IMG/VR virus record: IMGVR_UViG_3300045821_000013
Coordinates: 1,027 to 65,026 of that record
Direction: 5' to 3' (one strand)
DNA from: a virus
Lineage: Duplodnaviria; Caudoviricetes
DNA: 64,000 bases
Shown here: positions 1 to 64,000 of the stretch, piece after piece
Layout of the letters: each line of letters begins with the position of its first letter
Position numbering within the stretch: the stretch's first letter is position 1
The notes under the pieces: generated by a model
What the model was told of the DNA's origin: nothing
The model's database searches: none
The model's input: the letters and a program-made list of their open reading frames with translations, nothing else
Made by a program: the position numbers and the translations under genes

Positions 1-658
1 TCTCGACCACGTACCAGAGTTTTCGCGCTCCAGTACAGGCGAGATAGAGCGGCCCGGCGCGCTTGACGGGATTTCCGGCCTGAATGATATGCGCCTCGAC
101 CGGGCTTCCGGAGAAAATGGCTTCGGTGATCGGCAGGATAGAATCAGGATAGTCGCCAGTCTCGTCCAAGAGCCACATGACATATTCAGCATGGAGGCCG
201 CGCAGGGCATTGCCGATCTGTGTAGCGTCGGCGTCCTTGGCCCATGTGCGGGCTTCCAGCTTCCATGTTGCCGGGCGTTCTCGGAGGAAGATCGTTTCCT
301 TGGTTTGTTCGAACAATTGCTGGAGCAAAGTGGATTTGGAGCGCCATCGGGCAAGCTCCGTCCAAAGATTGGCTTTCAGGTTGTCTTTCGATATCGACGT
401 GGCGCCGACAGCCGGATTTGGTCGAGTAAGCAGAAAATTCCAGCCGATCCACGCAAGGACGGCGGATTTTCCCGGCCCGGTGCAGGCTTTCATCACCATG
501 CGCTTGCTGGTTGGATAATTCCGCAGGGCGTCGGCCTGCCATGCGTCCGGCTCGACATCGAACAAGTCGCGGACCATTTGAACAGGGTCATTGCGCCATT
601 TCTCGACAGCCGATCCTCCAATCTGGAGGATTTCGGCCGCCTTTGCGATATCAGCCAC
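1..658 (-). CDS. terL: Terminase large subunit, N-terminal ATPase domain (runs off the window start; absent from the ORF track)
   Basis: Manual translation from GTG at 658: VADIAKAAEILQ...WRNDPVQMVRDLFDVEPDAWQ...KACTGPGKS (Walker A)...VMWLLDE (Walker B)...QAGNP...LWYVVE; open to position 1. Confidence 0.92.
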   Translation of the reverse strand, partial: MADIAKAAEILQIGGSAVEKWRNDPVQMVRDLFDVEPDAWQADALRNYPTSKRMVMKACTGPGKSAVLAWIGWNFLLTRPNPAVGATSISKDNLKANLWTELARWRSKSTLLQQLFEQTKETIFLRERPATWKLEARTWAKDADATQIGNALRGLHAEYVMWLLDETGDYPDSILPITEAIFSGSPVEAHIIQAGNPVKRAGPLYLACTGARKLWYVVE

Positions 659-956
659 TTCCAACTTTCTCCGCCTGGCCCTCGAAATAGGCCAATTGCT
701 CCTTGAGTAAGACTATCACATCGCTGCGCTCGGCGTTCGATATGTAGTTGCATCGCCCCTTGTGACCATGCAGGGGGAATTGCAGGAGGATGAAACCAGT
801 ATCGCGGTCATCGCCCTTCTTGTCGCCATTGAACGTCTGATCGAGCGTTTTCGCCAGATCGTTCATGAAGGCAGCATATTGCTGTTCGATTGGCGCGTTT
901 CCGAGACGGAAATTTGCTTTGCGAACAGCGTCGATGCGGTCACCTATCTTGCCCAT
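651..956 (-). CDS. Conserved phage hypothetical protein
   Basis: 101-aa ORF (GFILLQFP...RCNYISNAERSDV) overlapping the terL start; fits operon packing. Confidence 0.65.
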   Translation of the reverse strand: MGKIGDRIDAVRKANFRLGNAPIEQQYAAFMNDLAKTLDQTFNGDKKGDDRDTGFILLQFPLHGHKGRCNYISNAERSDVIVLLKEQLAYFEGQAEKVGSG

Positions 957-1421
957 CTATCTTCCCTCCATCGTCATCGGCGGGCCTATCGGTGCGGGGT
1001 CGGTCATGGGGTGGCCTTTCTTGGCGATGTCCATCAACACGTCGCAGTGACAAGCCGCATCGAGCGCGCACCAGCAGGCGAGGTTTTTGCCGCGAAGGGT
1101 CGGAAGGCCGGCGTGCATGGCTGCACGCGCATGTTCCGATTCCGCTCCAGCCCAATTCTCCCGCCAATGGCGCGTATCGATCCAGGTGCGGAAGGCTTCA
1201 ATGCATCGCGCGGCGATTTCAAGATCGCTTCCAAGGTATCCGGCCTCGCGGCATCCTTTGATCGTGAAAGGATTTCCGAACCGCGTCGGACGTGCGCAAT
1301 TGACCGCTGGCAAGCCGTTGACGGCGCGCGAATGGGCTTGAAGGTCGAAACCCTTGACGCGGGACAGTCGCAAGCGGATAGGGGTTGCTTCCTCGGGGGT
1401 GTAGACAAGGGGGCGGGTCAT
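957..1421 (-). CDS. DUF4326 domain protein
   Basis: Motifs RPTRFGNPF and LRGKNLACWC...CHCDVL typical of DUF4326. Confidence 0.85.
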   Translation of the reverse strand: MTRPLVYTPEEATPIRLRLSRVKGFDLQAHSRAVNGLPAVNCARPTRFGNPFTIKGCREAGYLGSDLEIAARCIEAFRTWIDTRHWRENWAGAESEHARAAMHAGLPTLRGKNLACWCALDAACHCDVLMDIAKKGHPMTDPAPIGPPMTMEGR

Positions 1422-1654
1422 TTCGTCTCGCGCTCCTTCGCAGCCTCAATGTAGACCGTGCGCCCATCATTATATTGCAGATAGACAGGTTCCCCGGTTT
1501 CGATGCGGTCGAAGATCGATTTCAGGTTTTTTTCCGCTTCGTCGCGCTGTCTTTCGACAAACTTCAACTCGACCTTGAGTTTTTCCATGTCGAGCCATAG
1601 GCGGTCGAAGCGGTCTAATTCGTCGCGAACGGTGATATTGGCGTGGCTCATCAT
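1418..1654 (-). CDS. Hypothetical protein
   Basis: ATGA-coupled to the DUF4326 gene; short coiled-coil. Confidence 0.55.
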   Translation of the reverse strand: MMSHANITVRDELDRFDRLWLDMEKLKVELKFVERQRDEAEKNLKSIFDRIETGEPVYLQYNDGRTVYIEAAKERETK

Positions 1655-2466
1655 TCCCCCTCCTTGGTGAAAGCGCGGGCCTCGCAATAAAGCGTCTCTA
1701 CGGGCGAACTATCCGGAAATTCCGGAGAGTTTCCGAGAGCATTGGAAGCGATGCAATGCGGGTAGCCGGTGGTCTGGTCGCGGATCGTTTCCAGCGCCGC
1801 CCGCAGCCTCTCCATCTCGCGCAACGCTGCATCATGCTTCGCCTGCGATCTACCAAGATCGACCCCAATGCGCGCGACTTCCTTAATACAGGTGTTACGC
1901 TCGGCCTCGGCTTTCGTGATCGGAGATTTCCACGCGCGGAGACTACCTAGCAGCGCGTTGAACCGGGCTATATCCCGTTTTCCATCGCTGAATGAGGCTA
2001 AAATTTCCGATTGCAGATAGGTGAAGTTCGCCTCGGCTTTTTCCGCGCGGTTTTGGAGCGCCCCGATTTCATCCCATGTCGGCGCGTTAGGGCGCTCCGC
2101 ATAAAGCGAGTTTGCCATCGCCAAGGCTGCGTCAGAATCGTCGGCGCGCTTCTTCTCGGCATCCACCTCGCGTAATGCTTCATCCCGCTCGCGCGCAACT
2201 TTCAACGTCTCTTGGCGGGCTTCGTTAGCAAAATCATACTGCCGGTTGGCGCGATCTCGCTGTTTTACAATCTCCGCTATGGATTCATCCCGCTCGCGCT
2301 CCCGTTCCTCCACCATTGCGATAAGCCGAGGAATGACGATGGCCGCTTCGCCCATAAGATTTGAAAGCGCAGGGCTGATTGACCAATTTTCCTCAATATC
2401 AGCCGTCGCCTGCTCCGCTTTCGCCGCAATATCAGCGAGAAATTCCGCATCGGTCTGCTCAACCAT
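1651..2466 (-). CDS. Coiled-coil hypothetical protein (Ead/Ea22-like accessory)
   Basis: Long heptad-rich ORF; probable start MVEQTD at 2466. Confidence 0.55.
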   Translation of the reverse strand: MVEQTDAEFLADIAAKAEQATADIEENWSISPALSNLMGEAAIVIPRLIAMVEERERERDESIAEIVKQRDRANRQYDFANEARQETLKVARERDEALREVDAEKKRADDSDAALAMANSLYAERPNAPTWDEIGALQNRAEKAEANFTYLQSEILASFSDGKRDIARFNALLGSLRAWKSPITKAEAERNTCIKEVARIGVDLGRSQAKHDAALREMERLRAALETIRDQTTGYPHCIASNALGNSPEFPDSSPVETLYCEARAFTKEGE

Positions 2467-2725
2467 TGGTTTTCTCCCATGCAGCCATAAGCTCACCACG
2501 CGACGGGAAACACCGTTTGCGCGACCATTCGATCATCTTGCGGTAGCCGGGGTTTCCTTTGGCCTCGTAGGCGTCAACGCCTTTCCACCATGTTGCCTCG
2601 TCGGGCATTTCAAAAAGCATGTTGCGGCAAGAAGGGCAGCATGGGAGGCCATCTCTCTTGCCAACATCGGTAATACTTCCCCACCATGTGCAATTTACGC
2701 CAAACGCAATTCTCGAATCGCTCAT
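2459..2725 (-). CDS. Small Cys-containing hypothetical protein
   Basis: MSDSRIAFGVNCTWW...LPCCPSC; RBS ggagc upstream of ATG 2725. Confidence 0.6.
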   Translation of the reverse strand: MSDSRIAFGVNCTWWGSITDVGKRDGLPCCPSCRNMLFEMPDEATWWKGVDAYEAKGNPGYRKMIEWSRKRCFPSRGELMAAWEKTNG

Positions 2726-2867
2726 TTCGGCTCCTGTTGTTTGGGAGGTGTGGGGAGCGGATGCCAATGTGTTGGCGCGTGATAAGTTCCGTCCATCGTT
2801 GTAAAACAATCGCGCGGCGGGCGATGCGCCTCGCCTACGGCAATCGCACCTTTCGGGGGTGTGGTGG

Positions 2868-3710
2868 TCATTCCGCCGCCTCGTCATTTTGTTGCGGATT
2901 AATCGCCTGTTCGATCCGGTCGCACAATCGAAGCCATTGACTCTTGGACATGGTGTATTCCGTCCGACCAATGGTGACGCCGAGTGCATCGCCCTTGTCT
3001 CGGATTTTCATGTCATCGACCGGGTTCGTGCGCTCGTTGTAATCGGCCTCGGCCTGCGCCTCGACGTGCTTTTCGGTCGCGCGGTCTTTCCCCGCCGCCT
3101 TGGCGTTGGCGACGGCCTTCTTGATCGTCTCCGCGCCGGCAGGGCCTTCGCGGCGGATCGTTTTCGCCGCCAGGGTCGCGGAAACCTCGCCCTTGCGCAC
3201 CAGTTCATGGACTTCGGCAGGCGCGGCTTGGAAATCAAGCGACTGCGCCACGTAGGTTTCGGACTTTCCGAGCTTTGCCGCGACTTCCTTGATCGTGGCG
3301 CCGAGCGCGACAGCGCGCTTGATATTGTGGCCCTCCTCCAGCGGCGTGAGGCGCTTGCCGGAGTTCGAGATATTCTGGTTCAGGATGCGGTCGATATCGT
3401 TCGTCCCGCGCGATTCGGGGATGCAGGGCACAGTCCTGATATCCGCGCCGCGCTCGATCGCCAGCATGGTCCCGGCGAGGCGACAATGGCCGTCCGACAC
3501 GAACACGTCGTCTCCGTCCAAGAAGATTTCGAGCGGCTTCTTCACGCCGTCCTGCGCGATGGACGAGGCGAGCCATTCGATATGTTCGACGTTTTCCGGC
3601 GTGTCCAGATCGCGGGCGTTCAAGCCGGGCTTCACGCGGAGCTTGCGAGGATCGAAGTTCAGGACGGCGGCGCGGCTTTCGGCGAGGTCTTTCAGGGATG
3701 CCATGGTCAA
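2868..3710 (-). CDS. ParB/Spo0J-like N-terminal domain protein with HTH
   Basis: NARDL...LASSIAQDGVKKPL...DGHCRLAG, then LTPLEEG...VAAKLGKSETYV. Confidence 0.8.
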   Translation of the reverse strand: MTMASLKDLAESRAAVLNFDPRKLRVKPGLNARDLDTPENVEHIEWLASSIAQDGVKKPLEIFLDGDDVFVSDGHCRLAGTMLAIERGADIRTVPCIPESRGTNDIDRILNQNISNSGKRLTPLEEGHNIKRAVALGATIKEVAAKLGKSETYVAQSLDFQAAPAEVHELVRKGEVSATLAAKTIRREGPAGAETIKKAVANAKAAGKDRATEKHVEAQAEADYNERTNPVDDMKIRDKGDALGVTIGRTEYTMSKSQWLRLCDRIEQAINPQQNDEAAE

Positions 3711-3937
3711 TGATCCTTTTTCAGTTGGCGATCGTCATTCAGCACCTTGAAATGCGGCGCGCGCTCCAGAACGAGGCGCGTCACAGCGATCACATCGGCG
3801 GTTGTGTGCTTGGTGGCCGATCCGATGAAACTCAACTTGACGGCCTCCATTATCTGCTCAGCCTCCGAGAGAGCGTCCCAAGCTTCCTCGGCCAACATCG
3901 GGCCTTCATCGTCAATTAGTTCCGGCGTCTCAATCAT
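3707..3937 (-). CDS. Hypothetical protein
   Basis: ATGA overlaps on both sides. Confidence 0.55.
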   Translation of the reverse strand: MIETPELIDDEGPMLAEEAWDALSEAEQIMEAVKLSFIGSATKHTTADVIAVTRLVLERAPHFKVLNDDRQLKKDH

Positions 3938-4278
3938 GGCGTCTGGTCCTTCTGGCGTTTCAATTCAGATCGGCGCCGATACCATGTGCGCTCGCTCACG
4001 CCTTCGGCGAGCCATGGCTTGGTGGCGGCGAGGGTTGAAGCTTCCTCTCCAATTCGCGGCCTGCCTCGGCGATTTTGGCGCCGGGGCTGGTCGGAGGGTT
4101 GCCCAACATCTGGTTGATGATTTCCATCTGCCATTGGGGGACTGGCTGGTGGCATAACAGCCGCAGGAATTCCGACAGCGGCGGTTCTTTCATCGGCCCG
4201 GTCCCTTCGATCCACGCAGCGGTGCATCCTGCCTACGAGGGCAAGATCAGAACCGCATATTTGGCAGAGTTTTGTCAT
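3934..4278 (-). CDS. Hypothetical protein with C-terminal HTH-like motif
   Basis: KPWLAEGVSERTWYRRR resembles short phage HTH tails. Confidence 0.5.
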   Translation of the reverse strand: MTKLCQICGSDLALVGRMHRCVDRRDRADERTAAVGIPAAVMPPASPPMADGNHQPDVGQPSDQPRRQNRRGRPRIGEEASTLAATKPWLAEGVSERTWYRRRSELKRQKDQTP

Positions 4279-4329
4279 TGGCAGGATATTGACGCAATTA
4301 TGGCAGTTTCGATAGGGGCGTTGCGAAAC

Positions 4330-4932
4330 TTATTTTGCGCCAGGCGCGCCCTTGCCGTAACTCGCCATCACCAAATCGAACAGGGAAAGCCCCTTGTTCG
4401 TGTCGGCCTCGGAATCGAGGCTGAACGCCTTGCGCTCCAGCTCGGTCAGCGTCTTGAGCGCCGTCGACAGGTCTTTGATGACGACGGTTCGGGCATTGAG
4501 GGAAACCGCGCGGAGCATGGCCTCCCTGCGCTTTGGCGACTTGTCGCTCTTGCAGTCGGAATAAATGATGTCCTCGATCGTGAGGCGGTGATTGGAAATA
4601 TCGAGCAATTCCCGCATGAGGCGGTCAACGATATCGCGGGCCTTGGCGATATCCTTTCGGTGGCTTTTGACGACTTCCGCGCCGATTTTGCCTGCTTCTT
4701 GGACGATTTCCTCGTCCGACGTGCTGTTCGTCCCGTCTCGCACCAATCCGGCTCGCACAGCTTCGCGGACTTTCGATGTCAGGTCTTTTGTCCATCCGAG
4801 CATTTTAGCCCGTTTGCGGACTAGAGCTTCGGACATGCCGTGCTTTTTGCCTATTTCGACGTTTGAGAGTTGGCCGGCTCGATAGTCGGCTTCCACTCTC
4901 TGCCAGTCGATTTGTTTGTCTTGTCCAGCCAT
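4330..4932 (-). CDS. terS: Terminase small subunit
   Basis: N-terminal HTH IDWQRVEADYRAGQLSNVEIGKKHGMSEALVRKRAKMLGWTKDL; C-terminal LKTLTELERKAFSLD. Confidence 0.75.
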   Translation of the reverse strand: MAGQDKQIDWQRVEADYRAGQLSNVEIGKKHGMSEALVRKRAKMLGWTKDLTSKVREAVRAGLVRDGTNSTSDEEIVQEAGKIGAEVVKSHRKDIAKARDIVDRLMRELLDISNHRLTIEDIIYSDCKSDKSPKRREAMLRAVSLNARTVVIKDLSTALKTLTELERKAFSLDSEADTNKGLSLFDLVMASYGKGAPGAK

Positions 4933-5002
4933 GATGATGATGCGTGATTTGTGCGAGGCGTCGCACGGCATTGTCTCACAGGCTTGGCTTTGGGGGAAGG
5001 CG

Positions 5003-5188
5003 TCACGCTTTCCTCGGCTTTGGCAGCGCCGGGCGAGGCTTGAGCCATCGCATTTCGGACGCCTCGAACACGATTGCGCCGGGGCGCAAGGAGGCTTCCG
5101 GCATAGGTCCGAAAATGCCGCTTCCCTTGCACCATGCGAAATGGATTCGGACTGGCAGGGCGCAATAGGCGCATCGGGAGAGCATCAT
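5003..5188 (-). CDS. Small hypothetical protein
   Basis: Start overlaps the upstream stop; CxxC motifs. Confidence 0.4.
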   Translation of the reverse strand: MMLSRCAYCALPVRIHFAWCKGSGIFGPMPEASLRPGAIVFEASEMRWLKPRPALPKPRKA

Positions 5189-5391
5189 TGCAGGGTTTCC
5201 TTCGGTCCAGCGAACAACGCGTCAAGCTCCGGATCTGGCGCGCCTTGGCTGCGCCACCTCGTCAGGCGTTTGTAGCTTTCCATCACGCACTTGGAACAGG
5301 CGTGGCCGTAATAGTGGCGTTCCACGTCTGTCAGGATTGCGCCGCAGCCTGGCCCGATCATGTCGCCGAGACAAATGTAAACGTCGCTCAT
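5185..5391 (-). CDS. Small Cys-rich hypothetical protein
   Basis: MSDVYICLG...CG...ACSKC; ATGA-coupled. Confidence 0.55.
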   Translation of the reverse strand: MSDVYICLGDMIGPGCGAILTDVERHYYGHACSKCVMESYKRLTRWRSQGAPDPELDALFAGPKETLQ

Positions 5392-5648
5392 GGGTCGATG
5401 CAGTCGAAAGGCGCGCGATCCTGCGCAGCTCGGTGGCGATGGATTTGATCCATCCAAGTGTCAAAGCTGTTTTTCGCCGCGTCGTAGTTGGCGCACAGAT
5501 CGCCAAATGATATGTCGCCCTCGAAATATCCACGCTTCGACGCCACCAGATCGCGGTAACGCTCTGTGAAAACGGCATGTGCGCGCGTGATTTCAGTCGG
5601 TTCTCGCGGCGGAAAATGCGGTTCGTATTTCCTCGGCTGGTCAGGCAC
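5388..5648 (-). CDS. Hypothetical protein
   Basis: GTG start with RBS ggagtt upstream. Confidence 0.55.
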   Translation of the reverse strand: MPDQPRKYEPHFPPREPTEITRAHAVFTERYRDLVASKRGYFEGDISFGDLCANYDAAKNSFDTWMDQIHRHRAAQDRAPFDCIDP

Positions 5649-5746
5649 GATTTAACTCCGAAAGGACCGCCCGACTGTTGAGCCGGGCGGTAAGTCTAGG
5701 GAGGAAACGCCCAAGGAGGGCATTGAAACTATAGCACGGCGGCAGC

Positions 5747-5781
5747 AAAAAAGCGCCGTGTTGCGTTTGCAAAACGGCGCT
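5747..5781 (-). terminator. Intrinsic terminator
   Basis: AGCGCCGT/ACGGCGCT stem followed by a T-run on the minus strand. Confidence 0.7.
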
Positions 5782-5785
5782 GGTT

Positions 5786-5848
5786 TGGTCGGGATCGAAG
5801 GGAATTTCACCCTCCCGCGAATCGCGGCTGGCTCTCCAACAGCTCCCG
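5786..5848 (-). ncRNA. tRNA-like cloverleaf lacking an anticodon loop, 3'-ACCA
   Basis: CGGGAGC TG TTGG-AGAG-CCAG CCGCG-ATT-CGCGG GAGGG-TGAAATT-CCCTT C GATCCCG ACCA; acceptor stem with one mismatch, T-arm-like hairpin, CCA end, terminator downstream. Confidence 0.5.
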
Positions 5849-5861
5849 TTATTCCGCGTGA

Positions 5862-5891
5862 GCGGCCCCCACAGCCGTTACCCACTTTGCC
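5862..5891. repeat. 30-bp direct repeat, copy 1
   Basis: gcggcccccacagccgttacccactttgcc, identical to 6297-6326. Confidence 0.95.
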
Positions 5892-6268
5892 TAGGCCTGC
5901 TCGATCTGCCCCTGCGAATTGGCGTCGTTCGGGTGAATGGCCCGTTCGTCCTGGTTCAGCTTGCCGCCGAAAATCGCATCTTCATGCCGCGCCGGCGCCG
6001 CCGGGGCGTCGTGCTTTGCCGCCTGCCCGCGCTGATATTCCATCCAGTGGGCTTGGCCGAGTTCGACCGGCGAGGCGTCATCGTCCTGCTGGTTCAGCAC
6101 GACTCCCTGCTTTTGGAAAATGCCGAGCGGCGCGAAGATCGTCAGATCGATGGTTGCTAAGTTCACGCGCGAAATGATCGCGGGCACAGCCTGATCGCTG
6201 CGGCCGCCAGGATCGGCGTGGGTGGGATGATAGAGGACAATTCTGCCTACGGTCGGTTCGATGCTCAT
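5891..6268 (-). CDS. Conserved phage hypothetical protein (PTVGRIVxY family)
   Basis: MSIEPTVGRIVLYHP...AIISRV...IDLTIF; lies between the two 30-bp repeats. Confidence 0.7.
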   Translation of the reverse strand: MSIEPTVGRIVLYHPTHADPGGRSDQAVPAIISRVNLATIDLTIFAPLGIFQKQGVVLNQQDDDASPVELGQAHWMEYQRGQAAKHDAPAAPARHEDAIFGGKLNQDERAIHPNDANSQGQIEQA

Positions 6269-6296
6269 GCGCGATTGGCTCCAGCGTTAAATCAGG

Positions 6297-6326
6297 GCGG
6301 CCCCCACAGCCGTTACCCACTTTGCC
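6297..6326. repeat. 30-bp direct repeat, copy 2
   Basis: Identical to 5862-5891. Confidence 0.95.
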
Positions 6327-6399
6327 CAAGCTCTGGTTGCGAAAGGCGTGTGACCCCGAAGCCCTATTTAAACCTGATTTGCGCCAATTTTCAACCTGT

Positions 6400-6450
6400 T
6401 GCGTTATGTGCAATTATTGCTTGTCCTCGAACCGAAAAGGTGTAATATGT
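6400..6450 (+). promoter_or_regulatory. Divergent promoter region; putative rightward sigma70 promoter and palindromic operator
   Basis: cTTGTC-N17-TAATAT (6420-6448); palindrome GCAAT-T-ATTGC (6410-6420); AT-rich gap between divergent operons. Confidence 0.45.
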
Positions 6451-6477
6451 GCGTGTACTGAAACGCCGGAGGCTCCA

Positions 6478-6648
6478 ATGGTCGCCTATTTCTTCTACGG
6501 TCGCAAAGGCCAACTCTCCGAGTTGCACATTTGCGAACGCCCCTGCAATGGCGTCGAGTTCCAGAACGCCGAAATCGTCAAGGTTTGGGACAAGCGCGAA
6601 GCGCGCCTCGTCTGCAAGCGCCGCAACATCATCTGCTACAATTTTTAA
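6478..6648 (+). CDS. Early small hypothetical protein
   Basis: RBS ggagg before ATG 6478; MVAYFFYGRK... Confidence 0.55.
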   Translation: MVAYFFYGRKGQLSELHICERPCNGVEFQNAEIVKVWDKREARLVCKRRNIICYNF

Positions 6649-6658
6649 GGAGAACGCC

Positions 6659-6961
6659 ATGGCCGACTATCGCATCGAATTCCCCGACTTCGATCCTGCC
6701 ACGCTTCCCGCCATCCCAGCAGGGTTCAAAGACGTGTCGTGGCATAACGACGTCTGCCCCGCCTTTTTCAATTCCGCGCTGCTCCTGTCGATCTTCATCG
6801 ACTATGCCGATATGGAGCAGCGCGAATGGCCGGACACGCCGCGCTTTTACATTTTCAAATGCAATGAAGATGGATCGCGTCTTGACGAAGATAGTGGCGA
6901 TTTCGTTTCGGACGATTGGGACGCCATCATCGCCTACATTTCCGCCAACAAAAGAGCCTGA
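6659..6961 (+). CDS. Early acidic hypothetical protein
   Basis: RBS aaggagaacgccATG; MADYRIEFPDF...DVSWHNDVCP. Confidence 0.65.
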   Translation: MADYRIEFPDFDPATLPAIPAGFKDVSWHNDVCPAFFNSALLLSIFIDYADMEQREWPDTPRFYIFKCNEDGSRLDEDSGDFVSDDWDAIIAYISANKRA

Positions 6962-6973
6962 ACGGAGAACGCC

Positions 6974-7393
6974 ATGACCATCATTTTCAAATTGCTTTCG
7001 GACGGCGCTTTTGTCGCCGGAGATACCGAAAGCGGCATGACCACTTACGCCTACCCCACCAGCACCAATGCCGAAGCGGCCAAAAAACACCCCGAACGGC
7101 AATCTATCTATGCGCAAAGCATGATTGACAGCCAACGCCGGAACAATGGGATTGGCGCCGACTACGACGATGCCAATTGGCAGCGTCTCGGCGGGCGTCC
7201 CGACACGATCAAAATGGATCGCGCTATCACGCTCGAACGCCATCAGAACTACGGCGTGTTCACCTATTACCCGATCTGCGACAACGCCAAACGATTCGCC
7301 GACTTGACCGGAACCAAGACCATCACGCCGCGCGCCATGCAGATTATCCGCTCGCTCGGCTACGTCATCATCGAACGCCAACAGGAGGCTTGA
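6974..7393 (+). CDS. Early hypothetical protein
   Basis: RBS ggagaacgccATG; 139 aa. Confidence 0.65.
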   Translation: MTIIFKLLSDGAFVAGDTESGMTTYAYPTSTNAEAAKKHPERQSIYAQSMIDSQRRNNGIGADYDDANWQRLGGRPDTIKMDRAITLERHQNYGVFTYYPICDNAKRFADLTGTKTITPRAMQIIRSLGYVIIERQQEA

Positions 7394-7396
7394 GCC

Positions 7397-7615
7397 ATGA
7401 GAAACACAATCAATTACGGCGGTTTTGCTTTCCCTATCACGGAACCGACCCGGTTTACCCAGTTCGGTCTGACCGCGCGCGATTACTTCGCAGCCGCTGT
7501 TGCACCCGCTTTCGCCCCGCTTCTAGCGCCGGATTATCGCGAGGCTGCGCGCCGGGCCTATGCGCTCGCTGACGCCATGATTGCCGAGCGCGAGAGCGCC
7601 AAAACGGAGGCTTGA
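7397..7615 (+). CDS. Conserved phage protein (GxTxRDYFAA family)
   Basis: GFAFP...GLTARDYFAAA...AARRAYALADAMIAER. Confidence 0.8.
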   Translation: MRNTINYGGFAFPITEPTRFTQFGLTARDYFAAAVAPAFAPLLAPDYREAARRAYALADAMIAERESAKTEA

Positions 7616-7618
7616 GAC

Positions 7619-7747
7619 ATGCTGACGCCTCCCCGACATCAACCCATGACGCAGGCTGAACTGGAATTCGCAGTTAGCCTGCGTCTCATTCTGGCGGGGA
7701 TTGTCCTCTCCGTCATCGCCATCATTTGGTTTGGAGGGACTCCATGA
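7619..7747 (+). CDS. Small membrane peptide (42 aa, not in the ORF track)
   Basis: RBS ggagg; MLTPP...LRLILAGIVLSVIAIIWFGGTP. Confidence 0.5.
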   Translation: MLTPPRHQPMTQAELEFAVSLRLILAGIVLSVIAIIWFGGTP

Positions 7748-7852
7748 CCTATCTGCATCTTTTTGCGGCGTGGATCGGCGTCCTCATGCTGTTTTTCGAC
7801 GCCGAACTGCTTGAATTTTTCGGATGGAACGACATCGAAAGAAAAGAAACCC

Positions 7853-8089
7853 ATGACCGAACCGGAACGCGCCCGCCAATGGCGTGAACACATGAACTTG
7901 ACGCGCTCTGCCCTATCCGAACTGACGGGGTTCTCTGTCGCCTCGATCATGGATTTCGAGTTAGGCTATCGCCGCACGACCAACGTGGCGATCGAGGCGC
8001 GAAATTGGCGCCGCTACAAATTATGTTGCGCCGCCGTCGCCTCCGGACTGACGTTCGATTGGGGTCCGGTGCGGATTGATCTTCCATAA
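7853..8089 (+). CDS. XRE-family HTH protein
   Basis: RARQWREHMNLTRSALSELTGFSVASIMDFELG. Confidence 0.75.
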   Translation: MTEPERARQWREHMNLTRSALSELTGFSVASIMDFELGYRRTTNVAIEARNWRRYKLCCAAVASGLTFDWGPVRIDLP

Positions 8090-8090
8090 T

Positions 8091-8120
8091 GAAAGCGCCG
8101 GGCGAAACCCCGGCGCTTTC
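8091..8120. terminator. Bidirectional terminator between convergent operons
   Basis: gaaagcgccggg/cccggcgctttc inverted repeat. Confidence 0.7.
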
Positions 8121-8121
8121 G

Positions 8122-8400
8122 TCAGACCAGCCTACCAAGTGAGAGCGCATAATCGTATGGGTCTTTATTGTTTTTCCTTGAATTGCACGATTTGCAACGC
8201 AACTCTATGTTCGATGGATCGTGCATCCCGCCTCTGGTTAGCTCCGCTTGCCACGCAGATACGCGCGCTCTTTCGCATTCCGTGCATTGGCCACTACTCG
8301 TGAACCTTGGCGCTATATGCCCAAACTTACATGGCTTCCCTGTGAGATAATGCTTATCCCCAAGCAGCTTCGCCTTTTTCCAACTTGGTTGAAGCAGCAT
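8122..8400 (-). pseudogene. Internally deleted HNH endonuclease remnant
   Basis: N-terminal YLTGKPCKFGHIAPRFTSSGQCTEC joined directly to RGGMHDPSNIELRCKSCNSRK; the usual DH motif before RGG is absent; AT-rich. Confidence 0.6.
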
Positions 8401-8443
8401 GGGGACTAACCTTTGGTTAGAGAAAACGCCCCGTTTTTTATTG

Positions 8444-8779
8444 TCAGGCGTCGATGCTCGCGCGGAACGGAACAGATCGCGCGGGAGGGGCGGGTTGCCA
8501 ACGCGCAAGCCAGTCTCCATGTTCCTGCGCCAGCGCATCGAGGAATCCTCGGTTATCGCCGCTGATTTGGCCGTCCTCCTCATGCGCTCCGTGGACGCGC
8601 CGTGGATTGCACGATGGCGGTAGATTTCCCTGCTTGCGCAGGTGGTGCACGCGGCTGCGAACGTCCCTTGGGTCACGATTGATCGCGGCGGCCGTCACGC
8701 GCGCAAAATCGCCGCGCAGCGTCCCTATGATGATTACGGCGTCCTCTTGGGGCGAGAACCGGCCCTTTTTCTGTGTCAT
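8444..8779 (-). CDS. Myb/GcrA-like HTH protein
   Basis: RFSPQEDAVII...AAAINRDPRDVRSRVHHL. Confidence 0.5.
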   Translation of the reverse strand: MTQKKGRFSPQEDAVIIIGTLRGDFARVTAAAINRDPRDVRSRVHHLRKQGNLPPSCNPRRVHGAHEEDGQISGDNRGFLDALAQEHGDWLARWQPAPPARSVPFRASIDA

Positions 8780-8994
8780 TGCGCCACCAATTTCCGAGCC
8801 GGATGCCCGATCTTGATGTGCGCGTTGAAATGCCGCGTCGGAGATTCCGCCGCCGCCAGGGCGCTGGCTTTCGATCCGTCGACGCCCGAATAAATATAGG
8901 TCGCGCCGTTTTTGAACCGAACATGCAACTCGTTCTCGCCCTCGTCGTGGGCGATGGCGTCAATATTCGATGAGTCCAATTTCTTCCAAAGCAT
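8776..8994 (-). CDS. KTSC domain protein
   Basis: DSSNIDAIAHD...LHVRFKNGATYIYSGV...AAESPTRHFNAHIK. Confidence 0.9.
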   Translation of the reverse strand: MLWKKLDSSNIDAIAHDEGENELHVRFKNGATYIYSGVDGSKASALAAAESPTRHFNAHIKIGHPARKLVAQ

Positions 8995-9982
8995 GGTCAG
9001 GGTTTCCTTCTGTAATTGCCGTGAAATCGGGATTGATTTCACGGTCCTCTAGGAGCTGGTCATTCCAGTCCCATCCCGGCTCGTCCGGAATTCGCACTTC
9101 AACGGCAAAGCCCTCTCCAGCCAGACGATAGGCCAGCCCGAAGGCGGCGCATTGCCCGGCGAAAGTTTTGTCGTTGTCGCCAAAAATGATGATGTTCTTC
9201 GCCGTCGCAGGCGGTTGCCACTTCTGCAAAAGCCCGGCGGTCAAGCAGGCCCATACAGGCACCTTCCAGATGATCGAGGCGCTCAGGCATGTCTCGATGC
9301 CCTCGCCCACGCCCATCGTCTCCGCAGAGGCCGCAAGGCGCACGGCGCCGCCGGCGGGAACCTTCCCCGGCGCGAGCTTGCGGCAGTCATCCAGCGCCGC
9401 CTTGCGGCCTTCGGCGTCGAGATAGGTCCGGTGCAGCGTGAAGCTCGATGCGTCAGGCGAGACGAATTTCGCCATCAAAGCCGGATGAAAGGTCTTGCTC
9501 TCGTCATGGTGGCGATAGGCCGCTTCGCCGACGAATCGAAGCTGCGTCGGCCATGCGCCGCCCAAGTCGCCCGCCACTATCCCCCGGCGAATGAGATATT
9601 TCCCCGCCGCGTCGTAATCCTGCATCCGGTTTGCCCGTTGCCAGGCTGCAACCATGCGCGATTCGTGGTTTTCATCGAACCGCCCCGCCTTCGGAATGGC
9701 GATCGAGGAGGCGCCAATGTGCGGTTCGATCATGACTTTGGCGGTGACAAAATCGCAGGCTTTGAATTTCATCACCAGATCGACGCCGGAACCCGCCCCG
9801 CAATGGCTACAAAAAAACGATCCAGATCCGGCCTTGTCATCGAATCGAAAGCGGTCCTTGCCGCCGCATATAGGGCATGGCGCATGTTTTCCCGACAGCG
9901 CCTTGCCGTCGATGCCGATCAATCCAAGGATATCGCGCCATCGGCCTCGCGCCTGATCGTGGATATTGGCGTGAGCGTTCAT
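8960..9982 (-). CDS. DNA primase (Zn-binding domain + Toprim)
   Basis: HAPCPICGGKDRFRFDD...FFCSHCGAGSG; Toprim GEGIET...IFGDND...WDWND. Confidence 0.88.
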   Translation of the reverse strand: MNAHANIHDQARGRWRDILGLIGIDGKALSGKHAPCPICGGKDRFRFDDKAGSGSFFCSHCGAGSGVDLVMKFKACDFVTAKVMIEPHIGASSIAIPKAGRFDENHESRMVAAWQRANRMQDYDAAGKYLIRRGIVAGDLGGAWPTQLRFVGEAAYRHHDESKTFHPALMAKFVSPDASSFTLHRTYLDAEGRKAALDDCRKLAPGKVPAGGAVRLAASAETMGVGEGIETCLSASIIWKVPVWACLTAGLLQKWQPPATAKNIIIFGDNDKTFAGQCAAFGLAYRLAGEGFAVEVRIPDEPGWDWNDQLLEDREINPDFTAITEGNPDHALEEIGLIEY

Positions 9983-10968
9983 TCGCACGTCCCCCACCCG
10001 CTGCAAGTTGTGTTGAAATCGGCCATCAGCCCCATGTCGAACTGCTTGCCGCCACGCGATGTCCGCGACCAGTTGACGCGGTTACGAACGCCATATTTTT
10101 CAAGGGTTACAGTCTCACCTTCGATATAATTAGGATCGTCGCAGGCGCCAAAAAATGTCGCACACTCGCTTCGCTTTGCCGTGCCGGCGCAAATTGTCTC
10201 CCATTCCTCGATTTTGTCGATGTGTTCGGGGAATCGCGCGGCAATCTCGCGCAATTCGGCCTTTTTCGCCATGATGCAAGGCATACAGCCGACGCGCGTC
10301 ATTCCCTGCGAATAGAGCGGGTTCGGCGCCAAGCCGTGCCGCGCATGGAAAGCGAATACGTCACTCACTTTCCAGTTGATAAGCGGGCGGAAGGCATAGC
10401 AGCGCCAGCCCTCGGCCTCGGTCATTACCGCCTTGCGCGACGAATACGGCGCGAGATTGATGCGCTGGCGCAATTGCAGATATGATCGCGCCAGGCTTTC
10501 CTCGGCCCGGACGCCCTGCCACGAAACGATTGTCGCGCCGGCCCGCGCGAGCGGCCCCGTCACTTGTTCGAACATCGGGACGAGTTTCAATTCGTCCGTG
10601 CAGAATCGCGATTTAACAGAAGGAAACCTCCCCTTGAGCATACATAAGTCGAGGAAGGGGACGCCGGTTGGCGTGAGTAGTTGGATCGCGCGCTCGACCC
10701 GCTCGGCAGGGATGCCATCGGACGGCCATCGGGCGGCAATAAATTTGCGCTTGCGCTCGAAATCCTTTGAGAAATCGGCCTTGACCCATTGAATTTCGGG
10801 ACCGCCGGTTTTGGCCGGCAGGTCGCGAACATAATCTAGCGTCGTCGGGTGTTCGTTCCCGGTGTCGGCAAAGACGGCACGAAAGGGCTTTCCATGCTCC
10901 AGCGCGAGCAGATAGAGCGCCGTCGAATCCTTGCCGCCGGAATAGGATAGAACGCGGGCAATTGTCAT
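9979..10968 (-). CDS. Phosphoadenosine phosphosulfate (PAPS) reductase family protein
   Basis: PP-loop SYSGGKDSTA, FADTG, RFCTDELK, QGVRAEES, RVGCMPC. Confidence 0.88.
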   Translation of the reverse strand: MTIARVLSYSGGKDSTALYLLALEHGKPFRAVFADTGNEHPTTLDYVRDLPAKTGGPEIQWVKADFSKDFERKRKFIAARWPSDGIPAERVERAIQLLTPTGVPFLDLCMLKGRFPSVKSRFCTDELKLVPMFEQVTGPLARAGATIVSWQGVRAEESLARSYLQLRQRINLAPYSSRKAVMTEAEGWRCYAFRPLINWKVSDVFAFHARHGLAPNPLYSQGMTRVGCMPCIMAKKAELREIAARFPEHIDKIEEWETICAGTAKRSECATFFGACDDPNYIEGETVTLEKYGVRNRVNWSRTSRGGKQFDMGLMADFNTTCSGWGTCE

Positions 10969-13607
10969 TCCGCCGCCACTCCCTCTTTCGCCGCCTTTGC
11001 CTTCGCATAGGCGATAGACTTTGCTCGCACCCATCCCCGCAACAGATTGGAGGGTTCAAGCGCCGTCGCATATTTCGCGAACTTCGGCCATGCTCCGGTG
11101 ATGTCTCGATAGCAATGCGCGGTTCTTCCATCGCTCCAGCCAAAAAGCTCCTGCATCCCGCGAATCTCCGCCCACAATTCCTTGCGCGGCATGGCGCCGA
11201 GACGCGATGTTACGTCCATCGGCTTTCCACGCTTGCCGCCGCGCTCCAATTCCGCCAGCGCGCCGTCGCGCTCGACCACGTTGCACTTCGGACGCCGAAC
11301 ATGGCCGCAGGCCGGACACTCGCGGGTTTTGGGCGGAACCAGACAGCCGCAGGCATCGCAGGCTTTTGGCAGGCCGATTTCTTCGATTTCCTCCTTGTCG
11401 GAGCCGCTCGATTTTTTCTTGGTTCCGTCGTCCAGTTCATCGTGGTCGATTTCGTCCACCATGCCGAGCCGCAGCGTCGTGTCGGAATGATCGAGGACGA
11501 GGCAAAAGTCCTTGCCGTCCGCTGTCCGCAGGCCGCGCCCGATGATCTGGCAATTTCCCATCACCGTGACTTTGCCTCGGCGGCGGGTGACGATCGTCCC
11601 ATGCTCGGTTTCGACACACCAAACACGCTCGTCGGTCGCTGGTTTGATTTCAATCTGCGGGCGAGGATTGCGCGCAGTCCCGCCGTTCTTCCCCGTCGAG
11701 GCATACCCACCGCAAGAGCGCCATGATTTGTCGGTGATCGACAGAAAATACATCGGTGTCGGACGACTTGGCCCGTTTTCGCAGCGTAAATTCGCCGTCA
11801 TGCCGTGGATTGCGCACAATGCCTGCAAGCGATCCAGCATCGGCAACCGGGCAGAGCATATTTCCAGCGTCTTCGGATCATAGCCGACGTTGAGCTTTTT
11901 AGAGCCATCGCCGTCCCAAATGCCTTTGAGTAATTCGATAAGCTGCGTCCGAGAAATCTGCATCAATGCTGGCGACAAATCTTTGTCCAGGAACGGCATG
12001 AGATGGCGAAATCCAGTCGTCCCCTCTACCGCTTGATATTCCCCCTTGAACTCGTTGCCGCACATCGCACGACCCATCGAGGCGTGGGCTTTCGGCTTCC
12101 CGGCTGAAAAGTTAAAGCACCAACGTGGGAACCTTTCAGATACAGCAGCGCCAGCAGGCGGCGGCGGGATGCGCCGCTTTGAATAGCCGATACCGCAGCC
12201 CTGCAAGGTCTGTTCAATCCGCTCAATGATTTTCGGGTGGCGCTCCGATTGGCTGATTGCCCCGGACGTATGCGACCATGTCCCGTCCGTCATCATCATG
12301 CCGATGAAATACAACTCGTCGGCAGTCAGAGGCACACCTGGCTGGTTGAAATAAACCGCTGTCGGGAGCTTTGCGCCTCCCTTGCATTTGGCCATTTCCA
12401 GCGCGGTCCCGATACGCCAGCCGCCAGACTCATTCGCACCTTCAAAAATCATCCGGTGGCGATCTGTCACGCGAAAATTCGCGCGCGGCGCGTCATATTC
12501 AACCCACTTTTCTTCGGGCGTCATATCGCGCTCGATGACCGCCAAAACGCGCGACCATCTACCGGCTGCGGTATTGTCGCCATCACAAGAGGCAACGCAG
12601 GCGCCTTCCTTGACCTCGCCTATCCCCTTCCAGCCATGCGAAGTGAGGATTTCTGTTTCAGCGTCGAGGCAATAGAGCATTTCCGATTTGGTCGGCCTGG
12701 CGAGGATGATGCAGCGCACGTCCCAATCAATTCCGGTGGTCAGGCATCCGATATTGCAGACGACTTGCACATCGCCGCGCAAAAGCGCCTTGCCTATGGA
12801 TTCTCGTTCCTCGCGCTCGGTATTGGCGTCGATGTAGGCGACACGCACTTTCGCCACCTCAAACGCATCGTGAACCTTTTGGGCATGGGCGCGATTGACA
12901 CAAAAACACAGCGTTTTTTCTCCCGGCCCTTTTTCAAGCCACGTCGAGACGATATCCGCCGTGATAGATGGCTGTCCCATTGCATCGGCGAGTTGATCCT
13001 CTTGGTAGTCGCCCGCGATCGTCTTGACCTTCGACAGATCCGGATGAGACGGCGCAAAAACACGGAATGGCGACAGGTAGCCTTGGTCGATAAGCTCGCG
13101 CGTCGATGTCGGCTTGAGCAAATCATCCCATTGCAGCGCCATACCCCTCGCCCATGGCGTGGCGCTCAGAGCCACAAACAGTTTTCCAGCCATGGCAGGA
13201 TCGGCCATCCATTTTTTGATGATGTCGTGCTGGATATGCGCCTCGTCCACCACAACCATGTCCGTAATCGGAAACTTCCGTCTTGCCAGGGTTTGGACGC
13301 TGGCAATCTGGATCGGCGCATGTGGCCGGGTCCACGGATGATCGGCCTGAATTATTCCCATGTCCGAAGGGTCAACGCCGTCCTGCACGAACGCCTCGAA
13401 CGTCTGGTTGATAAGCGACAGCGCAGGGACGCAGAACGTGACGCGGTTTCCCTTGCGGCGCGCGCCAGAAACAATCTCGGCGCCGACGCGGGTTTTCCCA
13501 AAGCCAGTTGGCGCTTGGAGGACCGGGCGTTTTTTTCCGGAGCGGATCGACGCCTTGAGCAGATCGAGGGCGAGCGTCTGGTGAGGTCGAAGTGGGCGAG
13601 CGGTCAT
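10965..13607 (-). CDS. SF2 DEAD/DEAH helicase (RadD/YejH-like) with C-terminal Zn ribbon, interrupted by an intein
   Basis: LRPHQ, APTGFGKT, DEAH, LSATP, FCVNRAHA, TTGIDW, QIIGRGLR, CDAC...CPAC. Confidence 0.92.
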   Translation of the reverse strand: MTARPLRPHQTLALDLLKASIRSGKKRPVLQAPTGFGKTRVGAEIVSGARRKGNRVTFCVPALSLINQTFEAFVQDGVDPSDMGIIQADHPWTRPHAPIQIASVQTLARRKFPITDMVVVDEAHIQHDIIKKWMADPAMAGKLFVALSATPWARGMALQWDDLLKPTSTRELIDQGYLSPFRVFAPSHPDLSKVKTIAGDYQEDQLADAMGQPSITADIVSTWLEKGPGEKTLCFCVNRAHAQKVHDAFEVAKVRVAYIDANTEREERESIGKALLRGDVQVVCNIGCLTTGIDWDVRCIILARPTKSEMLYCLDAETEILTSHGWKGIGEVKEGACVASCDGDNTAAGRWSRVLAVIERDMTPEEKWVEYDAPRANFRVTDRHRMIFEGANESGGWRIGTALEMAKCKGGAKLPTAVYFNQPGVPLTADELYFIGMMMTDGTWSHTSGAISQSERHPKIIERIEQTLQGCGIGYSKRRIPPPPAGAAVSERFPRWCFNFSAGKPKAHASMGRAMCGNEFKGEYQAVEGTTGFRHLMPFLDKDLSPALMQISRTQLIELLKGIWDGDGSKKLNVGYDPKTLEICSARLPMLDRLQALCAIHGMTANLRCENGPSRPTPMYFLSITDKSWRSCGGYASTGKNGGTARNPRPQIEIKPATDERVWCVETEHGTIVTRRRGKVTVMGNCQIIGRGLRTADGKDFCLVLDHSDTTLRLGMVDEIDHDELDDGTKKKSSGSDKEEIEEIGLPKACDACGCLVPPKTRECPACGHVRRPKCNVVERDGALAELERGGKRGKPMDVTSRLGAMPRKELWAEIRGMQELFGWSDGRTAHCYRDITGAWPKFAKYATALEPSNLLRGWVRAKSIAYAKAKAAKEGVAAE
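11553..12671 (-). mobile_element. Intein (373 aa) with LAGLIDADG homing endonuclease
   Basis: Begins CLDAETEILTSHGWK; ends VWCVETEHGTIVTRRRGKVTVMGN followed by +1 Cys; LAGLIDADG-like YFIGMMMTDG and LLKGIWDGDG. Confidence 0.92.
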
Positions 13608-14125
13608 GACCGTCCCCCATAGATCACAGCTAAACCATCGGGCGGCGCGCTGTTACTATCCTGTAGAGATTCTACCCTATGGATAGATTTAGAATCCTCT
13701 CCTATCCCTTCCCTTCCTTTCCTTTCCGTCGATACCGATCCACGATCATTCGCCGACAATTCGGAGAATATTCGACGAATTGGCATCGACGGCCCACATT
13801 CAGGCCCCGGATATTTCGCCGGCTGCGGCTTATCAATCTTCTGATGGTGCCATCCGGTAATGTGGAGATAGCCTTTACCATCAACAAGATAGCCTTCGAT
13901 CAAGCCTTCGCGCTCCAGTTCCAAAACCAAGTTTGAAACTTCGTCGGCCGAAATGTCGTCAGAGGGGAAAATCCGCGCCTTGATCGTCTTGACGCTCAGA
14001 GGATGCCGGCCAAGGTCGTCGCAGAAATTCCACATGCCGATGAACAGGAGGCGAGCAATCGGCGAACATTCGACGACTTGTTCGCTCGACCAGAATTCAG
14101 GTTTAATGCTGCGGATACGGGCCAT
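13604..14125 (-). CDS. Phage replication initiator / replisome organizer (winged-HTH N-terminal domain)
   Basis: [15 protein letters not shown]...ARLLFIGMWNFCDDLGR...YLHITGW.HQKIDKP. Confidence 0.75.
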   Translation of the reverse strand: MARIRSIKPEFWSSEQVVECSPIARLLFIGMWNFCDDLGRHPLSVKTIKARIFPSDDISADEVSNLVLELEREGLIEGYLVDGKGYLHITGWHHQKIDKPQPAKYPGPECGPSMPIRRIFSELSANDRGSVSTERKGREGIGEDSKSIHRVESLQDSNSAPPDGLAVIYGGRS

Positions 14126-14247
14126 TATTTTTCCCTCCATTCCGCGAGGGTCTTATCTTTTTTCGATCGGTTGCCATGCGTGGCTATCTCGCGCGCGGCA
14201 GCTAGCCTATCGCTCCTGACCTGCGCCGCCGATCTTTGCTTGCTCAT
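14125..14247 (-). CDS. Small basic ORF (40 aa), possibly a DUF1376 fragment
   Basis: ATGA-coupled upstream and TAATG-coupled to the replication gene. Confidence 0.35.
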
Positions 14248-14363
14248 TTCCTCGCCCTCGGTTCGATGATGAGAAGGAGATATGCTCCATGCTGGAGCGT
14301 CGTCAGGCGCAATGTCTTGGAAAGGTAATCGGCGATATAAAATGGAAACCATGGGTTTTTCAT
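14244..14363 (-). pseudogene. Truncated DUF1376/YdaU-like replication protein (39 aa; not in the ORF track)
   Basis: [32 protein letters not shown] matches the DUF1376 N-terminal signature, then stops. Confidence 0.7.
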
Positions 14364-14497
14364 CTTGCCTCACTCCCATGGCCGGAGTGAGTATATTCCG
14401 AACCTTTTGTGTTCGGCGTCGACGGTGATAAAATTCGCGTCCAGTCCGAAAACGCAGGCTGGAATCTAGCGCGAATGTTAGGTATAAACGTCGGCAT
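14360..14497 (-). CDS. Putative 45-aa leader peptide
   Basis: Strong RBS AAGGAGG 9 nt upstream of ATG 14497; TGA overlaps the DUF1376 ATG. Confidence 0.45.
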
Positions 14498-14559
14498 TGG
14501 GACAGACCTCCTTACAGGTGTCCTAGTGGAACCTAGCCTCCGTCAAGGCTTCGGTTTAC

Positions 14560-14601
14560 GGCCCGTCAGGACTGGTCATCCTGGCGGGCCTTTTCTTTTT
14601 T
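14560..14601 (+). terminator. Plus-strand intrinsic terminator opposing the minus-strand operon
   Basis: ggcccgtcagga/tcctggcgggcc stem followed by ttttctttttt; no U-tract on the minus strand. Confidence 0.7.
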
Positions 14602-14632
14602 ACGCCCATGCTTGAAAGGCGTCAAAGGAAAA

Positions 14633-15202
14633 TCATGGCCTCAAATCCATCCGGCCTCGTTGTTTCCGTTCTTCGCTGGCGCCAAACTCGTCGGCGTCGG
14701 CCACAAAGAACGCCCGTAATCTTTCGTGCGGCGCGCCGACACAGCAAGCCGGCAGATTGGCGGCCCCGAAGGCATATCTTGCTGCTTCCATGTCAGCTCG
14801 CACTCCGGCGAGCCATTCACGTCCAAGTGGATTCGTAACCTGTTCTCCAAAGACGACTGGAAAGCGGCGCTTGGTGATGTGGTTGTAAAAAGCGGGCCAG
14901 ATGTGTCGTTTGTCGACATGACCTTGTTGGAGTCCCGCGCTCGAAAGCGGCTGACATGGGCATGATCCGGTCGCCGCTGGCCGCTCGTCGGGCCATCCGG
15001 CGAGGCGGAGCGCGAAGGCCCATCCGCCGACGCCTGCGAAATAGTGGGCTTGGGTGAATCCGGCGACATCGGCAGGGTCGACATCGAGAATAGATCGTTC
15101 ATCAACCTCTCCATCTGGAATGATGCCGGCAGCGATCAAATTTCGCAGCCAGGCGGCGGTGTAAGGGTCGAATTCATTGTAATAGGCCCATGGCTTGGTC
15201 AT
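14633..15202 (-). pseudogene. C5-cytosine DNA methyltransferase, C-terminally truncated
   Basis: Motif I YFAGVGG, IV SCPCQ, VI GEQV, VIII PHERLRAFFVA; stops before motifs IX-X. Confidence 0.75.
14641..15114 (-). CDS. Alternate-frame ORF nested in the cytosine MTase (WPTP-type second polypeptide), truncated
   Basis: 157-aa open frame on the same strand ending CRLAVSARRTKDYGRSLWPTPT. Confidence 0.45.
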   Translation of the reverse strand: MERLMNDLFSMSTLPMSPDSPKPTISQASADGPSRSASPDGPTSGQRRPDHAHVSRFRARDSNKVMSTNDTSGPLFTTTSPSAAFQSSLENRLRIHLDVNGSPECELTWKQQDMPSGPPICRLAVSARRTKDYGRSLWPTPTSLAPAKNGNNEAGWI

Positions 15203-15711
15203 GCCGCATCGCCCTGGCGCTCGCGGACGATCCTGTGCAATTCCTCGAACAGACGCAGCTCGGCGCGCGGAACGAAATACGCAGGCCTGTCGCCGGCAGG
15301 ATCGCGCCAGAACCGTTCCTGCATGACTTGGCTTCCCCAAAGCCATCCAGCCATGAAATAATCGGGCTGCCTGCTCCCATCGACCAGCAGATAGGCCCAA
15401 TGCGGTTTTCCAGTGGACTGCACGACCAGAGAATGATGCTCTCGCTCGATGCCCTTCACGTCGATGAAATCGCCTAAATCCGGAAGATCGCGCACGTCCT
15501 TGTCGACAGAGCAATGCCATTTGATCGGTTTCAGAGCTAGATAACCGGCCGCCTCGGCGCGCGCTCCCATGATATCCATGGCTAGAGCGCGCTGATTATC
15601 GACCATGCAATTGTTGGTCGATTTGCGTCCAAGTTCGATTGCCGCCATCCGGCGCAGGGTTCCAACCTTGTCGGCGAATTTAATGGCGACTTCTTCCAGC
15701 CGGATAATCAT
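15199..15711 (-). CDS. Hypothetical protein, possible PD-(D/E)xK nuclease fold
   Basis: PDLGDFIDVK motif; ATGA-coupled. Confidence 0.5.
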   Translation of the reverse strand: MIIRLEEVAIKFADKVGTLRRMAAIELGRKSTNNCMVDNQRALAMDIMGARAEAAGYLALKPIKWHCSVDKDVRDLPDLGDFIDVKGIEREHHSLVVQSTGKPHWAYLLVDGSRQPDYFMAGWLWGSQVMQERFWRDPAGDRPAYFVPRAELRLFEELHRIVRERQGDAA

Positions 15712-16001
15712 TTCTTGACCGCCTTAGCAATTTCGCGCTCATGCGCCGCCACAAATTTCAAAAGACGCGCTGTAGCCATCAGGAGGCCCATACGCCGCGT
15801 CCACTCATCCCCGGTGCAATCGTAGCCATCGCGGGTCCAGACATGAGCCGACGACGTTCTGCGGTCAATCTCGGCCTCAATTTCCTCGATCAGATCGGCA
15901 ACGGACGGTTTCGGGATGCTTTGCGCATTGGCGAGCGCCTCGTTGACGATGATTTGAGCATCGGAATCGTCTCGCGGTGCGAAGGGCTTGCGGTCAGTCA
16001 T
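15708..16001 (-). CDS. Hypothetical protein
   Basis: Start MTDRKPF at 16001 overlaps the MTase stop. Confidence 0.55.
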   Translation of the reverse strand: MTDRKPFAPRDDSDAQIIVNEALANAQSIPKPSVADLIEEIEAEIDRRTSSAHVWTRDGYDCTGDEWTRRMGLLMATARLLKFVAAHEREIAKAVKK

Positions 16002-16647
16002 AATCGCCAGGGCGTTCAAGCGCCTTGCGGCAAGGCGCGAGCCAATGGAATTGCGTTCTGTATGGCGACGGCTTGCGCCATACCAGCCAGCAATAGGCCG
16101 TAGCGGTTGATCCGCCCTTGTCGAGTCGCCCCTTGAACATCGGCACTCGTTCAACAAATTGGAGAATGTCTGTCGGTGGTGTCTCCGAATAGAGCGAGCG
16201 GAATCGTTCCGCGCTTTCAAGGAAAGCTGTCCGAACAAGCAGCGCGACGCCGCGCTTTGCGACCGATAGGGCCGTTCTAGCGAATTGCTCGCCAAGCCGA
16301 AACGGCGGGTTTGTGATAACCCAATCGCGCGGGGCTTGCCGATGGTGCGGAGGATGTTCCCACGTAAGCAGGAAATCTCCGACGCGGGTTTGCTCCTTGC
16401 CTCTGTGGATCGAATAATCTTTAATATCCGACGCTTCGACCGATTTGAAATATTCGGCGAGAGGCCGCGCCATGTCACATTCTCCGCAAGCCGGTTCCCA
16501 AGCCGTGCGAAGCGCCAATTGCTCTTGCTGGCCTTCCAGCCACTCGCAAAGCGCGCGTGTCGCCCAAGGTGGCGTCGGGAAATAATCGAGCGAGTCGTGC
16601 GCCTCGATGCGCTGCGACATGACCGCGTGAGAAGTGTTTTGCGCCAT
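15994..16647 (-). CDS. SAM-dependent (amino) DNA methyltransferase
   Basis: DYFPTPPWAT, WEPACG (motif I), ASDI, VITNPPF (motif IV). Confidence 0.85.
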   Translation of the reverse strand: MAQNTSHAVMSQRIEAHDSLDYFPTPPWATRALCEWLEGQQEQLALRTAWEPACGECDMARPLAEYFKSVEASDIKDYSIHRGKEQTRVGDFLLTWEHPPHHRQAPRDWVITNPPFRLGEQFARTALSVAKRGVALLVRTAFLESAERFRSLYSETPPTDILQFVERVPMFKGRLDKGGSTATAYCWLVWRKPSPYRTQFHWLAPCRKALERPGDYD

Positions 16648-16748
16648 GGGATTTCCATTTCTTGAAATCCCCCTCCCGCCGGTGTCGCGCGGCGGAAGGG
16701 GAACCTATGCCCGCCAAGTGTTGGGGGGAATGGCAGGCAAACTTTGGA

Positions 16749-17111
16749 TTATGTTTCGGGGCCGAAGCCGTAGCCGGAGCCGTAGCCGGAGCCGTCGTCG
16801 GAGGCGTAGCCGTAGCCGGAGCCGGAGCCGGAGCCGGAGCCGTCGCCATAGCCGTCGTCGGAGGCGTAGCCGGAGCCGTAGCCGGAGCCGTAGCCGGAGC
16901 CGTAGCCGTAGCCGTAGCCGTAGCCGTAGCCGTAGCCGTCGCCGAAGCCGTAGCCGGAGCCGTAGCCGGAGCCGTCGTCGGAGGCGTAGCCGTAGCCGTA
17001 GCCGTAGCCGTAGCCGTAGCCGTAGCCGTAGCCGGAGCCGTAGCCGTAGCCGTAGCCGTAGCCGTCGCCGTAGCCGTAGCCGGAGCCGGAGTTACCCTCG
17101 ATAGACATCTG
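16749..17111 (-). CDS. Gly-Tyr/Ser/Asp low-complexity repeat protein
   Basis: (GY)n/(GS)n with SDDG spacers; start overlaps the upstream gene end. Confidence 0.55.
   Translation of the reverse strand, partial: QMSIEGNSGSGYGYGDGYGYGYGYGSGYGYGYGYGYGYGYGYASDDGSGYGSGYGFGDGYGYGYGYGYGYGSGYGSGYGSGYASDDGYGDGSGSGSGSGYGYASDDGSGYGSGYGFGPET
16761..17089. repeat. Hexamer tandem array (GCCGTA/GCCGGA/GCCGTC) with a 58-bp internal duplication
   Basis: Directly visible; 16761-16818 is repeated at 16941-16998. Confidence 0.95.
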
Positions 17112-17373
17112 CACCCACCCAAGCTTTCTCGGCGACCTTTGTCACTTCGGCAACAGAAGTAACTTTGCGGAGGTCGATTTTTTCAACGACGGCGCCGATC
17201 CTCGCTCCCTTCGCAGGGCCTTCATTGGCCAGACCTCCAAACCCGCCATTTTTGGAAGGCCAATAGATGCAGTTTCGGGCGTTCTCCAACGTGATGTTAT
17301 CGCCACTAGTGTCATTGGCATAACCGAAAAACACCCCACGAAATTCTGTTGTTACAAGAACAGGTCTACTCAT
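17092..17373 (-). CDS. DUF6948-like protein
   Basis: VLVTTEFRGVFFG...ITLENARNCIYW...GLANEGP. Confidence 0.7.
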   Translation of the reverse strand: MSRPVLVTTEFRGVFFGYANDTSGDNITLENARNCIYWPSKNGGFGGLANEGPAKGARIGAVVEKIDLRKVTSVAEVTKVAEKAWVGADVYRG

Positions 17374-17414
17374 CTTTTTAACTCCAGCGTTGATTTTACA
17401 ATGGGCCTTTTGAA

Positions 17415-17445
17415 TAGGCGGAGGTTGGCCCGGTCCTCCGCCTCA
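17415..17445. terminator. Stem-loop, possible terminator
   Basis: ggcggagg/cctccgcc inverted repeat downstream of DUF2303. Confidence 0.4.
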
Positions 17446-17458
17446 TCCTCGCGGGCAA

Positions 17459-18370
17459 TTACGCTTCCGGCGCGCCTTCATAAACCGGCAGTTCGGTTTC
17501 CTGCTCGACCGTCGCCAGATCGAGTTTCAAGGCTTCGCGGACAAAATATTCAGGCCGGAACAGATAGAATGACCAGCTAATAAACGCACCGACCTTGCGA
17601 TAGCGCAGCCGCACAGGGATGCGTACAGCCTCGCCGCCGACGAACAACGGAATATTGATGATGAACAGGCCGGGAATTTTGAGCGGCTTGCCATCGGCGC
17701 CGTTGTGGCTTTCCTCGAACCGCACGGAACCGGCTCCGGACTGGAGGACGGTCAACTCGGAAACTACGGACGAGACATGAACCGTCAGGCCGCGCGAAAG
17801 CGTTGCGATCTGGATAGGCGTCCCAAATTCGATCTGGAGTTTCGGTTCGATTTCCTCCTTTTCCTGCGCCGTCGCCGTCGCAAGATCCGGAAGGTGGTCC
17901 TCCAGCCATGCAGAAAAAACCTCCTGCGAAAGCGGCTTGGTGTTCACATCGCGCCATGCCTTCCATTCGTCGGACAATGGGAACGAATAATTGATGCCAT
18001 GCCGCCCGAATCGCGGTTCGTGGTCCAGTTCGTGGTAGTCGATAACCGCCATCAGGTACGGCGACGGCGACAGGATATTGGCGAAAACCGCCGAACCGTC
18101 GTCCTTGTGGCGATTCACCAGTTCGATAAAGCTCGCCAGGGTCAGCGCGGTAGCCGCGCCTTTGATCGAGCGGGGACGGTCGCGGAACTGCTCGACAATC
18201 GGCTCGAAATTGATGACCTGATAACCGTCGTCCAAGCCCTGATAGACGGCGCCGAGCGTGATTTCGACGCCATCGACCACAATTTTTTCAAATTTGATCG
18301 GATCGGCGACGCGCGCCAGATGATCCACAAAGCGCAATTCGGCGCTGTCGTCATTTTCCAAGTCGGCCAC
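17459..18370 (-). CDS. DUF2303 (YfdQ-like) family protein
   Basis: TLASFIELVNRH...AVIDYHE...FPLSDEWKAW...LSQEVFSAWLED...FIINIPLFVGG...VRLRYR. Confidence 0.8.
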   Translation of the reverse strand: MADLENDDSAELRFVDHLARVADPIKFEKIVVDGVEITLGAVYQGLDDGYQVINFEPIVEQFRDRPRSIKGAATALTLASFIELVNRHKDDGSAVFANILSPSPYLMAVIDYHELDHEPRFGRHGINYSFPLSDEWKAWRDVNTKPLSQEVFSAWLEDHLPDLATATAQEKEEIEPKLQIEFGTPIQIATLSRGLTVHVSSVVSELTVLQSGAGSVRFEESHNGADGKPLKIPGLFIINIPLFVGGEAVRIPVRLRYRKVGAFISWSFYLFRPEYFVREALKLDLATVEQETELPVYEGAPEA

Positions 18371-18411
18371 TTTTGATGCTCCTGCGTTTCAGTGTTGAAA
18401 ATTGGTTTGGT

Positions 18412-18744
18412 TCAGTCCCCGCGACCGAATTTGCGTTCGGTAACGTCCTCGATCGACATTTGGCGAGGATGATCGGTGGAAAAACCGTCCTCGGTGACGA
18501 AAAGGAAGGATTTTCCCCGCTGCGCCTTCGGCACGACGGAAGATACCTCGGCCTTGATTTCGCAGGACGATCCTTCCATGTCGAAATTCAGTTTGAGAGT
18601 GACCGAAAACCGGCCCGATCCCTTGCCGCCGGCAATCTCGCGCGTCTTGCGCTTGCCTTCCTCGATTTCCTTGGTCAGATCGGCGATCAGGTCGCCATCT
18701 TCCAGCAGGCCAAGGATCACGCCCGCATCACGAATGTTTTTCAT
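18412..18744 (-). CDS. Conserved partner of DUF2303 (hypothetical)
   Basis: VTLKLNF...VVPKAQRGKSFLFVTEDGFSTDHPRQM. Confidence 0.65.
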   Translation of the reverse strand: MKNIRDAGVILGLLEDGDLIADLTKEIEEGKRKTREIAGGKGSGRFSVTLKLNFDMEGSSCEIKAEVSSVVPKAQRGKSFLFVTEDGFSTDHPRQMSIEDVTERKFGRGD

Positions 18745-18952
18745 ATTTAGCCTTCCATTCATCATTGGAGTCGATGAAATCCAAGAGCGTCACCCTGTTT
18801 TTGGTTTCGACGCTGATTTTTTGCAAAACACGCGGATGCGGGATTTTTGCCCCTGACACGTAATTGGTGACGGAAGAACGCTGAACGCCGATGATTTGGG
18901 CGAAATGTTCGTGCGTCATCGCGTTTTTGGTGAGCCATTCTTGAAGTTTCAT
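18728..18952 (-). CDS. Cro-like XRE HTH regulator
   Basis: MKLQEWLTKNAMTHEHFAQIIGVQRSSVTNYVSGAKIP...KISVETKNRVT. Confidence 0.8.
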   Translation of the reverse strand: MKLQEWLTKNAMTHEHFAQIIGVQRSSVTNYVSGAKIPHPRVLQKISVETKNRVTLLDFIDSNDEWKAKYEKHS

Positions 18953-19058
18953 GTTTCGGAACGTAGCGGAAAAATTCGCATTTCGCAAGCCATGTCCATT
19001 CCAAAATAGCTTGCCATTGGTTTCGATTGGTGGCACCATCTGTTTCGGAAGGAAACAT
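18953..19058. promoter_or_regulatory. Divergent switch region with repeated operator-like motifs
   Basis: TGTTTCGGAA at 18952 and 19041; inverted repeat TGTTTC-N5-GAAACA (19041-19057); TTGCCA-N17-CACCAT promoter candidate. Confidence 0.5.
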
Positions 19059-19281
19059 TATGACCTATCGTGGCGCGGATTATTGGGATGCCAAACGCAA
19101 AAATGACCGGGCGGACGACGTTTGGTTTAACGATAATTTGCCGTTGGCTCGCAAGATTTTGTCGGGCAGCGAAGGACATGCGTTCACGGATCGGTGCATC
19201 CGGCTCCGTGAATGTGGTTCTTTCAGTTGGGAAGACGCGCGCGATTTCGTGCGCGCCATAGAAAAGGAATGGAAAAAATGA
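19059..19281 (+). CDS. Hypothetical protein
   Basis: First gene of the rightward operon; RBS aagga. Confidence 0.55.
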
Positions 19282-19532
19282 CCATTTTAATGTCGTGCCA
19301 TGGAGTTGTGGATATCAGGGCGGACCAATCCCCTGGCGGGTCCGATTACGTCGATATCATGCTTAAAACCGACAAGGGCCTCGAAATGATGTGGACGCTC
19401 TATTTCCGCGACGGACAAGGCCGGGCAGGGCAAGTCGCCGCCGCGCTCAATGCGATCTATGGGCATGATGACCAGCCCTCGGTCGAACAGCTCGGCCTCG
19501 CCGCCGGCGCCGCAGTTCTGGAGGAAATCTAG
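19278..19532 (+). CDS. Hypothetical protein
   Basis: ATGA-coupled. Confidence 0.55.
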   Translation: MTILMSCHGVVDIRADQSPGGSDYVDIMLKTDKGLEMMWTLYFRDGQGRAGQVAAALNAIYGHDDQPSVEQLGLAAGAAVLEEI

Positions 19533-19534
19533 CC

Positions 19535-19750
19535 ATGAGACATTTCAGGGCTTTCCGCCGCCGCCGTTGTGTGTGCGATCCTGACGGAACCATGCCGGGA
19601 CATTGCCCCGGCCCCGATAATTGCCCCTACGCGGGCGACGAGGATGAGGAGGCGATTGAAGCGCGCGAGCGCCGCGAAGAATGGGAAGATGACGCCTGTG
19701 ACCGCGCCCGCGACGACAAGATGGACAGCCGCGTGAACGGAAAACATTGA
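19535..19750 (+). CDS. Small Cys/acidic hypothetical protein
   Basis: CVCDP...CPGPDNCP followed by an acidic tail. Confidence 0.5.
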   Translation: MRHFRAFRRRRCVCDPDGTMPGHCPGPDNCPYAGDEDEEAIEARERREEWEDDACDRARDDKMDSRVNGKH

Positions 19751-20517
19751 CCATGGACGACGCCGAACTCCCCCCCAAAACCCACAATAATCCGCCGCCC
19801 GATGCGGCTATCAGTTCCGCTCGCATCATGTGGGCGGATTTGTCGAAGTGGCTCGAAACCACGCCCGTCATTGTCGATGACAAGGCGGCGGCGGAAGCCA
19901 AGACTTTCCTCGATCGCGCGAAAGCCACTTTGGCCGATTTGAACCAAGCGAAGGAAATCGAATCCAAACCGCTGTTCGAGGCGCATCGTGCGGCGGTCGC
20001 CAAATACAAAAAGCCCTACGACCTGATCGACGCCCTGCGGACGCAGTTGGGCAATCGCATCAAGGCGTGGCTCGATAAGCTGGAGGCCGAGCGCCTCGCC
20101 GCGCTGGCAAAGGCTCGCGCCGAGCGTGACGAGGCCGAGCGGATAGCGCGCGAAAAGGAAGCGGCGGAAAAGGAAGCGATCGAAAATGCGGCGGTCGGCG
20201 AATGTACCGATGTCGCCGGAGCTACGGCGCAGGCAGATGCGGCGTTCGATGCTTTCAAGAAGGCTGATCGCGCCGAAACGCGCGCCGATAAAGCCGCTTC
20301 GAACGTCCGTCTCGGCGGTGGGTTCTCGCGCTCCGTTTCCGTGCGCAAGGTTGCGGTTCCCCTGATTGATGATCTGGAGGCCGCAATCAAGGTGCTGCAA
20401 GCGGTCGGATTGACCGACAAGGTGCGCGAAGCCCTGATTTCCAGCGCCAGGGATTGGAAGAAGTTGAAGGGCGACTGGCCCGCCGGCATCCGCGAAACGA
20501 TTGACGAGAGGGTTTGA
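19747..20517 (+). CDS. Coiled-coil recombination-associated protein
   Basis: THNNPP start, long Ala/Glu/Lys coiled-coil, immediately upstream of the ERF gene. Confidence 0.6.
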   Translation: MTMDDAELPPKTHNNPPPDAAISSARIMWADLSKWLETTPVIVDDKAAAEAKTFLDRAKATLADLNQAKEIESKPLFEAHRAAVAKYKKPYDLIDALRTQLGNRIKAWLDKLEAERLAALAKARAERDEAERIAREKEAAEKEAIENAAVGECTDVAGATAQADAAFDAFKKADRAETRADKAASNVRLGGGFSRSVSVRKVAVPLIDDLEAAIKVLQAVGLTDKVREALISSARDWKKLKGDWPAGIRETIDERV

Positions 20518-20520
20518 ACC

Positions 20521-21387
20521 ATGGACAGCGAAACGCATTCCCCCGAAGAATCCTCCCTGCCCGTTGTCGTCAAGGCGCTCGATGCTTCGCCGCCTCCGAT
20601 GCCTCCGGAAATCGCCAAGGCCATTATCAGCGTCATGAAAGCTGTGAGAGCCATTGGAAAAGACGCTAAAACCGATTTTGGGCGCAAATACGCCTATGTC
20701 TCGGTCGACGCTTTCTATGAGCAAATCGGCCCTCTCATGGCGGCAAATGGCATCTTCGATCTTGTGCTGGAGCAATCGCTCGACGTGCAGATGCGCGTCA
20801 CGGTGGATGAATACAACAAGGAGAAAAAAGCCAATTGGCTGATCGGCGTCTATCACATTTACGTCTATCACGATTCCGGCGTTTTCTATGGCCCGATCAA
20901 GCGCGAAATGCAGGTCCGCGCCGATGGCCCACAAGCCTATGGATCGGCGCCGTCCTATCTGGAAAAGTATTTCCTGCGGCAATTGTTCAAGGTGCCGACC
21001 GGCGATGCGGACGCCGATAATCATCCGCAGGAAGGTATCCCGCTGGTACGCGAGCCGGTGCGCGATATCAACGAGGACCGGGAGGATTTACCCGATCCAG
21101 CCAAGCAGAAATATGTGAACGCCTGCGCGGCGACGTTCGGCGTCATCAATGATATCCAAAAGCTAGGCGAATGGTGGAAATCTGAAATCAAGGTGATGAA
21201 TGAAACCTTGTGCGGGAAGTCCGATCCCTATTTCATCGACCTGAAAAACAAGTTCACAACTCATGCGGCGGCGTTGCAGAAATCCAAGCTGGATGACGAA
21301 TTGACCAAGGCGGCTGACAAACCAGCCGAAACGGCCAAGACCCCGACCAAAGGCGAAACGCTCACAGACGATGGTATTCCGTTCTAA
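20521..21387 (+). CDS. erf: ERF-family single-strand annealing protein
   Basis: KYAYVSVD...GPLMAANGI...QAYGSAPSYLEKYFLRQLFKVPTGDADAD. Confidence 0.75.
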   Translation: MDSETHSPEESSLPVVVKALDASPPPMPPEIAKAIISVMKAVRAIGKDAKTDFGRKYAYVSVDAFYEQIGPLMAANGIFDLVLEQSLDVQMRVTVDEYNKEKKANWLIGVYHIYVYHDSGVFYGPIKREMQVRADGPQAYGSAPSYLEKYFLRQLFKVPTGDADADNHPQEGIPLVREPVRDINEDREDLPDPAKQKYVNACAATFGVINDIQKLGEWWKSEIKVMNETLCGKSDPYFIDLKNKFTTHAAALQKSKLDDELTKAADKPAETAKTPTKGETLTDDGIPF

Positions 21388-21854
21388 TGAGCCGCACAGA
21401 CACACCACAAGCGATTTGGGCGCGGGACGGATTGACCATCCGGCCCGCGAACGATGTCGCCTCCGCGATGCTTCTATCCATCAAGGATGGAAACCAGTTC
21501 ATTGGCAAGTTTCGCGGCGTCCGCTCGATCAAGCAGCTTCGCCTGTGGTGGGGTCTTATGGCGATTCTGGTCGACCACGACATATTCCCCTTGCAGGAGG
21601 CGGCGAGCCGGGCGGTGAAGATCGCCTGTGGCTTCACGGAGTTTACCATCCTGCCCGATACCGGCGAGGTCTATTACTCGCCCAAGTCCATCGCGTTCGA
21701 GAGCCTGAAACAGCACGAATTCAATGAAGTGATGCGCGCCGCGATCAACGTCATTTGCCGCCGCTGGCTGGAAGGCGTCAACAGCGACGATTTGCGCAAG
21801 GAAGTCTGGCGGGCGCTCGATCCGCCCGGCGCGCAAGGGGAGAGAATCCGATGA
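21387..21854 (+). CDS. DUF1367/NinB-like protein
   Basis: RSIKQLRLWWGLM...KIACG...PKSIAFESLKQHEF. Confidence 0.7.
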   Translation: MSRTDTPQAIWARDGLTIRPANDVASAMLLSIKDGNQFIGKFRGVRSIKQLRLWWGLMAILVDHDIFPLQEAASRAVKIACGFTEFTILPDTGEVYYSPKSIAFESLKQHEFNEVMRAAINVICRRWLEGVNSDDLRKEVWRALDPPGAQGERIR

Positions 21855-22087
21855 AAGCAAGACCGATCAGCGAATATCACGAGGACATGGGCGCGGTCCT
21901 TTGGTGGAAATTCCCGATTGAAGAACCGCCCTATGTCGGGACGCCGGGAGACTTCGGCCCGTCCATCGCGGTGAAACTGTTCACCAACATGGAAGAAACG
22001 CCGCTGATCCAATGCGGCAGTCTCGGAGGCTGGACCGGCTATCACACGCATTTCACGATGATCGAGGTTCCCGATGAGCCGGCGTGA
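21851..22087 (+). CDS. Hypothetical protein
   Basis: RPISEYHEDMGAVLWWKFPIEEPPYVGTP conserved-looking motif. Confidence 0.6.
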   Translation: MKARPISEYHEDMGAVLWWKFPIEEPPYVGTPGDFGPSIAVKLFTNMEETPLIQCGSLGGWTGYHTHFTMIEVPDEPA

Positions 22088-22508
22088 ATTCCCCCCCTCG
22101 GTCATCGCCGAGATAAAGCGCCGCGCGCGCCGACCGACAGGATTTCAATGCGAGGCAACAGGCTGCGGCCTGATCGTTTCCTATGTCGAGGCGCATCATA
22201 TCGACCAAGACGCCATGCAGATCGACAAAAGCCGCAAGCTGACGGCCAAGGACGGCCTCGCCCTGTGCGAACGGTGCCACGACGCTATTACGGCCGCCCA
22301 GGCCGGTGTTCTAGCCAAAGTGAAGCGGCAGGAGAATAACGAACTGCGGACCAAGCCCGCCGGCGTCGGCAAGATGCAATCGCAGGGGTTCAGGAAATTT
22401 AAACCAGTCTCGCGCAATAGTCTCGACGGCGAGAGGATCGCCAAGCCCGCGTTGCCCAAGCGCAACCCCTTTACAGGCGAGTCCTATGACGACGAAACCA
22501 GCATTTGA
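22074..22508 (+). CDS. HNH endonuclease
   Basis: CEATGC...EAHHIDQD...GLALCERCHDAIT. Confidence 0.75.
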   Translation: MSRREFPPSVIAEIKRRARRPTGFQCEATGCGLIVSYVEAHHIDQDAMQIDKSRKLTAKDGLALCERCHDAITAAQAGVLAKVKRQENNELRTKPAGVGKMQSQGFRKFKPVSRNSLDGERIAKPALPKRNPFTGESYDDETSI

Positions 22509-22704
22509 TTTTGACCGCGAACTTGCAATTATCGCCATGACGCGGGCGTTGAACGATTGCGTCGATCTTGAAACTAAGGGCTTGGATCAGGAAGCGGTGC
22601 GGCGCCAGAGGATTCGGCGTCAAATGCTGCGGCTTCCAACGCCTCCTGCATTTTCCGGTCAGATCCGCGCGCCCATGCCAAAGCTGATTCCGGATCGGTC
22701 CTGA
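22486..22704 (+). CDS. Hypothetical protein
   Basis: Last ORF of the rightward operon. Confidence 0.4.
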   Translation: MTTKPAFDFDRELAIIAMTRALNDCVDLETKGLDQEAVRRQRIRRQMLRLPTPPAFSGQIRAPMPKLIPDRS

Positions 22705-22804
22705 CACGACTTCGACACTCTGCCTGCATTGCCTTGGCGTTATCGAATTTCACTTTGACCGTTGATGTGATGCGGAACAGCTTGGCCGACATCGCCGCGC
22801 TCCA

Positions 22805-23170
22805 TCAGGCTTTTGGAAAGCTGTTTAATAGTCGGTATTTCCGCTCTTGGTGCAATTCCTCGCGCAAGCTCGCTGTCTCTTTGCGAAGCGCCTGCACTTC
22901 GACAGTCAGTTCATCGACGTGTCGTTGCAGCGTGGTGATAACTGCCAATGCCCGCTCGTTCAGAGCTTCCTCGAACGAAGCCGATTCCTTCTTGGTCAGA
23001 TCGAGCGTTTCGAGTTTGCTCTTTCTGGCTCCGGCCTCGTTGGCGTCTGCGATAGCCGAATCGCGCCTGCGCCCGCTGTGCCAGCCAAGCAATCCAGCCA
23101 GGGATGAAAGAACGCCGCCGCCAAACAGATATTCGACCCAATCCGGAATGTTTGGCGCGGTCATGTTCAT
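22805..23170 (-). CDS. Membrane-anchored coiled-coil protein (holin- or i-spanin-like)
   Basis: N-terminal TM segment WVEYLFGGGVLSSLAGLLGW plus coiled-coil; end of the lysis cassette. Confidence 0.55.
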   Translation of the reverse strand: MNMTAPNIPDWVEYLFGGGVLSSLAGLLGWHSGRRRDSAIADANEAGARKSKLETLDLTKKESASFEEALNERALAVITTLQRHVDELTVEVQALRKETASLREELHQERKYRLLNSFPKA

Positions 23171-23187
23171 TCACCTTTCAGAGATTT

Positions 23188-23221
23188 GAAAACGCCGGGC
23201 GTCGAGGCCCGGCGTTTTTCA
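23188..23221. terminator. Stem-loop/terminator within the lysis region
   Basis: aaaacgccggg/cccggcgtttt inverted repeat. Confidence 0.6.
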
Positions 23222-23344
23222 GCGGTTGATCTGCTTTCCGACCTGTTGGGACAGAGCGCCCCAATTGGTATTATCGCGGCCACCCCAACGCGGAGCGCAT
23301 CCGGCGAGAAGCAGGATGGCGATCAGAACGCCGAGAGCTTTCAT
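23219..23344 (-). CDS. Small lipoprotein (41 aa), o-spanin-like candidate
   Basis: MKALGVLIAILLLAG-C lipobox; ATGA-coupled to the upstream ORF. Confidence 0.65.
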   Translation of the reverse strand: MKALGVLIAILLLAGCAPRWGGRDNTNWGALSQQVGKQINR

Positions 23345-23502
23345 GGCACCTTCTCCAACGTAATCCCGCGCGCCTTGTCGCAGGCCGATGCGTTGGTCGC
23401 GCGGAAAATGATTGTCTGGCCGTGCCTGTCGAGGATGCAAAGCACAGGGACCGTTGATGGATTCGGCGCAAACATCGCCAGGATCGCGGCGATGATCGTC
23501 AC
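23341..23502 (-). CDS. Small secreted/membrane protein
   Basis: Hydrophobic N-terminus IIAAILAMFA with a Cys pair. Confidence 0.4.
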   Translation of the reverse strand: MTIIAAILAMFAPNPSTVPVLCILDRHGQTIIFRATNASACDKARGITLEKVP

Positions 23503-23951
23503 GGAGCCGCCGGCGCGACCGGGGCCGGGGCGGAGGTCGCCGTCTTGACCGCCTGCGCGATCGCCGTCGAAAGGGAGCCTTTCGCCGCCGCAATAGCGCC
23601 ATGCGTTTGGTTGATCGACGCGGCGATCGAGATGATCGACTTGGCGCCGTTGACGAGGCCGAGTTGCTGGTTCGCCGTCTGATTGGCCGCAACGGCATGG
23701 ATCACGGCAACAGCCGCATCCGCCACGGTGACAGCCGTTGCCATGGCCGCGCCAACGGCAGGATTGGCGGCGGCGAGCGGCGCGGCGACGGTGGCGAGCG
23801 AGGCCAGTTCCTGCAAGGCAGCGTCGCCGGCCGGACCCTGGCTGGCAATCCACGCCTCGAAATGCGCAAAATCCTGCGCAACGAGTTTCTCGAAGGCGAT
23901 GATTTTGGCGAAAACGCCCTGAACGGCGGTTTCAACAGAAGTGAGAGACAT
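23499..23951 (-). CDS. Ala-rich hypothetical protein of the lysis cassette
   Basis: 150-aa ORF abutting the holin. Confidence 0.55.
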   Translation of the reverse strand: MSLTSVETAVQGVFAKIIAFEKLVAQDFAHFEAWIASQGPAGDAALQELASLATVAAPLAAANPAVGAAMATAVTVADAAVAVIHAVAANQTANQQLGLVNGAKSIISIAASINQTHGAIAAAKGSLSTAIAQAVKTATSAPAPVAPAAP

Positions 23952-23952
23952 A

Positions 23953-24174
23953 TTATTTCCCTTCGGTGGGCGGAATGGGGCGCACGACCTTCGGCCCTTC
24001 GTTGAGAAGGACGAGAGCGAGCGAGGTTGCGTTCAGGCCGAGCTGAATGAGAATGTTGTTGAAATCGACGGAAAATTGCAGATGCAACTGCCCGGCGATC
24101 CAAAGGGTGATCCCGCCCCAGGTGGACGGCTCTTTCAGCTTTCGGCTTAGGTACTGGATAATCAGGTCTTTCAC
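23953..24174 (-). CDS. Putative holin
   Basis: GTG start with RBS ggag; KLKEPSTWGGITLWIAG plus a second hydrophobic segment; directly after the endolysin. Confidence 0.6.
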   Translation of the reverse strand: MKDLIIQYLSRKLKEPSTWGGITLWIAGQLHLQFSVDFNNILIQLGLNATSLALVLLNEGPKVVRPIPPTEGK

Positions 24175-24187
24175 GGCACGTCTCCAA

Positions 24188-24643
24188 TCAGGATATGGTT
24201 GAATGGCCCGCCGACAGGGCGATCTTCGCCCAGGCGATCCGGTCAGCCATCGCCGGAACGCCTGCACGTTCGTAATATTTTTCAAAAACCTCGGTGGCTT
24301 CTTCGACGGTTTTGCACTCATGCAGATGCGACACGACAAAGGCGTATGTCGTTTGCAGTTCATGCCTGAGATATTGATAATTCCCGGTGTCAGAGCGCCA
24401 ATCGAGCTTGTGCGCGGCGCAAAAGTTCAGGAACAGATGGGCGCGCGGTCCGGTCCATTGCTGCCAGCCATAGCCGCCATGTCCTGCCGGTTGCCCGACT
24501 TCGCGTAATTCGGTGAATCCGGCACATTCGCGCCCGGTGTTTCCGACGATGCCTGCGGCCTGAAAATCTTGCAGGCCAAAATCGTGCATCAGCCACGAAA
24601 TGACCTTTGGCGCTTTGGCGCGAAAAATATCTTGAGAGGACAT
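24188..24643 (-). CDS. Endolysin, phage tail lysozyme (Phage_lysozyme2) family
   Basis: QAAGIVGNTGREC...GYGWQQWTGPR...YQYLRHEL...EEATEVFEKYYERAG. Confidence 0.85.
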   Translation of the reverse strand: MSSQDIFRAKAPKVISWLMHDFGLQDFQAAGIVGNTGRECAGFTELREVGQPAGHGGYGWQQWTGPRAHLFLNFCAAHKLDWRSDTGNYQYLRHELQTTYAFVVSHLHECKTVEEATEVFEKYYERAGVPAMADRIAWAKIALSAGHSTIS

Positions 24644-24859
24644 GACGCGACAACCCCTTGGCGGAATTCAATCCAAGTGTGTTTTGGCGTCGCCCCTTAT
24701 GTTTACGCTTTCACGTCATTTTTTTCAACGTGTGTAGTTTCGTGCGGAGACAAATAATGGCGCGCGACCGGCGCATGAAGGATGACGCGCGGCGGAGCTG
24801 GAGGTTTCCTGGCGATGCTTTTTCCCGGTTTGAAAGCCTGTTGTGGCGGTCGAGCGATA

Positions 24860-27800
24860 TCAGTCACGGTTTTTCCTCGTCATGTTTTCATGCGCCTGGC
24901 TGATAATTTCGGGATATTTTAGCATGACATAGCCGCGCGCCGCCTCGCGCGATTGCCGGATCGTCTCGGTTATCACGTCATGCCGCACATGATTCGGCCA
25001 CGACTGAAAATCTTGAGAGTTCACGATCGCGTCGAGGCGCATTTTCGTCATGCGCCCGGCCACGCGCTGATATTCGTCATATTGATCTGGATCAAGCTCC
25101 ACTCCGCGAATTTTCTTTTCGACCTTGGATGGAGCGATTCCGATGCTCAAAAGCGCCAAATTGACCGGATCGCGGCTCATCTGCGTCATATAGATTGCGG
25201 TGACGCCTTTGGCGCCGAGCGCATCATGATTGACCATCGGTTCTCCCCACACGTCGCGGCGCGGCATAAGCTCCTCCGACAAGCCGGGGATTTTCGCTTT
25301 GATCGCATCCATGACGGTGCGCGCCTGCCGGGAGTATGGATCGGCGGCGCGCGCCATCTGCGCCATGCCGACGCTGTAGGGAACGAACGAGGAAGCAAAC
25401 TGGCGGATATAGGATTCGCCATAGCGTCCCGGATCTTCAACCGCCTTGAGCAACTCCGCAGGCCCGCGCATGAACGATTCATCCAGAATATTCTGCGTGA
25501 TCGCATGTTGCAGATGCGCGCCGGCGGCGAGCATATCGCCCTCGCCCGCCGCATGGGCGACATCGTACATATCGGCCGCCACGCCCATCAGCATCCCCAT
25601 CGGCCCAAGGCGGTGGGTGTCGTACCAGATATCGCCAACGCGGACGCTATGCGCCTGATTGCCCGCCAGACGCCACATTGCGGCCTGCCTCGGATCGGAG
25701 GGTCCGGAGCCTGACGCATAGCCATTGGCGGCGAGGCTCCCGAACAGGAGCGAAAGCGCCGTTCCGCAAAGCATCCTCGCCTGCGCCTTGTCCTGTGCAA
25801 TTGTGCCGTTTTTCCCCATGACATCGGCGCGCAGTTCCGGCGAAAGGATCAATCCAAGGGGTGTGCGCTGGATGATGCTCTGGTCGATGACGTTCGAGGA
25901 AATGTGAACGAACGGATCAATAAATTTCAAAAGCTGCGTTTCGCCGAGAACCGGCAAATCAACTTTGATATTGGTCAGCCGCGACATCGCCTTGGTCAAC
26001 TGCCCGCCCTGGCCCATCAGGGTCAAATCGGTCGCGGCGGTGCGCGCCGTTGCTATCAGGTTTTCATCGGGGTTCTGCCAAAGCTCGCCAATGCGCGCCT
26101 CCAGCGCATTTCCTTTCAAGCCCTCGTTCACGGCCTGGCGATAGGCCAAGGACGCCTTTTCCATGGAGTAGTTCAACGAACGGAATAGTGAGTGAATCGC
26201 CGCGATCATGCGCGACGGCGCGCGGGCGATATCTCCGACAGGAATCCGAACCGATCCAACATCGAAATTTGGAATGGCGCCTGTCGCTGAATAATTGGTC
26301 GAAAACGTCGGCTGGTCTTTCAACCCTGCCGCGTCGAGCAATCCGCCGCCCGCACGAAAACCATCGAACAAGCCACGCATCATGCCGAAGGCGCTCGCGC
26401 CGACATCGGCCATGCTGGCGTTTTCATCCAGATGCGCCGGTTCAGCGAACTGGCTTTCTCCTGCGAACGGCATATTTCCAAATTGGTGTTCGCTTGGCAG
26501 GAGCGTCGTTTTGCCGGTTTTCAACGCATCGACGGAGGCTTTGAGCGCAGGAACCATGCCTGCCTTCAGGCCCTTGAATTGCGCGCCGACTTCGCCGCCA
26601 TGGACGACAGGCCCGGCCCGGCCCATTCCGGCCCGCGCTTTTCCGATCATCGCAGCCACCAGGGTTTCCGGCCCGGCCTTTTCGAGCGCCAGCATCATGT
26701 TGCCAATAGTGTACGTGACATGCGTGGCGGGTCCGGAAATCAGCCCGTTAATCCAGTATTCCATCAGCATCGAGCCAAAGGACCGTTTTTGCGAGTCGGC
26801 AATGAACTTGGCGATTTTGTCCGGCGAGTCGAGCGCCGCGCCGAGTTTCGCCTCCGCCTTCAACTGGTAAAGAGTTGTCCCGGTCGCACCCTGCAAGAAC
26901 GTGTCGATGCTTTCCGCTTCCGGTGTCCAAGCCTCCTGCAACTTGCGCAGCGCCCGCAGCGCCCGGCCCGCCTCCGCCGTAGCCTGCGAATAGGCCGCTT
27001 GGATCATCTGGTGACGCGCTTTCGCCCTAGCGTAAGCGATTACATCCTCGTCGGCCTGCGTCTCCGCCGCCTTGTTCATGGCTGCGCGAGTGTCGCGCGC
27101 CGACTGAACCGCAATCATCTGAATTGCGCGAGCCTGTTCGGCATTGTAGGCATCGCCGAGTTTTTTCGCTGTCCAGAAATCAGGATCGGCCCCCAATAGC
27201 GCGCGCGCCATGGCCGTGCTTTCAGAATCGGAAATCTTTCCGCGCCGGTCGCCGATGAAATCATTATTCGCCGCCGCCGTCTCGCGCAGGAGTTCCTTCA
27301 AGTCCTCGGCGCCGTTCACGTTGTCGAGGCGGATATTTCCGGCCTTATCTACGAATTCGGCGGGTTCTGGCCCGAATTGCTCGGCTGGCCTTGGGGCGGG
27401 TTGCCCACTCCGAGCAAGGTTGGCATCATCTGGTCGCTGTTGGCGTCCTGATACGTCAGAGCTTTCTGTCCCAACGTCAGCGCCGCCGCGCTCGATCGCG
27501 CCAGATCCCGCGCCGCGCTCGCCGCCTCCGTCGACAGGTTCGGATGCGCCGCCACCTGGCCCCACATTTCCTTGTCCGCCTGCGCCTGCGCTACCTTGTC
27601 CGCCAGGCTCGGTTCCTGCGCCGGCTGCGCCGCCGGGTTCTTCCTGTTGGGTCGCGGCGATTTCCCCGCGCGCGGTTTCGAGTTCATGCTGTACCTCCGG
27701 CGTTAAATCCTCGATTGCCCTGTCACGTTCTGAAATGACGCGATCCATGGCGGGTTCGGCGTGTTGCGGTTCCGTCTCTTTGGCGTCGATTTCGTGATGG

Positions 27801-30800
27801 TCGGCCAACGATGCAACGGCGCTACGCTCCGGCGCCACGACAGCCGATTGCGGTTCGGCCAGCATCCGGTCGAACACGGCGCGAATATCGGCGTTGATCG
27901 GTTTTCCAAGCCCGGTGAGGGTCTTGTAAATGTTCATCAGCCACGATTTGAACTTGGCGAAAACGCCAGCCAGATCCTTGGATGGAGCTACGCCCTCGCG
28001 CAAATATTGCTCGAATCCCCGCGCGAACTTTTCATGCTGCGCCTTGGTGATTTCCGCACCATCGGCCGCCTTGAGCCATTTGCGCGTCGTGGTCGCATCG
28101 GTTTTTAATTGATCCGGAGCCAGCGGGTGCGCGGCGTCTTTCAGAAGATTATCCAGCCAGTCATGGCCGGTTTCGTGGATCATGGTCGAGGCATTGCGCT
28201 CGGCAAACAAGGTGATGACCTTGCGCTGGCCCTCCACGATCTTGATTTTTCCGCGCGCCGACTGCTGGTGTTCCTCGCCCTCGTCGGATTCGGCGGGTTC
28301 TGCGCCCTCCGGCACTTCCTCGCCGCCAGGGACAGCGTTTGGATCGGTGACGTTGGCCGGATCTTCGCCCTGGATTTCGTTCTCGACTTCGATCTTGCGG
28401 GCGCGCTTTTCTTTCAGCTCGTCCTCCTGCGGCCACTTCTTTTCGACTTCCTTTTCCAGATCGGGGATTTTTCTGGCCGATTCCGCCGCCGCCTTTTCGG
28501 TTCGATCCGCAGTCCAGCGGAATTCCTCCGGCCTCATCATCTGGCGTAATTTGGTAAGAGCGGAATCGACCGCGCCCCAATTGATGCCACCTTTCACCAC
28601 GTAGCCAATTCCGGCCAATTCCTGCCCTTTGTCGTTCAGGGCGGAAAAGCTGATCGAGCGATCTTCCTTCGGATTGTGACTCCATGGTTCCACATCGACT
28701 TCGACGGGAACGCCGTTGATCTTTATTCCATCCAGAGTGTAGGTATCGCCCTTTCCCTTGGCCTTTTCCATAATGGCCGACGCGGCAAAACCGTCGTCCA
28801 AAATGGTCTTGCCGTCGATTTCGGCCTCAAAATCAGGCGTCCCCAATTTGGTCCGAATGGCCTTGTTCAAAGCATCGTGGCTGGTGATTTTTTCGCCGTC
28901 GATATCAATAGACCAACGCACCTTTTCACCTTCTGGAACGTCTCCGAATTTACTTATGATGTATTCACGGACGATTTCGCGCGCTGCCTCAACCGCCTTC
29001 ATGGGTTCAGTATAAGGCTTGTCCCCGATCATGACGGAACGCTTGGCCGAACGCTCCTTGATCGGCTCCATTTTCTTTTCGACTTCATCGGCGAAAGCGC
29101 GATTGCGTTCGATTTTCGCCGGCGCCGTCTCAACATCGCGCCTGGCGCTCGAAAGCTGGTCGCGCATGGCGTTCATCCGGCGTCCGAAAGCCCGCCCCTG
29201 CACTTCCAGCTTGCCGATCTGGCTGACGAGGGTTACGCGCTCGACCATCTTGGGATTGCCGGTGGCGAGAGCGGCCATTTCCGCCATGGAGGCCGATTCC
29301 TCGTCCTCGAATTCCATGTTGAACGAACCGTCGTATTTGCGAATTCCGTTGATCGCCTTAAGTTTGTCGGCGTTCAGCGCCCACATTTTGGCGTCGATGG
29401 AGCGTTCCGTCGCATAGGCGATGACATCGACGGCAAAGCCCGGCTTGTAATTCGGGTTCGGCTGTCCGTTCGGGAAATGCGATTCCACGAACATATTGCC
29501 CTGCCGCACGATGCGCCCCTCGCGCTGCTCGATATCGGAGGGCTTCCATGTCACGTCGGCATGGTGCAAAGCAACAAGCCGATCCTGCACATTGGTTCCA
29601 GCGCCCATGCGCGGGGTCGATCCAATGATGACGCGAACCTCGCCGGATTTCACCTTGTCGAACAGGGCGCTCTTTTGCTCCGGCTTGTCTCCGGCCTCCT
29701 GCACGAAAGCTATTTCATTGGCTGGAATTCCCTTCGCCATGAGTTGGTTCTTGATTTCGTCATAGGCGTTCCAGCCGCCGGTCTGCGCCGAGCGAAGCGA
29801 TTCCATTTCGTTCGCGTCATATTTTTCAAGGCTATCGAGCGCCTTTTGCTGCGCGTTCTCATCCCCGGCGTTGATCGCCTCGCGGAGTTTGTCCCGCAGT
29901 CCGTCGTAGGCTTTCAGGATTTTATCATCGCCTTTGGCCTTCGGCACGGAACGGTCGAGAAATATGATCTGCGTTCCTTTTTCCGGCGTCCACTTGTCGT
30001 AAATCTGGTGAACACGGTTTACGATTTCCGCGATCTTTCCGCCCTGGCTGGTGACGTTGATATTTGGATCGACGGCGCGAGCATCGAGCGAAACCTTGCG
30101 GGCGCGATCCATCAGCGTCAGTCGCTTCTTGTTGCGCTCTTTCCGATCTGGCTCGCCCGGCAATGCCTCGAAACCATCGAACACGTCCTTGAGGATTCGG
30201 ATTTGCTCCGGCGTCGGCGCCACAAGCGCCATTTCGCGGTCGCCCTTTCCTGCAAGTTTCGACGCCACCTTGGGCAAGGGATATTCCTTGCCGGGGTTGT
30301 CCTCGGCATAGGCTTTCTGGATTTCCTCCTGCGTCACGGCATCGGCGACGGAATAGTACAAATCCATCAGCGACTTCATATTCGACCATTCGCGGCCAAG
30401 GCGCGTCACTTCCTTGATGCCGCCCGCCTCGGTCGGTTCATATTTGGCGGCGTAGCTGACATACATCGAGCGCCAGGCGTCGAAGTTCTCGATGCCAAGT
30501 TCCTTCAATTCGTTCGGAACCAGATTGCGCAGGAGCAAATACATTTCAGAAACGGAATTGCTGATCGGCGTTCCGGTCAGGAAAGCGACGGACGAACCGG
30601 GGCGGTCATGGAGCGAGCGCACTTTCATGTGCAGATCCGACGCCTTGAGCGAACCGGCTTTGTCACCCATGCCGGAAATGCCGACGAGGCGCGAGGAATA
30701 GGCCAAATTCTTGAATTCGTGCGCTTCGTCCACGGTCAGATCGTCAATGCCCATTTCCTCGAACGTCAACAGCCGGTCGCGGCTGCGGTTGCGCAGCGTC

Positions 30801-33800
30801 GACATGCGGGTTTCAATGCTGGTGACAAGGCGCTCGGCATCCTTGACGCCCATGGGCTTCCCCCATCCCGTATAGCCTTCCTCGGCAGCCGATTTCTCGG
30901 CATCGACAACCGCGGCGCGAGCGGAAATCAATTCTTCCTCCAGATATCGCTGCTCCGTCGATGGGTCGATGTCGATAAAACCAAGCTGCGAATGGCCGAT
31001 GATGACCATATCGTAATCGCCCGCAGCAACCCGGCTGAACAGGCGGCGGCGGTTATCGCGCTCGAAATCATCCTTGTTAGCGGCCAGAATGTTCGAGCCA
31101 GGATAAAGCAGGCGCGCATCGGCCTCCCATTGTCCGACCAGATGGTTTGGAACAACAATCATGGGTTTGTTTGAAAGGCCCATGCGCCGGCGCTCCATGA
31201 TGCGCGCGATCGCCGTGAAGGTTTTTCCGGCGCCGACGACGTGATCGTACAGCACGGATCGGTCGGTAATGCCGCGCCAGATGCCGTTGAGCTGGTGGCG
31301 GCGCATCTTGATGATCGCATCGGGGATTTTCCCCGGCAGGGTAAGGTGCGATCCATCGCGCTGCGTGGTGACGCGAGTATTGAATTTGTCGTTGAAGATC
31401 CGGACAAGCCGCTGGCGCTGCTCGTCGGCCTGATAAACCCAATCCAGAAACTCGTTGGTCAACTCGGAAGCCTTGGCCTGGCTCTCGGCGGTTTCTTCCT
31501 CCATCACATGGACTTTTCCATCGCTGTCCGTCCATGTGACTTTGATCGGCTGCGAGTTCAGCGTCTTGGTGACGATTTGGCCCGGGTCGAGCGCCCCGCT
31601 GCTGGTCGCCCATTCCGCTTTTGGCTTGCCCTCGTACATGGTCGTGTAGCTGTTAGTCACAGCCGAATAATGCACGAACGATGAGTCATAGCCCAAATGC
31701 TTGAGAAAACTCGCGTAAACGTCGCCGGGAATCCATGAACTGCCCATGTTCGGAGAAATCTGCGACGAATCCCAATCTTCCGGAAGAACCTTCTCCAGCG
31801 CCTTGATATTGGCCTCCAGTCCAGCCTCCTTGGCGGCGTTGAGCTTCTTGCGCACTTGTCCCGACAGATATTGGTCGGAGGCTTCCCAGGTCTGCGTCTC
31901 TGGATTGAGATAAGCGCGCGGCTTCTCGCCCTCGGACAGCGCCTTGGCGGCTCCGGCCTCGTCGGTATCGAGCAAGGAGGCGATGCGTTCCAGATTGATC
32001 TTGCCGCTTTCCGACAGCGAAATAGCGACAGCATCGGAAGCGTCTTTCGCTTTTTCAATGACCTTCGGCGGTTCTGTGACGCGGCGCGACATGATCGCCG
32101 ACTTTTCGACCTGCTTTTCCTTGTTCACATGCTCGACGGCCATAATCAAACCGCCATCCGGCATGAAAAGCGCCAGCTTGCTGTTGGCTTTGTCGTTCAG
32201 GTTTCCATATCTTTCCACGAATTGACCGTAGGCTTGGTTCAGCCGGGCGCGGTTCGCCTCGATCGCCTCTGGCGACGCATCCTGCATTTCGAGCTGCAAC
32301 TGTTCCTTGAAACGGTCGCGGATTGGAAGCATCGCGTCGACGGCGGCGACATTGCGCTCGCCCCACTTATCGCGTGCGGGGATATCGCTTTCGTTCTCGT
32401 AAACGATGGTCTGCTTCTGGTTGCGGTTCGACGGGGTTCCATCGGCCTTCAAGAGCTTGATCGGGTTTCCGGCCTCATCAACGGCGTTTACCGTGCGCTG
32501 CCACTTCCCTTCGAGGTTCATCGTGTAGTCGGGATTGAATGGCGTGTCTTTGGTGAGTGTGATTTCACGCAGGATCGACTTGGCCGCGCCCTCGCCTCCA
32601 TCCATGTCCAAGACGGTTTTCAATTCGCCATCGACGGTTTTCTGGATGCGGCCAGGCTCCGCGCGCTCGACCGCGAGCCTCATGCCATCGGCCATGACGC
32701 GATAATGAACCAACGAGGACGCGGCAATTTCCTCGTTCGGGTCGATGCGCGGCAGTTTTTCAATCGCCGCATCCAGCCGAGATTGAAATTCCTCTTGGTT
32801 TTTCAACTGCACATTCAATTCGGCGCGGCGGTTCATCGTGCCGGTGGCGTTGATATCGCCTACAACCATGTCCCGATTGCGCAGGAAATAGCCGTTGGCA
32901 TTGATCTTCTGGCCGGAGCCTGCTGGATCGTCAATTTCGGAGGAATGTACCCAACGCTCGATTTCGGCCTTGGTTTCCTCATATTCCCATCCGGTGCGCA
33001 GTTCCTTACCACCATCTTTTCCGGGTTTAAGGCCCTTGATATCGTTGACCGCTTCCTGTGCTCTTGTGGCTTCCTCGGATTCGCGCTTTCTCAGGAAAAT
33101 GATATCCGTCACGACTTTTGTGCGGGCGTTTTCCTTGAACGCTGTGTCGGGAAGGCGGATTGCTCCAATAAATTCGCCGGAGCGCGCCAGATCGAGGCGC
33201 GAGGAATTATCGAGCGCATCCATCAAATTATGCGACACAACCATCGCCATCAAACCGCCCGGCCTCACTCCATCCATGGAAGTGAGGAAGAACTGATTAT
33301 GGATCGACTTGCCGTTGGCGGCGGGGTTGTAGCGGAAGTTCAGCGATTCCCGACCGAACGGCGGATTTCCTATCGCCAGGGCAAACTGGTTTTGCGCCAA
33401 CGGAACGTCCTGAAAGCCGGAATGGACGATATCGGCGTTCGGATAGAGCTTTTGCGCAATGCGCGCGGTCAGGTTGTCATATTCGACCGCGAACACGTTC
33501 GACTTGCCGCGCGCTTCCTCCGGCATGAAGCCGATGAAATTTCCGGTTCCGACAGATGGTTCGAGGACGGAGCCGCCAGCAAAGCCCAAACGCTTGACAG
33601 CGGCCCAAACCGATTTGACCACGGCTGGACTTGTATAATGGGCGGCGCCGGTCGAGTTGCGCGCCCGGAGCAGTTCGAGCGGCGTCAGGAGGCTTTCAAT
33701 CTCCGCAACGCGCTTTTCCCAACCTTTGGCGATTCCTTCGCCCTCGGCGGAACCAGCGACGCGGAAAGCGTTTTTCAATCCACCCCATCCGACATAGCGC

Positions 33801-36800
33801 GCGAGAATGGCTTTTTCGTCAGGCGTGGCGCGACGGTTCTCAAATTCGATATCCTTGAGCGTCCGGATCGCGGCGACGTTATCGGCGAATTTCTGGCCTT
33901 CGGTCCCTTTGCCAATCGCCATTTCATCGGTCAGCACAAAATCGGTGTCGGGGATATTGGCCTTGGCCGTCTCGCGCTCGGCAAGCGACGGGTCTTTGTC
34001 GAAAGCCGGGTTCTTGGCATCGACTTCTTCGGAGATTTTCGCCGCGCGCTTTTTGCGGCCTACCTTTCCGGCGGAAGCATTATTGTTTCCGGCAGAACGA
34101 TTTCCTCCGCTTCGTGTTTTTGGTAGCCCTTCTCCATCAGCGCCGCCACCTGGCTCGCCGCCTCCATGCTGGCCTTCTGCGCCCTCTCGTTCAATGTCCC
34201 CGCTTGCCTCAGATCCTTGGTCATTTTCGGGAGATATTCCCTCCAGTGATTCAGGGCTTTCCCCACGTATTGCAGCCCGGTCGTCATCTGCTTCCTCCTT
34301 GATTATGCGCGCCAGTTCGCTCCTAACCTTGTCTGGATCATCGGTCCCGGCGATATCGACTCCATGATCCTCCATCATATCGCGGGCGCCATTGTACCAC
34401 GAACGGAGATAAGGGGTTAGATCGGATAGTTTCGCGCCCAAATCGCGGGCAATGAGGCGAGCAAAGTCAGCGAAGGCCCGCGCGCCGGCCTCGATATGGC
34501 CTGCCGCAAGCTCGGTTCCAATCGCCACCATTTCAGGGTCGATGCCGATGTTGAGCTGCGTTCCGGCATCGCGCAATTTTTGTTTCAGCCGTTCGCGCAG
34601 GATCGCCATGCGATCAGCCGAAACAAGTTTGTTGTTCGCGCCCCATGTCGGCGCGGTTTCAGGTTCGGGCGTTTGCGTTGGGGCGGCTTCTGTCTCCGCT
34701 TCGGCAGGTCGCGCCTCCGTGCTGCGCAGCGCCCGCGCCTCGGCCTCGTCGCTGATCCACATATGGTGGACAGTTTGATGCTTATGCGGCCCAAGTTTCA
34801 GCGCGGCGTCGCCTTCCGCCGCGATATCGCGCGGGTTGTCCAGATTCGATAGTTGCGCCGTCTGTTTCTCGCGCATGGAAATCAGCGCCGCGTCGAGTTC
34901 TTCGCGCGGGATATGGCTCAGTTTCTCGCGCAAGGCGCGAAAGCGCACGTTGTCGCCCGCCGGGCGTCCAGCCAGGGCGAAGAACGCTTTGCGGATTTCC
35001 TTTTCGACCGGCGTTTCCGGCGCAATCGGCGGTTCTTCGACGCGGGGCTTCGGCGGCTTTACGGCCTCGGTAGGTTTCTCGACCGGCGCGGGCGGCTTGC
35101 CTAAAAACGCCTCCATGGCGGCTTCAAGCGTTTCAGGTTCGGATGGTTCCTCGGCAGGCTTGGCCGATTCAGCTTCCTTGGCTGGTTCAAGCAAGCGGCG
35201 CAATTCCGCCCCATTCCTGACGCTCTCGAATTTATCTACGCCGGGGTAATCGCAATCAATTGGTGTTTCCCACCCCATCTTCCAACGCTCGTTGACATAT
35301 CGGGAAAGCTGGCGCACAGCGGCCTCTGTCGGCTTCGTCTTAATGGAAACGTCACCGCTCTTGTCGAATATAGCCGCTGCGATAGTGATCCTAATCGCGC
35401 CTGTGTCGCGCATCATATCGGGGATAGCGTTGTCTCCTATCCCATATCCTAGTTCTGAGGAAATCTGTTCATGGGTATTATCGCCTCCGCCCAATAGCCG
35501 ACCATCAGGAAGAATAAATTTGGCTTCAGAGACATTTTCCGGTTTCCAAAATTCAGCCATGTCTTCGGGCGTAAGTGTCCGATACGGAACTTTTTCTTTG
35601 TTGGATGCCCCTTCCGGCGCGATATCGGCGGCTGGCGGCGATTCCTTTTGAAGTTCTTTGACGCGCTCTTTTGCCTGCCTCAGCCTGGAAAGCAGGCGAT
35701 CGTCCACGACTTGGCCCTGCTCATCGAGCCGCGCTTGCAGTTCCATGACGGTGTTCATGGCGTCAACAAGCTCAGACTTGCCAGATTCAGCGGCGGGCGG
35801 CGGCGCTTCGCCCTCGGCCCAATCCTTCTTGTGCTGCTCCAACTTACTTTTGTGTGTCGCTGACTCCTCAGCCGTCAGATATTCAGGCCGATTGATGCGG
35901 TTCGTTTCGAGGCGGGTTCCTTCGCGCGTCGGGATGGTCGAAACTGGCTCGGTGTAGCGAATCCCATCCATGAGATAAGACCGCGCGCCGCGCTTGTCCT
36001 CCCAAAGATCGCGGCCATACTCGTTCTTGCCGACAAACTTTCGCCCGGCGGCGTCCTCGTCGCCTGGCGCGGCCTCGCGCGGCGCTTCCGGTTCTTTGTA
36101 AGCCACTTCGCGCATTGGATTGGCGTCAGTGTCATAAACCTTTCCGAGTTTTTCAATCTTTTCGGAACTGACATTGCTCCACTTGGCCGAGCGTTTCAGT
36201 TTTACATCGGCGGCGTCGATGACTTGGCCGCGCTCGCCCGGCGACATGGCATCCCACCACATGGCGAGTTTTTGCTCGCGTGGCGTGTCAGGCGAGACGG
36301 TGAAATCGCGCTTCGGAAGGCGGGCAGTGGGCGCTGGTGTCTCGGCCTGCGGACCATGGATCATCCGTGATGCTTCGACCTTGGCTGCGTCCAAATCCTT
36401 GACGATGCTGATAGGCCCGACCGTTTCTTGCGCATCGGTGTCGCGCAGGACGACGCTGAATTTGTCGTCTCGGCGCTTTATGATGAGAACTTCCGTTCCA
36501 TCGCCTTCCTTGCCGGGGATGCGCTCGACAAGCCCCTCTGGATCTGTAGTTAACGCCTCCGGCGGCGCAGCGGGTTCCGGTTCCTGTCGGCCTGCCGTGA
36601 TTGTCGTTTCGGCCATGGCCGGCGCAGGCGCGACTTTTTTCTTGGCCGGTGCAGGCTTGGTAGCATTTTCCTTGATGCTGTCCACAACCCGCTGGAAGTC
36701 GAGCGGTTCGGCAAGCGGCTTCAAGCCCTCGTTCGGGTGGTAGGAAAAGCCTTGGCTCTTTCCGGCCTCGTTCGGGCGCGCAAGCAGGATGGTCCCGTTA

Positions 36801-38506
36801 TTGTGGGGCGGCGTGGTTACAAGAAGGTCATTGCCTTCCAGATGAACCATGTTGCCGGGGTGCTTCCATGCGTCTGGTTCGGTGGCCTTGCGCCTGGCGG
36901 CGAATTCCGCCCATAGATCAGGCCCGGTCTTTCCCTCTGCCTCTGGCGGCGGCACAACGGGCGTATTCGGCGGGCGAGCTGGAGCCATGGGCTTGCCGTC
37001 TTTGCCGCGATAGATCGGGTCGCGCTCATGGTAGAGTTGTTCCGCCGTGCCGCGCTGGCCTTTGAACTGCCGGGCGAGCGTATCGTAATAGGCGGCGCGC
37101 ATCTGGCCGTGGGCTTCGGCTTCCTCTTTGCTCAATCCGACCGCTTCGAGGCGGCGCGCGACATCGGCGGCGATGAAATTCTTTTGGACGCTGATATCTC
37201 GCGGCGCGGTCGCTGTTCCGGCGAGCGTTTCGCCATTCTCGACGTTCGGCGCCGGGACTGGCGGTTCGGCGACGGGAGCCGGTTCCTCTTGATGCGCGAC
37301 AGTTTCGGTCCCGATCCTCTCGGCGGCGCGGCGATAGGTCGCGGCAATCTGCGGGTCCAGTTCGTGTAATTTGGCGTCGATCGCGTCAAGATGCTTCTTC
37401 GCCTGTTCGACTTCCGACGTCTGCCCGCCTTCCAGCGATTCATTTACCCATCCAGCCAGGGTGTCACGTTGCGCTTTCACGCGGGCATGTTCGGCGAAAA
37501 GCTCAGGCTCCATGCGCTGTGCAGTAGCGTGAATATCCGGCGTGATCTGGTCGGTTCCCATAATCGCGCGCTCGGTGCGCAATTGCTCTTGCGCCTCCAT
37601 GTCGGATGCCGGATCGCGCTGCTTGGCTCCGTTGTGGGTTTCCTCGGTCGCGCCCTTGCCGACAATGCCGGCGGCGTCCACCTCGGCGATAGTCGGAGAG
37701 GGCTTTTCCGGTTCTGCCGCAGCCTCGGTCGGTTCCGGCCTGCCCAACATGCGCCGCATAGGATGCGCGGTAGTTTCCTCGATTCTCTTTCCAACGGCGT
37801 TCATGTTGTTGAACACGACGCCAAACGCCGTCGATGCCGCAACCTTGCGCCAGTCCAGATCCCCGTCCAGTTCTTCCTGCGCGAGTTCTATGCCGCCTTG
37901 CAAGCCGCCGCCGAAAATGCGCGCGGTGTAAGGGTTCGCCATGATGCGCTGGAGCGCCGTAGCGTTCTCAGGAAGTTTCGTCAGCGCCTTTTCCGCAGCG
38001 AAGGGCGACATGGTGAGCGCCATGGGAATGAGGCCGCCCAGGAACGAGGCCATGGGATGCTGCTTTTCGGACTCACGCTCCCAATTCTCAAGCGGGTCTT
38101 TCCATGAATCGGGCAATTTCTGGATTGCGGCCTCTTGGCCTTTGCCCGCGAGCCAGCCGCCGCCGAACGCGCCGGTAAGACCGCCAACCAATCCACCAGC
38201 CGCCGCGCCCCAAGGCCCTGCGAAAGCGCCGAGCGCCGCGCCTGCCTCCATGCCTGCGCCTGCGCCTGCGATGCCGCCTGCGGTCGGAACCACGCCAAGC
38301 ACGGCGTGACCGGCGGCGGCGCCGAGCGCGGAAGTTTCTTGCGGCTGTGCATCGACGGTCTGTTTATAGACCTGATCGAAAGGATTGGCCGAAGGCTGCT
38401 CTGCCTGCGCCTGGCGCTGCGGAGTGCTGACGCTGGCCGGGGTGCTGTCGACGGAATCCTTATAGACCTGATCGAACGGGTTCAGCGAATTCTGGTCATC
38501 GGTCAT
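24860..38506 (-). CDS. Giant (4548 aa) DarB-like polyvalent internal virion protein: adenine MTase + SNF2 helicase + zincin HExxH + C-terminal LPD-type domain
   Basis: VLEPSVGTG (~33550), GNPPFG (~33360), HVVGAGKT (~31230), DEAHEFKN (~30720), LTGTPISN, EQREGRIVRQG (~29510), IHETGH (~28170); last gene of the ejection-protein cluster. Confidence 0.88.
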   Translation of the reverse strand: MTDDQNSLNPFDQVYKDSVDSTPASVSTPQRQAQAEQPSANPFDQVYKQTVDAQPQETSALGAAAGHAVLGVVPTAGGIAGAGAGMEAGAALGAFAGPWGAAAGGLVGGLTGAFGGGWLAGKGQEAAIQKLPDSWKDPLENWERESEKQHPMASFLGGLIPMALTMSPFAAEKALTKLPENATALQRIMANPYTARIFGGGLQGGIELAQEELDGDLDWRKVAASTAFGVVFNNMNAVGKRIEETTAHPMRRMLGRPEPTEAAAEPEKPSPTIAEVDAAGIVGKGATEETHNGAKQRDPASDMEAQEQLRTERAIMGTDQITPDIHATAQRMEPELFAEHARVKAQRDTLAGWVNESLEGGQTSEVEQAKKHLDAIDAKLHELDPQIAATYRRAAERIGTETVAHQEEPAPVAEPPVPAPNVENGETLAGTATAPRDISVQKNFIAADVARRLEAVGLSKEEAEAHGQMRAAYYDTLARQFKGQRGTAEQLYHERDPIYRGKDGKPMAPARPPNTPVVPPPEAEGKTGPDLWAEFAARRKATEPDAWKHPGNMVHLEGNDLLVTTPPHNNGTILLARPNEAGKSQGFSYHPNEGLKPLAEPLDFQRVVDSIKENATKPAPAKKKVAPAPAMAETTITAGRQEPEPAAPPEALTTDPEGLVERIPGKEGDGTEVLIIKRRDDKFSVVLRDTDAQETVGPISIVKDLDAAKVEASRMIHGPQAETPAPTARLPKRDFTVSPDTPREQKLAMWWDAMSPGERGQVIDAADVKLKRSAKWSNVSSEKIEKLGKVYDTDANPMREVAYKEPEAPREAAPGDEDAAGRKFVGKNEYGRDLWEDKRGARSYLMDGIRYTEPVSTIPTREGTRLETNRINRPEYLTAEESATHKSKLEQHKKDWAEGEAPPPAAESGKSELVDAMNTVMELQARLDEQGQVVDDRLLSRLRQAKERVKELQKESPPAADIAPEGASNKEKVPYRTLTPEDMAEFWKPENVSEAKFILPDGRLLGGGDNTHEQISSELGYGIGDNAIPDMMRDTGAIRITIAAAIFDKSGDVSIKTKPTEAAVRQLSRYVNERWKMGWETPIDCDYPGVDKFESVRNGAELRRLLEPAKEAESAKPAEEPSEPETLEAAMEAFLGKPPAPVEKPTEAVKPPKPRVEEPPIAPETPVEKEIRKAFFALAGRPAGDNVRFRALREKLSHIPREELDAALISMREKQTAQLSNLDNPRDIAAEGDAALKLGPHKHQTVHHMWISDEAEARALRSTEARPAEAETEAAPTQTPEPETAPTWGANNKLVSADRMAILRERLKQKLRDAGTQLNIGIDPEMVAIGTELAAGHIEAGARAFADFARLIARDLGAKLSDLTPYLRSWYNGARDMMEDHGVDIAGTDDPDKVRSELARIIKEEADDDRAAIRGESPESLEGISPENDQGSEASGDIEREGAEGQHGGGEPGGGADGEGLPKTRSGGNRSAGNNNASAGKVGRKKRAAKISEEVDAKNPAFDKDPSLAERETAKANIPDTDFVLTDEMAIGKGTEGQKFADNVAAIRTLKDIEFENRRATPDEKAILARYVGWGGLKNAFRVAGSAEGEGIAKGWEKRVAEIESLLTPLELLRARNSTGAAHYTSPAVVKSVWAAVKRLGFAGGSVLEPSVGTGNFIGFMPEEARGKSNVFAVEYDNLTARIAQKLYPNADIVHSGFQDVPLAQNQFALAIGNPPFGRESLNFRYNPAANGKSIHNQFFLTSMDGVRPGGLMAMVVSHNLMDALDNSSRLDLARSGEFIGAIRLPDTAFKENARTKVVTDIIFLRKRESEEATRAQEAVNDIKGLKPGKDGGKELRTGWEYEETKAEIERWVHSSEIDDPAGSGQKINANGYFLRNRDMVVGDINATGTMNRRAELNVQLKNQEEFQSRLDAAIEKLPRIDPNEEIAASSLVHYRVMADGMRLAVERAEPGRIQKTVDGELKTVLDMDGGEGAAKSILREITLTKDTPFNPDYTMNLEGKWQRTVNAVDEAGNPIKLLKADGTPSNRNQKQTIVYENESDIPARDKWGERNVAAVDAMLPIRDRFKEQLQLEMQDASPEAIEANRARLNQAYGQFVERYGNLNDKANSKLALFMPDGGLIMAVEHVNKEKQVEKSAIMSRRVTEPPKVIEKAKDASDAVAISLSESGKINLERIASLLDTDEAGAAKALSEGEKPRAYLNPETQTWEASDQYLSGQVRKKLNAAKEAGLEANIKALEKVLPEDWDSSQISPNMGSSWIPGDVYASFLKHLGYDSSFVHYSAVTNSYTTMYEGKPKAEWATSSGALDPGQIVTKTLNSQPIKVTWTDSDGKVHVMEEETAESQAKASELTNEFLDWVYQADEQRQRLVRIFNDKFNTRVTTQRDGSHLTLPGKIPDAIIKMRRHQLNGIWRGITDRSVLYDHVVGAGKTFTAIARIMERRRMGLSNKPMIVVPNHLVGQWEADARLLYPGSNILAANKDDFERDNRRRLFSRVAAGDYDMVIIGHSQLGFIDIDPSTEQRYLEEELISARAAVVDAEKSAAEEGYTGWGKPMGVKDAERLVTSIETRMSTLRNRSRDRLLTFEEMGIDDLTVDEAHEFKNLAYSSRLVGISGMGDKAGSLKASDLHMKVRSLHDRPGSSVAFLTGTPISNSVSEMYLLLRNLVPNELKELGIENFDAWRSMYVSYAAKYEPTEAGGIKEVTRLGREWSNMKSLMDLYYSVADAVTQEEIQKAYAEDNPGKEYPLPKVASKLAGKGDREMALVAPTPEQIRILKDVFDGFEALPGEPDRKERNKKRLTLMDRARKVSLDARAVDPNINVTSQGGKIAEIVNRVHQIYDKWTPEKGTQIIFLDRSVPKAKGDDKILKAYDGLRDKLREAINAGDENAQQKALDSLEKYDANEMESLRSAQTGGWNAYDEIKNQLMAKGIPANEIAFVQEAGDKPEQKSALFDKVKSGEVRVIIGSTPRMGAGTNVQDRLVALHHADVTWKPSDIEQREGRIVRQGNMFVESHFPNGQPNPNYKPGFAVDVIAYATERSIDAKMWALNADKLKAINGIRKYDGSFNMEFEDEESASMAEMAALATGNPKMVERVTLVSQIGKLEVQGRAFGRRMNAMRDQLSSARRDVETAPAKIERNRAFADEVEKKMEPIKERSAKRSVMIGDKPYTEPMKAVEAAREIVREYIISKFGDVPEGEKVRWSIDIDGEKITSHDALNKAIRTKLGTPDFEAEIDGKTILDDGFAASAIMEKAKGKGDTYTLDGIKINGVPVEVDVEPWSHNPKEDRSISFSALNDKGQELAGIGYVVKGGINWGAVDSALTKLRQMMRPEEFRWTADRTEKAAAESARKIPDLEKEVEKKWPQEDELKEKRARKIEVENEIQGEDPANVTDPNAVPGGEEVPEGAEPAESDEGEEHQQSARGKIKIVEGQRKVITLFAERNASTMIHETGHDWLDNLLKDAAHPLAPDQLKTDATTTRKWLKAADGAEITKAQHEKFARGFEQYLREGVAPSKDLAGVFAKFKSWLMNIYKTLTGLGKPINADIRAVFDRMLAEPQSAVVAPERSAVASLADHHEIDAKETEPQHAEPAMDRVISERDRAIEDLTPEVQHELETARGEIAATQQEEPGGAAGAGTEPGGQGSAGAGGQGNVGPGGGASEPVDGGGERGAGSGAIERGGADVGTESSDVSGRQQRPDDANLARSGQPAPRPAEQFGPEPAEFVDKAGNIRLDNVNGAEDLKELLRETAAANNDFIGDRRGKISDSESTAMARALLGADPDFWTAKKLGDAYNAEQARAIQMIAVQSARDTRAAMNKAAETQADEDVIAYARAKARHQMIQAAYSQATAEAGRALRALRKLQEAWTPEAESIDTFLQGATGTTLYQLKAEAKLGAALDSPDKIAKFIADSQKRSFGSMLMEYWINGLISGPATHVTYTIGNMMLALEKAGPETLVAAMIGKARAGMGRAGPVVHGGEVGAQFKGLKAGMVPALKASVDALKTGKTTLLPSEHQFGNMPFAGESQFAEPAHLDENASMADVGASAFGMMRGLFDGFRAGGGLLDAAGLKDQPTFSTNYSATGAIPNFDVGSVRIPVGDIARAPSRMIAAIHSLFRSLNYSMEKASLAYRQAVNEGLKGNALEARIGELWQNPDENLIATARTAATDLTLMGQGGQLTKAMSRLTNIKVDLPVLGETQLLKFIDPFVHISSNVIDQSIIQRTPLGLILSPELRADVMGKNGTIAQDKAQARMLCGTALSLLFGSLAANGYASGSGPSDPRQAAMWRLAGNQAHSVRVGDIWYDTHRLGPMGMLMGVAADMYDVAHAAGEGDMLAAGAHLQHAITQNILDESFMRGPAELLKAVEDPGRYGESYIRQFASSFVPYSVGMAQMARAADPYSRQARTVMDAIKAKIPGLSEELMPRRDVWGEPMVNHDALGAKGVTAIYMTQMSRDPVNLALLSIGIAPSKVEKKIRGVELDPDQYDEYQRVAGRMTKMRLDAIVNSQDFQSWPNHVRHDVITETIRQSREAARGYVMLKYPEIISQAHENMTRKNRD

Positions 38507-41472
38507 TGTTTCGCCTTGTCCCGCTCCGAAATGCGTTCTTTTTGCGCATCCAGAATGATTTGCTTGAGCGGATTATTATCCGGCAGGGTCTTTGCTTTTG
38601 CAATCACGTCCTCTGGTTCGCCCTGAAGCCATTCGTGCAATTTATGAATTGCGCCACCCGCCGCACCATAAACCTTGCCGTATAATTTCGGGAAGGCGAC
38701 AAGATTCTCGACTGCCCGCATATCCCGCTCCTCTCTTTTTTCGACTTTGGCCGGTTCCTCCTGCGGAACAGCCGATTTTGGTTCTGCGACCGGCTTTGTC
38801 ACGTCGAGCGGCCTGCCAGTCTCGAACGGAGGTTTCCCGGTCAACATCTTGATAAGCTCGGCGCCGTCCAATCCGGTCTTTCCAAATTGCGAATCGTTGA
38901 ATGCTTTGGCCGCTTCCGGCGTCGGGTTCTCAATGAGTTTTTGCAAAACAGCCTGCCAGCCTGCTTTGACAAACGGCGTTCCGGTTTCATCCGCCGGCGG
39001 CTTTTGTGCGATGGTCTGCCATGCTTTCGGATCTGCGCCGGATGGAGCTGGAACGATATCGTTGGCGTTCTTCTGTTGGCCGAATTCTCCTAAGGTGCGC
39101 GAATCCGACGACATGCGCGCGTACATTTCTTCGGTGCGCGTCCGCTTGAAGGTTCCAATCATCTTGTCGATATTTTCGGGCGTGTAAAAGTCCTTCGGGT
39201 CTTTGTTGTCCTTCACCCATTTGTCGTAGGAAAACGGAAGCGCCATGGCGAAAGCCGAAAACCGTTTTTCGCCGTCCGGATCGGTGCGATGGATGCCCGC
39301 CGCCGACAATTCCTGATCGAAGGAAAGCGCCTGCTTGGCTCTAACCAAGGCGTAGGTCTTGGCCTGCGCCACGCCCGCCGTCTCGTCCTTCATCGTCATC
39401 TTGAGCGTTTCCAGCGCATCAGACGCGCCGCGCTTGGTCAATCGACCATCGGCCTCCATCTGCATGATCTGGAGTGGATCGCTGATTTTTTCCTCGGCGC
39501 CAAATGGAGCCGATATCGCCTTGATGGCGCGAAGATGCTCCGGCCCCATATCGGATTCATCGACGTTTCCGGTGCGCTTCGTCACCAAGGCGCGAAGCGT
39601 GTCCTTTACCGACTCGCCGCGAATTCCAGTCAAACGAGGATCGTTGTTGATATCATCGAAGATCGAGCGGCCTCCGGAGCGCGAGCCATAATCGTGCTTG
39701 TCCATGCGCTGGCTGTATTCGTCCGAGACATGGTTGTGGATTGCCGTCTCGCGGGTTTCCTCAGCCTTCAATCCAAGCATGTCCGCCTGCGCCCGCGTCT
39801 CGATCTGGCGGCGATAGGCTTCCTGCGCCTCATAGGACATGCCCTGCGGCATGGCGCGCATGGCGTTGGCTTGATGCTCCTGAACGTCCGCAATGCGATC
39901 CTCGATCGAGGGCGGCGGCGGCGGCAAGGGCGGTAATGTTCCTGGCCCCGGCGTCGAGGGCAATGCAGGCGCAGCGGCGTCGACAGGCGATAATGCTTGA
40001 CCGCCAGCCGCCTGCGGCATCTGCATCGACTTTCCGGCGCCGAAGGCTGGTGCGCCTGCAATCTGCGAGGGTCCGCCCTTGATCGGAGCGCCGTTCGATC
40101 CAGTGAGAGTTCCGTTCGCCATTTGCGAAAAATACCGCAGCGTGTTCAACCGCCCGGTGTAGTTCAAACCTCCCTTTGGGTTTGACGACGTGTAGGCCAT
40201 GGGCTGTTCGTAGCGCATCTGCGCAACAGCCAGATCATCGACCGATTGCGCCGCGTTGACGGCGGCCCCTTCCGGCCTTGAGCGCAATTCCGTCAAAGCC
40301 ATTTTGGCTTGGTTCTGCCACGACTGCCAGCGCATATCCATGCGAGCATCGTTGTGACCATAGAGGCCATGGCCCTGATAGACGCCATTTTTCGGATCGT
40401 GCTGTGCATTTGGATCGAACGACGATTCCGATGCAGCTCCGCCGGTCAGCATCAGGGCTTCGTTGTTCGAGGCCCCGATGGATTTGAGATAGGAATAATG
40501 GTCTGCCGCCGAAAATCCTCCAGCGCCCTTGTGGTCGAGGGGCTGCGTGTAGGCGGTATTCGTCAATCCGATGCCATTGGCTCCAGCCGCCGGTCCAGAG
40601 GACGGTGAAGCGCCCGCGCTCGGTCGCGGCACATTGTCGTAGTTGTGGTCCGCCGCCCCGGTTCCTGTGTTCAGATCGCGCTGGTGCTTCAATTGCTCGG
40701 CAAGAGCCGGATAAAGCGCGCCAAGTTCTTTTTGGTGGGCTTCGGCCATGGTCGCCGCCGCCGCCGGGTCTTTGGCGCGTATGGCTTCAATGCGCGTGTG
40801 CCAGGCGTCTTGTGTCGCCCGCATCCTGGCGTCTGCCGCGCCGGTCGCGCCGCCTCCCGTCAAATCGTTGGTTTTCAAATAGGCCGTTTGCAGATCGGCG
40901 GCGTTGTGGTTGAACGCATTGTCATCGGCGGCGTTGACGGAGATATTGTTCTTGGCGATATCGGCGCTGGATTTATTCGTCTCCTGCCCGTATTGCGTCA
41001 TCGCCACTTCGCCGGCATGTCCAACCATCTGGTCATGGTTCTGCCGGATGCGGCGCGAATATTGGTCGAATTGCAGTTGCGATTCCGGCGAGGAAAGCCC
41101 GGCGCGAATTTCTTTCAGGTCGTTGTCCATGTCGATGGCGAGCTGCGGCCTCGCCCGCAGCATGTCAGCGCCCTTCAAACCAAAATATCCGGTATCTGGA
41201 GTCGGCTTTCCATCCGGCCCCGTCACCATCTTGGATGGATCGCCATAAAGCCGCTTGTTCCAGCGGTCGGATAACTGGTTCGTTCCGTCGTCCGCCGCGA
41301 CCTGTCCATAAAACTGGCCGGCCTTGACTGCGCCCTGGCCTGCTTCCTTCATGCCTTGCGCGATTGCGCCGCCGAACATTTCGGGGCGGGCGTCGATCTT
41401 TTGAAGATCGTCCGGAGCCTGAATTTGCGGAGTGACCGACGTTTCCGCGCCAGAATAGGGCGAATTTGCCAT
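38503..41472 (-). CDS. Internal virion (ejection) protein with tail-lysozyme-like muralytic domain
   Basis: ALMLTGGAASESSFDPNAQ...GHGLYGH...ALTELRS...MRYEQP (~40140-40500) in an otherwise helical 989-aa protein. Confidence 0.7.
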   Translation of the reverse strand: MANSPYSGAETSVTPQIQAPDDLQKIDARPEMFGGAIAQGMKEAGQGAVKAGQFYGQVAADDGTNQLSDRWNKRLYGDPSKMVTGPDGKPTPDTGYFGLKGADMLRARPQLAIDMDNDLKEIRAGLSSPESQLQFDQYSRRIRQNHDQMVGHAGEVAMTQYGQETNKSSADIAKNNISVNAADDNAFNHNAADLQTAYLKTNDLTGGGATGAADARMRATQDAWHTRIEAIRAKDPAAAATMAEAHQKELGALYPALAEQLKHQRDLNTGTGAADHNYDNVPRPSAGASPSSGPAAGANGIGLTNTAYTQPLDHKGAGGFSAADHYSYLKSIGASNNEALMLTGGAASESSFDPNAQHDPKNGVYQGHGLYGHNDARMDMRWQSWQNQAKMALTELRSRPEGAAVNAAQSVDDLAVAQMRYEQPMAYTSSNPKGGLNYTGRLNTLRYFSQMANGTLTGSNGAPIKGGPSQIAGAPAFGAGKSMQMPQAAGGQALSPVDAAAPALPSTPGPGTLPPLPPPPPSIEDRIADVQEHQANAMRAMPQGMSYEAQEAYRRQIETRAQADMLGLKAEETRETAIHNHVSDEYSQRMDKHDYGSRSGGRSIFDDINNDPRLTGIRGESVKDTLRALVTKRTGNVDESDMGPEHLRAIKAISAPFGAEEKISDPLQIMQMEADGRLTKRGASDALETLKMTMKDETAGVAQAKTYALVRAKQALSFDQELSAAGIHRTDPDGEKRFSAFAMALPFSYDKWVKDNKDPKDFYTPENIDKMIGTFKRTRTEEMYARMSSDSRTLGEFGQQKNANDIVPAPSGADPKAWQTIAQKPPADETGTPFVKAGWQAVLQKLIENPTPEAAKAFNDSQFGKTGLDGAELIKMLTGKPPFETGRPLDVTKPVAEPKSAVPQEEPAKVEKREERDMRAVENLVAFPKLYGKVYGAAGGAIHKLHEWLQGEPEDVIAKAKTLPDNNPLKQIILDAQKERISERDKAKQ

Positions 41473-41481
41473 GATGCGCCC

Positions 41482-42003
41482 TTATGACGTGGTGAACAGA
41501 TTGGCTAAATTCTTGGTCTTGAAACCGATTGCGGACGCATTGCTCGCCAGCGATCCGAGCGCGCCGAACGCCGCGCCTACAGGAGCTTGATCGGCCTGCT
41601 GCTGGTCCAATCCGGACTGCGCATTAAAATTGCCTGACTGCACCCGGTAGCCGTAAACCTGTTGCTGCCCGTTCGACTCGGTGTTCAACGTGTCGAGCTT
41701 GGCCTGTTCGCGGTCGGACGCCTCCACATTGACGGCGGATCCGGAATTCACATCGACGCCGTTCGCCGCCAGAGCGCCCTTGACCGCCGCTTGTCGATTG
41801 GCGCCTTTGAGGCTTTGCTGTTCGGCGGCGTCGGCGGTGGCTGCGGAGGCATGTGAGGCGTTCTGCGCCTCGGTCTGCGCATTGTTGCGCGCGACTTCTG
41901 CCTGATAGTGAGACGCGCTGGCCTGACTAAGACCGCCCATGACGGAACCGCCTGCGGAAACCGCCGCGCCGATCAATCCAAGTGAAACAGGGTCAAATCC
42001 CAT
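41482..42003 (-). CDS. Internal virion protein (T7 gp14-like position)
   Basis: Hydrophobic Gly/Ala N-terminus, Q/A-rich core, A-A-N-G-V-D-V-N-S-G-S motif. Confidence 0.65.
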   Translation of the reverse strand: MGFDPVSLGLIGAAVSAGGSVMGGLSQASASHYQAEVARNNAQTEAQNASHASAATADAAEQQSLKGANRQAAVKGALAANGVDVNSGSAVNVEASDREQAKLDTLNTESNGQQQVYGYRVQSGNFNAQSGLDQQQADQAPVGAAFGALGSLASNASAIGFKTKNLANLFTTS

Positions 42004-42451
42004 TGTCGCTCCGATAGATGATTCCGACGCCGAATTCGGTCGTCAAATTATGGTCAATCTCGAAGCCGAGAAACGATGCAAATTTCAATGCTGTTTTATC
42101 ATGAATAGCGACGGTGGAGAACAATGCGCTTTTCGTTTGCATGATTTCCGCAATTTGCACCTTCGCTTCACGCACGACAGCGCGCGGATATTTTGTGGCC
42201 TGATCGGAAAGGGCAAGCCATATGATCCCCTGTCCAGATGAAAGCGTCCCGATGACGCCTCCAAGCCCTGCGAGCTTTCCGTCGATCAGCCATGCCCGCC
42301 GGAAGGCGCTCGAACCGTTGAAGGCAAAGGCCAATTGTTCGTGAATTCCAAAACCTGTTTTGGCGGCGGCCGCGATATGCTCTTTGCGCAAAATCCTAAC
42401 CATCTGCCCGACATGCCAGCGCCGCGCTTCGATGATTTGAAAATCAGGCAA
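41993..42451 (-). CDS. GNAT-like protein (T7 gp13-like position)
   Basis: AWLIDGKLAGLGGV...IIWLA...ALKFASFLGFEI; follows the nozzle gene. Confidence 0.65.
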   Translation of the reverse strand: MPDFQIIEARRWHVGQMVRILRKEHIAAAAKTGFGIHEQLAFAFNGSSAFRRAWLIDGKLAGLGGVIGTLSSGQGIIWLALSDQATKYPRAVVREAKVQIAEIMQTKSALFSTVAIHDKTALKFASFLGFEIDHNLTTEFGVGIIYRSDNGI

Positions 42452-42455
42452 TTAT

Positions 42456-45400
42456 TTACCTTCCTTGTGATTTTTGCTGGCGCGGCTTGGCCTGCTGCTC
42501 CGGCGTATCTCCCGCCAAATCTTCCGGAATGATCGCCAGTATATTCATCGGCAAGGGGTTTGTCTGCATAATGGCGACTTGTCCATGGGTGTTCCATCCG
42601 CCCGAAACCGGCAAGCGCGCATCCCCGGTGAACAACGGAATGACATTTCCCCCGTAGGGCGGAACGCCATTATCCGGAACCGGGTCCATGTTCGTCCATA
42701 CGGGCGCGAGCGTCGTGGGCGAAGTGGTCGATCCGTCCACTTGGTTCGAGCCTGCGACCATCCCGCGTGACGCCTCGATACGCACGGTGACGGCGGATTC
42801 TTTCTTGCGCTGGCCCTGGCTGGTGGGTTCGCCTGTGTCGAGATAGATGCTCTGCAATTGGGCGGTGAAACCAAGGCCGACAGTAACCGCCGACGCCGGA
42901 GCGCCGAGCGTCAAAACGCCGGTTGCCGAAACGATCGATGGCGGAATGACATTGCCATCGGCCAGTCCGGTCACGACAGATCCAGCCAGATGATAAAGGC
43001 CGGTAATCTTGCTGACGGGCGCGTTCATGCTCCATGAGCCAGAGGGTTGCGGCTGCACGATCCCCTGCGGTGTGATCGAGGAAATGGAATTCGGCTGGAT
43101 CGAGGTGATTGGCGTCAGGATATTGGCGGTGACGTGCTGCGAATCCATGTAGGCGGTGATCGTAGCGATGCCGCCGCCCATGCGAATGACCGATCCGATA
43201 TTGGCTCCGGAAAAAACCGGGGCGGAGGTCGTAAAGACCGCCGAATTATCCAACGTCGCATTTGCGGAAAATCCGGAGCCGGTATTGGCCGGATCGTAGG
43301 CGACAAACGCAGGCGAGACATAGCCGGAGCCATTAGGCAAAACATTTATCGCGGTGATGACGCCCCCAACAATGGTCGGAGTGGCGACGGCGCCGGTCCC
43401 CGGCCCTTGACCGTCATTATCGACAATGCTGATCGTGGTCGCGCTCGACCATCCCGAACCGCCAACGAGGCCCGTCACGCCGGTTATGGCGCCCAATCCG
43501 GTCGGTGAGTTGACGCTGATCGTGGCCGGCGGCTGGTTCGAGGCCAGGCTAAGTCCAGCGTCAACGCACCACGTCGATTCAACGCCAGTGTTCCAGATGC
43601 GATTGTCCATCCTTTCCAGCATGAAAGACGTTTTTCCGCCGATTGTGCGCTGAACCGCCAGATAAAGAGCATCGACAGGCGGCTCGACCACGGAACAGAC
43701 GCTTTTGAACAGTCCGTTTGTGTCATGCCGCGCCCATCCCGCAATTTCCTGCGGCTTGAGATAGGTCAGGCTCAACAATACTCCATCGGATCGAACAGAC
43801 CAAAGCAATTTGTAAGGCTCGTCGCACCACGCATGTTCCAAAATCGTGTAGCCAAAAAACAGATGCGAGGAATTCAGCGTAAGGTCCGTTCCGGTGTAAA
43901 TATTTGTGAAAAACTGATAGGCCAGATCGCGGTAAGTTGTCCCTTTCGCTTGCACATAGATGATATCGTAATCAATTTTGATCGGAGGAACTGTCGATGA
44001 ACAGCCATTATAAGCCTGCGGTTGCGCTTGCTGATCGCTCGGCGTGATTGGCTGCGGATTGACTGACGAACCGCCAGCTCCGGTCAATTGCCACGCGCTC
44101 AATCCAGTGAGACAAACAAGCCCGCCCGGCATGGAAATCATGAACTGAATGCCGTTAACCTGTTGCGACCACGGCGACCCCTCAATCGCATCTGTCCCGA
44201 TGGTCGGAATACGCGAATCGAAATTCGTGTAGGAACCGGGTTGGCTCATGAAATAGGTGTCGGGCTGGTTCAGCGTGTAGGCATAGACGCGCCGCTCTTG
44301 AAAATAGGCGACGGCGCCAGGATATGTCCCGCTCTGCGGCCCGATGGTCAGATAGCCGGTTGCTCCCGCGCCATTCCCGCTCACGGTGAATGTGTCGCCG
44401 GGACGATAGCCTTGGCCTGGCTGCGCAAGATAGTAGCCGGTGATCGGCCCTGCAACCAAAGGCCCGCCGTATGACTGCCCATATTGGATGACGGGAAAGA
44501 TGACAGCTCCGGAGCCTGTTGCGCTCGTAATCGTCACGCTCGCATAAGTATAATTATTCCCTGTCGCCGTAGGGTTCGCCGCGATAACTGATCCTCGGCT
44601 AAATGGATTTTGATGCGTCGGCGGAACCTGTGTAAAATCTGGAACAACATTGGTATCGAGAAATTGCGTTCCGTATGACGATCCGGCGTATCCAAACAAT
44701 GCGCCAACAGGTGGCGGTGTATTTGCCCCCATTGAAATAGTAGCAAAACCTATCTGCGGTGTGCATTTATAAATATTATATTTATTTATTCCTGCAACAC
44801 TCCCCCATTGAACCGTAATTGTTCCCGCGCTGCTGGAAACGTCAATTGTGTTCCCTATTGATGCAATAGGCGACATAATGCTTTCTGTTCCGTCTGTTAA
44901 ACTAACAGACGTTACAACATATTGATAATACGCCGCTGAAATTCCGCTTTGGTTTGCCGGCTGCGGTTGTCCAAGGCCATTTGTCCAAGGCGGCGGCTGA
45001 ACGGTCGGCTGCGTCGTCATTTGAACCAGTGTCCAATGATTGTCCGCAATCCGGGATAATTCATAAGGTGGATATTCGGTCCCTGTTAGCTGGTTGACGC
45101 AGCAAATAGATACCACGTCCGCGCTTTGCACAATTTTCAGATATTCAAGGTCTTGTTCGGCCCATGGGGTTGCAAGCGTGTAAATTCTTGCTCCATTTCC
45201 GCTAGATATGAAAGCCCCGAACGATGTCGAGTCAATCGTGTTTCCGAATACATCATAAATTGGATAGTTCGAGCCAACAGGAGCGCCAAGAACGACGGTT
45301 CGGCCATTTAATTGCGTCATCCCGCCAATGCCGGAAATGTAAAGCCAATCTCCCGCATTGAATGCTGTTGCGGCTCCAGAGGTCAGATTGAAAGTGGCTC

Positions 45401-46469
45401 CATAGCCGCTCCCGGTGGTCGAGGCTTGCAAAACCGGATTTGCCGGAAATGCCGTATAAGATCCGGATGAAACAAGCGTCATCGAGACAGGCGCAAAAAG
45501 CCCTTGGAAAAAGGTGGCGCCAATTCCAGAGCCGCTGGTTGCGCCCTGCGTCAAGATATCGCCGGGCGGATTGGCGGTGAAAAGCCCTGCCGTCGTCAGC
45601 GTAAAGGTCAAGACGCCGATATTCAGATTGAGCGTTGCGCCCGTCAGACCGCCGCCGGTGATCGGTTCAACGGCGGGCGCAGTCGGATTGACGGTATAGG
45701 CTCCAGCTAGGGAGATATAATTGACGTACGTGATCGAGCCGCTCGCAATGGTGACATTGGCCTGAAATTTCGTTCCGGTTCCTGTCGTCCCTGTGACCGT
45801 CGTTCCGCCGGTCGGGCTGGTCGTTCCGCCGGTTCCCGCATTGGCGATCGCGGCGCCGAGAACTTGTGTCGAGGCGACGGTGACGACAGCGGCGACGGTA
45901 GATGTGCCTCCGGCGAGCGTGATCGTGTCAGCCGGAGCATAAACGCCACTCGTCCCCGGCCCGCTCAAAGCCATGCCCAAAAGTTTGGTTGTCGCAACGG
46001 CGAAAATGGCAGGCCACGAATAAGAGCCTCCAGCCATGGTGATCTGATCGCCCGGCGCATAGGACGAATAGACGCCTCCAATATTTGGCGAAGCTGTAGT
46101 TCCGCCAGTCGCCGAAATTGATAAAACGCATGGGTTGGCGTTGGTGGCTCCGGTTATCGGAAGGGATTCATCGGTGACAAGCGCGCCGTCATAAATCACG
46201 CGCATGTAATAATTTCCGAATTCCAGAGCCAAGCCCTGATTGATCGAAAACTGAAACGGCAACAGGCGCGGCGGATAAGATCGACCTGTCTGCCTGGAAT
46301 AGCCGACGAAAGCGGTTCCGGCGCGCGAATTGGCGCCGCCGGTATAGCGCACGAACAGATTGCGCATGGTCGCTGCGGATGATTTCATTCGAGCCAGATC
46401 GACATGCCCGAACAAGCTCGGCGAAACTTCACCCGATGCGAACGACGTGAAAATGAGCGGCGTACTCAT
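42456..46469 (-). CDS. Tail tubular protein B / nozzle (T7 gp12-like) with large Gly/Thr-rich insertions
   Basis: FTSFASGEVSP, RLLPFQFS...LALEFGNYYMRV, IVQSADV, YPGAVAYFQERRV, QEIAGWARHDT, YLAVQRTI. Confidence 0.85.
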   Translation of the reverse strand: MSTPLIFTSFASGEVSPSLFGHVDLARMKSSAATMRNLFVRYTGGANSRAGTAFVGYSRQTGRSYPPRLLPFQFSINQGLALEFGNYYMRVIYDGALVTDESLPITGATNANPCVLSISATGGTTASPNIGGVYSSYAPGDQITMAGGSYSWPAIFAVATTKLLGMALSGPGTSGVYAPADTITLAGGTSTVAAVVTVASTQVLGAAIANAGTGGTTSPTGGTTVTGTTGTGTKFQANVTIASGSITYVNYISLAGAYTVNPTAPAVEPITGGGLTGATLNLNIGVLTFTLTTAGLFTANPPGDILTQGATSGSGIGATFFQGLFAPVSMTLVSSGSYTAFPANPVLQASTTGSGYGATFNLTSGAATAFNAGDWLYISGIGGMTQLNGRTVVLGAPVGSNYPIYDVFGNTIDSTSFGAFISSGNGARIYTLATPWAEQDLEYLKIVQSADVVSICCVNQLTGTEYPPYELSRIADNHWTLVQMTTQPTVQPPPWTNGLGQPQPANQSGISAAYYQYVVTSVSLTDGTESIMSPIASIGNTIDVSSSAGTITVQWGSVAGINKYNIYKCTPQIGFATISMGANTPPPVGALFGYAGSSYGTQFLDTNVVPDFTQVPPTHQNPFSRGSVIAANPTATGNNYTYASVTITSATGSGAVIFPVIQYGQSYGGPLVAGPITGYYLAQPGQGYRPGDTFTVSGNGAGATGYLTIGPQSGTYPGAVAYFQERRVYAYTLNQPDTYFMSQPGSYTNFDSRIPTIGTDAIEGSPWSQQVNGIQFMISMPGGLVCLTGLSAWQLTGAGGSSVNPQPITPSDQQAQPQAYNGCSSTVPPIKIDYDIIYVQAKGTTYRDLAYQFFTNIYTGTDLTLNSSHLFFGYTILEHAWCDEPYKLLWSVRSDGVLLSLTYLKPQEIAGWARHDTNGLFKSVCSVVEPPVDALYLAVQRTIGGKTSFMLERMDNRIWNTGVESTWCVDAGLSLASNQPPATISVNSPTGLGAITGVTGLVGGSGWSSATTISIVDNDGQGPGTGAVATPTIVGGVITAINVLPNGSGYVSPAFVAYDPANTGSGFSANATLDNSAVFTTSAPVFSGANIGSVIRMGGGIATITAYMDSQHVTANILTPITSIQPNSISSITPQGIVQPQPSGSWSMNAPVSKITGLYHLAGSVVTGLADGNVIPPSIVSATGVLTLGAPASAVTVGLGFTAQLQSIYLDTGEPTSQGQRKKESAVTVRIEASRGMVAGSNQVDGSTTSPTTLAPVWTNMDPVPDNGVPPYGGNVIPLFTGDARLPVSGGWNTHGQVAIMQTNPLPMNILAIIPEDLAGDTPEQQAKPRQQKSQGR

Positions 46470-47329
46470 GCAAAATTACCATCGAACGGCATCGTGAAAT
46501 ATCCATCGAAGTCCACCCATCCGCCCCGCCCATAGGCTCCGCGCATCCCTCCAGACATGCGTTCGCGCATCCAGTCGACCGGAATATCGTTCGACATGGG
46601 TTGCTCGTTTCCATCCGCGATGCGCGCCTGCATGATCGCCTCCTTGGCAATTATCATCTGCTCACGGCGCAAAGCCATTCCGGCGCGCTTGTCCTTGGTC
46701 AAAGGCAAGGCCACTTTTGCGGCGAGGATGGCGACAATCGCCTCGCGGAACAACGAATCCCACATGGACGGATAGGGGTTGAACATCGTGTAGATCATTT
46801 GCGCATTGGGCGCATTGGTCAGCACGACAAGGCGGCCGGTTGGACTGAGGCCGGGAACGTCCCACCATTGCTGCCCTGGCGCGACCGGGTAATTTGGATC
46901 GTTGATGAGGCAAAATTTCGCGCGCCTCATTGGATTGCCATAGGACGTTGTAAGCTGCCCTGTCGTCAACGGAGCGCCAGACGTGCCAATGTTCCCGGCG
47001 GGCGTCCCCACGCCGCTGTAGCCCGGCTGATAGCGCACGGAGCGCGCCCGCAAGCAGTCGGTCGGATAGGAATATTCGTAAAGGGCGTTCATCGGCACGA
47101 TAGTTCCGACATTCGGCGTGGCGCCGCTGGCGTCGGCGAGCAAGGTCATTGCCTCAATCTTGGTGGCGAAATTCCAGTTTGCCGAGCGCAAAAGCTGGCG
47201 GATCGTCTCCCCATAAGCGCGCAACAGCACTTGCGCCTCGCGCGAACCGTCCTCGATATCGCCCAGGACGACTTCCGAACCGATGGCGTCGAGGGCTTGA
47301 TTGGCGATGTCTGCCGGAAGGCCGCTCAT
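46466..47329 (-). CDS. Tail tubular protein A / adaptor paralog 3
   Basis: DIANQALDAIG...WNFATK...YEYSYPTDC...DSLFREAIVAILA. Confidence 0.75.
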   Translation of the reverse strand: MSGLPADIANQALDAIGSEVVLGDIEDGSREAQVLLRAYGETIRQLLRSANWNFATKIEAMTLLADASGATPNVGTIVPMNALYEYSYPTDCLRARSVRYQPGYSGVGTPAGNIGTSGAPLTTGQLTTSYGNPMRRAKFCLINDPNYPVAPGQQWWDVPGLSPTGRLVVLTNAPNAQMIYTMFNPYPSMWDSLFREAIVAILAAKVALPLTKDKRAGMALRREQMIIAKEAIMQARIADGNEQPMSNDIPVDWMRERMSGGMRGAYGRGGWVDFDGYFTMPFDGNFA

Positions 47330-47333
47330 TCAT

Positions 47334-47948
47334 TCACCCTTGCGTGTTATCGGCGACGGTTTTTGCCGCCTGTTCGTCGCTCGCTTCCAGCTTGGCGGCA
47401 TCCAGTCCGACCAGATCGGGAGCCATTCGGCGCGCGAGAGCCGCAGCAAGCGCCTCGGTGAAATCGGCCTCCCAATCGACGGGGTTGGTCAGGCGTCCGG
47501 TGTAGGTCAGGATGGCGCTCGATACATTGCAAAGAATCACCTTGTCCGGATCTGCAAGCGAAGCGTCATTCTCGACGGAGAAAATGACAGGCTTCGGGTC
47601 CATGTTTGGAAGGATGAGGGGAACGCCGCGAATAGCTCGAACCTTGAGGCAATCGCTCGGATAGGAATATTCATAAAGCCATGGAATTGGAGGATAGGCG
47701 CTCGTCCACACGATGGGCGGAAAATATCCACCAACTGGCGCCTGTTTGAGCAAAACCAGCGAGACATTGCGCTCGGCAAAACCCCAATCATCGGCGCGCA
47801 AAACCTCATCGCGCGTCTGTCCATAGATCGTCAACGCGACGTTTGCCGCCTGCGATCCATCGAACAAGGAACCGATCTGCTTTTTGTAGCCAAGACGGCG
47901 AAGCGCCAGATTGACGACATCAGCCGGAGACTGAACTGAGGAAGTCAT
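47334..47948 (-). CDS. Tail tubular protein A / adaptor paralog 2
   Basis: DVVNLALRRLG...WGFAER...YEYSYPSDC...ADFTEALAAALA. Confidence 0.75.
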   Translation of the reverse strand: MTSSVQSPADVVNLALRRLGYKKQIGSLFDGSQAANVALTIYGQTRDEVLRADDWGFAERNVSLVLLKQAPVGGYFPPIVWTSAYPPIPWLYEYSYPSDCLKVRAIRGVPLILPNMDPKPVIFSVENDASLADPDKVILCNVSSAILTYTGRLTNPVDWEADFTEALAAALARRMAPDLVGLDAAKLEASDEQAAKTVADNTQG

Positions 47949-48514
47949 CCATCACGCCCTTCCGCGATTTGCGTGAAACCGCTACTGGATTCGAGAAGCG
48001 ATTGCGCGAGGTCTGGTTTTCCTGCCGTCGCCAGCGACAGCACACGCGCGAGCAGTTCAACCACGGCCTGGCGAAACAGGGCGTCCCATGTCGACTCTGC
48101 CGGATTGGCATTGAAGATGGCTTGCGCATTGGCCTGATTTGTCCAGATTACACGGCTTTGCGTCCCGCCTACGAGATTGCTTCCGTCAATCCAGTTGATT
48201 GGAAGCGGGTCATTCGGATCGGCGAGCGCCGCCGGCGCCAGTTGCCAAATCTGAACGCATTGCGCCGGGTAGGAATATTCATAAGCCCATGGAAATGGAG
48301 CCGCATTTCCGGTGACGACAAGCGCCTTGACCGTCCTGGCAAAGCCCCATTCGTATTGGCGGGCGACGGCGGCGACGGTCGGCGCATAAAGGTTCTGGAG
48401 CGCCTTTCCATTGGTCGATGAATCGAACGTCGGAGCCACGCCGGAAACCGCCGGCTGATTTCCGCCCATTAGTTGGACGGCTTGATTGGCTATGGTGTTC
48501 GATGTGACGGTCAT
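47945..48514 (-). CDS. Tail tubular protein A / adaptor paralog 1
   Basis: TIANQAVQLMG...WGFART...YEYSYPAQC...DALFRQAVVELLA. Confidence 0.75.
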   Translation of the reverse strand: MTVTSNTIANQAVQLMGGNQPAVSGVAPTFDSSTNGKALQNLYAPTVAAVARQYEWGFARTVKALVVTGNAAPFPWAYEYSYPAQCVQIWQLAPAALADPNDPLPINWIDGSNLVGGTQSRVIWTNQANAQAIFNANPAESTWDALFRQAVVELLARVLSLATAGKPDLAQSLLESSSGFTQIAEGRDG

Positions 48515-48618
48515 TAATGTTCTTTCTTCGGCGCAAAAGCCTTTTGCACCTTGGCATAAGCGTCCGCCGCTGCCTGCCGCGCATGATCCGCCGCGAGAAT
48601 CGAAACAAATTTATTCAT
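48514..48618 (-). CDS. Small ORF (34 aa)
   Basis: RBS gaggga; TAATG-coupled to adaptor paralog 1. Confidence 0.4.
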   Translation of the reverse strand: MNKFVSILAADHARQAAADAYAKVQKAFAPKKEH

Positions 48619-48630
48619 CAAGTTTCCCTC

Positions 48631-50118
48631 TCAATGAAAAACCCATTCAGACCCGTTGCATAGGGCAAGACCTACCGATGATCCTGTTCCAGTAATGGAA
48701 GCATTGAAAGTCGAAGTGTTTGAATTTGTGATGTAGTAGACCGTCCCTTGATTAGCTGACGTACAAGGATTGGCTACGAGTGTGGAGTAGGTATTCGCAG
48801 CTAAAGTAACTGACCCATCTTGGTTTATAGAAAATTCAACGCCGCCGCCACTGTTAAGCGTTTGTAGCATTGGACTATTTGGGGCAACAACGTTTTTCGT
48901 CTGCATGGTAATCGGCACGTGACCTGACGCACCAGTCGTATTTACGATTATCCCGGCTGGGCTGTCCTTTGTTGTTGTAGCATCAATAACAATGCCATAA
49001 GTAGAAATTCCAGCGCCAAGGTACTCAAAAACAACATATCCGTTATTCCCTGAAATATAAGGAGCTTCCGCGAATATAGCTGAATAACTTGGGTAACTTC
49101 CTAACGATCCAAATAGTAGCGTTATCGGAAGTATTTGAGGCGTACCAAATGATTCATTTGGAGGAAATGCATTATATGGAGCGCCAGCAAAATTAAACGT
49201 ATCTAGCTCATTCGTGCATATCCCTGTAGTATGCTGGTCGCACTGCCCAAACAAACCGAATGCGGTATTGCCGGCGCTGTTGAGATAGCCATATCCTGTA
49301 ACGCCTGTTGCAAATGAAAACCCGTTTGTCCCATCCTGCACAGCCGCGCCAACGATGGCGTTTTTATTCGGAGGAGTAGCAATTTGAATCTTTCCACCGA
49401 ACTGGTTTACGCCGGTTAATGCCGCTCCTGTAATTGTGGGGTCAACAAAAACCAAACCGCCCGAAGGCGTTTGCGTCGCACTCCATGTATTTGTGCCATT
49501 GAGCAGTGGGACCGTCGCTCCGCTTGTGCCAATGATTGAATACCCAAGTAGGCCGCCTGCATTATTCAATGGCTGTTGTAGCGCGTTAATGACATTCTGC
49601 GTTGACTGGACGACGGCTGGCGGCATAACGCTACCAGTTGGGTTGCCAGCTAGAGAATAAGCAGGCAATACAAGCGTGTTGACGCTGGCCGGGTAATAAG
49701 TGGCCCCGTTCAAATTGAACGTCAAAGTCCCAACTGCCGCGCCCCCGCCAGCGCCATAGGAGATAAGTCCGCCGCCGAGTGCGTTCGGATCAAAGCACAG
49801 ATAATGGAATCCGGTGGCGTTGGTGATCGGCGCGTCATACAAGCAACCATGCTCGCCATGCGGGCCATTGCCGGAATTCGCGCTCGGATAAGTGTTGGTC
49901 GGACTCCGCGACACGATGCCAAGTTCGGAAAGGTTCTGCCCGATCGCGCCGCCGCCCGAACCGCCGCCGTCGATAACGACAGGTTGCGAACCGTAAGTGG
50001 AATATTGCGGAACATGGCCTGGCGTCCATGCGCCGCCCTGCAAGACGGTCGATTGCGCCATGGCCGCAATGGGCGACAGCGCCAAAAGGAAGATCAATGC
50101 AGCGCGAAAAATTCTCAT
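48631..50118 (-). CDS. Fibre/adhesin-like protein with Sec signal peptide
   Basis: MRIFRAALIFLLALSPIAAMA/Q; G/T/S/N-rich; Cys pairs; C-terminal PCTSANQG...LCNGSEW; 3' two-thirds visibly lower in GC. Confidence 0.65.
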   Translation of the reverse strand: MRIFRAALIFLLALSPIAAMAQSTVLQGGAWTPGHVPQYSTYGSQPVVIDGGGSGGGAIGQNLSELGIVSRSPTNTYPSANSGNGPHGEHGCLYDAPITNATGFHYLCFDPNALGGGLISYGAGGGAAVGTLTFNLNGATYYPASVNTLVLPAYSLAGNPTGSVMPPAVVQSTQNVINALQQPLNNAGGLLGYSIIGTSGATVPLLNGTNTWSATQTPSGGLVFVDPTITGAALTGVNQFGGKIQIATPPNKNAIVGAAVQDGTNGFSFATGVTGYGYLNSAGNTAFGLFGQCDQHTTGICTNELDTFNFAGAPYNAFPPNESFGTPQILPITLLFGSLGSYPSYSAIFAEAPYISGNNGYVVFEYLGAGISTYGIVIDATTTKDSPAGIIVNTTGASGHVPITMQTKNVVAPNSPMLQTLNSGGGVEFSINQDGSVTLAANTYSTLVANPCTSANQGTVYYITNSNTSTFNASITGTGSSVGLALCNGSEWVFH

Positions 50119-50152
50119 GGCGGATTCCTTGATGTTCAGGGCAAGGCGAGGA

Positions 50153-50464
50153 TCAGTCTTTCTCGTCCTCGTCCATTTCGTTTTCGACGGCCATGCGCTG
50201 GATTTGAAGCTCCACGCGACATTCCGAGCCTTGCTCGCCGTCGTGCTTGCTGACGCTGGTGACGACGGCAAAGGCGCGCATGTCGATCAGATCGCCGATG
50301 TCCGGATTATCGCTCAAACCAAGTTTGTCGAGTTCCTTCTTGGTGAGCGAAATGCGCAAGCCCCAAGGATAATCGGGCTTGGTCGACCTTCCGGCGATTT
50401 CAATGCCGTTGTCGTGCTTGTCCTCGTCGTCATATTCGAGGGAAACGAGTTTCGACCAAGCCAT
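50153..50464 (-). CDS. Capsid staple-like protein
   Basis: PDYPWGLRISLTKKELDKLGL...VELQI. Confidence 0.6.
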   Translation of the reverse strand: MAWSKLVSLEYDDEDKHDNGIEIAGRSTKPDYPWGLRISLTKKELDKLGLSDNPDIGDLIDMRAFAVVTSVSKHDGEQGSECRVELQIQRMAVENEMDEDEKD

Positions 50465-50477
50465 GATAATCCCCTTA

Positions 50478-50915
50478 CTACGCGCCGCCGGGAGTGGTCG
50501 GAGCCATCGGCGGAGCTGCGGGCGCTTGTACGCCTTCACCAGCGCCAGGCTCGCCACCCTCGGCGCCGCCGGCCAATTCCTGCGTCTGCTGCGCGCCCAA
50601 TGCCTTGATGGCGTCCTCATGGCGCGAGTGCATTTTGCGGTGTTCCTCGCGGTGCGCGGCGTGAAGGTCGCGGCGCTCCGTCTCATGCGACTTGTGCAGA
50701 TCGCCGCGCGCCTTGGCGTGGCGCTCATGAACGGAGGGCGTCGTCTTGTCGCCTTCGCGCGATTCGGTGTCGTTGTGGGCATTGCCGGAGGATTTCATGC
50801 CCGCCGATTTCGGAAGGTCTTTGTGCGCCGCGCCGCGCGCCTTGGCGTGGTCGACTTCATCCTTGGGCTTGTGCGTCCCGGTCGGTCCCATCTTGTCATA
50901 GAGCTTGCTTGCCAT
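50478..50915 (-). CDS. His-rich charged hypothetical protein
   Basis: HERHAKARGDLHKSHETERRDLHAAHREEHRKMHSRHE. Confidence 0.6.
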   Translation of the reverse strand: MASKLYDKMGPTGTHKPKDEVDHAKARGAAHKDLPKSAGMKSSGNAHNDTESREGDKTTPSVHERHAKARGDLHKSHETERRDLHAAHREEHRKMHSRHEDAIKALGAQQTQELAGGAEGGEPGAGEGVQAPAAPPMAPTTPGGA

Positions 50916-50922
50916 GGCTGGA

Positions 50923-51222
50923 TCAGTCCTTTTTCGAGCGGTCGTACATGCGAGCGCGCTTTTCCTCGCGGCTCAACTTCTTCTTGTCCTTGTCGCCGCC
51001 GTCGCGCTTGGCGTCCGGTCCTTTTTCATCCTTGAAGGATTCGGGCTTTTTCCAGCCTTTTTTCTCGGCCATGGGTGATTTCTCCACTTTTTCGGGGAGT
51101 TTCCCCGGCTTGTCCGCGCTCACAAACTCTTTGGCGACAGATTGAGAGACGCCATCGGCGCCTCCCTTCTTCGAGGCGGCTGCATACATCAGCCGCCTCT
51201 GAGCTTGTGAGCGGAAGGGCAT
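50923..51222 (-). CDS. Conserved basic phage protein
   Basis: MPFRSQAQRRLMYAAA...VAKEFVSAD. Confidence 0.65.
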   Translation of the reverse strand: MPFRSQAQRRLMYAAASKKGGADGVSQSVAKEFVSADKPGKLPEKVEKSPMAEKKGWKKPESFKDEKGPDAKRDGGDKDKKKLSREEKRARMYDRSKKD

Positions 51223-51227
51223 GGCGA

Positions 51228-52562
51228 TCAGAGTTCCGCCGAGAACAACATCGAGCCAGATCCGCCGTTGCCCACCAGCGGCCCGCAAGCCGCGTTGGCG
51301 GTCTGCGAAGCCGCCGTGGTGAAGTTGAGGGAAGCGCCGATGGTCGTGTTCGCGGTTGCCGTGGCGGCAAACGGAGTCGCCAGGATGATCGGAGCCAAGC
51401 CCGTAGCGCCGATTTTGAAAGTCGAAGCCGTCAGCGCATTGGTAAAGGTCGGCGCCGCGCGCATCGGAACCGGGAAGGGGATGCTCAAAAGGCAAACCGT
51501 GGTGGAAGCCGATTGGCCGATTCCGGTGGGAACAATCACGCCAGCCGCCGGTTCGGACAGAACATAGGCATAACGCTGCTGGAGGAAGGTTTCGAACGAT
51601 TGCGGGCGGAACGCGAACGCCTTGGCGCGATTGTCGTTCGGGTTCAGGAACGTCGCCGCCGTGGCCGCAACCTTCGCCAGCGCGCTGTTCTTGGTTAACT
51701 GGATACCCGACAGCGCGAGATAATCGGACGTTCCAGCGGTGCCGGTCGGAGTCCAGCAAATCGCCACGCCGATTTCCGTCGCGGTGACGGGGATTGGCGC
51801 AGCGAAAGTCAGACGAACCGGGCCGGAGTTGGCCGCAAGCGCGTAGGTCGCGGACTGGTTAACCTGGCCGGTCCATCCGGAACCGCCGCCGCCGCCGGCA
51901 TTGATGCCATAGGCGAGCTTCGCCGTTCCTTCGTCGCCCGCCGCCAACGTGCCATAAGTGATATAGGCGGTGACGCCGGTTCCCGAAAAATTGGCGCCGG
52001 TGGCGACGTTGAAATCGAGTTCCGCGATCTGCCCTTGGAAAGCCAGGGAGTTCACGTTTTCGACTTCATGCGCCATGCAAGCCTGCACCACGCCGGTCTG
52101 CGCGGCGGTGCGCTGGAACAGGAAGTCCGCCTTGTAGCCGGTGGCGAGGTTCGCCGCCGTGGTGTCCTTGGACACAGTGACAGCGGTGGAAGCTCCGGAC
52201 CAATAGGCGAAGGAATTCGGCCCGCCATAGGTCAACGTGGTCGTAACCGATGCGCCGGTCGTGCCATGCGCCCAATTGTTCGTGGTCGCATCGCCGCCGG
52301 GGATGACGTTTTCCGGATTATTGCCGATCAACGTGGCGCCGAAGTTTCCGAGCATCAGGCTGGAAGCATAAGCCCCCAGCGCAGTCGGATATCCGGAGAC
52401 GACATCTTGAAACAAATCGGTCGGGCCAATGCTCTGCACCTGGGGGATGACAAAGTTCTGGCTGTTCGCCGTCGGGTTCGCGCCCTGCGCCCACGCGCCG
52501 TTGCAGGCAAGGGATGCAGTAGTCAACCCAATGAGAATCCTACGGAAAGGCTTCATGTTCAT
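51228..52562 (-). CDS. Fibre/carbohydrate-binding-like protein with Sec signal peptide
   Basis: MKPFRRILIGLTTASLACNGAWA/Q; NVIPGGD...W motif; C-terminal QRYAY...FPVPMRAAPTF tail-fibre-type motif. Confidence 0.65.
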   Translation of the reverse strand: MNMKPFRRILIGLTTASLACNGAWAQGANPTANSQNFVIPQVQSIGPTDLFQDVVSGYPTALGAYASSLMLGNFGATLIGNNPENVIPGGDATTNNWAHGTTGASVTTTLTYGGPNSFAYWSGASTAVTVSKDTTAANLATGYKADFLFQRTAAQTGVVQACMAHEVENVNSLAFQGQIAELDFNVATGANFSGTGVTAYITYGTLAAGDEGTAKLAYGINAGGGGGSGWTGQVNQSATYALAANSGPVRLTFAAPIPVTATEIGVAICWTPTGTAGTSDYLALSGIQLTKNSALAKVAATAATFLNPNDNRAKAFAFRPQSFETFLQQRYAYVLSEPAAGVIVPTGIGQSASTTVCLLSIPFPVPMRAAPTFTNALTASTFKIGATGLAPIILATPFAATATANTTIGASLNFTTAASQTANAACGPLVGNGGSGSMLFSAEL

Positions 52563-52581
52563 TTCTCCGATTGTCCGCCCA

Positions 52582-53004
52582 TTACTGGATGCGGTCCCAA
52601 GTGTTGTTCGAGAGTGACCAAAGCCATTCCACGCTCTGGTTTGCCGTCAGCGACGTGACGGGGTTGTTGAGTGTCGTTCCCGGCGCTTGCATCGTCAGCG
52701 CCGTGATGGCCTGCGACGTGAAGATCAAAGCGCGCTGGCCGTCGACGGGAGCCGCCGGCAAGATTATGGTGAGCGCCGCAAGCCCGCCGGCGGGATTGAC
52801 CGCCAAAACCGACTGATTGACGGTGGACGAACCAATCGTCAAGGTCGCGCCGGTCAGCGGCACAGCCTTCTGATAGCCCGACGCATCGCGCATCGAGCCA
52901 ATGGAAACCTCCGCCAGCATGGCGCCGCCACTGTCCGCTTCGACACGTTCGTTTCCGGTCGGCGATACAATGAGAACCGATCCTGGCTGATAAACGAGAG
53001 GCAT
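52582..53004 (-). CDS. Virion structural protein (beta-rich)
   Basis: NPAGGLAALTIILPAAPVDGQ motif; located in the head-decoration cluster. Confidence 0.55.
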   Translation of the reverse strand: MPLVYQPGSVLIVSPTGNERVEADSGGAMLAEVSIGSMRDASGYQKAVPLTGATLTIGSSTVNQSVLAVNPAGGLAALTIILPAAPVDGQRALIFTSQAITALTMQAPGTTLNNPVTSLTANQSVEWLWSLSNNTWDRIQ

Positions 53005-53017
53005 CTTCGTTTCCTTT

Positions 53018-53887
53018 TTAAATTGGCGTTCCGAGTGACATGGACATCGCCGCCGCGCCACTGGCCGACATGCGATAGTTGATGGTTCCGGACGCATAGG
53101 CCGAGCAATTGAAACGATAGAGCGTTCCGCGCTCCGGTTCGCCGAAGGTCAAGGAAACAGGCGTTCCCGCGCTGTATTGCGCCAGCACTCCCGTTCCGCC
53201 GACATTGGTGATGATCCACGTCAAGCCGCCGTCAAAGGAACGCTCGATCTGAACCGTTCCGGAAAAGACGATCGAGGCCCCGGTGAACACCACGTTGGCG
53301 TCAGATCCAGTCGTGACGCTTTGGTTGGTGAGTTTGAAGGAAAACGGAAAATTCTGGTTCTGTGGCGAAATGCTGTAGCCGGTCGGAACGCCCGAAAGCT
53401 GCACAATGCCAGGTTGCGCCAGCGCATTGGAATTGCTCGACGCGGGAATCGCCGCCTGCATGATCGCCGTGACCGTCTGCCCGCCGATGGATGCGCCGAG
53501 CAAGCCCGCCGTCGAAGGCAGATTGATGATCTGGTTTTGTGCCGTCAACTGGCCGTAGAGCGTGATCGTTGGAAAAGCCAGGGTGATATTCGTCCCGGCA
53601 ATCGAACCGATGGTGGTTCCTGCCGGAAGATTGGCTGAATTGATCGAATTTCCGGCGGCGAGGGTGCTGGCGGTCGTAATCGTGGCGATGCTGGAACCGT
53701 TGGTCGTGACAAGGTTTCCCGTCACAGCCGCCGACAGCGATGCGTACAGCAAGGCATTGCATTGCCCGAAGGCGGAGAACGGCTTGCCGGTTCCGACCGC
53801 CGTAAACGTGCCTATGACAACTCCGGAGGCGATATCGCCCGCCGGAGGCGTTCCATCGACAATGCCAAGTCCCGCCAGTATCGACAT
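53018..53887 (-). CDS. Virion structural protein (Gly/Thr-rich)
   Basis: 289 aa, beta-rich; GTVQIERSFDGG motif. Confidence 0.55.
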   Translation of the reverse strand: MSILAGLGIVDGTPPAGDIASGVVIGTFTAVGTGKPFSAFGQCNALLYASLSAAVTGNLVTTNGSSIATITTASTLAAGNSINSANLPAGTTIGSIAGTNITLAFPTITLYGQLTAQNQIINLPSTAGLLGASIGGQTVTAIMQAAIPASSNSNALAQPGIVQLSGVPTGYSISPQNQNFPFSFKLTNQSVTTGSDANVVFTGASIVFSGTVQIERSFDGGLTWIITNVGGTGVLAQYSAGTPVSLTFGEPERGTLYRFNCSAYASGTINYRMSASGAAAMSMSLGTPI

Positions 53888-54699
53888 CAGATCGCCTTTC
53901 GAGCGTCTTGGTTGTTGCGCCTGGCCGGAGCCTGAATCGTGCCAAGAACATTGACGAATTCATTGCCGGGATTGTCGTTGTCGGTCAGGTCCAGATCGTC
54001 ATCGAAATCGGCGACGGAGGCAATCTGGCGCCGCTGCGGCCCTTCGCCGACGATGGACAATCCGCCCGCCGTCACCCAAATCGGCGTCTGAGCCTTTTCC
54101 TTGACGACGGAACCGATGGAGTCGAGGAAATGCTGGAAGATTTCCTTGGCCGCTTCATTCTCCGGCCTCATGCCTTCGCTCGGCACTCCCGACCAGCGGA
54201 ATTTGACCGGCTCCGGCTTCCCATTGACCATTTTGTAGGGGTCGATGAGCCGCTCGTTCAGGCACAGCTTGGTGATGGCGCGATAGAACGGGCGAGCCTT
54301 GTTGGCTTCCTCGCGGTCGCGCTCGGTGTGCGCGGACGACATGGCCTCGTCATAGGTGCGCTTATGATGAAGGATGGCCTCCACCATGCGGCTATGCGCC
54401 TCCTGCCGGGAAGCGAGAATTTCCGGAGCCACGCGCTTGCGGCTGGTTCCTTGGTCGGAAATCTCGGCGATGGCGAGAGCGAGGCCGCGAAACATCTGCT
54501 GCGCCGCGTCTCCCTCGATCGCCGCGCCGATCTGCGGCGAATTGCCTCCAGCCAGGGACTTGAGGATTGACGGGAGCGCCTTGTCGAGCGCGGCTTTCGT
54601 GGCCGCTTCGACAGCGGCCTGAAATTCATGCGATGACGTGTCGACAGCGGGCGGCGCAGGCTGTTCATGCACAGAAAAATCTTTGGCGTTCTCGCTCAT
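53887..54699 (-). CDS. Hypothetical protein
   Basis: 270-aa ORF between the cement and structural genes. Confidence 0.55.
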   Translation of the reverse strand: MSENAKDFSVHEQPAPPAVDTSSHEFQAAVEAATKAALDKALPSILKSLAGGNSPQIGAAIEGDAAQQMFRGLALAIAEISDQGTSRKRVAPEILASRQEAHSRMVEAILHHKRTYDEAMSSAHTERDREEANKARPFYRAITKLCLNERLIDPYKMVNGKPEPVKFRWSGVPSEGMRPENEAAKEIFQHFLDSIGSVVKEKAQTPIWVTAGGLSIVGEGPQRRQIASVADFDDDLDLTDNDNPGNEFVNVLGTIQAPARRNNQDARKAI

Positions 54700-54787
54700 G
54701 ATATTGATCCTCGGTCGGCGTCCACGCGGCGACATGGCTTAAATCCCGGCTGGAGGCGCGGCGGACTATTCCGCCGCGCCGATGGCG

Positions 54788-55339
54788 TCAGGCAACGGAG
54801 AAATTCTTCGTTGCGAACTTGTTGGCCTGATCGTCACGCACCATGGTCACGATCGCCGACGAAACCGTACCGGCGGAGAAACTGGTTCCGGCGGCGGTCT
54901 GAAACAGGAGGCGGTAATAGCGCGGGTTCAGGTTAGCCGGAAAAGCCGGCGGGAACTGGAAGCGCGCCAAAATCTGGCCCGCCGTCAACCTGCCGACTGC
55001 GACGGGTCCGGTTTCTTCCAGCGTCGTCCATGCGCCCGGCAGATAGTTGCCAGGGGCGCCGGTGTCCGGAGCCGCCTGCAAGGCGACATTGAGCGTGGCT
55101 CCATTGGCGGTGGCGCAGGCCACGCCGATAATCGCCTCGATCTGCGGCGTGATGCCGCCGACGCCGACATCGGAACCGAAATTGGTGACGTTGCCGATGA
55201 TATTTCCCGGCGCGGTTCCGACTCCCTGCCCAAGAACGTCGAGGACAATCGGGGAGGGAATGGCGACGCCAGCGCCCGCGACCAGCGACAAATTGCCGTT
55301 GATCGGAACGAAAGCAAGTTGTGAGTCCGTGATGCTCAT
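54788..55339 (-). CDS. Capsid cement protein (Bbp16-like)
   Basis: Directly downstream of the MCP; LNVALQAAPD...RYYRLLF. Confidence 0.7.
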   Translation of the reverse strand: MSITDSQLAFVPINGNLSLVAGAGVAIPSPIVLDVLGQGVGTAPGNIIGNVTNFGSDVGVGGITPQIEAIIGVACATANGATLNVALQAAPDTGAPGNYLPGAWTTLEETGPVAVGRLTAGQILARFQFPPAFPANLNPRYYRLLFQTAAGTSFSAGTVSSAIVTMVRDDQANKFATKNFSVA

Positions 55340-55365
55340 TTGAAAGTTCTCGCTCTCAGCAAGAG

Positions 55366-55390
55366 AAATGAAAGCGGGCGCGATGCCCGC
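55366..55390 (-). terminator. Terminator after the major capsid gene
   Basis: GCGGGC-ATCGC-GCCCGC-TTTCATTT. Confidence 0.5.
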
Positions 55391-55396
55391 CCATGA

Positions 55397-56440
55397 TTAC
55401 GAAACGACGGATTCGGTGTTCAGGATCTGGTCGATGATCTTCCACGGAATCCCACGGAAGCTGTCGACCGGGCGGCCGGCGTAGTCGTCAATGCGCAGCA
55501 ACACGTTGCGGTCGCGCATCGCCTGCACGTCCGCCCAATGGCGCATCGTGCGATTGGTGTAGATGACCGTGCGGACGGAAGGTTCGTCGCGCGGCGCATC
55601 GGACTTGACGACGCCGGAAGTCGACTTGGACAGCTTCGGAAACAGCAAAAGCTGCTGCGCGATCAGCGCGAAGATATCGGGCGCGTTGGGACCTGCCAGG
55701 CCCGCCGTCGTCACGTCGATGTTCGCAATGCGCGAACCGTAACGCCAGTCCTTCGGGCAAAGCCCGGCCTGCTGACGGAACCAGCTCGTATAAGCCTCGA
55801 ACCGATTGCCGAGCGCGTCGAAAGCCGGGGTCGTATCGCCCTTGTCCTCCATGTCGAGGCCCGCCTTGGAGCCGCGCGGATAAAGGCCAAAGATGGTTTC
55901 CGGCGACCAGCCGATAAGCCAGAGCGACGTGTTGGACGATCCGGTGCCGCCGGCATTGATGACGTTGGCCGCGTTCTGCGCGTTGTTGAGATTGACGGTG
56001 TTGTAGAAGGGCGTCAGGCCCATGAACGCCGCCGGATTGGTGACGGTGTTGCCGTAAAGGAAGGTTTCGGCAATGGTCTGCGACATGCCTTCGAGAAAGG
56101 CCACGTCCTCGGACTCGCGGAACTTTTCCTTGTCGCCGGAATGTTCGGCGAGAGCGCGGTCGACCTGGCTGTAATCTTCCAGCATCCCAAGGCCGACGCG
56201 CGCCTTGGCGGTGGTCGACTTGCTGTAGGGGACACCCTGATTATAGCCGCGCCACGAACCGGCGGGGATCGAGGTGCGAAACACGAATTCATGGCCCGTC
56301 GCTTCATTCGCTTCAACCCACGGAACATCGTCCGTGTAGTCATTCGACTGCGAGAGCATTTCCGCGATGACCGGAATCTTGCCTTCCGGATCGAGGCGGG
56401 TCGAAAGATCGAGGAGTGACGGCCATTGCCCTGTTGCCAA
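55397..56440 (-). CDS. Major capsid protein (TTG start)
   Basis: RBS taggagg; IAEMLSQSNDYTDDVPWVEAN...RTSIPAGSWRGYNQGV...SEDVAFLEGMSQ...FRGIP; BPP-1-like. Confidence 0.88.
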   Translation of the reverse strand: MATGQWPSLLDLSTRLDPEGKIPVIAEMLSQSNDYTDDVPWVEANEATGHEFVFRTSIPAGSWRGYNQGVPYSKSTTAKARVGLGMLEDYSQVDRALAEHSGDKEKFRESEDVAFLEGMSQTIAETFLYGNTVTNPAAFMGLTPFYNTVNLNNAQNAANVINAGGTGSSNTSLWLIGWSPETIFGLYPRGSKAGLDMEDKGDTTPAFDALGNRFEAYTSWFRQQAGLCPKDWRYGSRIANIDVTTAGLAGPNAPDIFALIAQQLLLFPKLSKSTSGVVKSDAPRDEPSVRTVIYTNRTMRHWADVQAMRDRNVLLRIDDYAGRPVDSFRGIPWKIIDQILNTESVVS

Positions 56441-56519
56441 TTTAGCCTCCTAATACATAGTGTTGATGGATCGTGGCAACCATGCTAGGCTGACCATCGA
56501 GTGAGCGGAGATGCCCTAG

Positions 56520-57089
56520 ATGCCGAAAGCACCCAAGCCTGCCCTGACTGCGGAATTTGTCCGATCCATCCTTGACTATGATCCGAACACCGGCGTGTTC
56601 CGTTGGCGGGTTCGCGCAGATCGCGCGAAAAACTGGAATACCCGTAACGCGGGGAAAGTCGCTGGAACGACGCACCCTGATGGGTACATCCTCATCCAGA
56701 TTGAAAAAGGCGCGCACTACGGAGCGCATGTTCTGGCGTGGCTTTACATGATGGGCGAGTGGAGGCCTGGCGGCGTTGACCATCTCCATGGTCTTCGTGG
56801 CGACAACAGGTTCTCCGAACTGCGTGCGGCGACATCCGTTGATAATGGGTGCAATAAGACGATGCAGAAGAACAACCGCACTGGCATCATTGGCGTTTGG
56901 TTCAATATGCAGCGCGGTAAATGGGAGGCGAGTATTTCCAGGGATGGTCGCCGCGTCTGGCGTAAGTTTTTTCCAACCCTTGAAGATGCCGCAAGCGCGC
57001 GTCACAGCGCCCTTGCAGAAATCCATGGCGAATTCGCCGTTTCCGACCACTTGACCCGGCCGCTCTATCACCATCGCCGCGATCATTGA
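56520..57089 (+). mobile_element. Free-standing HNH homing endonuclease with AP2 domain, antisense between scaffold and MCP
   Basis: LDYDPNTGVFRW...AHVLAWLYM...VDHLHGLRGDNRFSELR; AP2 GIIGVWF...KWEASI...FPTLEDAASAR. Confidence 0.88.
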
Positions 57090-57922
57090 CCGCTCCGATT
57101 GTACGTGTCTCGAAGTGTCCGCTTTGGCTGCGAACCGTTGCTTGGCGTCGGTTTTGGGTTGGGCGGCGGAAGCGAAGGCTCATCGAACGCTTTGCCGACA
57201 TTGACCATAAGGCGCAGGAAGGCCGGGTGATTTCCGGCGCCGGTGACAGCAAGGAATTGTTCGAACGCCGGTTTCATGGTTTCGGGAACAAACTTGTCGC
57301 GCATACGCGCCACCACGCCCATGGCCGTCCTGAAACCGGAGCCGCCCAATTCAGGATCGCCCATGACCTCTTTCACCCACGCTTCGTTGGTGGCATGAAA
57401 TTGGCGGAATTGTTCTTTCACCATGGCCTGGCTGGCGTCCGCCATGGCTTTGGCATGAAGATCGAGCAAAGGCTGAAATCCCTTTGCCGGATCGGCCCGA
57501 AATCCATCCAGAGCGGTGTGAAGCTCGCCCTTCAAGGCATCGTCAATCTTGATGGTTTCCGGAACCGCATATTCATATGCGACCGGAGGCAAGGCGGCGG
57601 GCGCGGCGGCTTCTGTCGGCGCAGCCTCGCCCTCGGCCTTCTTTTCTTCCGGCTTGGCTTCGACGGGCTTTGCAGTTTCGCCCGCCGGAGGCGTCACGCC
57701 GTCCAGATTTTTCGCTTCGGCTTCTTCGCGCTCGAACTTCTGGAGCAGCGTTTCGCCATGCTCCAAAGCGCCCTCAGTCGCAGGCGCGGCGGGAGCAGCG
57801 GGAGTTTCGAGGGCAGGAACCGCAGCGACGACGACGCCGGACGACGGCGCGGGTTCCTGCCCTCCCGTAACCGGGGGAATGGTCACGGATTCGGAAATTT
57901 CTTGTGGATTGATGTCAGCCAT
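57083..57922 (-). CDS. Capsid scaffolding protein
   Basis: Acidic Ala/Pro-rich N-terminus; GAGNHPAFLRLMVNVGKAFDE; upstream of the MCP. Confidence 0.7.
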   Translation of the reverse strand: MADINPQEISESVTIPPVTGGQEPAPSSGVVVAAVPALETPAAPAAPATEGALEHGETLLQKFEREEAEAKNLDGVTPPAGETAKPVEAKPEEKKAEGEAAPTEAAAPAALPPVAYEYAVPETIKIDDALKGELHTALDGFRADPAKGFQPLLDLHAKAMADASQAMVKEQFRQFHATNEAWVKEVMGDPELGGSGFRTAMGVVARMRDKFVPETMKPAFEQFLAVTGAGNHPAFLRLMVNVGKAFDEPSLPPPNPKPTPSNGSQPKRTLRDTYNRSGQ

Positions 57923-58307
57923 TATTCGCCCCTTTTGCGTTTTGCAGGGGCTTTGGGCTTGGCAAATCGCGGGTCATGCTCGTCCAGCATGGCAAACATG
58001 CCCGCGCGATCGAGCAGCGCCCACGACTGGTATAGGCGTTGACCAACAGCCTGTTCCCCGGCGTGGAACCAAGTTGCTTCTGGTTGCGGAAAGCCGGTCG
58101 GCCCGCAGGCGAAAACCGGCGAAAAGGTATGGCAGGCTTCAAGGACGCGCCACATTTCGCGGCGGCCGACTTCGGAAGCGAAAACAGCTTTCCAGAATTG
58201 CTGCGCGTCATGGCGGTCGCGCTCGCGCGCATTGAGCTTCTTGACCTGTTCGACCTCATCGGGCGTCTGGCCTTCATCGTTCTGTTCGACTTCAAGCTCG
58301 TATTCAT
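57915..58307 (-). CDS. Bbp19-like protein
   Basis: FWKAVFASEVGRREMWRVLEAC...FHAGEQAVG. Confidence 0.7.
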   Translation of the reverse strand: MNTSLKSNRTMKARRPMRSNRSRSSMRASATAMTRSNSGKLFSLPKSAAAKCGASLKPAIPFRRFSPAGRPAFRNQKQLGSTPGNRLLVNAYTSRGRCSIARACLPCWTSMTRDLPSPKPLQNAKGANNG

Positions 58308-58310
58308 CGG

Positions 58311-58820
58311 TCATTGCATCCCCGGCACGATGAGGCCGGAAGGCCGTTGCGTCATGCCCGGCGGCAGGGCGGCGACTCGATGCTGGCGCGTATCGCGGAA
58401 CGGCGCCGGAGCTGTAACGGGCAGGATCATGCCCATTTTGCCGGTCGCGCCTGTGCGTAGCTTTTCGACCTGAACAAGCAAGGCGCGAAGGTTCTCGGCG
58501 AGCTTGACGAAAAGGGGATGCTTCTGGCCTTCGGGAATCGGTGTCCGCCTTTTCGTGACCGGATCTTGAACGCCGCGCAGCCATTCTCCAGCCATGTTAT
58601 GGCATTTCGACATCATCAGGCCGATGGGAAGCCAGCGCGTGTCCTCGCGCCACGCCGAAGCCTGGCGGCAGCATCCTTCGACCAGTTTCAACTCGGTGCG
58701 GTACTGGTGATAGATCGGCCCTTTGAGCGGATGAACGGCCAAATCCTCGCAATGGTGAATCGCTTTTCCAAGCGAGTCGGCCATGCAATCGAAGATTTCC
58801 TGTTCGGTAAGTGCGCCCAT
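58311..58820 (-). CDS. Hypothetical protein
   Basis: About 170-aa ORF ending SGLIVP. Confidence 0.6.
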   Translation of the reverse strand: MGALTEQEIFDCMADSLGKAIHHCEDLAVHPLKGPIYHQYRTELKLVEGCCRQASAWREDTRWLPIGLMMSKCHNMAGEWLRGVQDPVTKRRTPIPEGQKHPLFVKLAENLRALLVQVEKLRTGATGKMGMILPVTAPAPFRDTRQHRVAALPPGMTQRPSGLIVPGMQ

Positions 58821-58933
58821 GCACAAGCCTTGCGTGACATGGGAAAAAAGGGCAACGCCCGTTGCGATTAGCCGATAATCATGGATATTATAAACTACAA
58901 GAAAGCATCATATTCGATTGGCGGTATAAGATA

Positions 58934-59176
58934 ATGACCGATGCGCCTCTCCAAACTGCTTTGAAACGCGACTACGATCATTTGACGCGCAAAGAGGCGG
59001 CTCACTACCTGACGACAAGAGGATGCCCGATATCGGCGGCGACACTCGCGGGCATGGCATCGAACGACAATGCCGGGAAGGGTCCGCCGTTCACTCGGTT
59101 CCGCTGGAAGCGCGTCATTTATCTGCGCAAGGACTTGGACGAGTGGATGGCGAAACAAACGACGAGGGTGGAATGA
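58934..59176 (+). CDS. Excisionase/AlpA-like HTH protein
   Basis: LTRKEAAHYL...ISAATLAGMA...GKGPPF...VIYLRKDLDEW. Confidence 0.75.
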   Translation: MTDAPLQTALKRDYDHLTRKEAAHYLTTRGCPISAATLAGMASNDNAGKGPPFTRFRWKRVIYLRKDLDEWMAKQTTRVE

Positions 59177-59352
59177 CCGAACTGACCAAACGCAACGGCG
59201 TCACCATCCGCCACCGCGAACGCCTACCGAGCAAGCGCAAGGTCAAGAAGATCATCCGCGATGTCTCCGCCGCTCTCGCCGCGCTCGGCGTCCATTGCGC
59301 GCGCGTGGCCGCCGCGAACGAATATCCGAAATTTGGCTGCAAGAGGAAATGA
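59173..59352 (+). CDS. Small basic hypothetical protein
   Basis: ATGA-coupled to the HTH gene. Confidence 0.45.
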   Translation: MTELTKRNGVTIRHRERLPSKRKVKKIIRDVSAALAALGVHCARVAAANEYPKFGCKRK

Positions 59353-59477
59353 CCATGCGCGCGAGCAACAAGGAAATCCTGTTTTTCTTCTGTGTCGGCA
59401 TAGCTTCGCCGTTCATCCTCCTGATTGGCATCATCTGGATTATTTGGGCGGCGCTCAAGGCGCTTGTTGGAAGATGA
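59349..59477 (+). CDS. Small membrane peptide
   Basis: ILFFFCVGIASPFILLIGIIWIIWAALKALV. Confidence 0.45.
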   Translation: MTMRASNKEILFFFCVGIASPFILLIGIIWIIWAALKALVGR

Positions 59478-59499
59478 TGGAGCGGGCGGATTGCAAGAA

Positions 59500-61326
59500 C
59501 TATTGCGCGCCGCCGCCAATTCCCATGAGAGCGCCAAGCCCATTGTTCCCGCCGGGAAGCTGCGTCTCCGATAAGGTCTTTGCCGCTTGAACGCCTGCCA
59601 TCGCCTGTTGCGGAGCTTGTGCTTTCGCCATTTCCTGTTCACGGATCTTGTCGTGCTGTTTCACTTCGTCCTCGGTGAACATGCAATCGGACGGGAAGTT
59701 GTTCAGATCGCCATATTTGCGCGCGGCCTTGTCGAGATTGATGACGCGGATCGGGTCAGGGACGCCAGCCGCCTTGGCGGCGCTGGATAGTTCTCCCAAG
59801 GTCTGGAATACGTCTTTCATGGCGACGGAACCGGCGCTGCGCATGGCCTGCCGCATCAAGCCCTCGAACGTCAGTTTGAGCGGAACGCCATGCAGGCTTT
59901 TCGGCATGGGTGCGAGTAGCCGCCGGCGCTGCGCTATGTCCATCACGCGATGGATGCAGATTGCAAGCTCGTTCTCTATCAGTTCAATGACCGGCCCAAG
60001 TTTCTGGAGGCGCTCCAGATCGCGCTTGGTCAATTCCAGTTCGTTGCGAGGCTGAACGCCTTGCATCTGTGTGATCGCCATGAACACGTCGACATAGAGG
60101 GCTTTTTCGATGCGGGCGTTCACCTTGTCGATATCGGCGATGATCGCGTTCAATCCAACAGGATTCGGTTCGAACAGGGGGAAATAGCCCTTCTTGCCGC
60201 CCGACGTGTCCACATAGGTCGTCTGGCCCGGCAGGATGCTCGAAGGCTCATTCTTCATGGAAGGATCGGCGCCCATGGGCGGCCGCACAAACTTTTCGAT
60301 AAGCTCGGCCTTGCGCAGCGTTTCCTTCTGCACTTGCTTGTTGTCTCCAAGCGCGTCCATGCAAGGCGAGCGGCCATAGGAATCGTTCGAGACACGCGAC
60401 CAGATAAATGTGAAAAATGGACGTGAGTTGAATCCCCGGCGCGAAAGCGGCTCATCGCATTTCATGCCCTTGAGCCAATAAATTTCCCGATAGACGAAAG
60501 AGCCTGGCAGGACTTTGACGGTCTTTCGGCCATCAGATCCGGACAGTTCAAAATTTGGCTCGATCATATGGCCGACGACAAATTCTTGATCGTGTGAGCC
60601 GGCTCCAGCCGCCCACAGCGATTTCACGTCCTGCGGGCATTTCTCAAGCCCGAACATTTCCACGATCTGCTGAACCGTCAGCGTGAATTCACGGATATGC
60701 GTGTCCGTCGACATGCGCGCGCCGACCTTGAGATAATATTCCCCGGCGCAGGGCAGATAGAACCGCACAATTTCGTCATAGTCCTCGTAGCAGATGACTG
60801 GCGCCGTCCCGAAAACCGTCACGTCCTCGAACGCCTGCGCCATGATCGTGTAGAAATTCGATTTCGACAGGATCGTGAACACATCGGACGCGATGCCGTC
60901 GACCCAAATCTTGCCGTCCGGTTCAAGTTGAAAATTCTCGTCCTGCGGTTCGACCTTGAACCATTGGCGCGTTGGGTTCGTCAAACCGGCCCACATGCCG
61001 CTGGAGCATGTGTTGACAGCGAGCGCGCCGGTCGCGTCGATGATGTTGTCATTGATCGCGGAGCCGCGATTCATGCGGTTCGCGGTGACAAGCCAGTGAT
61101 ATCGCCTCGGTTTGAAAAACTCGGCCAGGCGCGCCCAATGCGCCCACCATGAATAGCGCCACGATCGAGCGGACGCCAAAGATCCTTCCAGATGGGTGTA
61201 AATCACGTCCCATCCGTCGCTGTCCTTCGGCGTTTTGTCTTTCGGCGTTACGGGCTGCTGCGCGAGCAAACTCGGCCCCATTTGCTCATAGGTCGCAAAG
61301 CTGTTTGAGGCCATGTCATTCATCAA
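59500..61326 (-). CDS. Portal (head-tail connector) protein, T7/Bbp21 family
   Basis: IIDATGALAVNTCSSGMWAGLTNPTRQWF, FGTAPV, YGRSPCMDALGD, ELTKRDLERLQKLGPVIE. Confidence 0.9.
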   Translation of the reverse strand: MMNDMASNSFATYEQMGPSLLAQQPVTPKDKTPKDSDGWDVIYTHLEGSLASARSWRYSWWAHWARLAEFFKPRRYHWLVTANRMNRGSAINDNIIDATGALAVNTCSSGMWAGLTNPTRQWFKVEPQDENFQLEPDGKIWVDGIASDVFTILSKSNFYTIMAQAFEDVTVFGTAPVICYEDYDEIVRFYLPCAGEYYLKVGARMSTDTHIREFTLTVQQIVEMFGLEKCPQDVKSLWAAGAGSHDQEFVVGHMIEPNFELSGSDGRKTVKVLPGSFVYREIYWLKGMKCDEPLSRRGFNSRPFFTFIWSRVSNDSYGRSPCMDALGDNKQVQKETLRKAELIEKFVRPPMGADPSMKNEPSSILPGQTTYVDTSGGKKGYFPLFEPNPVGLNAIIADIDKVNARIEKALYVDVFMAITQMQGVQPRNELELTKRDLERLQKLGPVIELIENELAICIHRVMDIAQRRRLLAPMPKSLHGVPLKLTFEGLMRQAMRSAGSVAMKDVFQTLGELSSAAKAAGVPDPIRVINLDKAARKYGDLNNFPSDCMFTEDEVKQHDKIREQEMAKAQAPQQAMAGVQAAKTLSETQLPGGNNGLGALMGIGGGAQ

Positions 61327-61381
61327 CTACCCCTGCGCCGCAGCATTGAAATAGCGATAAAGAAGAGTCGTTTCAGCATCT

Positions 61382-62746
61382 TCAAAGCCCCGAACAAGAC
61401 ATTTCGATTACGTCGCCAGTCGTCCACGTCACAGCCGCTCCCGTTGTCCTCGAAAACGCTGTGAATGTTGCGGTATTAGTCGCCCACCCTGTCTGTGCAA
61501 CAACTACAGTTGTCGCGTTGGTCTTATCGTTGGCGTAACAATTCCATTCCGTAGTTGCTGACGGAAGATTGACCGTTCCCGTACTGCCGGACGGGCTTGC
61601 TGGGATGGTGACTTGAAAAGCCGTCGTACCATTCTGCGTTCCAACAGTTGTTGTATTGCCAAAACCAGCGTTCCATGTTGGAGCAGTAGCGCTATAAAAT
61701 ATACGGTTTGTAAGAAGGTTACCAAAAGCTCTGGCTTGGAATTGCCCGCCAACTTGGCTAGCCTGCTGTGTGCCGTTGGCTGAGTAAAATGTAACGTATG
61801 GGTTACCTTGCAGGTTCAATCCGCCTGCGGTAGTGACGCTTATTAAAGCCTGCCCGGCAGTTGATAAGCTCGGAGGAGCATAATTGCCGCCGATCCAAAG
61901 CGTTCCCGCATTGGTGCCAGTTGTCGGGGCGGTTGTCCCGCCCATGAGGGATGTCGTATTAATCGCGGGAGAGGCAACGCCAGCGCCAGAAAACTGCGTA
62001 GTACCGCTATACGTCACCGCGCCGGAAAAGGTCTGCGTCGCCGCAAGGAGAGCCAGCGTATCCGAGACGTTTCCGGTATTGGGAAACGTAATCGTGCGGG
62101 CTTGGGCGGAGGAATTGCCGGAGTTGATCGTGTCAATGACGGTCGTGCCATTGATAAGCAGCCCCGTTGTAGTGCGAATGCTCCCGGTTACGTCGAGAGT
62201 ATAGTTACCGGTTGTCGCTCCAATCGCTAGGAAGCTGCCGTTGTTTATGTAGCTAAAGCCAGACGCTCTTAACGAAACCCCGGTTACACCCGCATTATTC
62301 AACGCAAGCGTACCATTATCATTTGTGGCGGAAGTTCCCTGTAGAGAAAATGTTCCGTTGGTTCCATTATTTCCGGTAAAACCCGAAAACTGCGTTGAAG
62401 TCGTAACATATTGCCTTTGATTAAAAATATTTGCTGCCGTGGTCAGGGCCACGTTTGAGTAAAGGATACCGCTGTCAGCAACCGCCGCGCCGGAGGTTGA
62501 ATTCCATGTGACAAGATTGCCAACGACTGTCGTGCCCGGGCCTGTAATGCCACCAGAGCCGGACTGACAACCAAGAACGCCGGAGTTGTTATAGAGGAAC
62601 TGGCCCGGCGAGCAGCCTGAAATGGGAGAGACGCCAGAGGTGAGCGATCCGCCACCGCCGCCGCCACCAGGACCGGATATCTGCGCAAATGCCGACGACA
62701 TCGACAGGATCGAAATGAATAGAAAGGCAAGATACCGTTTCATCAT
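61382..62746 (-). CDS. Fibre-like protein with Sec signal peptide
   Basis: MKRYLAFLFISILSMSSAFA/Q; T/G/N-rich; Cys pairs GC...GC and WNCYA...MSC; lower GC. Confidence 0.65.
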   Translation of the reverse strand: MMKRYLAFLFISILSMSSAFAQISGPGGGGGGGSLTSGVSPISGCSPGQFLYNNSGVLGCQSGSGGITGPGTTVVGNLVTWNSTSGAAVADSGILYSNVALTTAANIFNQRQYVTTSTQFSGFTGNNGTNGTFSLQGTSATNDNGTLALNNAGVTGVSLRASGFSYINNGSFLAIGATTGNYTLDVTGSIRTTTGLLINGTTVIDTINSGNSSAQARTITFPNTGNVSDTLALLAATQTFSGAVTYSGTTQFSGAGVASPAINTTSLMGGTTAPTTGTNAGTLWIGGNYAPPSLSTAGQALISVTTAGGLNLQGNPYVTFYSANGTQQASQVGGQFQARAFGNLLTNRIFYSATAPTWNAGFGNTTTVGTQNGTTAFQVTIPASPSGSTGTVNLPSATTEWNCYANDKTNATTVVVAQTGWATNTATFTAFSRTTGAAVTWTTGDVIEMSCSGL

Positions 62747-62961
62747 TTGTCTCCCAAGGTGGCCTTGCCGCCGCCCGTAGAAGGGGCAGGCGCTCCCTGC
62801 GCTCCTGTCAGGACAGTTCCATCATATCCAGCGCCGCCAGCCGCCGCAGCGGCCGCCGCGCGGGCTGCGGCTCCGGAATCCTGAACCGCAGCGTTTGCCA
62901 TGGTCGGGGGATTTGGAGGCGGAGGCGGAGGCAACGGCGGCGATTGGTGCATAAAACCCAT
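62743..62961 (-). CDS. Small Pro/Ala-rich virion-associated protein
   Basis: PPLPPPPPP...GTVLTGAQG...KATLG, typical of pre-portal genes. Confidence 0.6.
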   Translation of the reverse strand: MGFMHQSPPLPPPPPPNPPTMANAAVQDSGAAARAAAAAAAGGAGYDGTVLTGAQGAPAPSTGGGKATLGDK

Positions 62962-62971
62962 GGTGGGTTCC

Positions 62972-63229
62972 TCAAATGAGTGCGATGCCGGCGAGCGCGC
63001 CTAAAATAACAGACGCGCCATATGAAATCAAAGAGGCAAGCCGATATTTGAATGGAACCGCATATTGGAGGCTTTCACCTATGTAAGCCACTCCCATCGA
63101 CGCCAAGGCGAGTTTCCAAGCCCACGGATGGCCGGTGGCGATTCCTGCCGCATACACTCCAGCCAGATAAAGCGATCCATGCGTGATGATCGCCACTCCT
63201 GACAATTTCTGGTCGTCGTCCATGTGCAT
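62972..63229 (-). CDS. Small multi-pass membrane protein
   Basis: Three hydrophobic segments. Confidence 0.55.
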   Translation of the reverse strand: MHMDDDQKLSGVAIITHGSLYLAGVYAAGIATGHPWAWKLALASMGVAYIGESLQYAVPFKYRLASLISYGASVILGALAGIALI

Positions 63230-63233
63230 ATCC

Positions 63234-64000
63234 TTATGAGTAGGGGCTGAACCGCTCGTTCTCGCGGAATGGATTGTAATCTTCCTCACGGCGCGGAGCT
63301 TGGCGAATAATGCTCTTTGCCGCGACCGGGTGCGCGAATGTCAGGATGCAGGAATCGAATTCGTCGGGAGAACAGCCAATATTTTTTTTGACGATTTCCT
63401 TCGGTTCGAGCAGGAGCTTGTCCTTCTGGAACGAATAGGTTGTCATCGTCAGCGCATCGAGCAATTCCTTGGAAAAAGGCAGAGCGCCGCCGCGCTTGAT
63501 CCAATTGACGAATTCAAAAGCCATTTCGGCGCGCTTGTTGAAATATCGCGCCTTGTTCGAGGCTTCCTGTGAAAAATTGATGCCTACAGGCGTTTTGCCG
63601 AGCAGGCGGAGCTGGTCCTCCCATCCGGAGCCATAGCCGCCGGTCGCATCGAGGAAGCAGGCGTCCGCGCCCCATTCATCCCAAATCCTCGCCGTATGGC
63701 CTGCGCCCTGCGTCGAATCCAAGTTCCTGAACTTGTGCAGCGGCATCATCTGGATGCCCTGCCTCGGCGCGATCGAGGAAGCATCGTCCCCGAACCGCGC
63801 CACATCGACGCCAAGGATTTTCGGAGCCTGGCCGATTTCATGAGCGCGGTAATAGCGTTTCATGGACTCGCGAACTTCATCCTCGCCAATCAGGGCATTG
63901 AACGATGTCGGCGGAAACCGGCCAAGGATGGAAACCATCACATAGGGGTTGTCGCGGCCCCACAAATCAATCTGTTCCTGCGCATGTTCGACGGAGACGC
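63234..64000 (-). CDS. terL: Terminase large subunit, C-terminal nuclease domain (enters from the window end)
   Basis: Frame open to 64000: VSVEHAQEQIDLWGRDNP...ILGVDVARFGDD...FLDATGGYG...YFNKRAEM...SPDEFDS. Confidence 0.92.
   Translation of the reverse strand, partial: VSVEHAQEQIDLWGRDNPYVMVSILGRFPPTSFNALIGEDEVRESMKRYYRAHEIGQAPKILGVDVARFGDDASSIAPRQGIQMMPLHKFRNLDSTQGAGHTARIWDEWGADACFLDATGGYGSGWEDQLRLLGKTPVGINFSQEASNKARYFNKRAEMAFEFVNWIKRGGALPFSKELLDALTMTTYSFQKDKLLLEPKEIVKKNIGCSPDEFDSCILTFAHPVAAKSIIRQAPRREEDYNPFRENERFSPYS

Follow-up and report, generated by a model that had tools for sequence, protein, structure and literature searches.

A compact anticodon-less cloverleaf ending in ACCA in the 3' untranslated region of a phage gene: a candidate tRNA relic

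Introduction

Phage tRNAs are now regarded as tools against tRNA-cleaving host defences and codon bias. Bacterial tRNA genes usually encode their NCCA end and are closed by a terminator, and tRNA 3' ends are frequently copied in the attP cores of phages. Parts of the tRNA shape also occur in RNAs that do not decode. For instance, mascRNA and MEN-beta (RF01684) are tRNA-like small RNAs of vertebrate long non-coding RNAs, and they serve as the model for release by RNase P and for a CCA end on such molecules. The tRNA-like domain of tmRNA combines an acceptor stem, a T arm and A73-CCA, and has no anticodon arm. Furthermore, the C4 RNA of P1 and P7 (RF01695), whose precursor is an RNase P substrate, pairs with its targets through two loops, and pemK (RF02913) is a Firmicutes motif linked to mobile-element genes.

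The element described here is a 63-nt cloverleaf in the genome of a tailed phage. With phage tRNAs and pseudo-tRNAs it shares the four helices, an encoded NCCA followed by a terminator, sequence blocks of the D arm and T stem, and a place in a variable accessory region, relatives of the phage carrying single tRNAs. It differs from them in its length, in its 3-nt 'anticodon' loop, 4-nt D loop and missing variable loop, and in a T loop that reads TGAAATT rather than TTCRAAT; it also falls below every tRNA detector threshold. Like mascRNA and MEN-beta, it appears to be a non-decoding cloverleaf of about 60 nt at the 3' end of a longer transcript, but those RNAs are eukaryotic, their T loop is normal and their anticodon-like loop measures 7 nt, and their family does not match the element in Rfam. 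The acceptor stem, T arm, A73-CCA and lack of an anticodon arm are common to the element and tmRNA, whereas the G3.U70 pair, tag reading frame and pseudoknots of the latter are missing. With C4 it has in common that it is a small phage RNA, but it offers no match in sequence or structure, no paired target boxes and no immunity operon. The likeness to pemK lies in two adjacent hairpins, CCGNNAUUCNCGG (also given as CCGCGAUUCGCGG) and GGGUGAAAUUCCC, at 5800-5827 on the minus strand, which follow the consensus nearly letter for letter. Pseudo-tRNAs and tRNA-like RNAs are known as such; what is unusual about the present variant is that its cloverleaf of 63 nt lacks an anticodon, ends in CCA and lies in the 3' UTR of a phage gene.

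Results

Phage genome and gene layout

The window, that is, the whole stretch of 64,000 nt that was analysed, covers bases 1027-65026 of a 65,026-nt IMG/VR virus record whose completeness is rated 100%. The host of the phage is an alphaproteobacterium. In the window, all ORFs of at least 330 aa that were taken as genes lie on the minus strand, which also encodes a primase and a ParB-like protein. The complete 65-kb record holds no tyrosine integrase, and no antiterminator protein or NusG-like gene was found in the window's phage. The landmarks used below are the following.

4330-4971, minus strand: terminase-small-subunit-like protein (window annotation)
8122-8676, minus strand: protein with an HNH endonuclease domain (Pfam HNH, 22.5 bits)
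55397-56440, minus strand: major head protein (window annotation)
59500-61326, minus strand: portal (window annotation)

The HNH gene sits amid small genes between the primase and an operon of 4-5 short ORFs at 6483-7620 on the plus strand, the rest of the genome being on the minus strand. A ribosome-binding block, GGAGAACGCCATG or GGAGGCTTGAGCCATG, stands almost unchanged in front of each ORF of this operon, and those of its products that were compared with Pfam or PHROGs had no match. A leftward transcription unit, with ORF125 as its first gene, begins just left of the operon; its start and the operon start at 6483 were placed by reading ribosome-binding sites.

Anatomy and fold of the element

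The initial annotation had described a 63-nt anticodon-less RNA with an ACCA end on the minus strand, followed by an intrinsic terminator. Both the coordinates and the anatomy proved correct, each of the listed features being found at its position.

5786-5848, minus strand: compact cloverleaf of 63 nt with an ACCA end and no anticodon loop (sequence, MFE fold)
5781-5785, minus strand: AACCA linker with a second CCA, its last base already paired in the terminator stem (sequence, fold)
5746-5781, minus strand: intrinsic terminator, an extended hairpin (5781-5752) followed by U6 at 5751-5746 (fold)
5652-5728, minus strand: sRNA gene of the mmgR/suhB (alpha-r8) type (Rfam RF00519, 55.2 bits against a gathering threshold of 41)

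The acceptor-like stem pairs CGGGAGC (5848-5842) with GATCCCG (5796-5790) with one G.A mismatch and is followed by T8-G9. The D-like arm is TTGG-AGAG-CCAG, the middle arm CCGCG-ATT-CGCGG with its 3-nt loop, and the T-like arm GAGGG-TGAAATT-CCCTT. ACCA occupies 5789-5786 and runs straight into AACCA. Two details were absent from the earlier description, namely an unpaired C (5797) that separates the T-like stem from the 3' strand of the acceptor, and the second CCA in the linker. The terminator is real as well: its hairpin has an energy of -19.7 kcal/mol (z = -3.63), is kept when folded in context and is followed by six U.

The cloverleaf is the MFE structure of 5848-5786 (-25.1 kcal/mol) and is retained when folded within a 161-nt context. 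It dominates the ensemble, with pair probabilities of 0.75-0.99 across the four helices, all of which are intact, and the junction leaves 1-3 bases unpaired. The D arm can also form a GCU/AGC stem that closes a 7-nt loop, at 2.7 kcal/mol above the MFE fold.

Chance level of the fold

Such a fold might arise by accident. The element would then be an ordinary GC-rich 3' UTR, without tRNA ancestry or role, and several measurements agree with this. The fold energy is ordinary: z is -1.3 for the element by itself and -1.76 when its context is included, and 18 in 200 shuffled sequences fold equally well. A loose scan of both strands for a 7-bp stem (at least 6 paired) plus NCCA enclosing three hairpins gave 12 loci in the window against 10.2 +/- 1.9 in dinucleotide shuffles. 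Under a tight definition that asks for perfect hairpins and no more than 3 unpaired bases, and that was set post hoc around this element, it is the single locus in the window, against 0.04 per shuffled genome, and this speaks against an accident. So does the exact placement between a stop codon and a terminator that is described next.

ORF125, a direct repeat and an ancestral stop codon

The cloverleaf falls in the 3' UTR of ORF125, whose surroundings comprise the following features.

6297-6331, minus strand: direct repeat copy 1, in the leader of ORF125 (sequence)
5891-6268, minus strand: ORF125, 125 aa, phrog_2293 (E = 8.8e-14), function unknown
5862-5896, minus strand: direct repeat copy 2, within the 3' end of ORF125 (sequence, alignment of relatives)
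5849-5851, minus strand: TAA, ancestral stop of ORF125 (C-termini of relatives, same-frame reading of the window)

The two copies of the repeat, 30-35 nt in length, flank ORF125, and the second supplies its present stop, TAG at 5893-5891. Two close relatives of ORF125 in the protein database, P0002 and P0003 (79-91% identical), terminate in ...IEQAEESA(H/R)AE, where the window in the ORF125 frame reads ...IEQA*AKWVTAVGAAHAE*. P0002 is encoded on a JGI contig of 5,065 nt and P0003 on Logan/ENA sequence of up to 2,897 nt, and the identical ORF125 occurs on five other contigs. Repeat copy 2 is therefore taken as an insertion into the end of ORF125 that brought the TAG with it. With TAA 5851-5849 as the ancestral stop, which abuts the first base of the cloverleaf, the cloverleaf and the AACCA linker exactly occupy the space from stop to terminator. 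The insertion shifted the stop 42 nt away from the cloverleaf.

A consensus scan of 5200-6800 found no sigma-70 promoter, so the cloverleaf is presumably co-transcribed with ORF125. An ORF at 5885-5652 was considered as a coding alternative and rejected, as it passes through the terminator and the Rfam-validated sRNA.

Tests against known RNA families

ARAGORN reported 0 tRNA and 0 tmRNA genes in the window, permuted forms included. Searches of Rfam 15 at E<=10 with 351 nt and with 76 nt gave no match to tRNA, tmRNA, C4, mascRNA, viral TLS or YrlA, the detection threshold for RF00005 being 29 bits in Infernal. These two checks, both suggested along with the initial annotation, thus called no tRNA or tRNA-like family at the element, and its proposal of a C4-like regulator found no backing in either Rfam search.

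Compared feature by feature with a tRNA, the element is uneven. Its acceptor end is tRNA-like, with 6 of 7 pairs formed (G.A at 6:67), A73, CCA at 5788-5786 and one extra unpaired C. The block AGCT(..)GTTGG(.)AGAGC aligns to the common D arm minus 3 bases; in the MFE fold its GG is paired and the loop has 4 nt. The T loop, UGAAAUU, fits at U54, R57, A58 and G53-C61 and carries G and A at positions 55 and 56; owing to this lack of T-Psi-C, a tRNA elbow is not assured. The middle arm closes on only three nucleotides, AUU, where a tRNA would have a 7-nt anticodon loop with U33, and consequently there is no anticodon.

A tRNA-Pro identity cannot be assigned either. C1:G72 and A73 are present, but the anticodon bases G35/G36, the major determinant for ProRS, are absent, and the best-aligned isotypes are mixed. 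A tmRNA reading was ruled out by ARAGORN, and the third pair is G3-C. Two further candidates were dropped: a fragment of a cobalamin riboswitch, prompted by GGTGAAATTCC, had no Rfam match, and membership in the pemK motif reached 11.3 bits against a gathering threshold of 34.8 (E = 3.9) with 19 model positions missing. The pemK likeness is taken to reflect chance or a common T-loop-type hairpin and not family membership.

Sequence similarity to tRNAs

The element was globally aligned to the tRNAs called by ARAGORN in the phage loci collected for this analysis. It scores 60-63 against real phage tRNAs, and random 63-mers of the same genome reach 39.5 +/- 4. The blocks held in common are CGGG, AGCT(..)GTTGG(.)AGAGC, GAGGGT..GAA.TCCCTTCG and CCCG.(A)CCA. 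In a genome-wide ranking by this score the element is among the top two loci, but two or three coding loci of the same genome attain comparable gap-tolerant scores by chance, a point in favour of an accidental likeness.

A stricter comparison used 262 decoys, cloverleaf-plus-NCCA sequences harvested from 203 shuffled genomes. Against 14 tRNAs, one decoy in the 262 (0.4%) attains the score of the element; against 865 phage tRNAs, 0-0.8% do so, depending on which of two scoring schemes and three statistics is applied. The similarity to tRNAs thus exceeds that of fold-matched decoys. As short decoys of this kind arise about 1.3 times per shuffled genome and 0.4% match tRNAs this well, the joint event is expected about 0.005 times per genome, which weighs against chance. 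Moreover, other cloverleaf-plus-NCCA matches scoring at least 60 in 2.36 Mb of real phage DNA were, judged by eye, almost all tRNA-related (tRNAs, apparent pseudo-tRNAs and antisense tRNAs), the background staying at or below 59.

The similarity has its limits. It requires about 10 gaps, and a strict local alignment of the element to tRNAs falls short of significance (6% tail). When the sequences are aligned, the positions that make up the D-like and middle helices differ from those that form the same helices in tRNA, and the centre of the element may not be homologous to tRNA. The best-aligning tRNAs are of mixed isotype, namely Ile, Pro, Lys and Gly. On balance, the aligned sequence suggests that the element probably descends from a tRNA. 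The term tRNA-like, as used in the initial annotation, holds for the cloverleaf, for ACCA and for the D-arm, T-arm and acceptor blocks that go beyond decoys, and fails in that no detector calls the element and its T loop lacks T-Psi-C.

A 71-nt sequence in another phage locus (L196, 2551-2621, minus strand) was noted in passing. It is an apparent tRNA-Gly(GCC) with a disrupted T arm and a TCCA end, is not listed by ARAGORN and seems to be a pseudo-tRNA missed by standard detection.

Relatives and homologue searches

Searches of IMG/VR, JGI metagenomes, GTDB genomes and GenBank phages retrieved nothing homologous to the element. Its exact and gapped DNA patterns gave 0 matches in IMG/VR, or 13 chance-like ones that were mostly in coding DNA. 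A covariance model, R1, was built from the single sequence on which the evidence for the element rests. It found nothing convincing in the window, in the loci of ORF125 homologues or in 72 viral and 48 metagenomic mmgR loci; among five whole phages of the same group it gave one match, in G006, which has 19.5 bits, lies inside a gene and lacks a CCA. Scans based on ORF125 retrieved only relatives at 33-36%, none with the element; a scan with the terminase small subunit retrieved zero relatives; and blastn against GenBank phages returned the mmgR core only.

The five phages came from a portal search; they are complete, belong to the same group and have portal identities of 54-64%. Collinearity with the window was checked for G004 and holds for its virion module. 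All five lack the element. Among them, G004 and G008 each have a single ordinary tRNA outside the conserved regions, tRNA-Gly(TCC) in the former and tRNA-Arg(TCT) in the latter, and tRNA genes have therefore been gained and lost in the variable regions of this lineage.

In the G004 provirus (L285), a NusG-like protein is encoded at 1985-2608 on the minus strand (Pfam NusG, E = 2.8e-10). The tRNA-Gly(TCC), at 1498-1569 on the same strand, lies two genes downstream of it and has an odd D arm and an Rfam score of 35.5 bits. A shared origin of this site with the element, by way of the gene upstream of the tRNA, was discarded, the proteins being unrelated.

A distant contig, L003, has an ORF125 homologue beside tRNA-Met and tRNA-Thr (1650-2727) and an mmgR-like gene, and so clusters the same three kinds of element: an ORF125 homologue, a tRNA and an mmgR-like gene. 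In G008 (locus L283), the ORF125 homologue, at 48014-48289 of G008, directly follows the portal gene. The ORF125-type gene (phrog_2293) is mobile within these genomes.

Discussion

A proposed tRNA remnant at the end of the ORF125 message

The preferred reading, with a probability of roughly 45%, is that the element is a remodelled, non-decoding tRNA relic and today gives the ORF125 transcript its structured 3' end. A tRNA gene would have been stripped and rebuilt into a minimal four-helix cloverleaf. Of that gene, the acceptor with its NCCA end, the T stem and some of the D arm would remain; its D and anticodon loops would have shrunk along with the variable region, and the T loop would have passed from TTCRAAT to TGAAATT. 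The product would be transcribed as the untranslated 3' tail of the ORF125 message, which would stop at the terminator at 5781-5746. The element cannot decode, and today it would most likely be a relic with, at most, a role in cis as a stable structured 3' module or a processing mark. If it is processed at all, we infer a cut by RNase P between 5849 and 5848 and subsequent trimming to CCA.

As a relic, the element would show how far a tRNA gene can shrink and yet keep its cloverleaf, and it would serve as a warning that such remnants evade standard tRNA finders. If it is functional, the tRNA shape alone would be useful to the virus, as a processing mark, a stabiliser or a decoy.

The accidental origin considered above is somewhat unlikely. 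The silence of the tRNA detectors and the lack of a homologue in the collections searched are in keeping with it, along with the ordinary fold energy, the loose-scan counts and the coding loci of equal similarity. The rarity of the joint decoy and tRNA match, the tight fold and the placement after the ancestral stop argue the other way.

A possible RNA acting in trans

A putative mini-tRNA mimic acting in trans is unlikely. RNase P would release it and trimming would leave CCA, and the stable 63-nt RNA would occupy a tRNA-binding protein of the host or of its defences; a CCA-adding enzyme, a modification enzyme, a tRNA-sensing or tRNA-cleaving defence or a synthetase may be the target. Four intact helices around a tight junction, kept despite heavy shortening, are not what neutral gene decay predicts, and they hint at selection, in favour of a functional RNA. 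In addition, the loop UGAAA fits the U1...A5 rule of T-loop motifs, the hairpin GGGUGAAAUUCCC is identical to the consensus hairpin of the pemK motif (a weak match), and the order of encoded NCCA and terminator is that of bacterial tRNA genes.

Against a mimic, C56 is missing and G18/G19 are paired in the MFE fold, which renders the tRNA elbow, read by RNase P and many tRNA enzymes, doubtful. Having no anticodon, the element cannot serve as a decoy for anticodon nucleases or for synthetases that read the anticodon, ProRS among them. It is also present in a single copy and missing from the five same-group phages. The model in its full form, in which the CCA-ended, anticodon-less mini-tRNA would be released from the first leftward message and would tie up a tRNA-binding enzyme or defence, is decidedly unlikely. 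If it were true, the element would be a bacterial-virus counterpart of mascRNA.

Possible regulation in cis or through the neighbouring sRNA

Some other regulatory RNA, linked to the terminator or to the neighbouring gene, is very unlikely. The element could modulate termination at 5781-5746, perhaps in the manner of a processive-antitermination RNA placed before the long series of leftward genes, or it could be a GGAG-rich target or sponge for the alpha-r8 sRNA, which bears CCUCC. Its location suits the former role: it heads the leftward string, two terminators follow at once, the terminase-small-subunit-like gene lies farther downstream, and the virion genes are also downstream if the genome is read as circularly permuted. 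The absence of an antiterminator or NusG-like gene from this phage counts against it. For the latter role, GGAG occurs three times in the 63 nt of the element, a density that only 0.4% of windows reach, and the sRNA gene adjoins; but the motifs are buried in helices, and the predicted duplex of element and sRNA has an ordinary energy (32nd percentile of genome windows), on which ground specific pairing of the two was rejected. Furthermore, no comparable element precedes an mmgR-like locus in any of the 72 viral or 48 metagenomic contigs.

C4 and attachment-site readings

An antisense regulator processed by RNase P in the style of P1/P7 immunity is highly improbable: the general analogy (a phage RNA that is small and structured, has an acceptor-like stem and carries CCA) is opposed by the missing Rfam match, by loops of 4, 3 and 7 nt, which are too short for two-loop target pairing of the C4 kind, and by the failure to see an icd/ant-type operon downstream. 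That the element is the remnant of an attachment site, the 3' part of a host tRNA carried in attP, is almost certainly wrong: such copies are frequent in phages, but the record has no tyrosine integrase, the element comprises a 5' as well as a 3' half and has a T loop unlike that of any real tRNA, and no host tRNA with a 3' end identical to 5814-5786 was found.

The neighbouring alpha-r8 sRNA

The sRNA gene lies immediately downstream of the terminator and is separate from the cloverleaf; its own fold has z = -5.8. On its 3' side, small ORFs and then the terminase-small-subunit-like gene follow. No description of phage-borne alpha-r8 sRNAs was found in the literature searched. The exact 28-nt core of this sRNA (CCTCCTTGGGCG...TAGACTT) is shared by 72 IMG/VR contigs and by two named phages, ppBeUSDA76-1 of Bradyrhizobium and the 'Microcystis' phage Mwe-JY08. 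Among the loci collected, mmgR-like sequences lie at about 1500 in L007, at about 1500 in L008, at 816-894 in L003 and in L022-L093, usually with a terminator 5' of the core. The core stands upstream of HNH/terminase genes in the Bradyrhizobium phage and upstream of the terminase-small-subunit-like gene in the window.

Follow-up and report, generated by a model that had tools for sequence, protein, structure and literature searches.

A 4548-residue DarB-like polyvalent protein encoded next to the internal virion protein genes of an uncultivated podophage

Introduction

The DarB protein of phage P1 is carried in the capsid and protects the incoming DNA against type I restriction (PMC5512222); its packaging depends on DarA, Hdf, DdrA and Ulx (cited in PMC9144972). 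A module made up of a SWI2/SNF2 ATPase, an adenine methylase and LPD36, together with a zincin-like HExxH domain, is a pervasive theme in the phage-type polyvalent proteins described by Iyer, Burroughs, Anand, de Souza and Aravind in 2017 (PMC5512222). Giant DarB-like virion proteins such as Bcep22 gp75 and JC1 gp69 have also been published, and JC1 gp69 (4515 aa, 22.1% of the genome) was represented by 51 unique peptides in CsCl-purified virions (PMC9144972).

Here we describe a giant gene of this kind in a 64,000-nucleotide stretch of DNA (the window), which corresponds to positions 1,027 to 65,026 of the IMG/VR record IMGVR_UViG_3300045821_000013. The phage is an uncultivated, short-tailed, T7-style podophage, and its record was rated 100% complete by CheckV. 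Coordinates are those of the window and residue numbers those of the giant protein.

Results

The gene and its neighbourhood

The giant open reading frame is a real and intact gene. It starts with ATG and is uninterrupted throughout its length; its start codon and the stop codon of the 989-aa gene before it overlap in the sequence ATGA. The gene and the genes that precede it are the following.

24860..38506, minus strand: whole gene for the 4548-aa (496 kDa) polyvalent protein (ORF call, ATG overlapping the upstream stop)
38503..41472, minus strand: 989-aa protein encoded upstream, at the place of T7 gp15, weakly matching lysozyme-type families (PHROG endolysin, E 7e-7; Pfam Phage_lysozyme2, E 6.5e-5, below the cut-off)
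41482..42451, minus strand: two small internal virion proteins of 173 aa and 152 aa (PHROG 418 and 308, 'internal virion protein')
42456..48514, minus strand: tail tube genes, a 1337-aa tail protein (PHROG 376) and three tandem small tail-protein paralogues (PHROG 394 three times)

The original prediction, made from the letters of the DNA, was that a single ORF takes up 21% of the genome; the measured share is 13,647 of the 65,026 bases of the phage record, i.e. 20.99%. Every motif placed by that prediction (methylase, SNF2, HETGH and the doubled NPFDQVYK) was found where it had been put, and the long charged linkers were located by composition as low-complexity stretches rich in P/E/A/K or G, around residues 250-300, 400-440, 500-530 and 615-655, and further on around residues 1100-1170, 1400-1500, 3350-3415 and 3600-3710. 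Megablast with the giant gene returned no match in the phage collection, and otherwise a single match of 73 bp, of chance size, on a Bosea plasmid.

The order of the genes (tail tube, small internal virion proteins, lysozyme-bearing protein and, as the last one, the giant) is that of a T7-style run. The 173-aa protein (PHROG 418) is T7_gp14-like, spanning nearly the whole T7_gp14 profile at an E value of 0.004, which is below the cut-off. The order of the run recurs, wholly or partially, in most of 35 related IMG/VR contigs, and in 28 of the 35 the 989-aa protein lies upstream of the large gene. The giant gene lies in the internal-virion or ejection protein slot, where T7-like phages keep the last injected core protein.

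The chassis

Relatives of 1,577-1,815 aa align to residues ~8-516 and ~3397-4547 of the giant without anything in between. The two ends (residues 1-~520 and ~3400-4548) form a conserved chassis around ~2,900 aa of inserted cargo. The following parts of the chassis can be distinguished.

38327..38506, minus strand: tandem N-terminal short motif, residues 1-60, with NPFDQVYK at residues 9 and 41 (sequence inspection)
36947..38506, minus strand: N-terminal chassis module, residues 1-~520 (30-40% identity to the N-terminal ends of 1.6-4.6-kaa relatives)
27797..28294, minus strand: HExxH module, residues 3405-3570, with H3444, E3445, H3448 and E3492 (invariance in 34 homologues)
27380..27796, minus strand: helical tail of the HExxH module (to residue ~3620) followed by a Gly-rich low-complexity linker, residues 3571-3709 (model, conservation, composition)
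24863..27379, minus strand: large alpha-helical C-terminal domain, residues 3710-4548 (tblastn and Foldseek matches to internal virion proteins)

A duplicated 8-mer was present within the first 90 residues in 25 of the 33 homologues scored; the sequence of the 8-mer varies among the proteins, and its comparison between proteins is out of register and qualitative only. The N-terminal module contains a Gly/Ala-rich hydrophobic stretch (residues 60-125) and a second hydrophobic segment (residues 152-170), both of them moderate (19-residue Kyte-Doolittle means 1.2-1.4), and it has a weak, sub-threshold match to the C-terminus of the P22 ejection protein gp7.

The C-terminal domain matched 11,629 cluster representatives at E<=1e-3, and among the matches listed its location was C-terminal in 150 of 150. 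In tblastn it matched internal virion proteins of T7-like phages with E values of 1e-13 to 1e-29 (Syn5, CRP-804 and ProddE among others), the matched phages including cyanopodoviruses, pelagiphages and roseophages with 'internal virion protein (D)' annotations. The predicted model gave, in a Foldseek search of BFVD, E values of 1e-14 to 1e-27 with internal virion proteins and with the C-terminal pieces of polyvalent proteins, the range for the internal virion proteins of Synechococcus and Pelagibacter phages being 1e-14 to 1e-18. The match of the giant protein to PHROG 6651 (E 3.6e-21) was taken as similarity to internal virion protein D. Sequence and profile searches of the PDB with this domain gave nothing meaningful, and comparison of the model with the PDB by Foldseek and VIA-align yielded single helical hairpins with a best Z of 6.4, the 839 residues exceeding the size recommended for a wide search. 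Similarity to T7 gp16 itself was not found by sequence, profile, Foldseek or VIA-align, and no solved structure matched either. Because the fold searches against the PDB gave nothing above background, we do not claim a T7 gp16 fold.

In the HExxH module the sequence HETGH begins at residue 3444, and a Glu follows 43 residues past the second His; a conserved Q...G boundary precedes the module. The four residues H3444, E3445, H3448 and E3492 were invariant in 34 of 34 homologues, the cargo-free ones included. The module is shared with Pseudomonas phage AF gp16 (profile E 7e-57). Its model is mostly helical with a pLDDT of 83.7, and the tail is likewise modelled as helical, with a pLDDT of ~90 up to residue ~3620 and with columns conserved among the homologues. 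Against the PDB the best Z of the model was 5.9, to unrelated proteins, Foldseek returned nothing at E<=0.001, and sequence and profile searches found nothing meaningful. Zincin family models gave stray sub-threshold matches to M32, M3 and M78 in one or two of the 34 members, and the Pfam MPTase-PolyVal and LPD models did not match the giant protein. Of the original assignment of a zincin, the HExxH with its downstream Glu stands, being invariant in 34 homologues; support for the family and the fold did not come from zincin HMMs or fold matches, and a zincin fold is not claimed because the PDB searches with the model stayed at background.

The HExxH module belongs to the chassis and not to the DarB unit, and its catalytic residues are kept in cargo-free relatives. 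It was not brought in by the DarB unit, and processing of the cargo cannot be its sole role.

The methylase-helicase core

The core (residues ~1290-3180) is a DarB-like unit consisting of an LPD36-like region, N6-adenine methylase and SNF2. The DarB-like MTase-SNF2 helicase that had been predicted here was borne out by the match of the core to PHROG 10089 'DarB-like antirestriction' (1480.8 bits), by intact motifs and by collinearity with P1 DarB. The core and its flank divide as follows.

34307..34645, minus strand: helical domain accompanying DarB-like units, residues 1288-1400 (54-62% identity to the corresponding region in the giants of Klebsiella LASTA, Serratia Parlo and Ochrobactrum POI1126)
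33047..33991, minus strand: LPD36-like region and gamma-class N6-adenine methylase, residues 1506-1820 (motifs; 32% identity to P1 DarB residues 91-282, E 2e-22)
31337..33046, minus strand: region between methylase and helicase, residues 1821-2390, conserved in DarB-like proteins (PHROG 10089 and 11801 from residue ~2044)
29102..31336, minus strand: SNF2-type ATPase, residues 2391-3135, motifs I-VI intact (Pfam SNF2-rel_dom, Helicase_C and ResIII; collinear with P1 DarB)
28295..29101, minus strand: post-helicase region, then an acidic linker, at the end of the cargo, residues 3136-3404 (similarity to POI1126 stops near residue 3180)

The methylase motifs are YTSP at residue 1624, motif I (GTGNF) at 1653 and motif IV (NPPF) at 1714, which is the order of a gamma-class N6-adenine methylase: a TP-type motif, motif I, then NPP(Y/F). 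GWGG at residue 1573, N-terminal to the methylase, stands in the position expected for the GxGU motif of LPD36, a match of the motif alone. The SWI2/SNF2 ATPase is fused C-terminal to the methylase and carries GAGKT at residue 2425, DEAH at 2593, TGTP at 2644 and QREGRIVRQGN at 2994. SNF2-rel_dom scored above its Pfam threshold (32.4 bits, cut-off 24.9), the Eco57I methylase family (E 0.0012) and Helicase_C below theirs. In BLASTP the core matched P1 DarB with E values of 2e-22, 9e-8 and 7e-4, and these matches were collinear along both proteins. To the 4.8-kaa giants of POI1126 and Atu_ph08 it is 36-39% identical over ~1,500 aa; of the stretch 1821-2390, the alignment with POI1126 covers residues 2036-2390 and that with Atu_ph08 almost the whole. 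Similarity to the chassis resumes at residue ~3395-3415. The PDB searches by sequence or profile with the core gave nothing meaningful.

The NCBIfam models gave weak, partial matches of the helicase and the methylase to DISARM DrmD, a Dnd restriction enzyme and a MADS methylase. These defence-system identities were rejected, as the matches were partial and far below the cut-offs, and we read them as shared SNF2 and methylase folds.

The remaining cargo and its mobility

Between the N-terminal module and the DarB-type unit lies a first part of the cargo, and within it a cassette that differs in a near-identical relative.

34646..36946, minus strand: cargo part 1, residues ~521-1287, short globular stretches between P/E/A/K linkers (composition)
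35141..36094, minus strand: cassette differing from the near-identical relative P0152, residues ~805-1122 (comparison with P0152)

No Pfam or PHROG family matched cargo part 1, and Pfam searches at E<=5 on six segments found nothing credible for residues 1-1500. Residues 600-1200 had no counterpart in 150 family representatives, and residues 818-883 recur in three relatives. The predicted 'many small domains', here placed at residues ~530-1290, are read from the composition and from patchy similarity to relatives; neither family models nor folds confirmed them. An ESM Atlas search with residues 965-1105 brought up look-alikes of portal-protein fragments, which were rejected for low recognition and too few shared features.

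P0152 is 93-95% identical to the giant on either side of the cassette and has ~70 unrelated residues in the cassette's place. The slot is differently loaded in 67 long relatives, where zeta-toxin, ART-PolyVal, RelA_SpoT, GNAT and Sno-type helicase domains are among the cargo, and ParB domains are also carried by relatives of the chassis. In a tree of 28 methylase-helicase cores, inferred by a quick IQ-TREE run with SH-aLRT support and with P1 DarB and P0052 on long branches, well-supported branches force at least three changes of chassis type. On this tree, DarB cores have passed from one type of chassis to another no fewer than three times.

Discussion

The open reading frame, its intact catalytic motifs, the homology of each part, the gene order and the build of a chassis with an insert were established directly. 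We think it probable that the giant is the largest ejection protein of a T7-style podophage, in which a chassis carrying an inserted DarB payload protects the incoming DNA. The polyvalent, virion-delivered protein of the original prediction is likewise favoured by comparative evidence, namely by the homology to DarB, the synteny of the ejection slot, the matches of the C-terminal domain to internal virion proteins and the presence of the JC1 homologue in virions.

For this phage we infer that the protein is packaged, ejected and inserted into the membrane, and that it acts in methylation, anti-restriction and proteolysis, along the following lines. The chassis, consisting of the tandem N-terminal motif, the Gly-rich hydrophobic module, the HExxH module and the helical C-terminal domain, would bring the giant into the procapsid core alongside the gp14-like and the lysozyme-bearing protein, whose genes directly precede its own, and, after adsorption, would carry it through the tail to the inner-membrane end of the ejection channel. 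The payload of ~2,900 aa between the N-terminal and HExxH modules comprises several putative small domains and a complete DarB-type unit. At the point of DNA entry this unit may track along the incoming genome, which would be methylated or shielded in cis ahead of the host restriction enzymes, in the way that P1 DarB gives protection from type I systems. During maturation or after entry, the linkers may be sites at which the HExxH module cleaves the polypeptide.

We put forward a wider interpretation tentatively, as somewhat short of an even chance. The ends may serve for delivery in general throughout a very large group of podophages, most of them uncultivated, as a chassis with a single slot in which effector cassettes are swapped over short evolutionary timescales; the tandem N-terminal motif, the two copies of which change together within each protein, may be a docking or packaging signal, and the HExxH module a maturation or release protease whatever the cargo. 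If true, this would be the phage equivalent of the architecture of polymorphic toxins, and the chassis would lend itself to bringing proteins of choice into bacteria.

It is conceivable, though in our opinion unlikely, that the payload is injected but that its main target is something other than classical type I restriction (BREX, DISARM, type III or Dnd-like systems, or host nucleoid or transcription complexes), or that the unassigned small domains are the real effectors. The partial NCBIfam matches to DrmD, the Dnd enzyme and the MADS methylase point in this direction, as do the ~770 aa of cargo without a family match and the diverse effectors borne by sister proteins, and Iyer et al. suggest that several targets are hit at once (PMC5512222). 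However, those NCBIfam matches are far below the cut-offs and reflect folds common to SNF2 proteins and methylases, and P1 DarB, the sole member of the module with genetics, protects against type I enzymes (PMC5512222).

We give little credence to the view that the giant is a genome-import motor, in which a membrane-anchored SNF2 translocase pulls the phage DNA into the cell and methylation is secondary. Such a motor would take the part of transcription by the ejected polymerase in N4, or of gp16 and RNA polymerase in T7, and the giant gene is indeed in the same slot as T7 gp16 and N4 gp50 (PMC13434306), its dsDNA-translocase SNF2 motifs are intact and its overall layout resembles N4 gp50. Same-chassis relatives of 1,577-1,815 aa, however, have no cargo at all, and in others its place is taken by ART, zeta-toxin, RelA_SpoT or GNAT domains, so phages of this group do not need the payload for the entry of their DNA; the movement of DarB cores between chassis types also suits an accessory effector.

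Phage-encoded orphan methylases are common. It is nevertheless highly improbable that the giant is an unpackaged late cytoplasmic enzyme which methylates progeny DNA or aids replication or packaging and stands among virion genes by coincidence: the virion mass-spectrometry evidence does come from giants with a different chassis, but translation of the gene is coupled to that of internal virion protein genes, the gene order is kept in most related contigs, the end modules are common to annotated internal virion proteins, and homologous giants were found in virions (PMC9144972).

The current picture of phage anti-restriction is unchanged by these results; what they make clear is the build of the protein, in which the conserved chassis of an ejection protein offers one slot to interchangeable cargo. 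Giant DarB-like proteins cost the phage one fifth of its genome, and we know of no mechanism worked out for them outside P1. Cargo-free relatives, differently loaded ones and a near-identical one with a single cassette swapped are all available for comparison, and these comparisons provide testable boundaries for dissecting the domains needed for packaging and ejection, for cargo release by the HExxH module and for the delivery of other proteins.

It is instructive to compare the giant with known systems. The T7-like internal virion protein D (Syn5 gp45 and its counterparts in P60, S-CBP2/3 and Pelagibacter and Roseobacter podophages) is also encoded by the last gene of the internal-virion run and is similar in its C-terminal ~450-840 aa by tblastn and predicted fold, but has ~800-1,400 aa and no enzymatic payload. 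The N-terminal transglycosylase of T7 gp16 is absent from the giant, in which no lytic transglycosylase (SLT) or lysozyme domain was matched by Pfam or PHROG. Gp16 of Pseudomonas phage AF (2213 aa) occupies the same slot, behind two internal virion proteins and a lysozyme-bearing protein, and its HExxH module is 46% identical (~41% by tblastn in the counterparts of Xanthomonas CP2-like phages), but the AF and CP2-like proteins are without the DarB unit, and their C-terminal domain is not detectably related.

Gp50 of coliphage N4, the virion RNA polymerase (3500 aa), is the third and largest ejection protein, with ~4 copies per virion (PMC13434306). Its layout is like that of the giant, running from an N-terminal domain of membrane type through a central enzyme and an HExxH subdomain to a large helical domain of unknown fold at the C-terminus (PMC13434306), but where the giant has a methylase-helicase, gp50 has an RNA polymerase. 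When our profiles were compared with the one N4 sequence by hhalign and hmmsearch, no homology was found beyond 13 columns around HExxH, and the resemblance is one of architecture.

P1 DarB (2255 aa) has the methylase and SNF2 in the same order, with a 32% identical methylase (E 2e-22) and with both helicase lobes aligning (E 9e-8 and 7e-4), but it is half the size and lacks the chassis modules, the similarity is distant, and P1 is a myovirus. Closer are the 'DarB-like antirestriction' giants of cultured podophages, i.e. Bcep22 gp75 (4602 aa), JC1 gp69 (4515 aa), POI1126 gp30 (4841 aa), Atu_ph08 gp21 (4877 aa) and those of LASTA, Pavtok, Gamede and VvAW1. These are also single ORFs of ~3.6-5 kaa, which take up about one fifth or more of a 39-64 kb genome and lie within or beside the virion module, and they have the helical domain, the LPD36-like region, the N6A methylase and the SNF2 core at 30-42% identity. 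In contrast, the HExxH and C-terminal profiles of our chassis had no match in the POI1126, Atu_ph08 and Bcep22 proteins, and the portal and capsid genes of the Bcep22-type module resemble those of E. coli phage 933W (PMC9144972), whereas here the order is that of T7. A PLxRFG or RFG motif was not found in the giant protein, nor was there such an NCBIfam match.

The chassis, its single insertion slot and the tandem N-terminal motif are not described in the searchable part of the polyvalent protein study (PMC5512222). With the polyvalent proteins the giant shares the joining of many unrelated domains in one polypeptide of the late gene cluster, and relatives of its chassis carry ART-PolyVal, zeta-toxin, RelA/SpoT and ParB domains. 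It is a well-supported further example of the published and common virion-borne anti-restriction giants rather than new biology.

The giant gene and its neighbours

The window covers bases 1027-65026 of an IMG/VR virus record that is 65,026 bp long and rated 100% complete. On its minus strand an ORF of 4548 codons extends from window position 38506 to 24860; the start codon, an ATG, overlaps the upstream gene's stop codon (ATGA). The gene of this giant protein (496 kDa, pI 5.4) makes up 20.99% of the record, in agreement with the 21% of the original prediction. The motifs named there are all present, namely NPFDQVYK, duplicated near the N-terminus (aa 9 and 41), the methylase motifs YTSP (1624), GTGNF (1653) and NPPF (1714), the SNF2 motifs GAGKT (2425), DEAH (2593), TGTP (2644) and QREGRIVRQGN (2994), and HETGH (3444), and so are the long linkers, P/E/A/K- or G-rich stretches which set apart the more hydrophobic parts. 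In Pfam, SNF2-rel_dom scored above its cut-off, and Helicase_C, Eco57I methylase and ResIII fell short of theirs; in PHROGs the protein matched phrog_10089 'DarB-like antirestriction' with 1480.8 bits. Two antisense ORFs inside the gene, 28676-31174 (+) of 832 codons and 31856-34126 (+) of 756 codons, are probably by-products of the coding strand, whose G+C content is 58%.

The same-strand neighbours are all virion genes.

The giant gene and its neighbours in the direction of transcription
59500-61326, minus: head-tail adaptor/portal-type protein
57083-57922, minus: protease
55397-56440, minus: major head protein
46466-48514, minus: three tandem small tail-protein paralogues (287, 204 and 189 aa), all matching PHROG 394
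42456-46469, minus: 1337-aa tail protein
41993-42451, minus: 152-aa internal virion protein, PHROG 308
41482-42003, minus: 173-aa internal virion protein, PHROG 418
38503-41472, minus: 989-aa protein in the gp15 position, weak lysozyme-like matches
24860-38506, minus: the giant
24188-24643, minus: 151-aa Phage_lysozyme2 protein directly downstream of the giant, E 1.5e-26

This run has the T7 order (gp11, gp12, gp13/14, gp15, gp16), in which the giant takes the place of gp16. The 173-aa protein covers the T7_gp14 profile almost end to end, in a match that falls short of the cut-off (E 0.004). In most of 35 related IMG/VR contigs the homologous large gene is preceded by homologues of at least one of the upstream genes, and where several were found, their order is the same as in the window. 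The gp11-position gene is triplicated here, whereas T7 has one. The 989-aa protein gave two separate weak matches, to a PHROG endolysin (aa 93-250) and, below cut-off, to Pfam Phage_lysozyme2 (aa 322-427); this protein, rather than the giant, appears to supply the wall-cutting function. The 151-aa protein is probably the endolysin. The two ORFs following its gene (23702-24187 and 23219-23698) had no family match, three ORFs of the virion module (48631-50271, 51228-52562 and 61382-62746, all minus; 546, 444 and 454 aa) matched no PHROG family at E<=1e-3, and the scanned ORFs included none recognisable as a large terminase.

A conserved chassis with an insertion slot

A search with the C-terminal 849 aa of the giant yielded 11,629 representatives of 50% identity clusters at E<=1e-3. 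Among the 150 listed, every match sits at the C-terminus of the protein, and these relatives are, evident fragments excepted, about 1,400-4,400 aa long. Across 35 IMG/VR loci the homologous ORF ranges from 987 to at least 4,459 aa (median near 2,100). The shortest full-length forms (1,577-1,815 aa) have the HExxH module right next to the N-terminal module; the one of 1815 aa, encoded on an IMG/VR contig, matches the giant at aa 9-501 and 3415-4547 and nowhere in between. Since the two modules adjoin in these forms, the giant consists of a chassis and about 2,900 aa of cargo inserted at aa ~520 to ~3400. There are also full-length relatives with the same overall layout, such as P0187 (4396 aa; 60% identity over aa 1288-4545) and P0154 (4156 aa; 55% identity).

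The duplicated N-terminal motif is a family trait: in 25 of the 33 homologues scored, an 8-mer is duplicated within the first 90 aa, to a degree reached by at most 1 in 100 shuffles. The motif differs between proteins (LPTADEFF, QPVGPDPF, LPTWDEA, DPFAALPD, PFxSLDDL) yet occurs twice within each, thus the two copies change together. It is followed by a Gly/Ala-rich hydrophobic stretch and then by a second hydrophobic segment. The N-terminal module weakly resembles, below the threshold, the C-terminal part of the P22 ejection protein gp7.

The HExxH module also belongs to the chassis, with H3444, E3445, H3448 and E3492 invariant in 34 homologues, cargo-free ones included. It is also found in gp16 (2213 aa) of Pseudomonas phage AF, which occupies the same gene slot. 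The spacing between H3448 and the Glu, 43 residues, fits a gluzincin; Pfam gave only stray weak zincin matches, and the AlphaFold model (pLDDT 83.7, mostly helical) had no convincing PDB neighbour. Exactly at the junction of the variable cargo and this module lies a nearly invariant Q...G, which might be a processing site.

The model of the C-terminal domain (pLDDT 76, largely helical) had no PDB neighbour. It matches, at E 1e-13 to 1e-27, predicted structures of Synechococcus and Pelagibacter podophage 'internal virion proteins' and of C-terminal pieces from proteins named ART-PolyVal, LPD-containing or MuF-C, and tblastn agrees with these matches.

The cargo

The core of the cargo is a DarB-type unit, an already known kind. 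P1 DarB is collinear with the giant and distant from it (methylase 32% identity, E 2e-22; helicase lobes E 9e-8 and 7e-4). A tblastn search of phage genomes with aa 1500-3600 matched 192 phage records, the best being annotated 'DarB-like antirestriction' giants of Ochrobactrum phage POI1126, Agrobacterium phage Atu_ph08, Vibrio phage VvAW1, Erwinia phages Pavtok and PEp14, Klebsiella phages LASTA and SopranoGao, Sinorhizobium phage PBC5 and Ralstonia phages; these genes encode 3,640-5,007 aa, and the genomes that carry them measure 39-64 kb. By BLASTP only aa ~1254-3180 are common to the giant and the POI1126 and Atu_ph08 proteins (33-39% identity), and for a helical domain (aa 1288-1400) identity to the corresponding part of the LASTA, Parlo and POI1126 proteins is 54-62%.

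The cargo is mobile. Precomputed Pfam domains in 67 long relatives with the same slot included DarB-type units (PF28553-28555, usually with PF00176 and/or other helicase families) in 18, ART-PolyVal in 11, zeta-toxin in 10, Sno-type helicase in 8, RelA_SpoT and GNAT in 3 each, and ParB and other cargo in a few. The relative P0152 (4343 aa) is 93-95% identical to the giant on both sides of aa ~805-1122, which are replaced by ~70 unrelated residues; this is a recent cassette swap. In a maximum-likelihood tree of methylase-helicase cores (n=28; a quick search, with two rows on long branches) the cores of this chassis are interspersed among those of other types, and to fit the branches with SH-aLRT >=95 the chassis label has to change three times or more. 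As an indicative rather than final estimate, DarB cores would have changed chassis type at least three times.

On the same chassis, the relatives P0181, P0182 and P0185 have a RelA_SpoT nucleotide pyrophosphokinase domain, alone or with a DarB unit, which would make these injected alarmone-type synthetases. P0183 (4606 aa, likewise on this chassis and with a DarB unit) also has LAGLIDADG_3 (PF14528), suggesting an intein or homing endonuclease inside the giant gene.

Discussion

The analysis shows the ORF with its motifs, the homologies, the synteny and the insert structure; the functions of the giant are all inferred. The best-supported reading places it in the capsid core, from which it would be ejected along with the remaining internal proteins, and its chassis would lodge where the ejection channel ends on the inside. 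Acting in cis, the DarB unit would target the entering DNA in the way that P1 DarB counters type I restriction, and the HExxH module may process the giant polypeptide. The main rival, in which the SNF2 ATPase is a DNA import motor, is weakened by the existence of cargo-free relatives and of relatives with other cargo on the same chassis.

If the copy number here is about four, as in T7 and N4, the giant would add ~2 MDa to a capsid with ~42 MDa of DNA, and its coding cost would thus be far above its packaging cost.

N4 gp50, the third ejection protein of that phage (about four copies), consists of a membrane-type N-terminal domain, a polymerase, an HExxH subdomain and a helical domain of 110 kDa that has no structural relatives (PMC13434306, a 2026 structure paper). 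The layout is the same as that of the giant, with the enzyme exchanged. We found no sequence homology between the two, thus the likeness is architectural only.

It is also useful to compare the giant with those of cultured phages. Profiles of the HExxH and C-terminal modules had no match in the POI1126, Atu_ph08 or Bcep22 giants, and the window giant has neither the PLxRFG motif nor its NCBIfam match, therefore the cultured giants use a different chassis. One DarB-like giant, JC1 gp69 (4515 aa, 22.1% of the genome), was found in CsCl-purified virions (PMC9144972). Iyer et al., who defined polyvalent proteins, named as a pervasive theme the module of SNF2, adenine methylase and LPD36 together with a zincin-like domain (PMC5512222). 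The kind to which our giant belongs is already published; what is worth keeping is its clean chassis-plus-slot anatomy, the HExxH module as part of the chassis, the co-varying tandem N-terminal motif and the recent cassette swap.

Follow-up and report, generated by a model that had tools for sequence, protein, structure and literature searches.

Three large proteins of a 65-kb short-tailed soil phage, here termed A, B and C, were found to carry what can be taken with good confidence as functional export signals combined with disulfide-type cysteines, a conclusion strongly backed by sequence statistics. All three very probably fold in the periplasm, away from the cytoplasm in which tailed phages assemble their particles. 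A and B are fibre-type proteins, A by its architecture and B by homology and fold, and leads from a language model and from structure suggest that C may be one as well. That the three are the phage's own host-recognition appendages, made as Sec precursors, is a tentative reading that we hold at somewhat less than an even chance; for exported proteins of this kind, action on the infected cell is about as likely as a fate in the virion. The analysis covered a stretch of 64,000 nucleotides (the window), in which the major capsid protein marks out the virion module. The coordinates given in the earlier note for the three ORFs proved correct when the frames were re-checked, each lying on the minus strand. 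The features considered are as follows.

48631..50118, minus strand: protein A, 495 amino acids; signal peptide, conserved N-domain of ~130 amino acids and variable fibre-like C-terminal part
50056..50118, minus strand: signal peptide of A, amino acids 1–21; predicted cut between AMA and Q
49669..50055, minus strand: conserved N-domain of A, amino acids 22 to ~150; LQGGxWTPGH...C...C
51228..52562, minus strand: protein B, 444 amino acids; signal peptide, conserved mature N-segment, CBM jelly roll and C-terminal QRY...PMR domain
52488..52562, minus strand: signal peptide of B, amino acids 1–25; predicted cut between AWA and Q
51678..52340, minus strand: CBM-like beta sandwich of B, amino acids ~75–295; holds the invariant Cys162 and Cys269
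51231..51605, minus strand: C-terminal domain of B, amino acids ~320–444; QRYAY...FPVPMRAAPT...SAEL, with covarying Cys357 and Cys426
61382..62746, minus strand: protein C, 454 amino acids; signal peptide and T/G/S/N-rich fibre-like body with two Cys pairs
62684..62746, minus strand: signal peptide of C, amino acids 1–21; predicted cut between AFA and Q
52582..53004, minus strand: p140, small and leaderless, directly upstream of B
53018..53887, minus strand: p289, conserved and leaderless; its slot is held by leader-bearing genes in some relatives
46466..48514, minus strand: three tandem adaptor-type tail genes (phrog_394), leaderless, directly downstream of A
42456..46469, minus strand: nozzle-type tail protein, 1337 amino acids, leaderless; phrog_376 plus ~600 extra residues
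55397..56440, minus strand: major capsid protein, leaderless; ~43% identical to those of Pseudomonas podophages YA3 and Ab31
24188..24643, minus strand: endolysin (PF18013), with neither signal nor SAR segment

All three proteins begin with the elements that had first drawn attention to them, namely a basic N-region, a hydrophobic core, an A-x-A site and Gln at +1, and their homologues keep the leader. The N-terminus of A reads MRIFRAALIFLLALSPIAAMA, followed after the predicted cut by QSTV; that of B reads MNMKPFRRILIGLTTASLACNGAWA, followed by QGAN; and that of C reads MMKRYLAFLFISILSMSSAFA, followed by QISG. The criterion applied for Sec export and cleavage by signal peptidase I (SPase I) was an h-region of ~7–15 residues with small residues at −3 and −1; each of the three has a positive n-region, an uncharged hydrophobic h-region and small residues at both positions. 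A crude von Heijne-type heuristic of our own, applied to all greedy ORFs of the window, gave the three ORFs scores for signal-like N-termini of 5.0, 4.61 and 4.62, the top three in the window. They were also the only high scorers among the window ORFs with a Shine–Dalgarno sequence at the first start (AAGGA, GGAGA or GGGAG, 5–11 nt before each ATG). A mis-called start was discarded as an explanation, since Shine–Dalgarno sequences precede these ATGs and homologues begin alike. No lipobox ([LVI][ASTVI][GAS]C) was present at the end of the h-region in A, B or C.

The same kind of leader was seen in 119/120 homologues of B, 51/51 of A and 9/10 of C, as well as in ~139/141 further representatives of the A N-domain family (1031 clusters). 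Ala occupied position −3 in 96/119, 43/51 and 8/9 homologues of B, A and C, respectively, and position −1 in 110/119, 47/51 and 9/9. The sequence of the leader drifts among homologues while its charge, a hydrophobic run of ~10–14 residues and the A-x-A site are kept, and the first mature residues are conserved; a physico-chemical feature maintained in this manner, next to conserved post-cut residues, places the leaders beyond chance. The pattern also bears on the idea that the hydrophobic N-termini are uncleaved assembly helices or cytoplasmic-side membrane tethers of otherwise ordinary cytoplasmic fibres. AlphaFold does model the A leader as a confident helix, and some phages' capsid proteins yield false signal-peptide calls (PMC10367356). 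However, an assembly helix should keep its sequence, which is not what is conserved here, and the hydrophobic run is too short for a stable anchor; a neighbouring gene in a relative, moreover, bears a Tat-type leader (RRRFLKG), and the cysteine parity described below differs sharply from that of leaderless neighbours. We regard this explanation as very improbable.

Cysteine content was then compared. Mature A holds Cys92/108, 293/301 and 452/487, the first pair lying in the N-domain and the other two in the C-terminal part; mature C holds Cys45/60 and 403/451; and mature B holds Cys162, 269, 357 and 426, with one further Cys within the leader. The earlier note had counted two proteins with paired cysteines; the pairing stood but the number did not, all three having an even mature Cys count. 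Even mature counts were found for 119/120 B homologues, 173/192 A-type proteins, 9/9 C homologues and 28/35 other leader-bearing neighbours, whereas leaderless neighbours divided into 73 with even and 94 with odd counts. In the B family, Cys columns are gained and lost in pairs, 357 occurring with 426 in 40/40 sequences, and an alternative four-Cys set is also seen; Cys162 and Cys269 in B and Cys92 and Cys108 in A are invariant. Even counts and the covariation of pairs point to an oxidised functional form.

The same observation argues against a two-pool arrangement, in which partial export or a second start would leave a leaderless or unprocessed fraction to be assembled in the cytoplasm, the exported fraction having an accessory role in the envelope. 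Met20 of A, just before the predicted cut, could serve such an arrangement, although it is not conserved in the A family, and neither B nor C offers an internal start in that region. Homologues of p140 come both with and without a leader, the two forms standing side by side in one genome (L027), which lends the arrangement some support and indicates that export is not obligatory for each cassette member. Taken together, two pools appear improbable for A, B and C.

For protein A, a profile of the N-domain built from 15 sequences matched at least 1031 representative clusters. In every one of the top 150 matches the domain lay at residues ~1–170, in proteins of 168–1599 amino acids, and the C-termini behind it are exchangeable and range from 0 to 1400 residues; beta-helix, pectate-lyase and S74 domains follow the same N-domain in relatives of A. 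A thus has a tailspike/fibre-like architecture, with a conserved docking-type N-domain and swappable C-termini. The AlphaFold model reached pLDDT 79–92 in the N-domain and was poor elsewhere (pLDDT 51), only residues ~70–150 being well modelled; with that part alone modelled well, a VIA-align comparison with 48,161 chains reached a Z of no more than 3.0, which is at noise level. A sequence search of the PDB with the A profile gave no match. GC content is lowest in the window at A (52.4%). A few A-type relatives have a lipobox-like Cys (LAAC or LIAGC); if these relatives are lipidated, a membrane-bound role fits better than a virion role. The variants were dropped as proof of membrane anchoring, as the same leaders fit an SPase I cut between APA and Q.

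Protein B is a core gene product with a family of >330 proteins. Its model (pLDDT 86, pTM 0.82) contains a jelly roll that VIA-align matched to CBM4, CBM16 and CBM22 (Z 12–13.7) and likewise to CBA120 TSP4, Kp7 gp52 and the Pa193 tail fibre (Z 11.7–13.4; CBM domain only). The best BFVD matches of B were phage "tail fiber proteins" (E 1e-24 to 1e-13, TM 0.55–0.67). The tail-fibre motif that the earlier note had reported was located in B as QRY...FPVPMRAAPT, and the alignment pairs it with CQRYAY...FPVTMRSIP in a cyanophage protein annotated as a tail fibre. By hhalign, the B family profile matched gp193 of Synechococcus phage S-N03, a leaderless protein annotated as "tail fiber protein", over 299 columns (probability 96.3%, E 1.9e-9); the best E for this pair by plain tblastn was 0.5. 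A PDB sequence search with the B profile returned nothing. Judged from these alignments and models, B is a sugar-binding-type protein of two domains, with homology to the distal portion of phage tail fibres that lack a leader.

Protein C lies between terminase and portal, its start overlapping the upstream ORF by 4 nt. It is missing from 40/41 loci, so that C alone has the presence of an accessory, moron-like gene, and its homologue set numbers 10. Searches of Pfam and PHROGs with A, B and C assigned no family, and tblastn of the three against 50,697 phage records gave nothing at 1e-3 and three weak cyanophage matches only at E 10, which prompted the hhalign comparison. The G/T/S/N richness described earlier was recovered in the mature parts of all three, together with richness in Ala. 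As the earlier note had it for signal-less tail fibres, the window showed no recognisable fibre domain on any protein lacking a leader. A PDB sequence search with p289 gave nothing.

The relatives of the phage are uncultured and number in the hundreds. The order portal–scaffold–MCP–p183–p282–p289–(p140)–B–...–A–adaptors–nozzle is kept among them at MCP identities down to ~50%, and the synteny of A and B, late-operon core genes, extends to nearly all relatives in which the region is covered. The distance to the next gene upstream is 34 nt for A, 19 nt for B and −4 nt for C. A consensus scan for promoters and terminators found them no more often than expected, and none next to A, B or C, with a consensus that may not be that of the host. 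A prophage or bacterial surface-gene origin was rejected on two grounds: MAG relatives are whole contigs of ~62–68 kb, and the A domain was not found among 301 sampled genomes from the family of the Bradyrhizobium MAG that holds a related contig.

Under the host-recognition reading, A, B and C would be made late as Sec precursors and carried by their leaders across the inner membrane, where SPase I would cut after A-x-A, mostly exposing Gln, and the mature proteins would reach their folded state in the periplasm, their disulfides formed by Dsb enzymes. The leaderless parts, namely head, adaptor rings and nozzle, would be built in the cytoplasm. A holin would then open the inner membrane, and the periplasmic fibre pool would come together with the particles either ahead of outer-membrane failure or during it, the fibres docking on them at that point. 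Because the endolysin has neither signal nor SAR segment, lysis should need a hole-forming holin. With the parts of the particle cytoplasmic, a late mixing step must be assumed, which counts against docking, and the conservation of B, about as strong as that of the capsid protein, is unusual in a receptor-binding protein and counts against an appendage. The earlier note had put forward receptor-binding or decoration proteins exported, oxidatively folded and attached at or after lysis, or else displayed on the infected cell; what has held is that the leaders behave as Sec/SPase I signals, that the cysteines pair in the manner of disulfides and that A and B, and more tentatively C, are of fibre type. 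That A, B and C join particles at lysis we infer with reservation, as possible but on balance doubtful. The full sequence of events, a host-recognition apparatus made by a separate route of Sec export, SPase trimming, periplasmic oxidation and docking on fibre-less particles only after holin opening, is rather unlikely.

The evidence for export and disulfides also fits a rival in which the proteins, made late, are exported without ever joining the particle and work in the envelope of the infected cell. Nascent surface polysaccharide might be bound or cleaved while still in the periplasm, or cell debris might be coated once lysis has occurred; receptors would thereby be masked or destroyed, superinfection blocked and progeny kept from being wasted on dead cells. 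The particle would in that case recognise its host through the enlarged nozzle or through a leaderless protein, p289 being one example. The CBM-type sugar-binding fold of B, the depolymerase-type beta-helix domains in A relatives and the lipobox-like variants all agree with such a role. p282 and p289 are conserved and leaderless, and these two, like p140 and the ~600 residues by which the nozzle is enlarged, might serve as appendages or bind receptors. Signal-peptide-bearing phage genes have been read as host-surface modifiers (Matrishin et al. 2023, PMC10367356), and lambda lom encodes an exported non-virion protein from among the tail genes (PMC12309495). Against this stand the syntenic position of A and B as core genes inside the structural operon, where no promoter of their own was seen, and the combination in A of a conserved N-domain with swapped C-termini, a combination typical of components that attach to a partner which is itself conserved. 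Masking would call for a second protein of the same specificity on the particle, yet the genome holds no leaderless paralogue, and the module has no other large variable tail gene, every such gene in relatives bearing a leader. Before lysis, moreover, receptors on the outer surface are out of reach for periplasmic proteins. An envelope role is accordingly weighed as a realistic possibility that falls short of being probable.

Textbook assembly of tailed phages is entirely cytoplasmic. If receptor-binding parts in a large group of soil phages use Sec and Dsb, infectivity would depend on the export and disulfide machinery of the host, tailed-phage assembly would span two cell compartments and the timing of lysis would serve as a final assembly step as well. 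Periplasm-only modifications would be open to such fibres, whose engineering or heterologous production would need periplasmic expression. If the proteins are instead non-virion envelope effectors, they would represent a large conserved class of late proteins that remodel or mask the cell surface. The A N-domain family (at least 1031 clusters) and the B family (>330 proteins) are clear targets for simple tests of either outcome.

Comparison with known systems was made at the level of sequence, fold and gene position. The body of B is homologous from ~residue 73 onward to leaderless fibres (S-N03 gp193; Xanthomonas FoX4 and OP1h; Burkholderia BcepNazgul and BcepSaruman), with the same fold in the BFVD models; these fibres start without a leader, whereas B starts with a cleavable-type signal peptide and a different 50-residue segment and has paired cysteines. 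A follows the logic of P22 gp9, epsilon15 gp20, T7 gp17 and the CBA120 TSPs, in which a conserved N-domain precedes exchangeable C-termini, and its gene adjoins adaptor genes, as a podovirus-tailspike-like logic has it. The N-domain of A differs in always following a signal peptide and in its invariant Cys pair, and no similarity to solved particle-binding domains was detected. The pIII protein of filamentous phages is a Sec-exported receptor-binding protein that needs periplasmic disulfide formation, but those phages assemble at the membrane, unlike the tailed, lytic-type phage considered here; to our knowledge, no tailed phage assembles by an export route.

Lambda Lom and Bor are, as here, signal-peptide products of phage structural regions, but they are small, sporadic morons expressed in lysogens, whereas A and B are core, fibre-like products of a lytic-type tailed phage. 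The MAT fibres of Bdellovibrio bacteriovorus (Caulton et al. 2024, PMC10769870) demonstrate that a signal peptide can direct the export of trimeric fibres resembling those of phages; the likeness of MATs to A is one of architecture only, and MATs are bacterial genes of the predator cell, whereas A, B and C are phage genes. The suggestion that the system is undescribed stood in so far as the literature searched did not describe tailed-phage fibres with Sec leaders, but it has to be qualified by the GenBank record of the cultured Cellulophaga podophage phi18:3, which marks gp085, gp086 and gp087, all with leader-type N-termini, as structural from MS/MS. This phage belongs to an unrelated family with a host in the phylum Bacteroidota, and its three proteins have no sequence similarity to A, B and C and no Cys pairing (0, 1 and 3 Cys). 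Like A, B and C, however, they are large tailed-phage proteins with classical signal-type leaders, encoded there by genes in a row.

The virus record is a single contig of 65,026 bp, 64 kb of which form the window. A podovirus-type virion module occupied the right third of the window on the minus strand, in the following order.

Terminase, minus strand: first gene of the module order, ahead of the portal
61382-62746, minus strand: C (454 aa), apart from A and B, between terminase and portal
59500-61326, minus strand: portal
57083-57922, minus strand: scaffold/protease-like protein
55397-56440, minus strand: major capsid protein, ~43% identical to those of Pseudomonas podophages YA3 and Ab31
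After the major capsid protein: p183, p282, p289 (53018-53887) and p140 (52582-53004), four conserved proteins with no role assigned
51228-52562, minus strand: B (444 aa), downstream of p140, then three small ORFs
48631-50118, minus strand: A (495 aa)
After A: three tandem adaptor-type genes (phrog_394)
After the adaptors: nozzle, 1337 aa (phrog_376)
After the nozzle: internal virion proteins (phrog_308, phrog_418) and two proteins of 989 and 4548 aa

The earlier note had described A, B and C as fibre-like proteins with Sec signal peptides. Their ORFs were recovered at the coordinates claimed, each with an ATG start preceded by a Shine-Dalgarno sequence, and the leader features also held: Lys/Arg close to the N-terminus, a hydrophobic stretch without charged residues, an A-x-A site and Gln at +1 (AMA/Q, AWA/Q and AFA/Q, respectively). 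In a crude scorer of our own, applied to all greedy ORFs of the window, A, B and C gave the three highest signal-like scores (5.0, 4.61 and 4.62), and the remaining hits were internal starts or shadow frames lacking a Shine-Dalgarno sequence. Gaps to the upstream genes were 34, 19 and -4 nt, and a promoter/terminator consensus scan stayed at chance level; the three genes therefore probably belong to the late operon. Paralogues of these genes were not found elsewhere in the genome.

The sole convincing terminator of the module was a strong terminator-like hairpin immediately 3' of the capsid gene (55372-55392, minus strand; 8 pairs, 6 of them G-C). A plus-strand ORF between the scaffold and capsid genes (56520-57089) resembled an HNH/AP2-type homing endonuclease by eye. 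Upstream of C lay two small putative ORFs (62743-63289), one of 72 aa, Pro/Ala/Gly-rich and overlapping the C start with its 3' end, the other of 105 aa, with hydrophobic segments and overlapping the terminase end. The stretch 8960-11034 encodes a primase with Toprim and zinc-ribbon domains and, after it, a protein with a PAPS-reductase domain that may modify DNA.

Homologue searches over 5.8 billion proteins returned >330 relatives of B, 51 of A and 10 of C. A like leader was present in 119/120, 51/51 and 9/10 homologues, respectively, with Ala at -1 in 110/119, 47/51 and 9/9; Gln stood at +1 in 77/119 for B and 33/51 for A, and Gln or Glu in all nine for C. The leaders themselves varied freely, whereas residues directly past the cut were conserved (VPQVQSIGPxDLFQD in B, xxLLQGGPWTPGH in A). 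A profile of A residues 1-170 matched 1031 clusters among 1.84 billion representatives (531 with E <=1e-30); in all of the best 150 of these the domain stood at the extreme N-terminus, in proteins of 168-1599 aa, and a leader directly preceded it in ~139/141 new representatives. These comparative data are the strongest evidence, at the level of sequence, that the leader is probably real.

Forty-one related loci from IMG/VR and MAGs labelled Bradyrhizobium, Hyphomicrobiales and Salinisphaerales were compared, all stand-alone contigs of ~60-68 kb. Gene order was retained, running from head genes through B, small ORFs, A (1-2 copies) and adaptors (3-5) to the nozzle, over capsid identities of 72% to ~50%. 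C was missing from these loci, the one exception being L012, where a C-like gene adjoins the portal. A search for the A domain in 301 sampled genomes from the family of a Bradyrhizobium-labelled MAG with a related contig was negative. Neighbouring genes in relatives carried like leaders, up to six consecutively.

Runs of 3-6 leader-bearing genes between head genes and B were seen in L019 (3222-9639), L003 (6849-10701), L013 (6104-9519) and L033 (5808-9462; positions within each locus), in the slot held in the window by leaderless p289 and p140. Their Cys counts were mostly even (4, 4, 8, 16, 4 and 4 in L019). In L008, a 548-aa gene upstream of the B homologue (934-2580), adjoining an 1812-aa leader-bearing gene, had a twin-arginine-type leader (RRRFLKG; MKNRLNRRRFLKG...ARA/D), so that both Tat and Sec signals occur in these cassettes. 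The p140 family, marked by a C-terminal LPxAPxDGQ...TWxR, was leaderless in the window and L032 and leader-bearing in L003 (1935-2432) and L024 (4822-5514); both forms stood side by side in L027 (8709-9915).

The mature proteins contain 6 (A), 4 (B) and 4 (C) Cys residues; in A and C, short-range pairs occur. C162 and C269 were invariant in the B alignment, as were C92 and C108 in the A family; C357 and C426 of B co-occurred in 40/40 sequences, the rest having an alternative covarying four-Cys set. Even counts were found in 119/120 B, 173/192 A-type and 9/9 C proteins and in 28/35 other leader-bearing neighbours, figures inflated by kinship for B and much less for A-type proteins, since the C-termini of the latter differ. 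Leaderless neighbours (>=140 aa) were even in 73 cases, odd in 94 and without Cys in 60. Such a pattern is typical of disulfide-bonded proteins outside the cytoplasm, and export and oxidative folding of A, B and C can be regarded as well-supported predicted steps.

The A N-domain is beta-rich and conserved (model pLDDT 79-92), and the C-termini of A relatives are unrelated, some with Beta_helix, pectate-lyase-like, NosD or Peptidase_S74 domains. The A region is the GC minimum of the window (52.4%), as expected for a swapped module. The ESM Atlas put A and C close to clusters of phage trimeric fibres (PTL_trimer, Mtd_N, HylP, S74), placements taken as leads only. B was modelled confidently from a 112-sequence alignment (pLDDT 86, pTM 0.82), and its residues ~75-295 were predicted to form a CBM4/16/22-type jelly roll (Z 11.7-13.7), a fold also present in CBA120 TSP4, Klebsiella phage Kp7 gp52 and a Pseudomonas phage Pa193 fibre. 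The full model matched predicted 'tail fiber proteins' from many phages (E 1e-24 to 1e-13, TM 0.55-0.67). From residue 73 onwards, through to the C-terminus, the B profile aligned with Synechococcus phage S-N03 gp193 (96.3%, E 1.9e-9), taking in CQRYAY, FPVTMR and the terminal AEL; gp193 is an annotated tail fibre but, unlike B, is leaderless. Leader-bearing B-like proteins also adjoined terminase and portal in another phage type (L006). The mature N-termini of B subfamilies and p140 had a short motif in common, x-[LI]-x-G-x-[DE]-x-[IVF]-[PQ] (SIGPTDLFQD, PLTGNETIPAD, NLAGTEQIPL and SPTGNERVEA; B at 52400-52490, p140 at 52940-53004, and homologues in L006, L019 and L034), which may be a common docking strand.

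Sugar-binding and depolymerase-type domains would suit the main rival explanation, in which the proteins, made late, act in the envelope by masking or cutting receptors instead of joining the virion. Weighing against a virion role are the conservation of B, about equal to that of the capsid protein, the A N-domain, which matched no known particle-binding domain in structure comparison, and the p140 family being both leader-bearing and leaderless; the true receptor binders could be p289 and the insertions of the nozzle. Envelope effectors account less well, however, for the conserved docking-type N-domain and for the absence of any other variable tail gene.

A probable lysis region lies at 22805-24643.

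22805-23170: TM-plus-coiled-coil protein
23219-23344: lipoprotein, 41 aa, lipobox LLAGC
23499-23951: Ala-rich hydrophobic ORF, 150 aa
24188-24643: endolysin (PF18013), with neither leader nor SAR segment

The first two look like spanin parts in reversed order. Given an endolysin of this kind, the holin is expected to be hole-forming, and for this reason we favour an order in which fibre-less particles would assemble in the cytoplasm while A, B and C mature in the periplasm; the holin would then open the inner membrane and the two pools would mix, still confined by the outer membrane.

The literature search found no paper describing export signals on tailed-phage fibres; signal peptides on unknown Porphyromonas phage genes have been taken as marking surface modifiers (Matrishin et al. 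2023, PMC10367356). The window is a well-documented instance of leader-bearing phage fibre-type proteins. The proposed mixing order is made more credible by two known systems: the phage-like MAT fibres of Bdellovibrio, which are Sec-exported, and gp085-087 of Cellulophaga phage phi18:3, annotated as structural by MS/MS, with leader-like N-termini (MK..., a hydrophobic run and S/A-x-Q).
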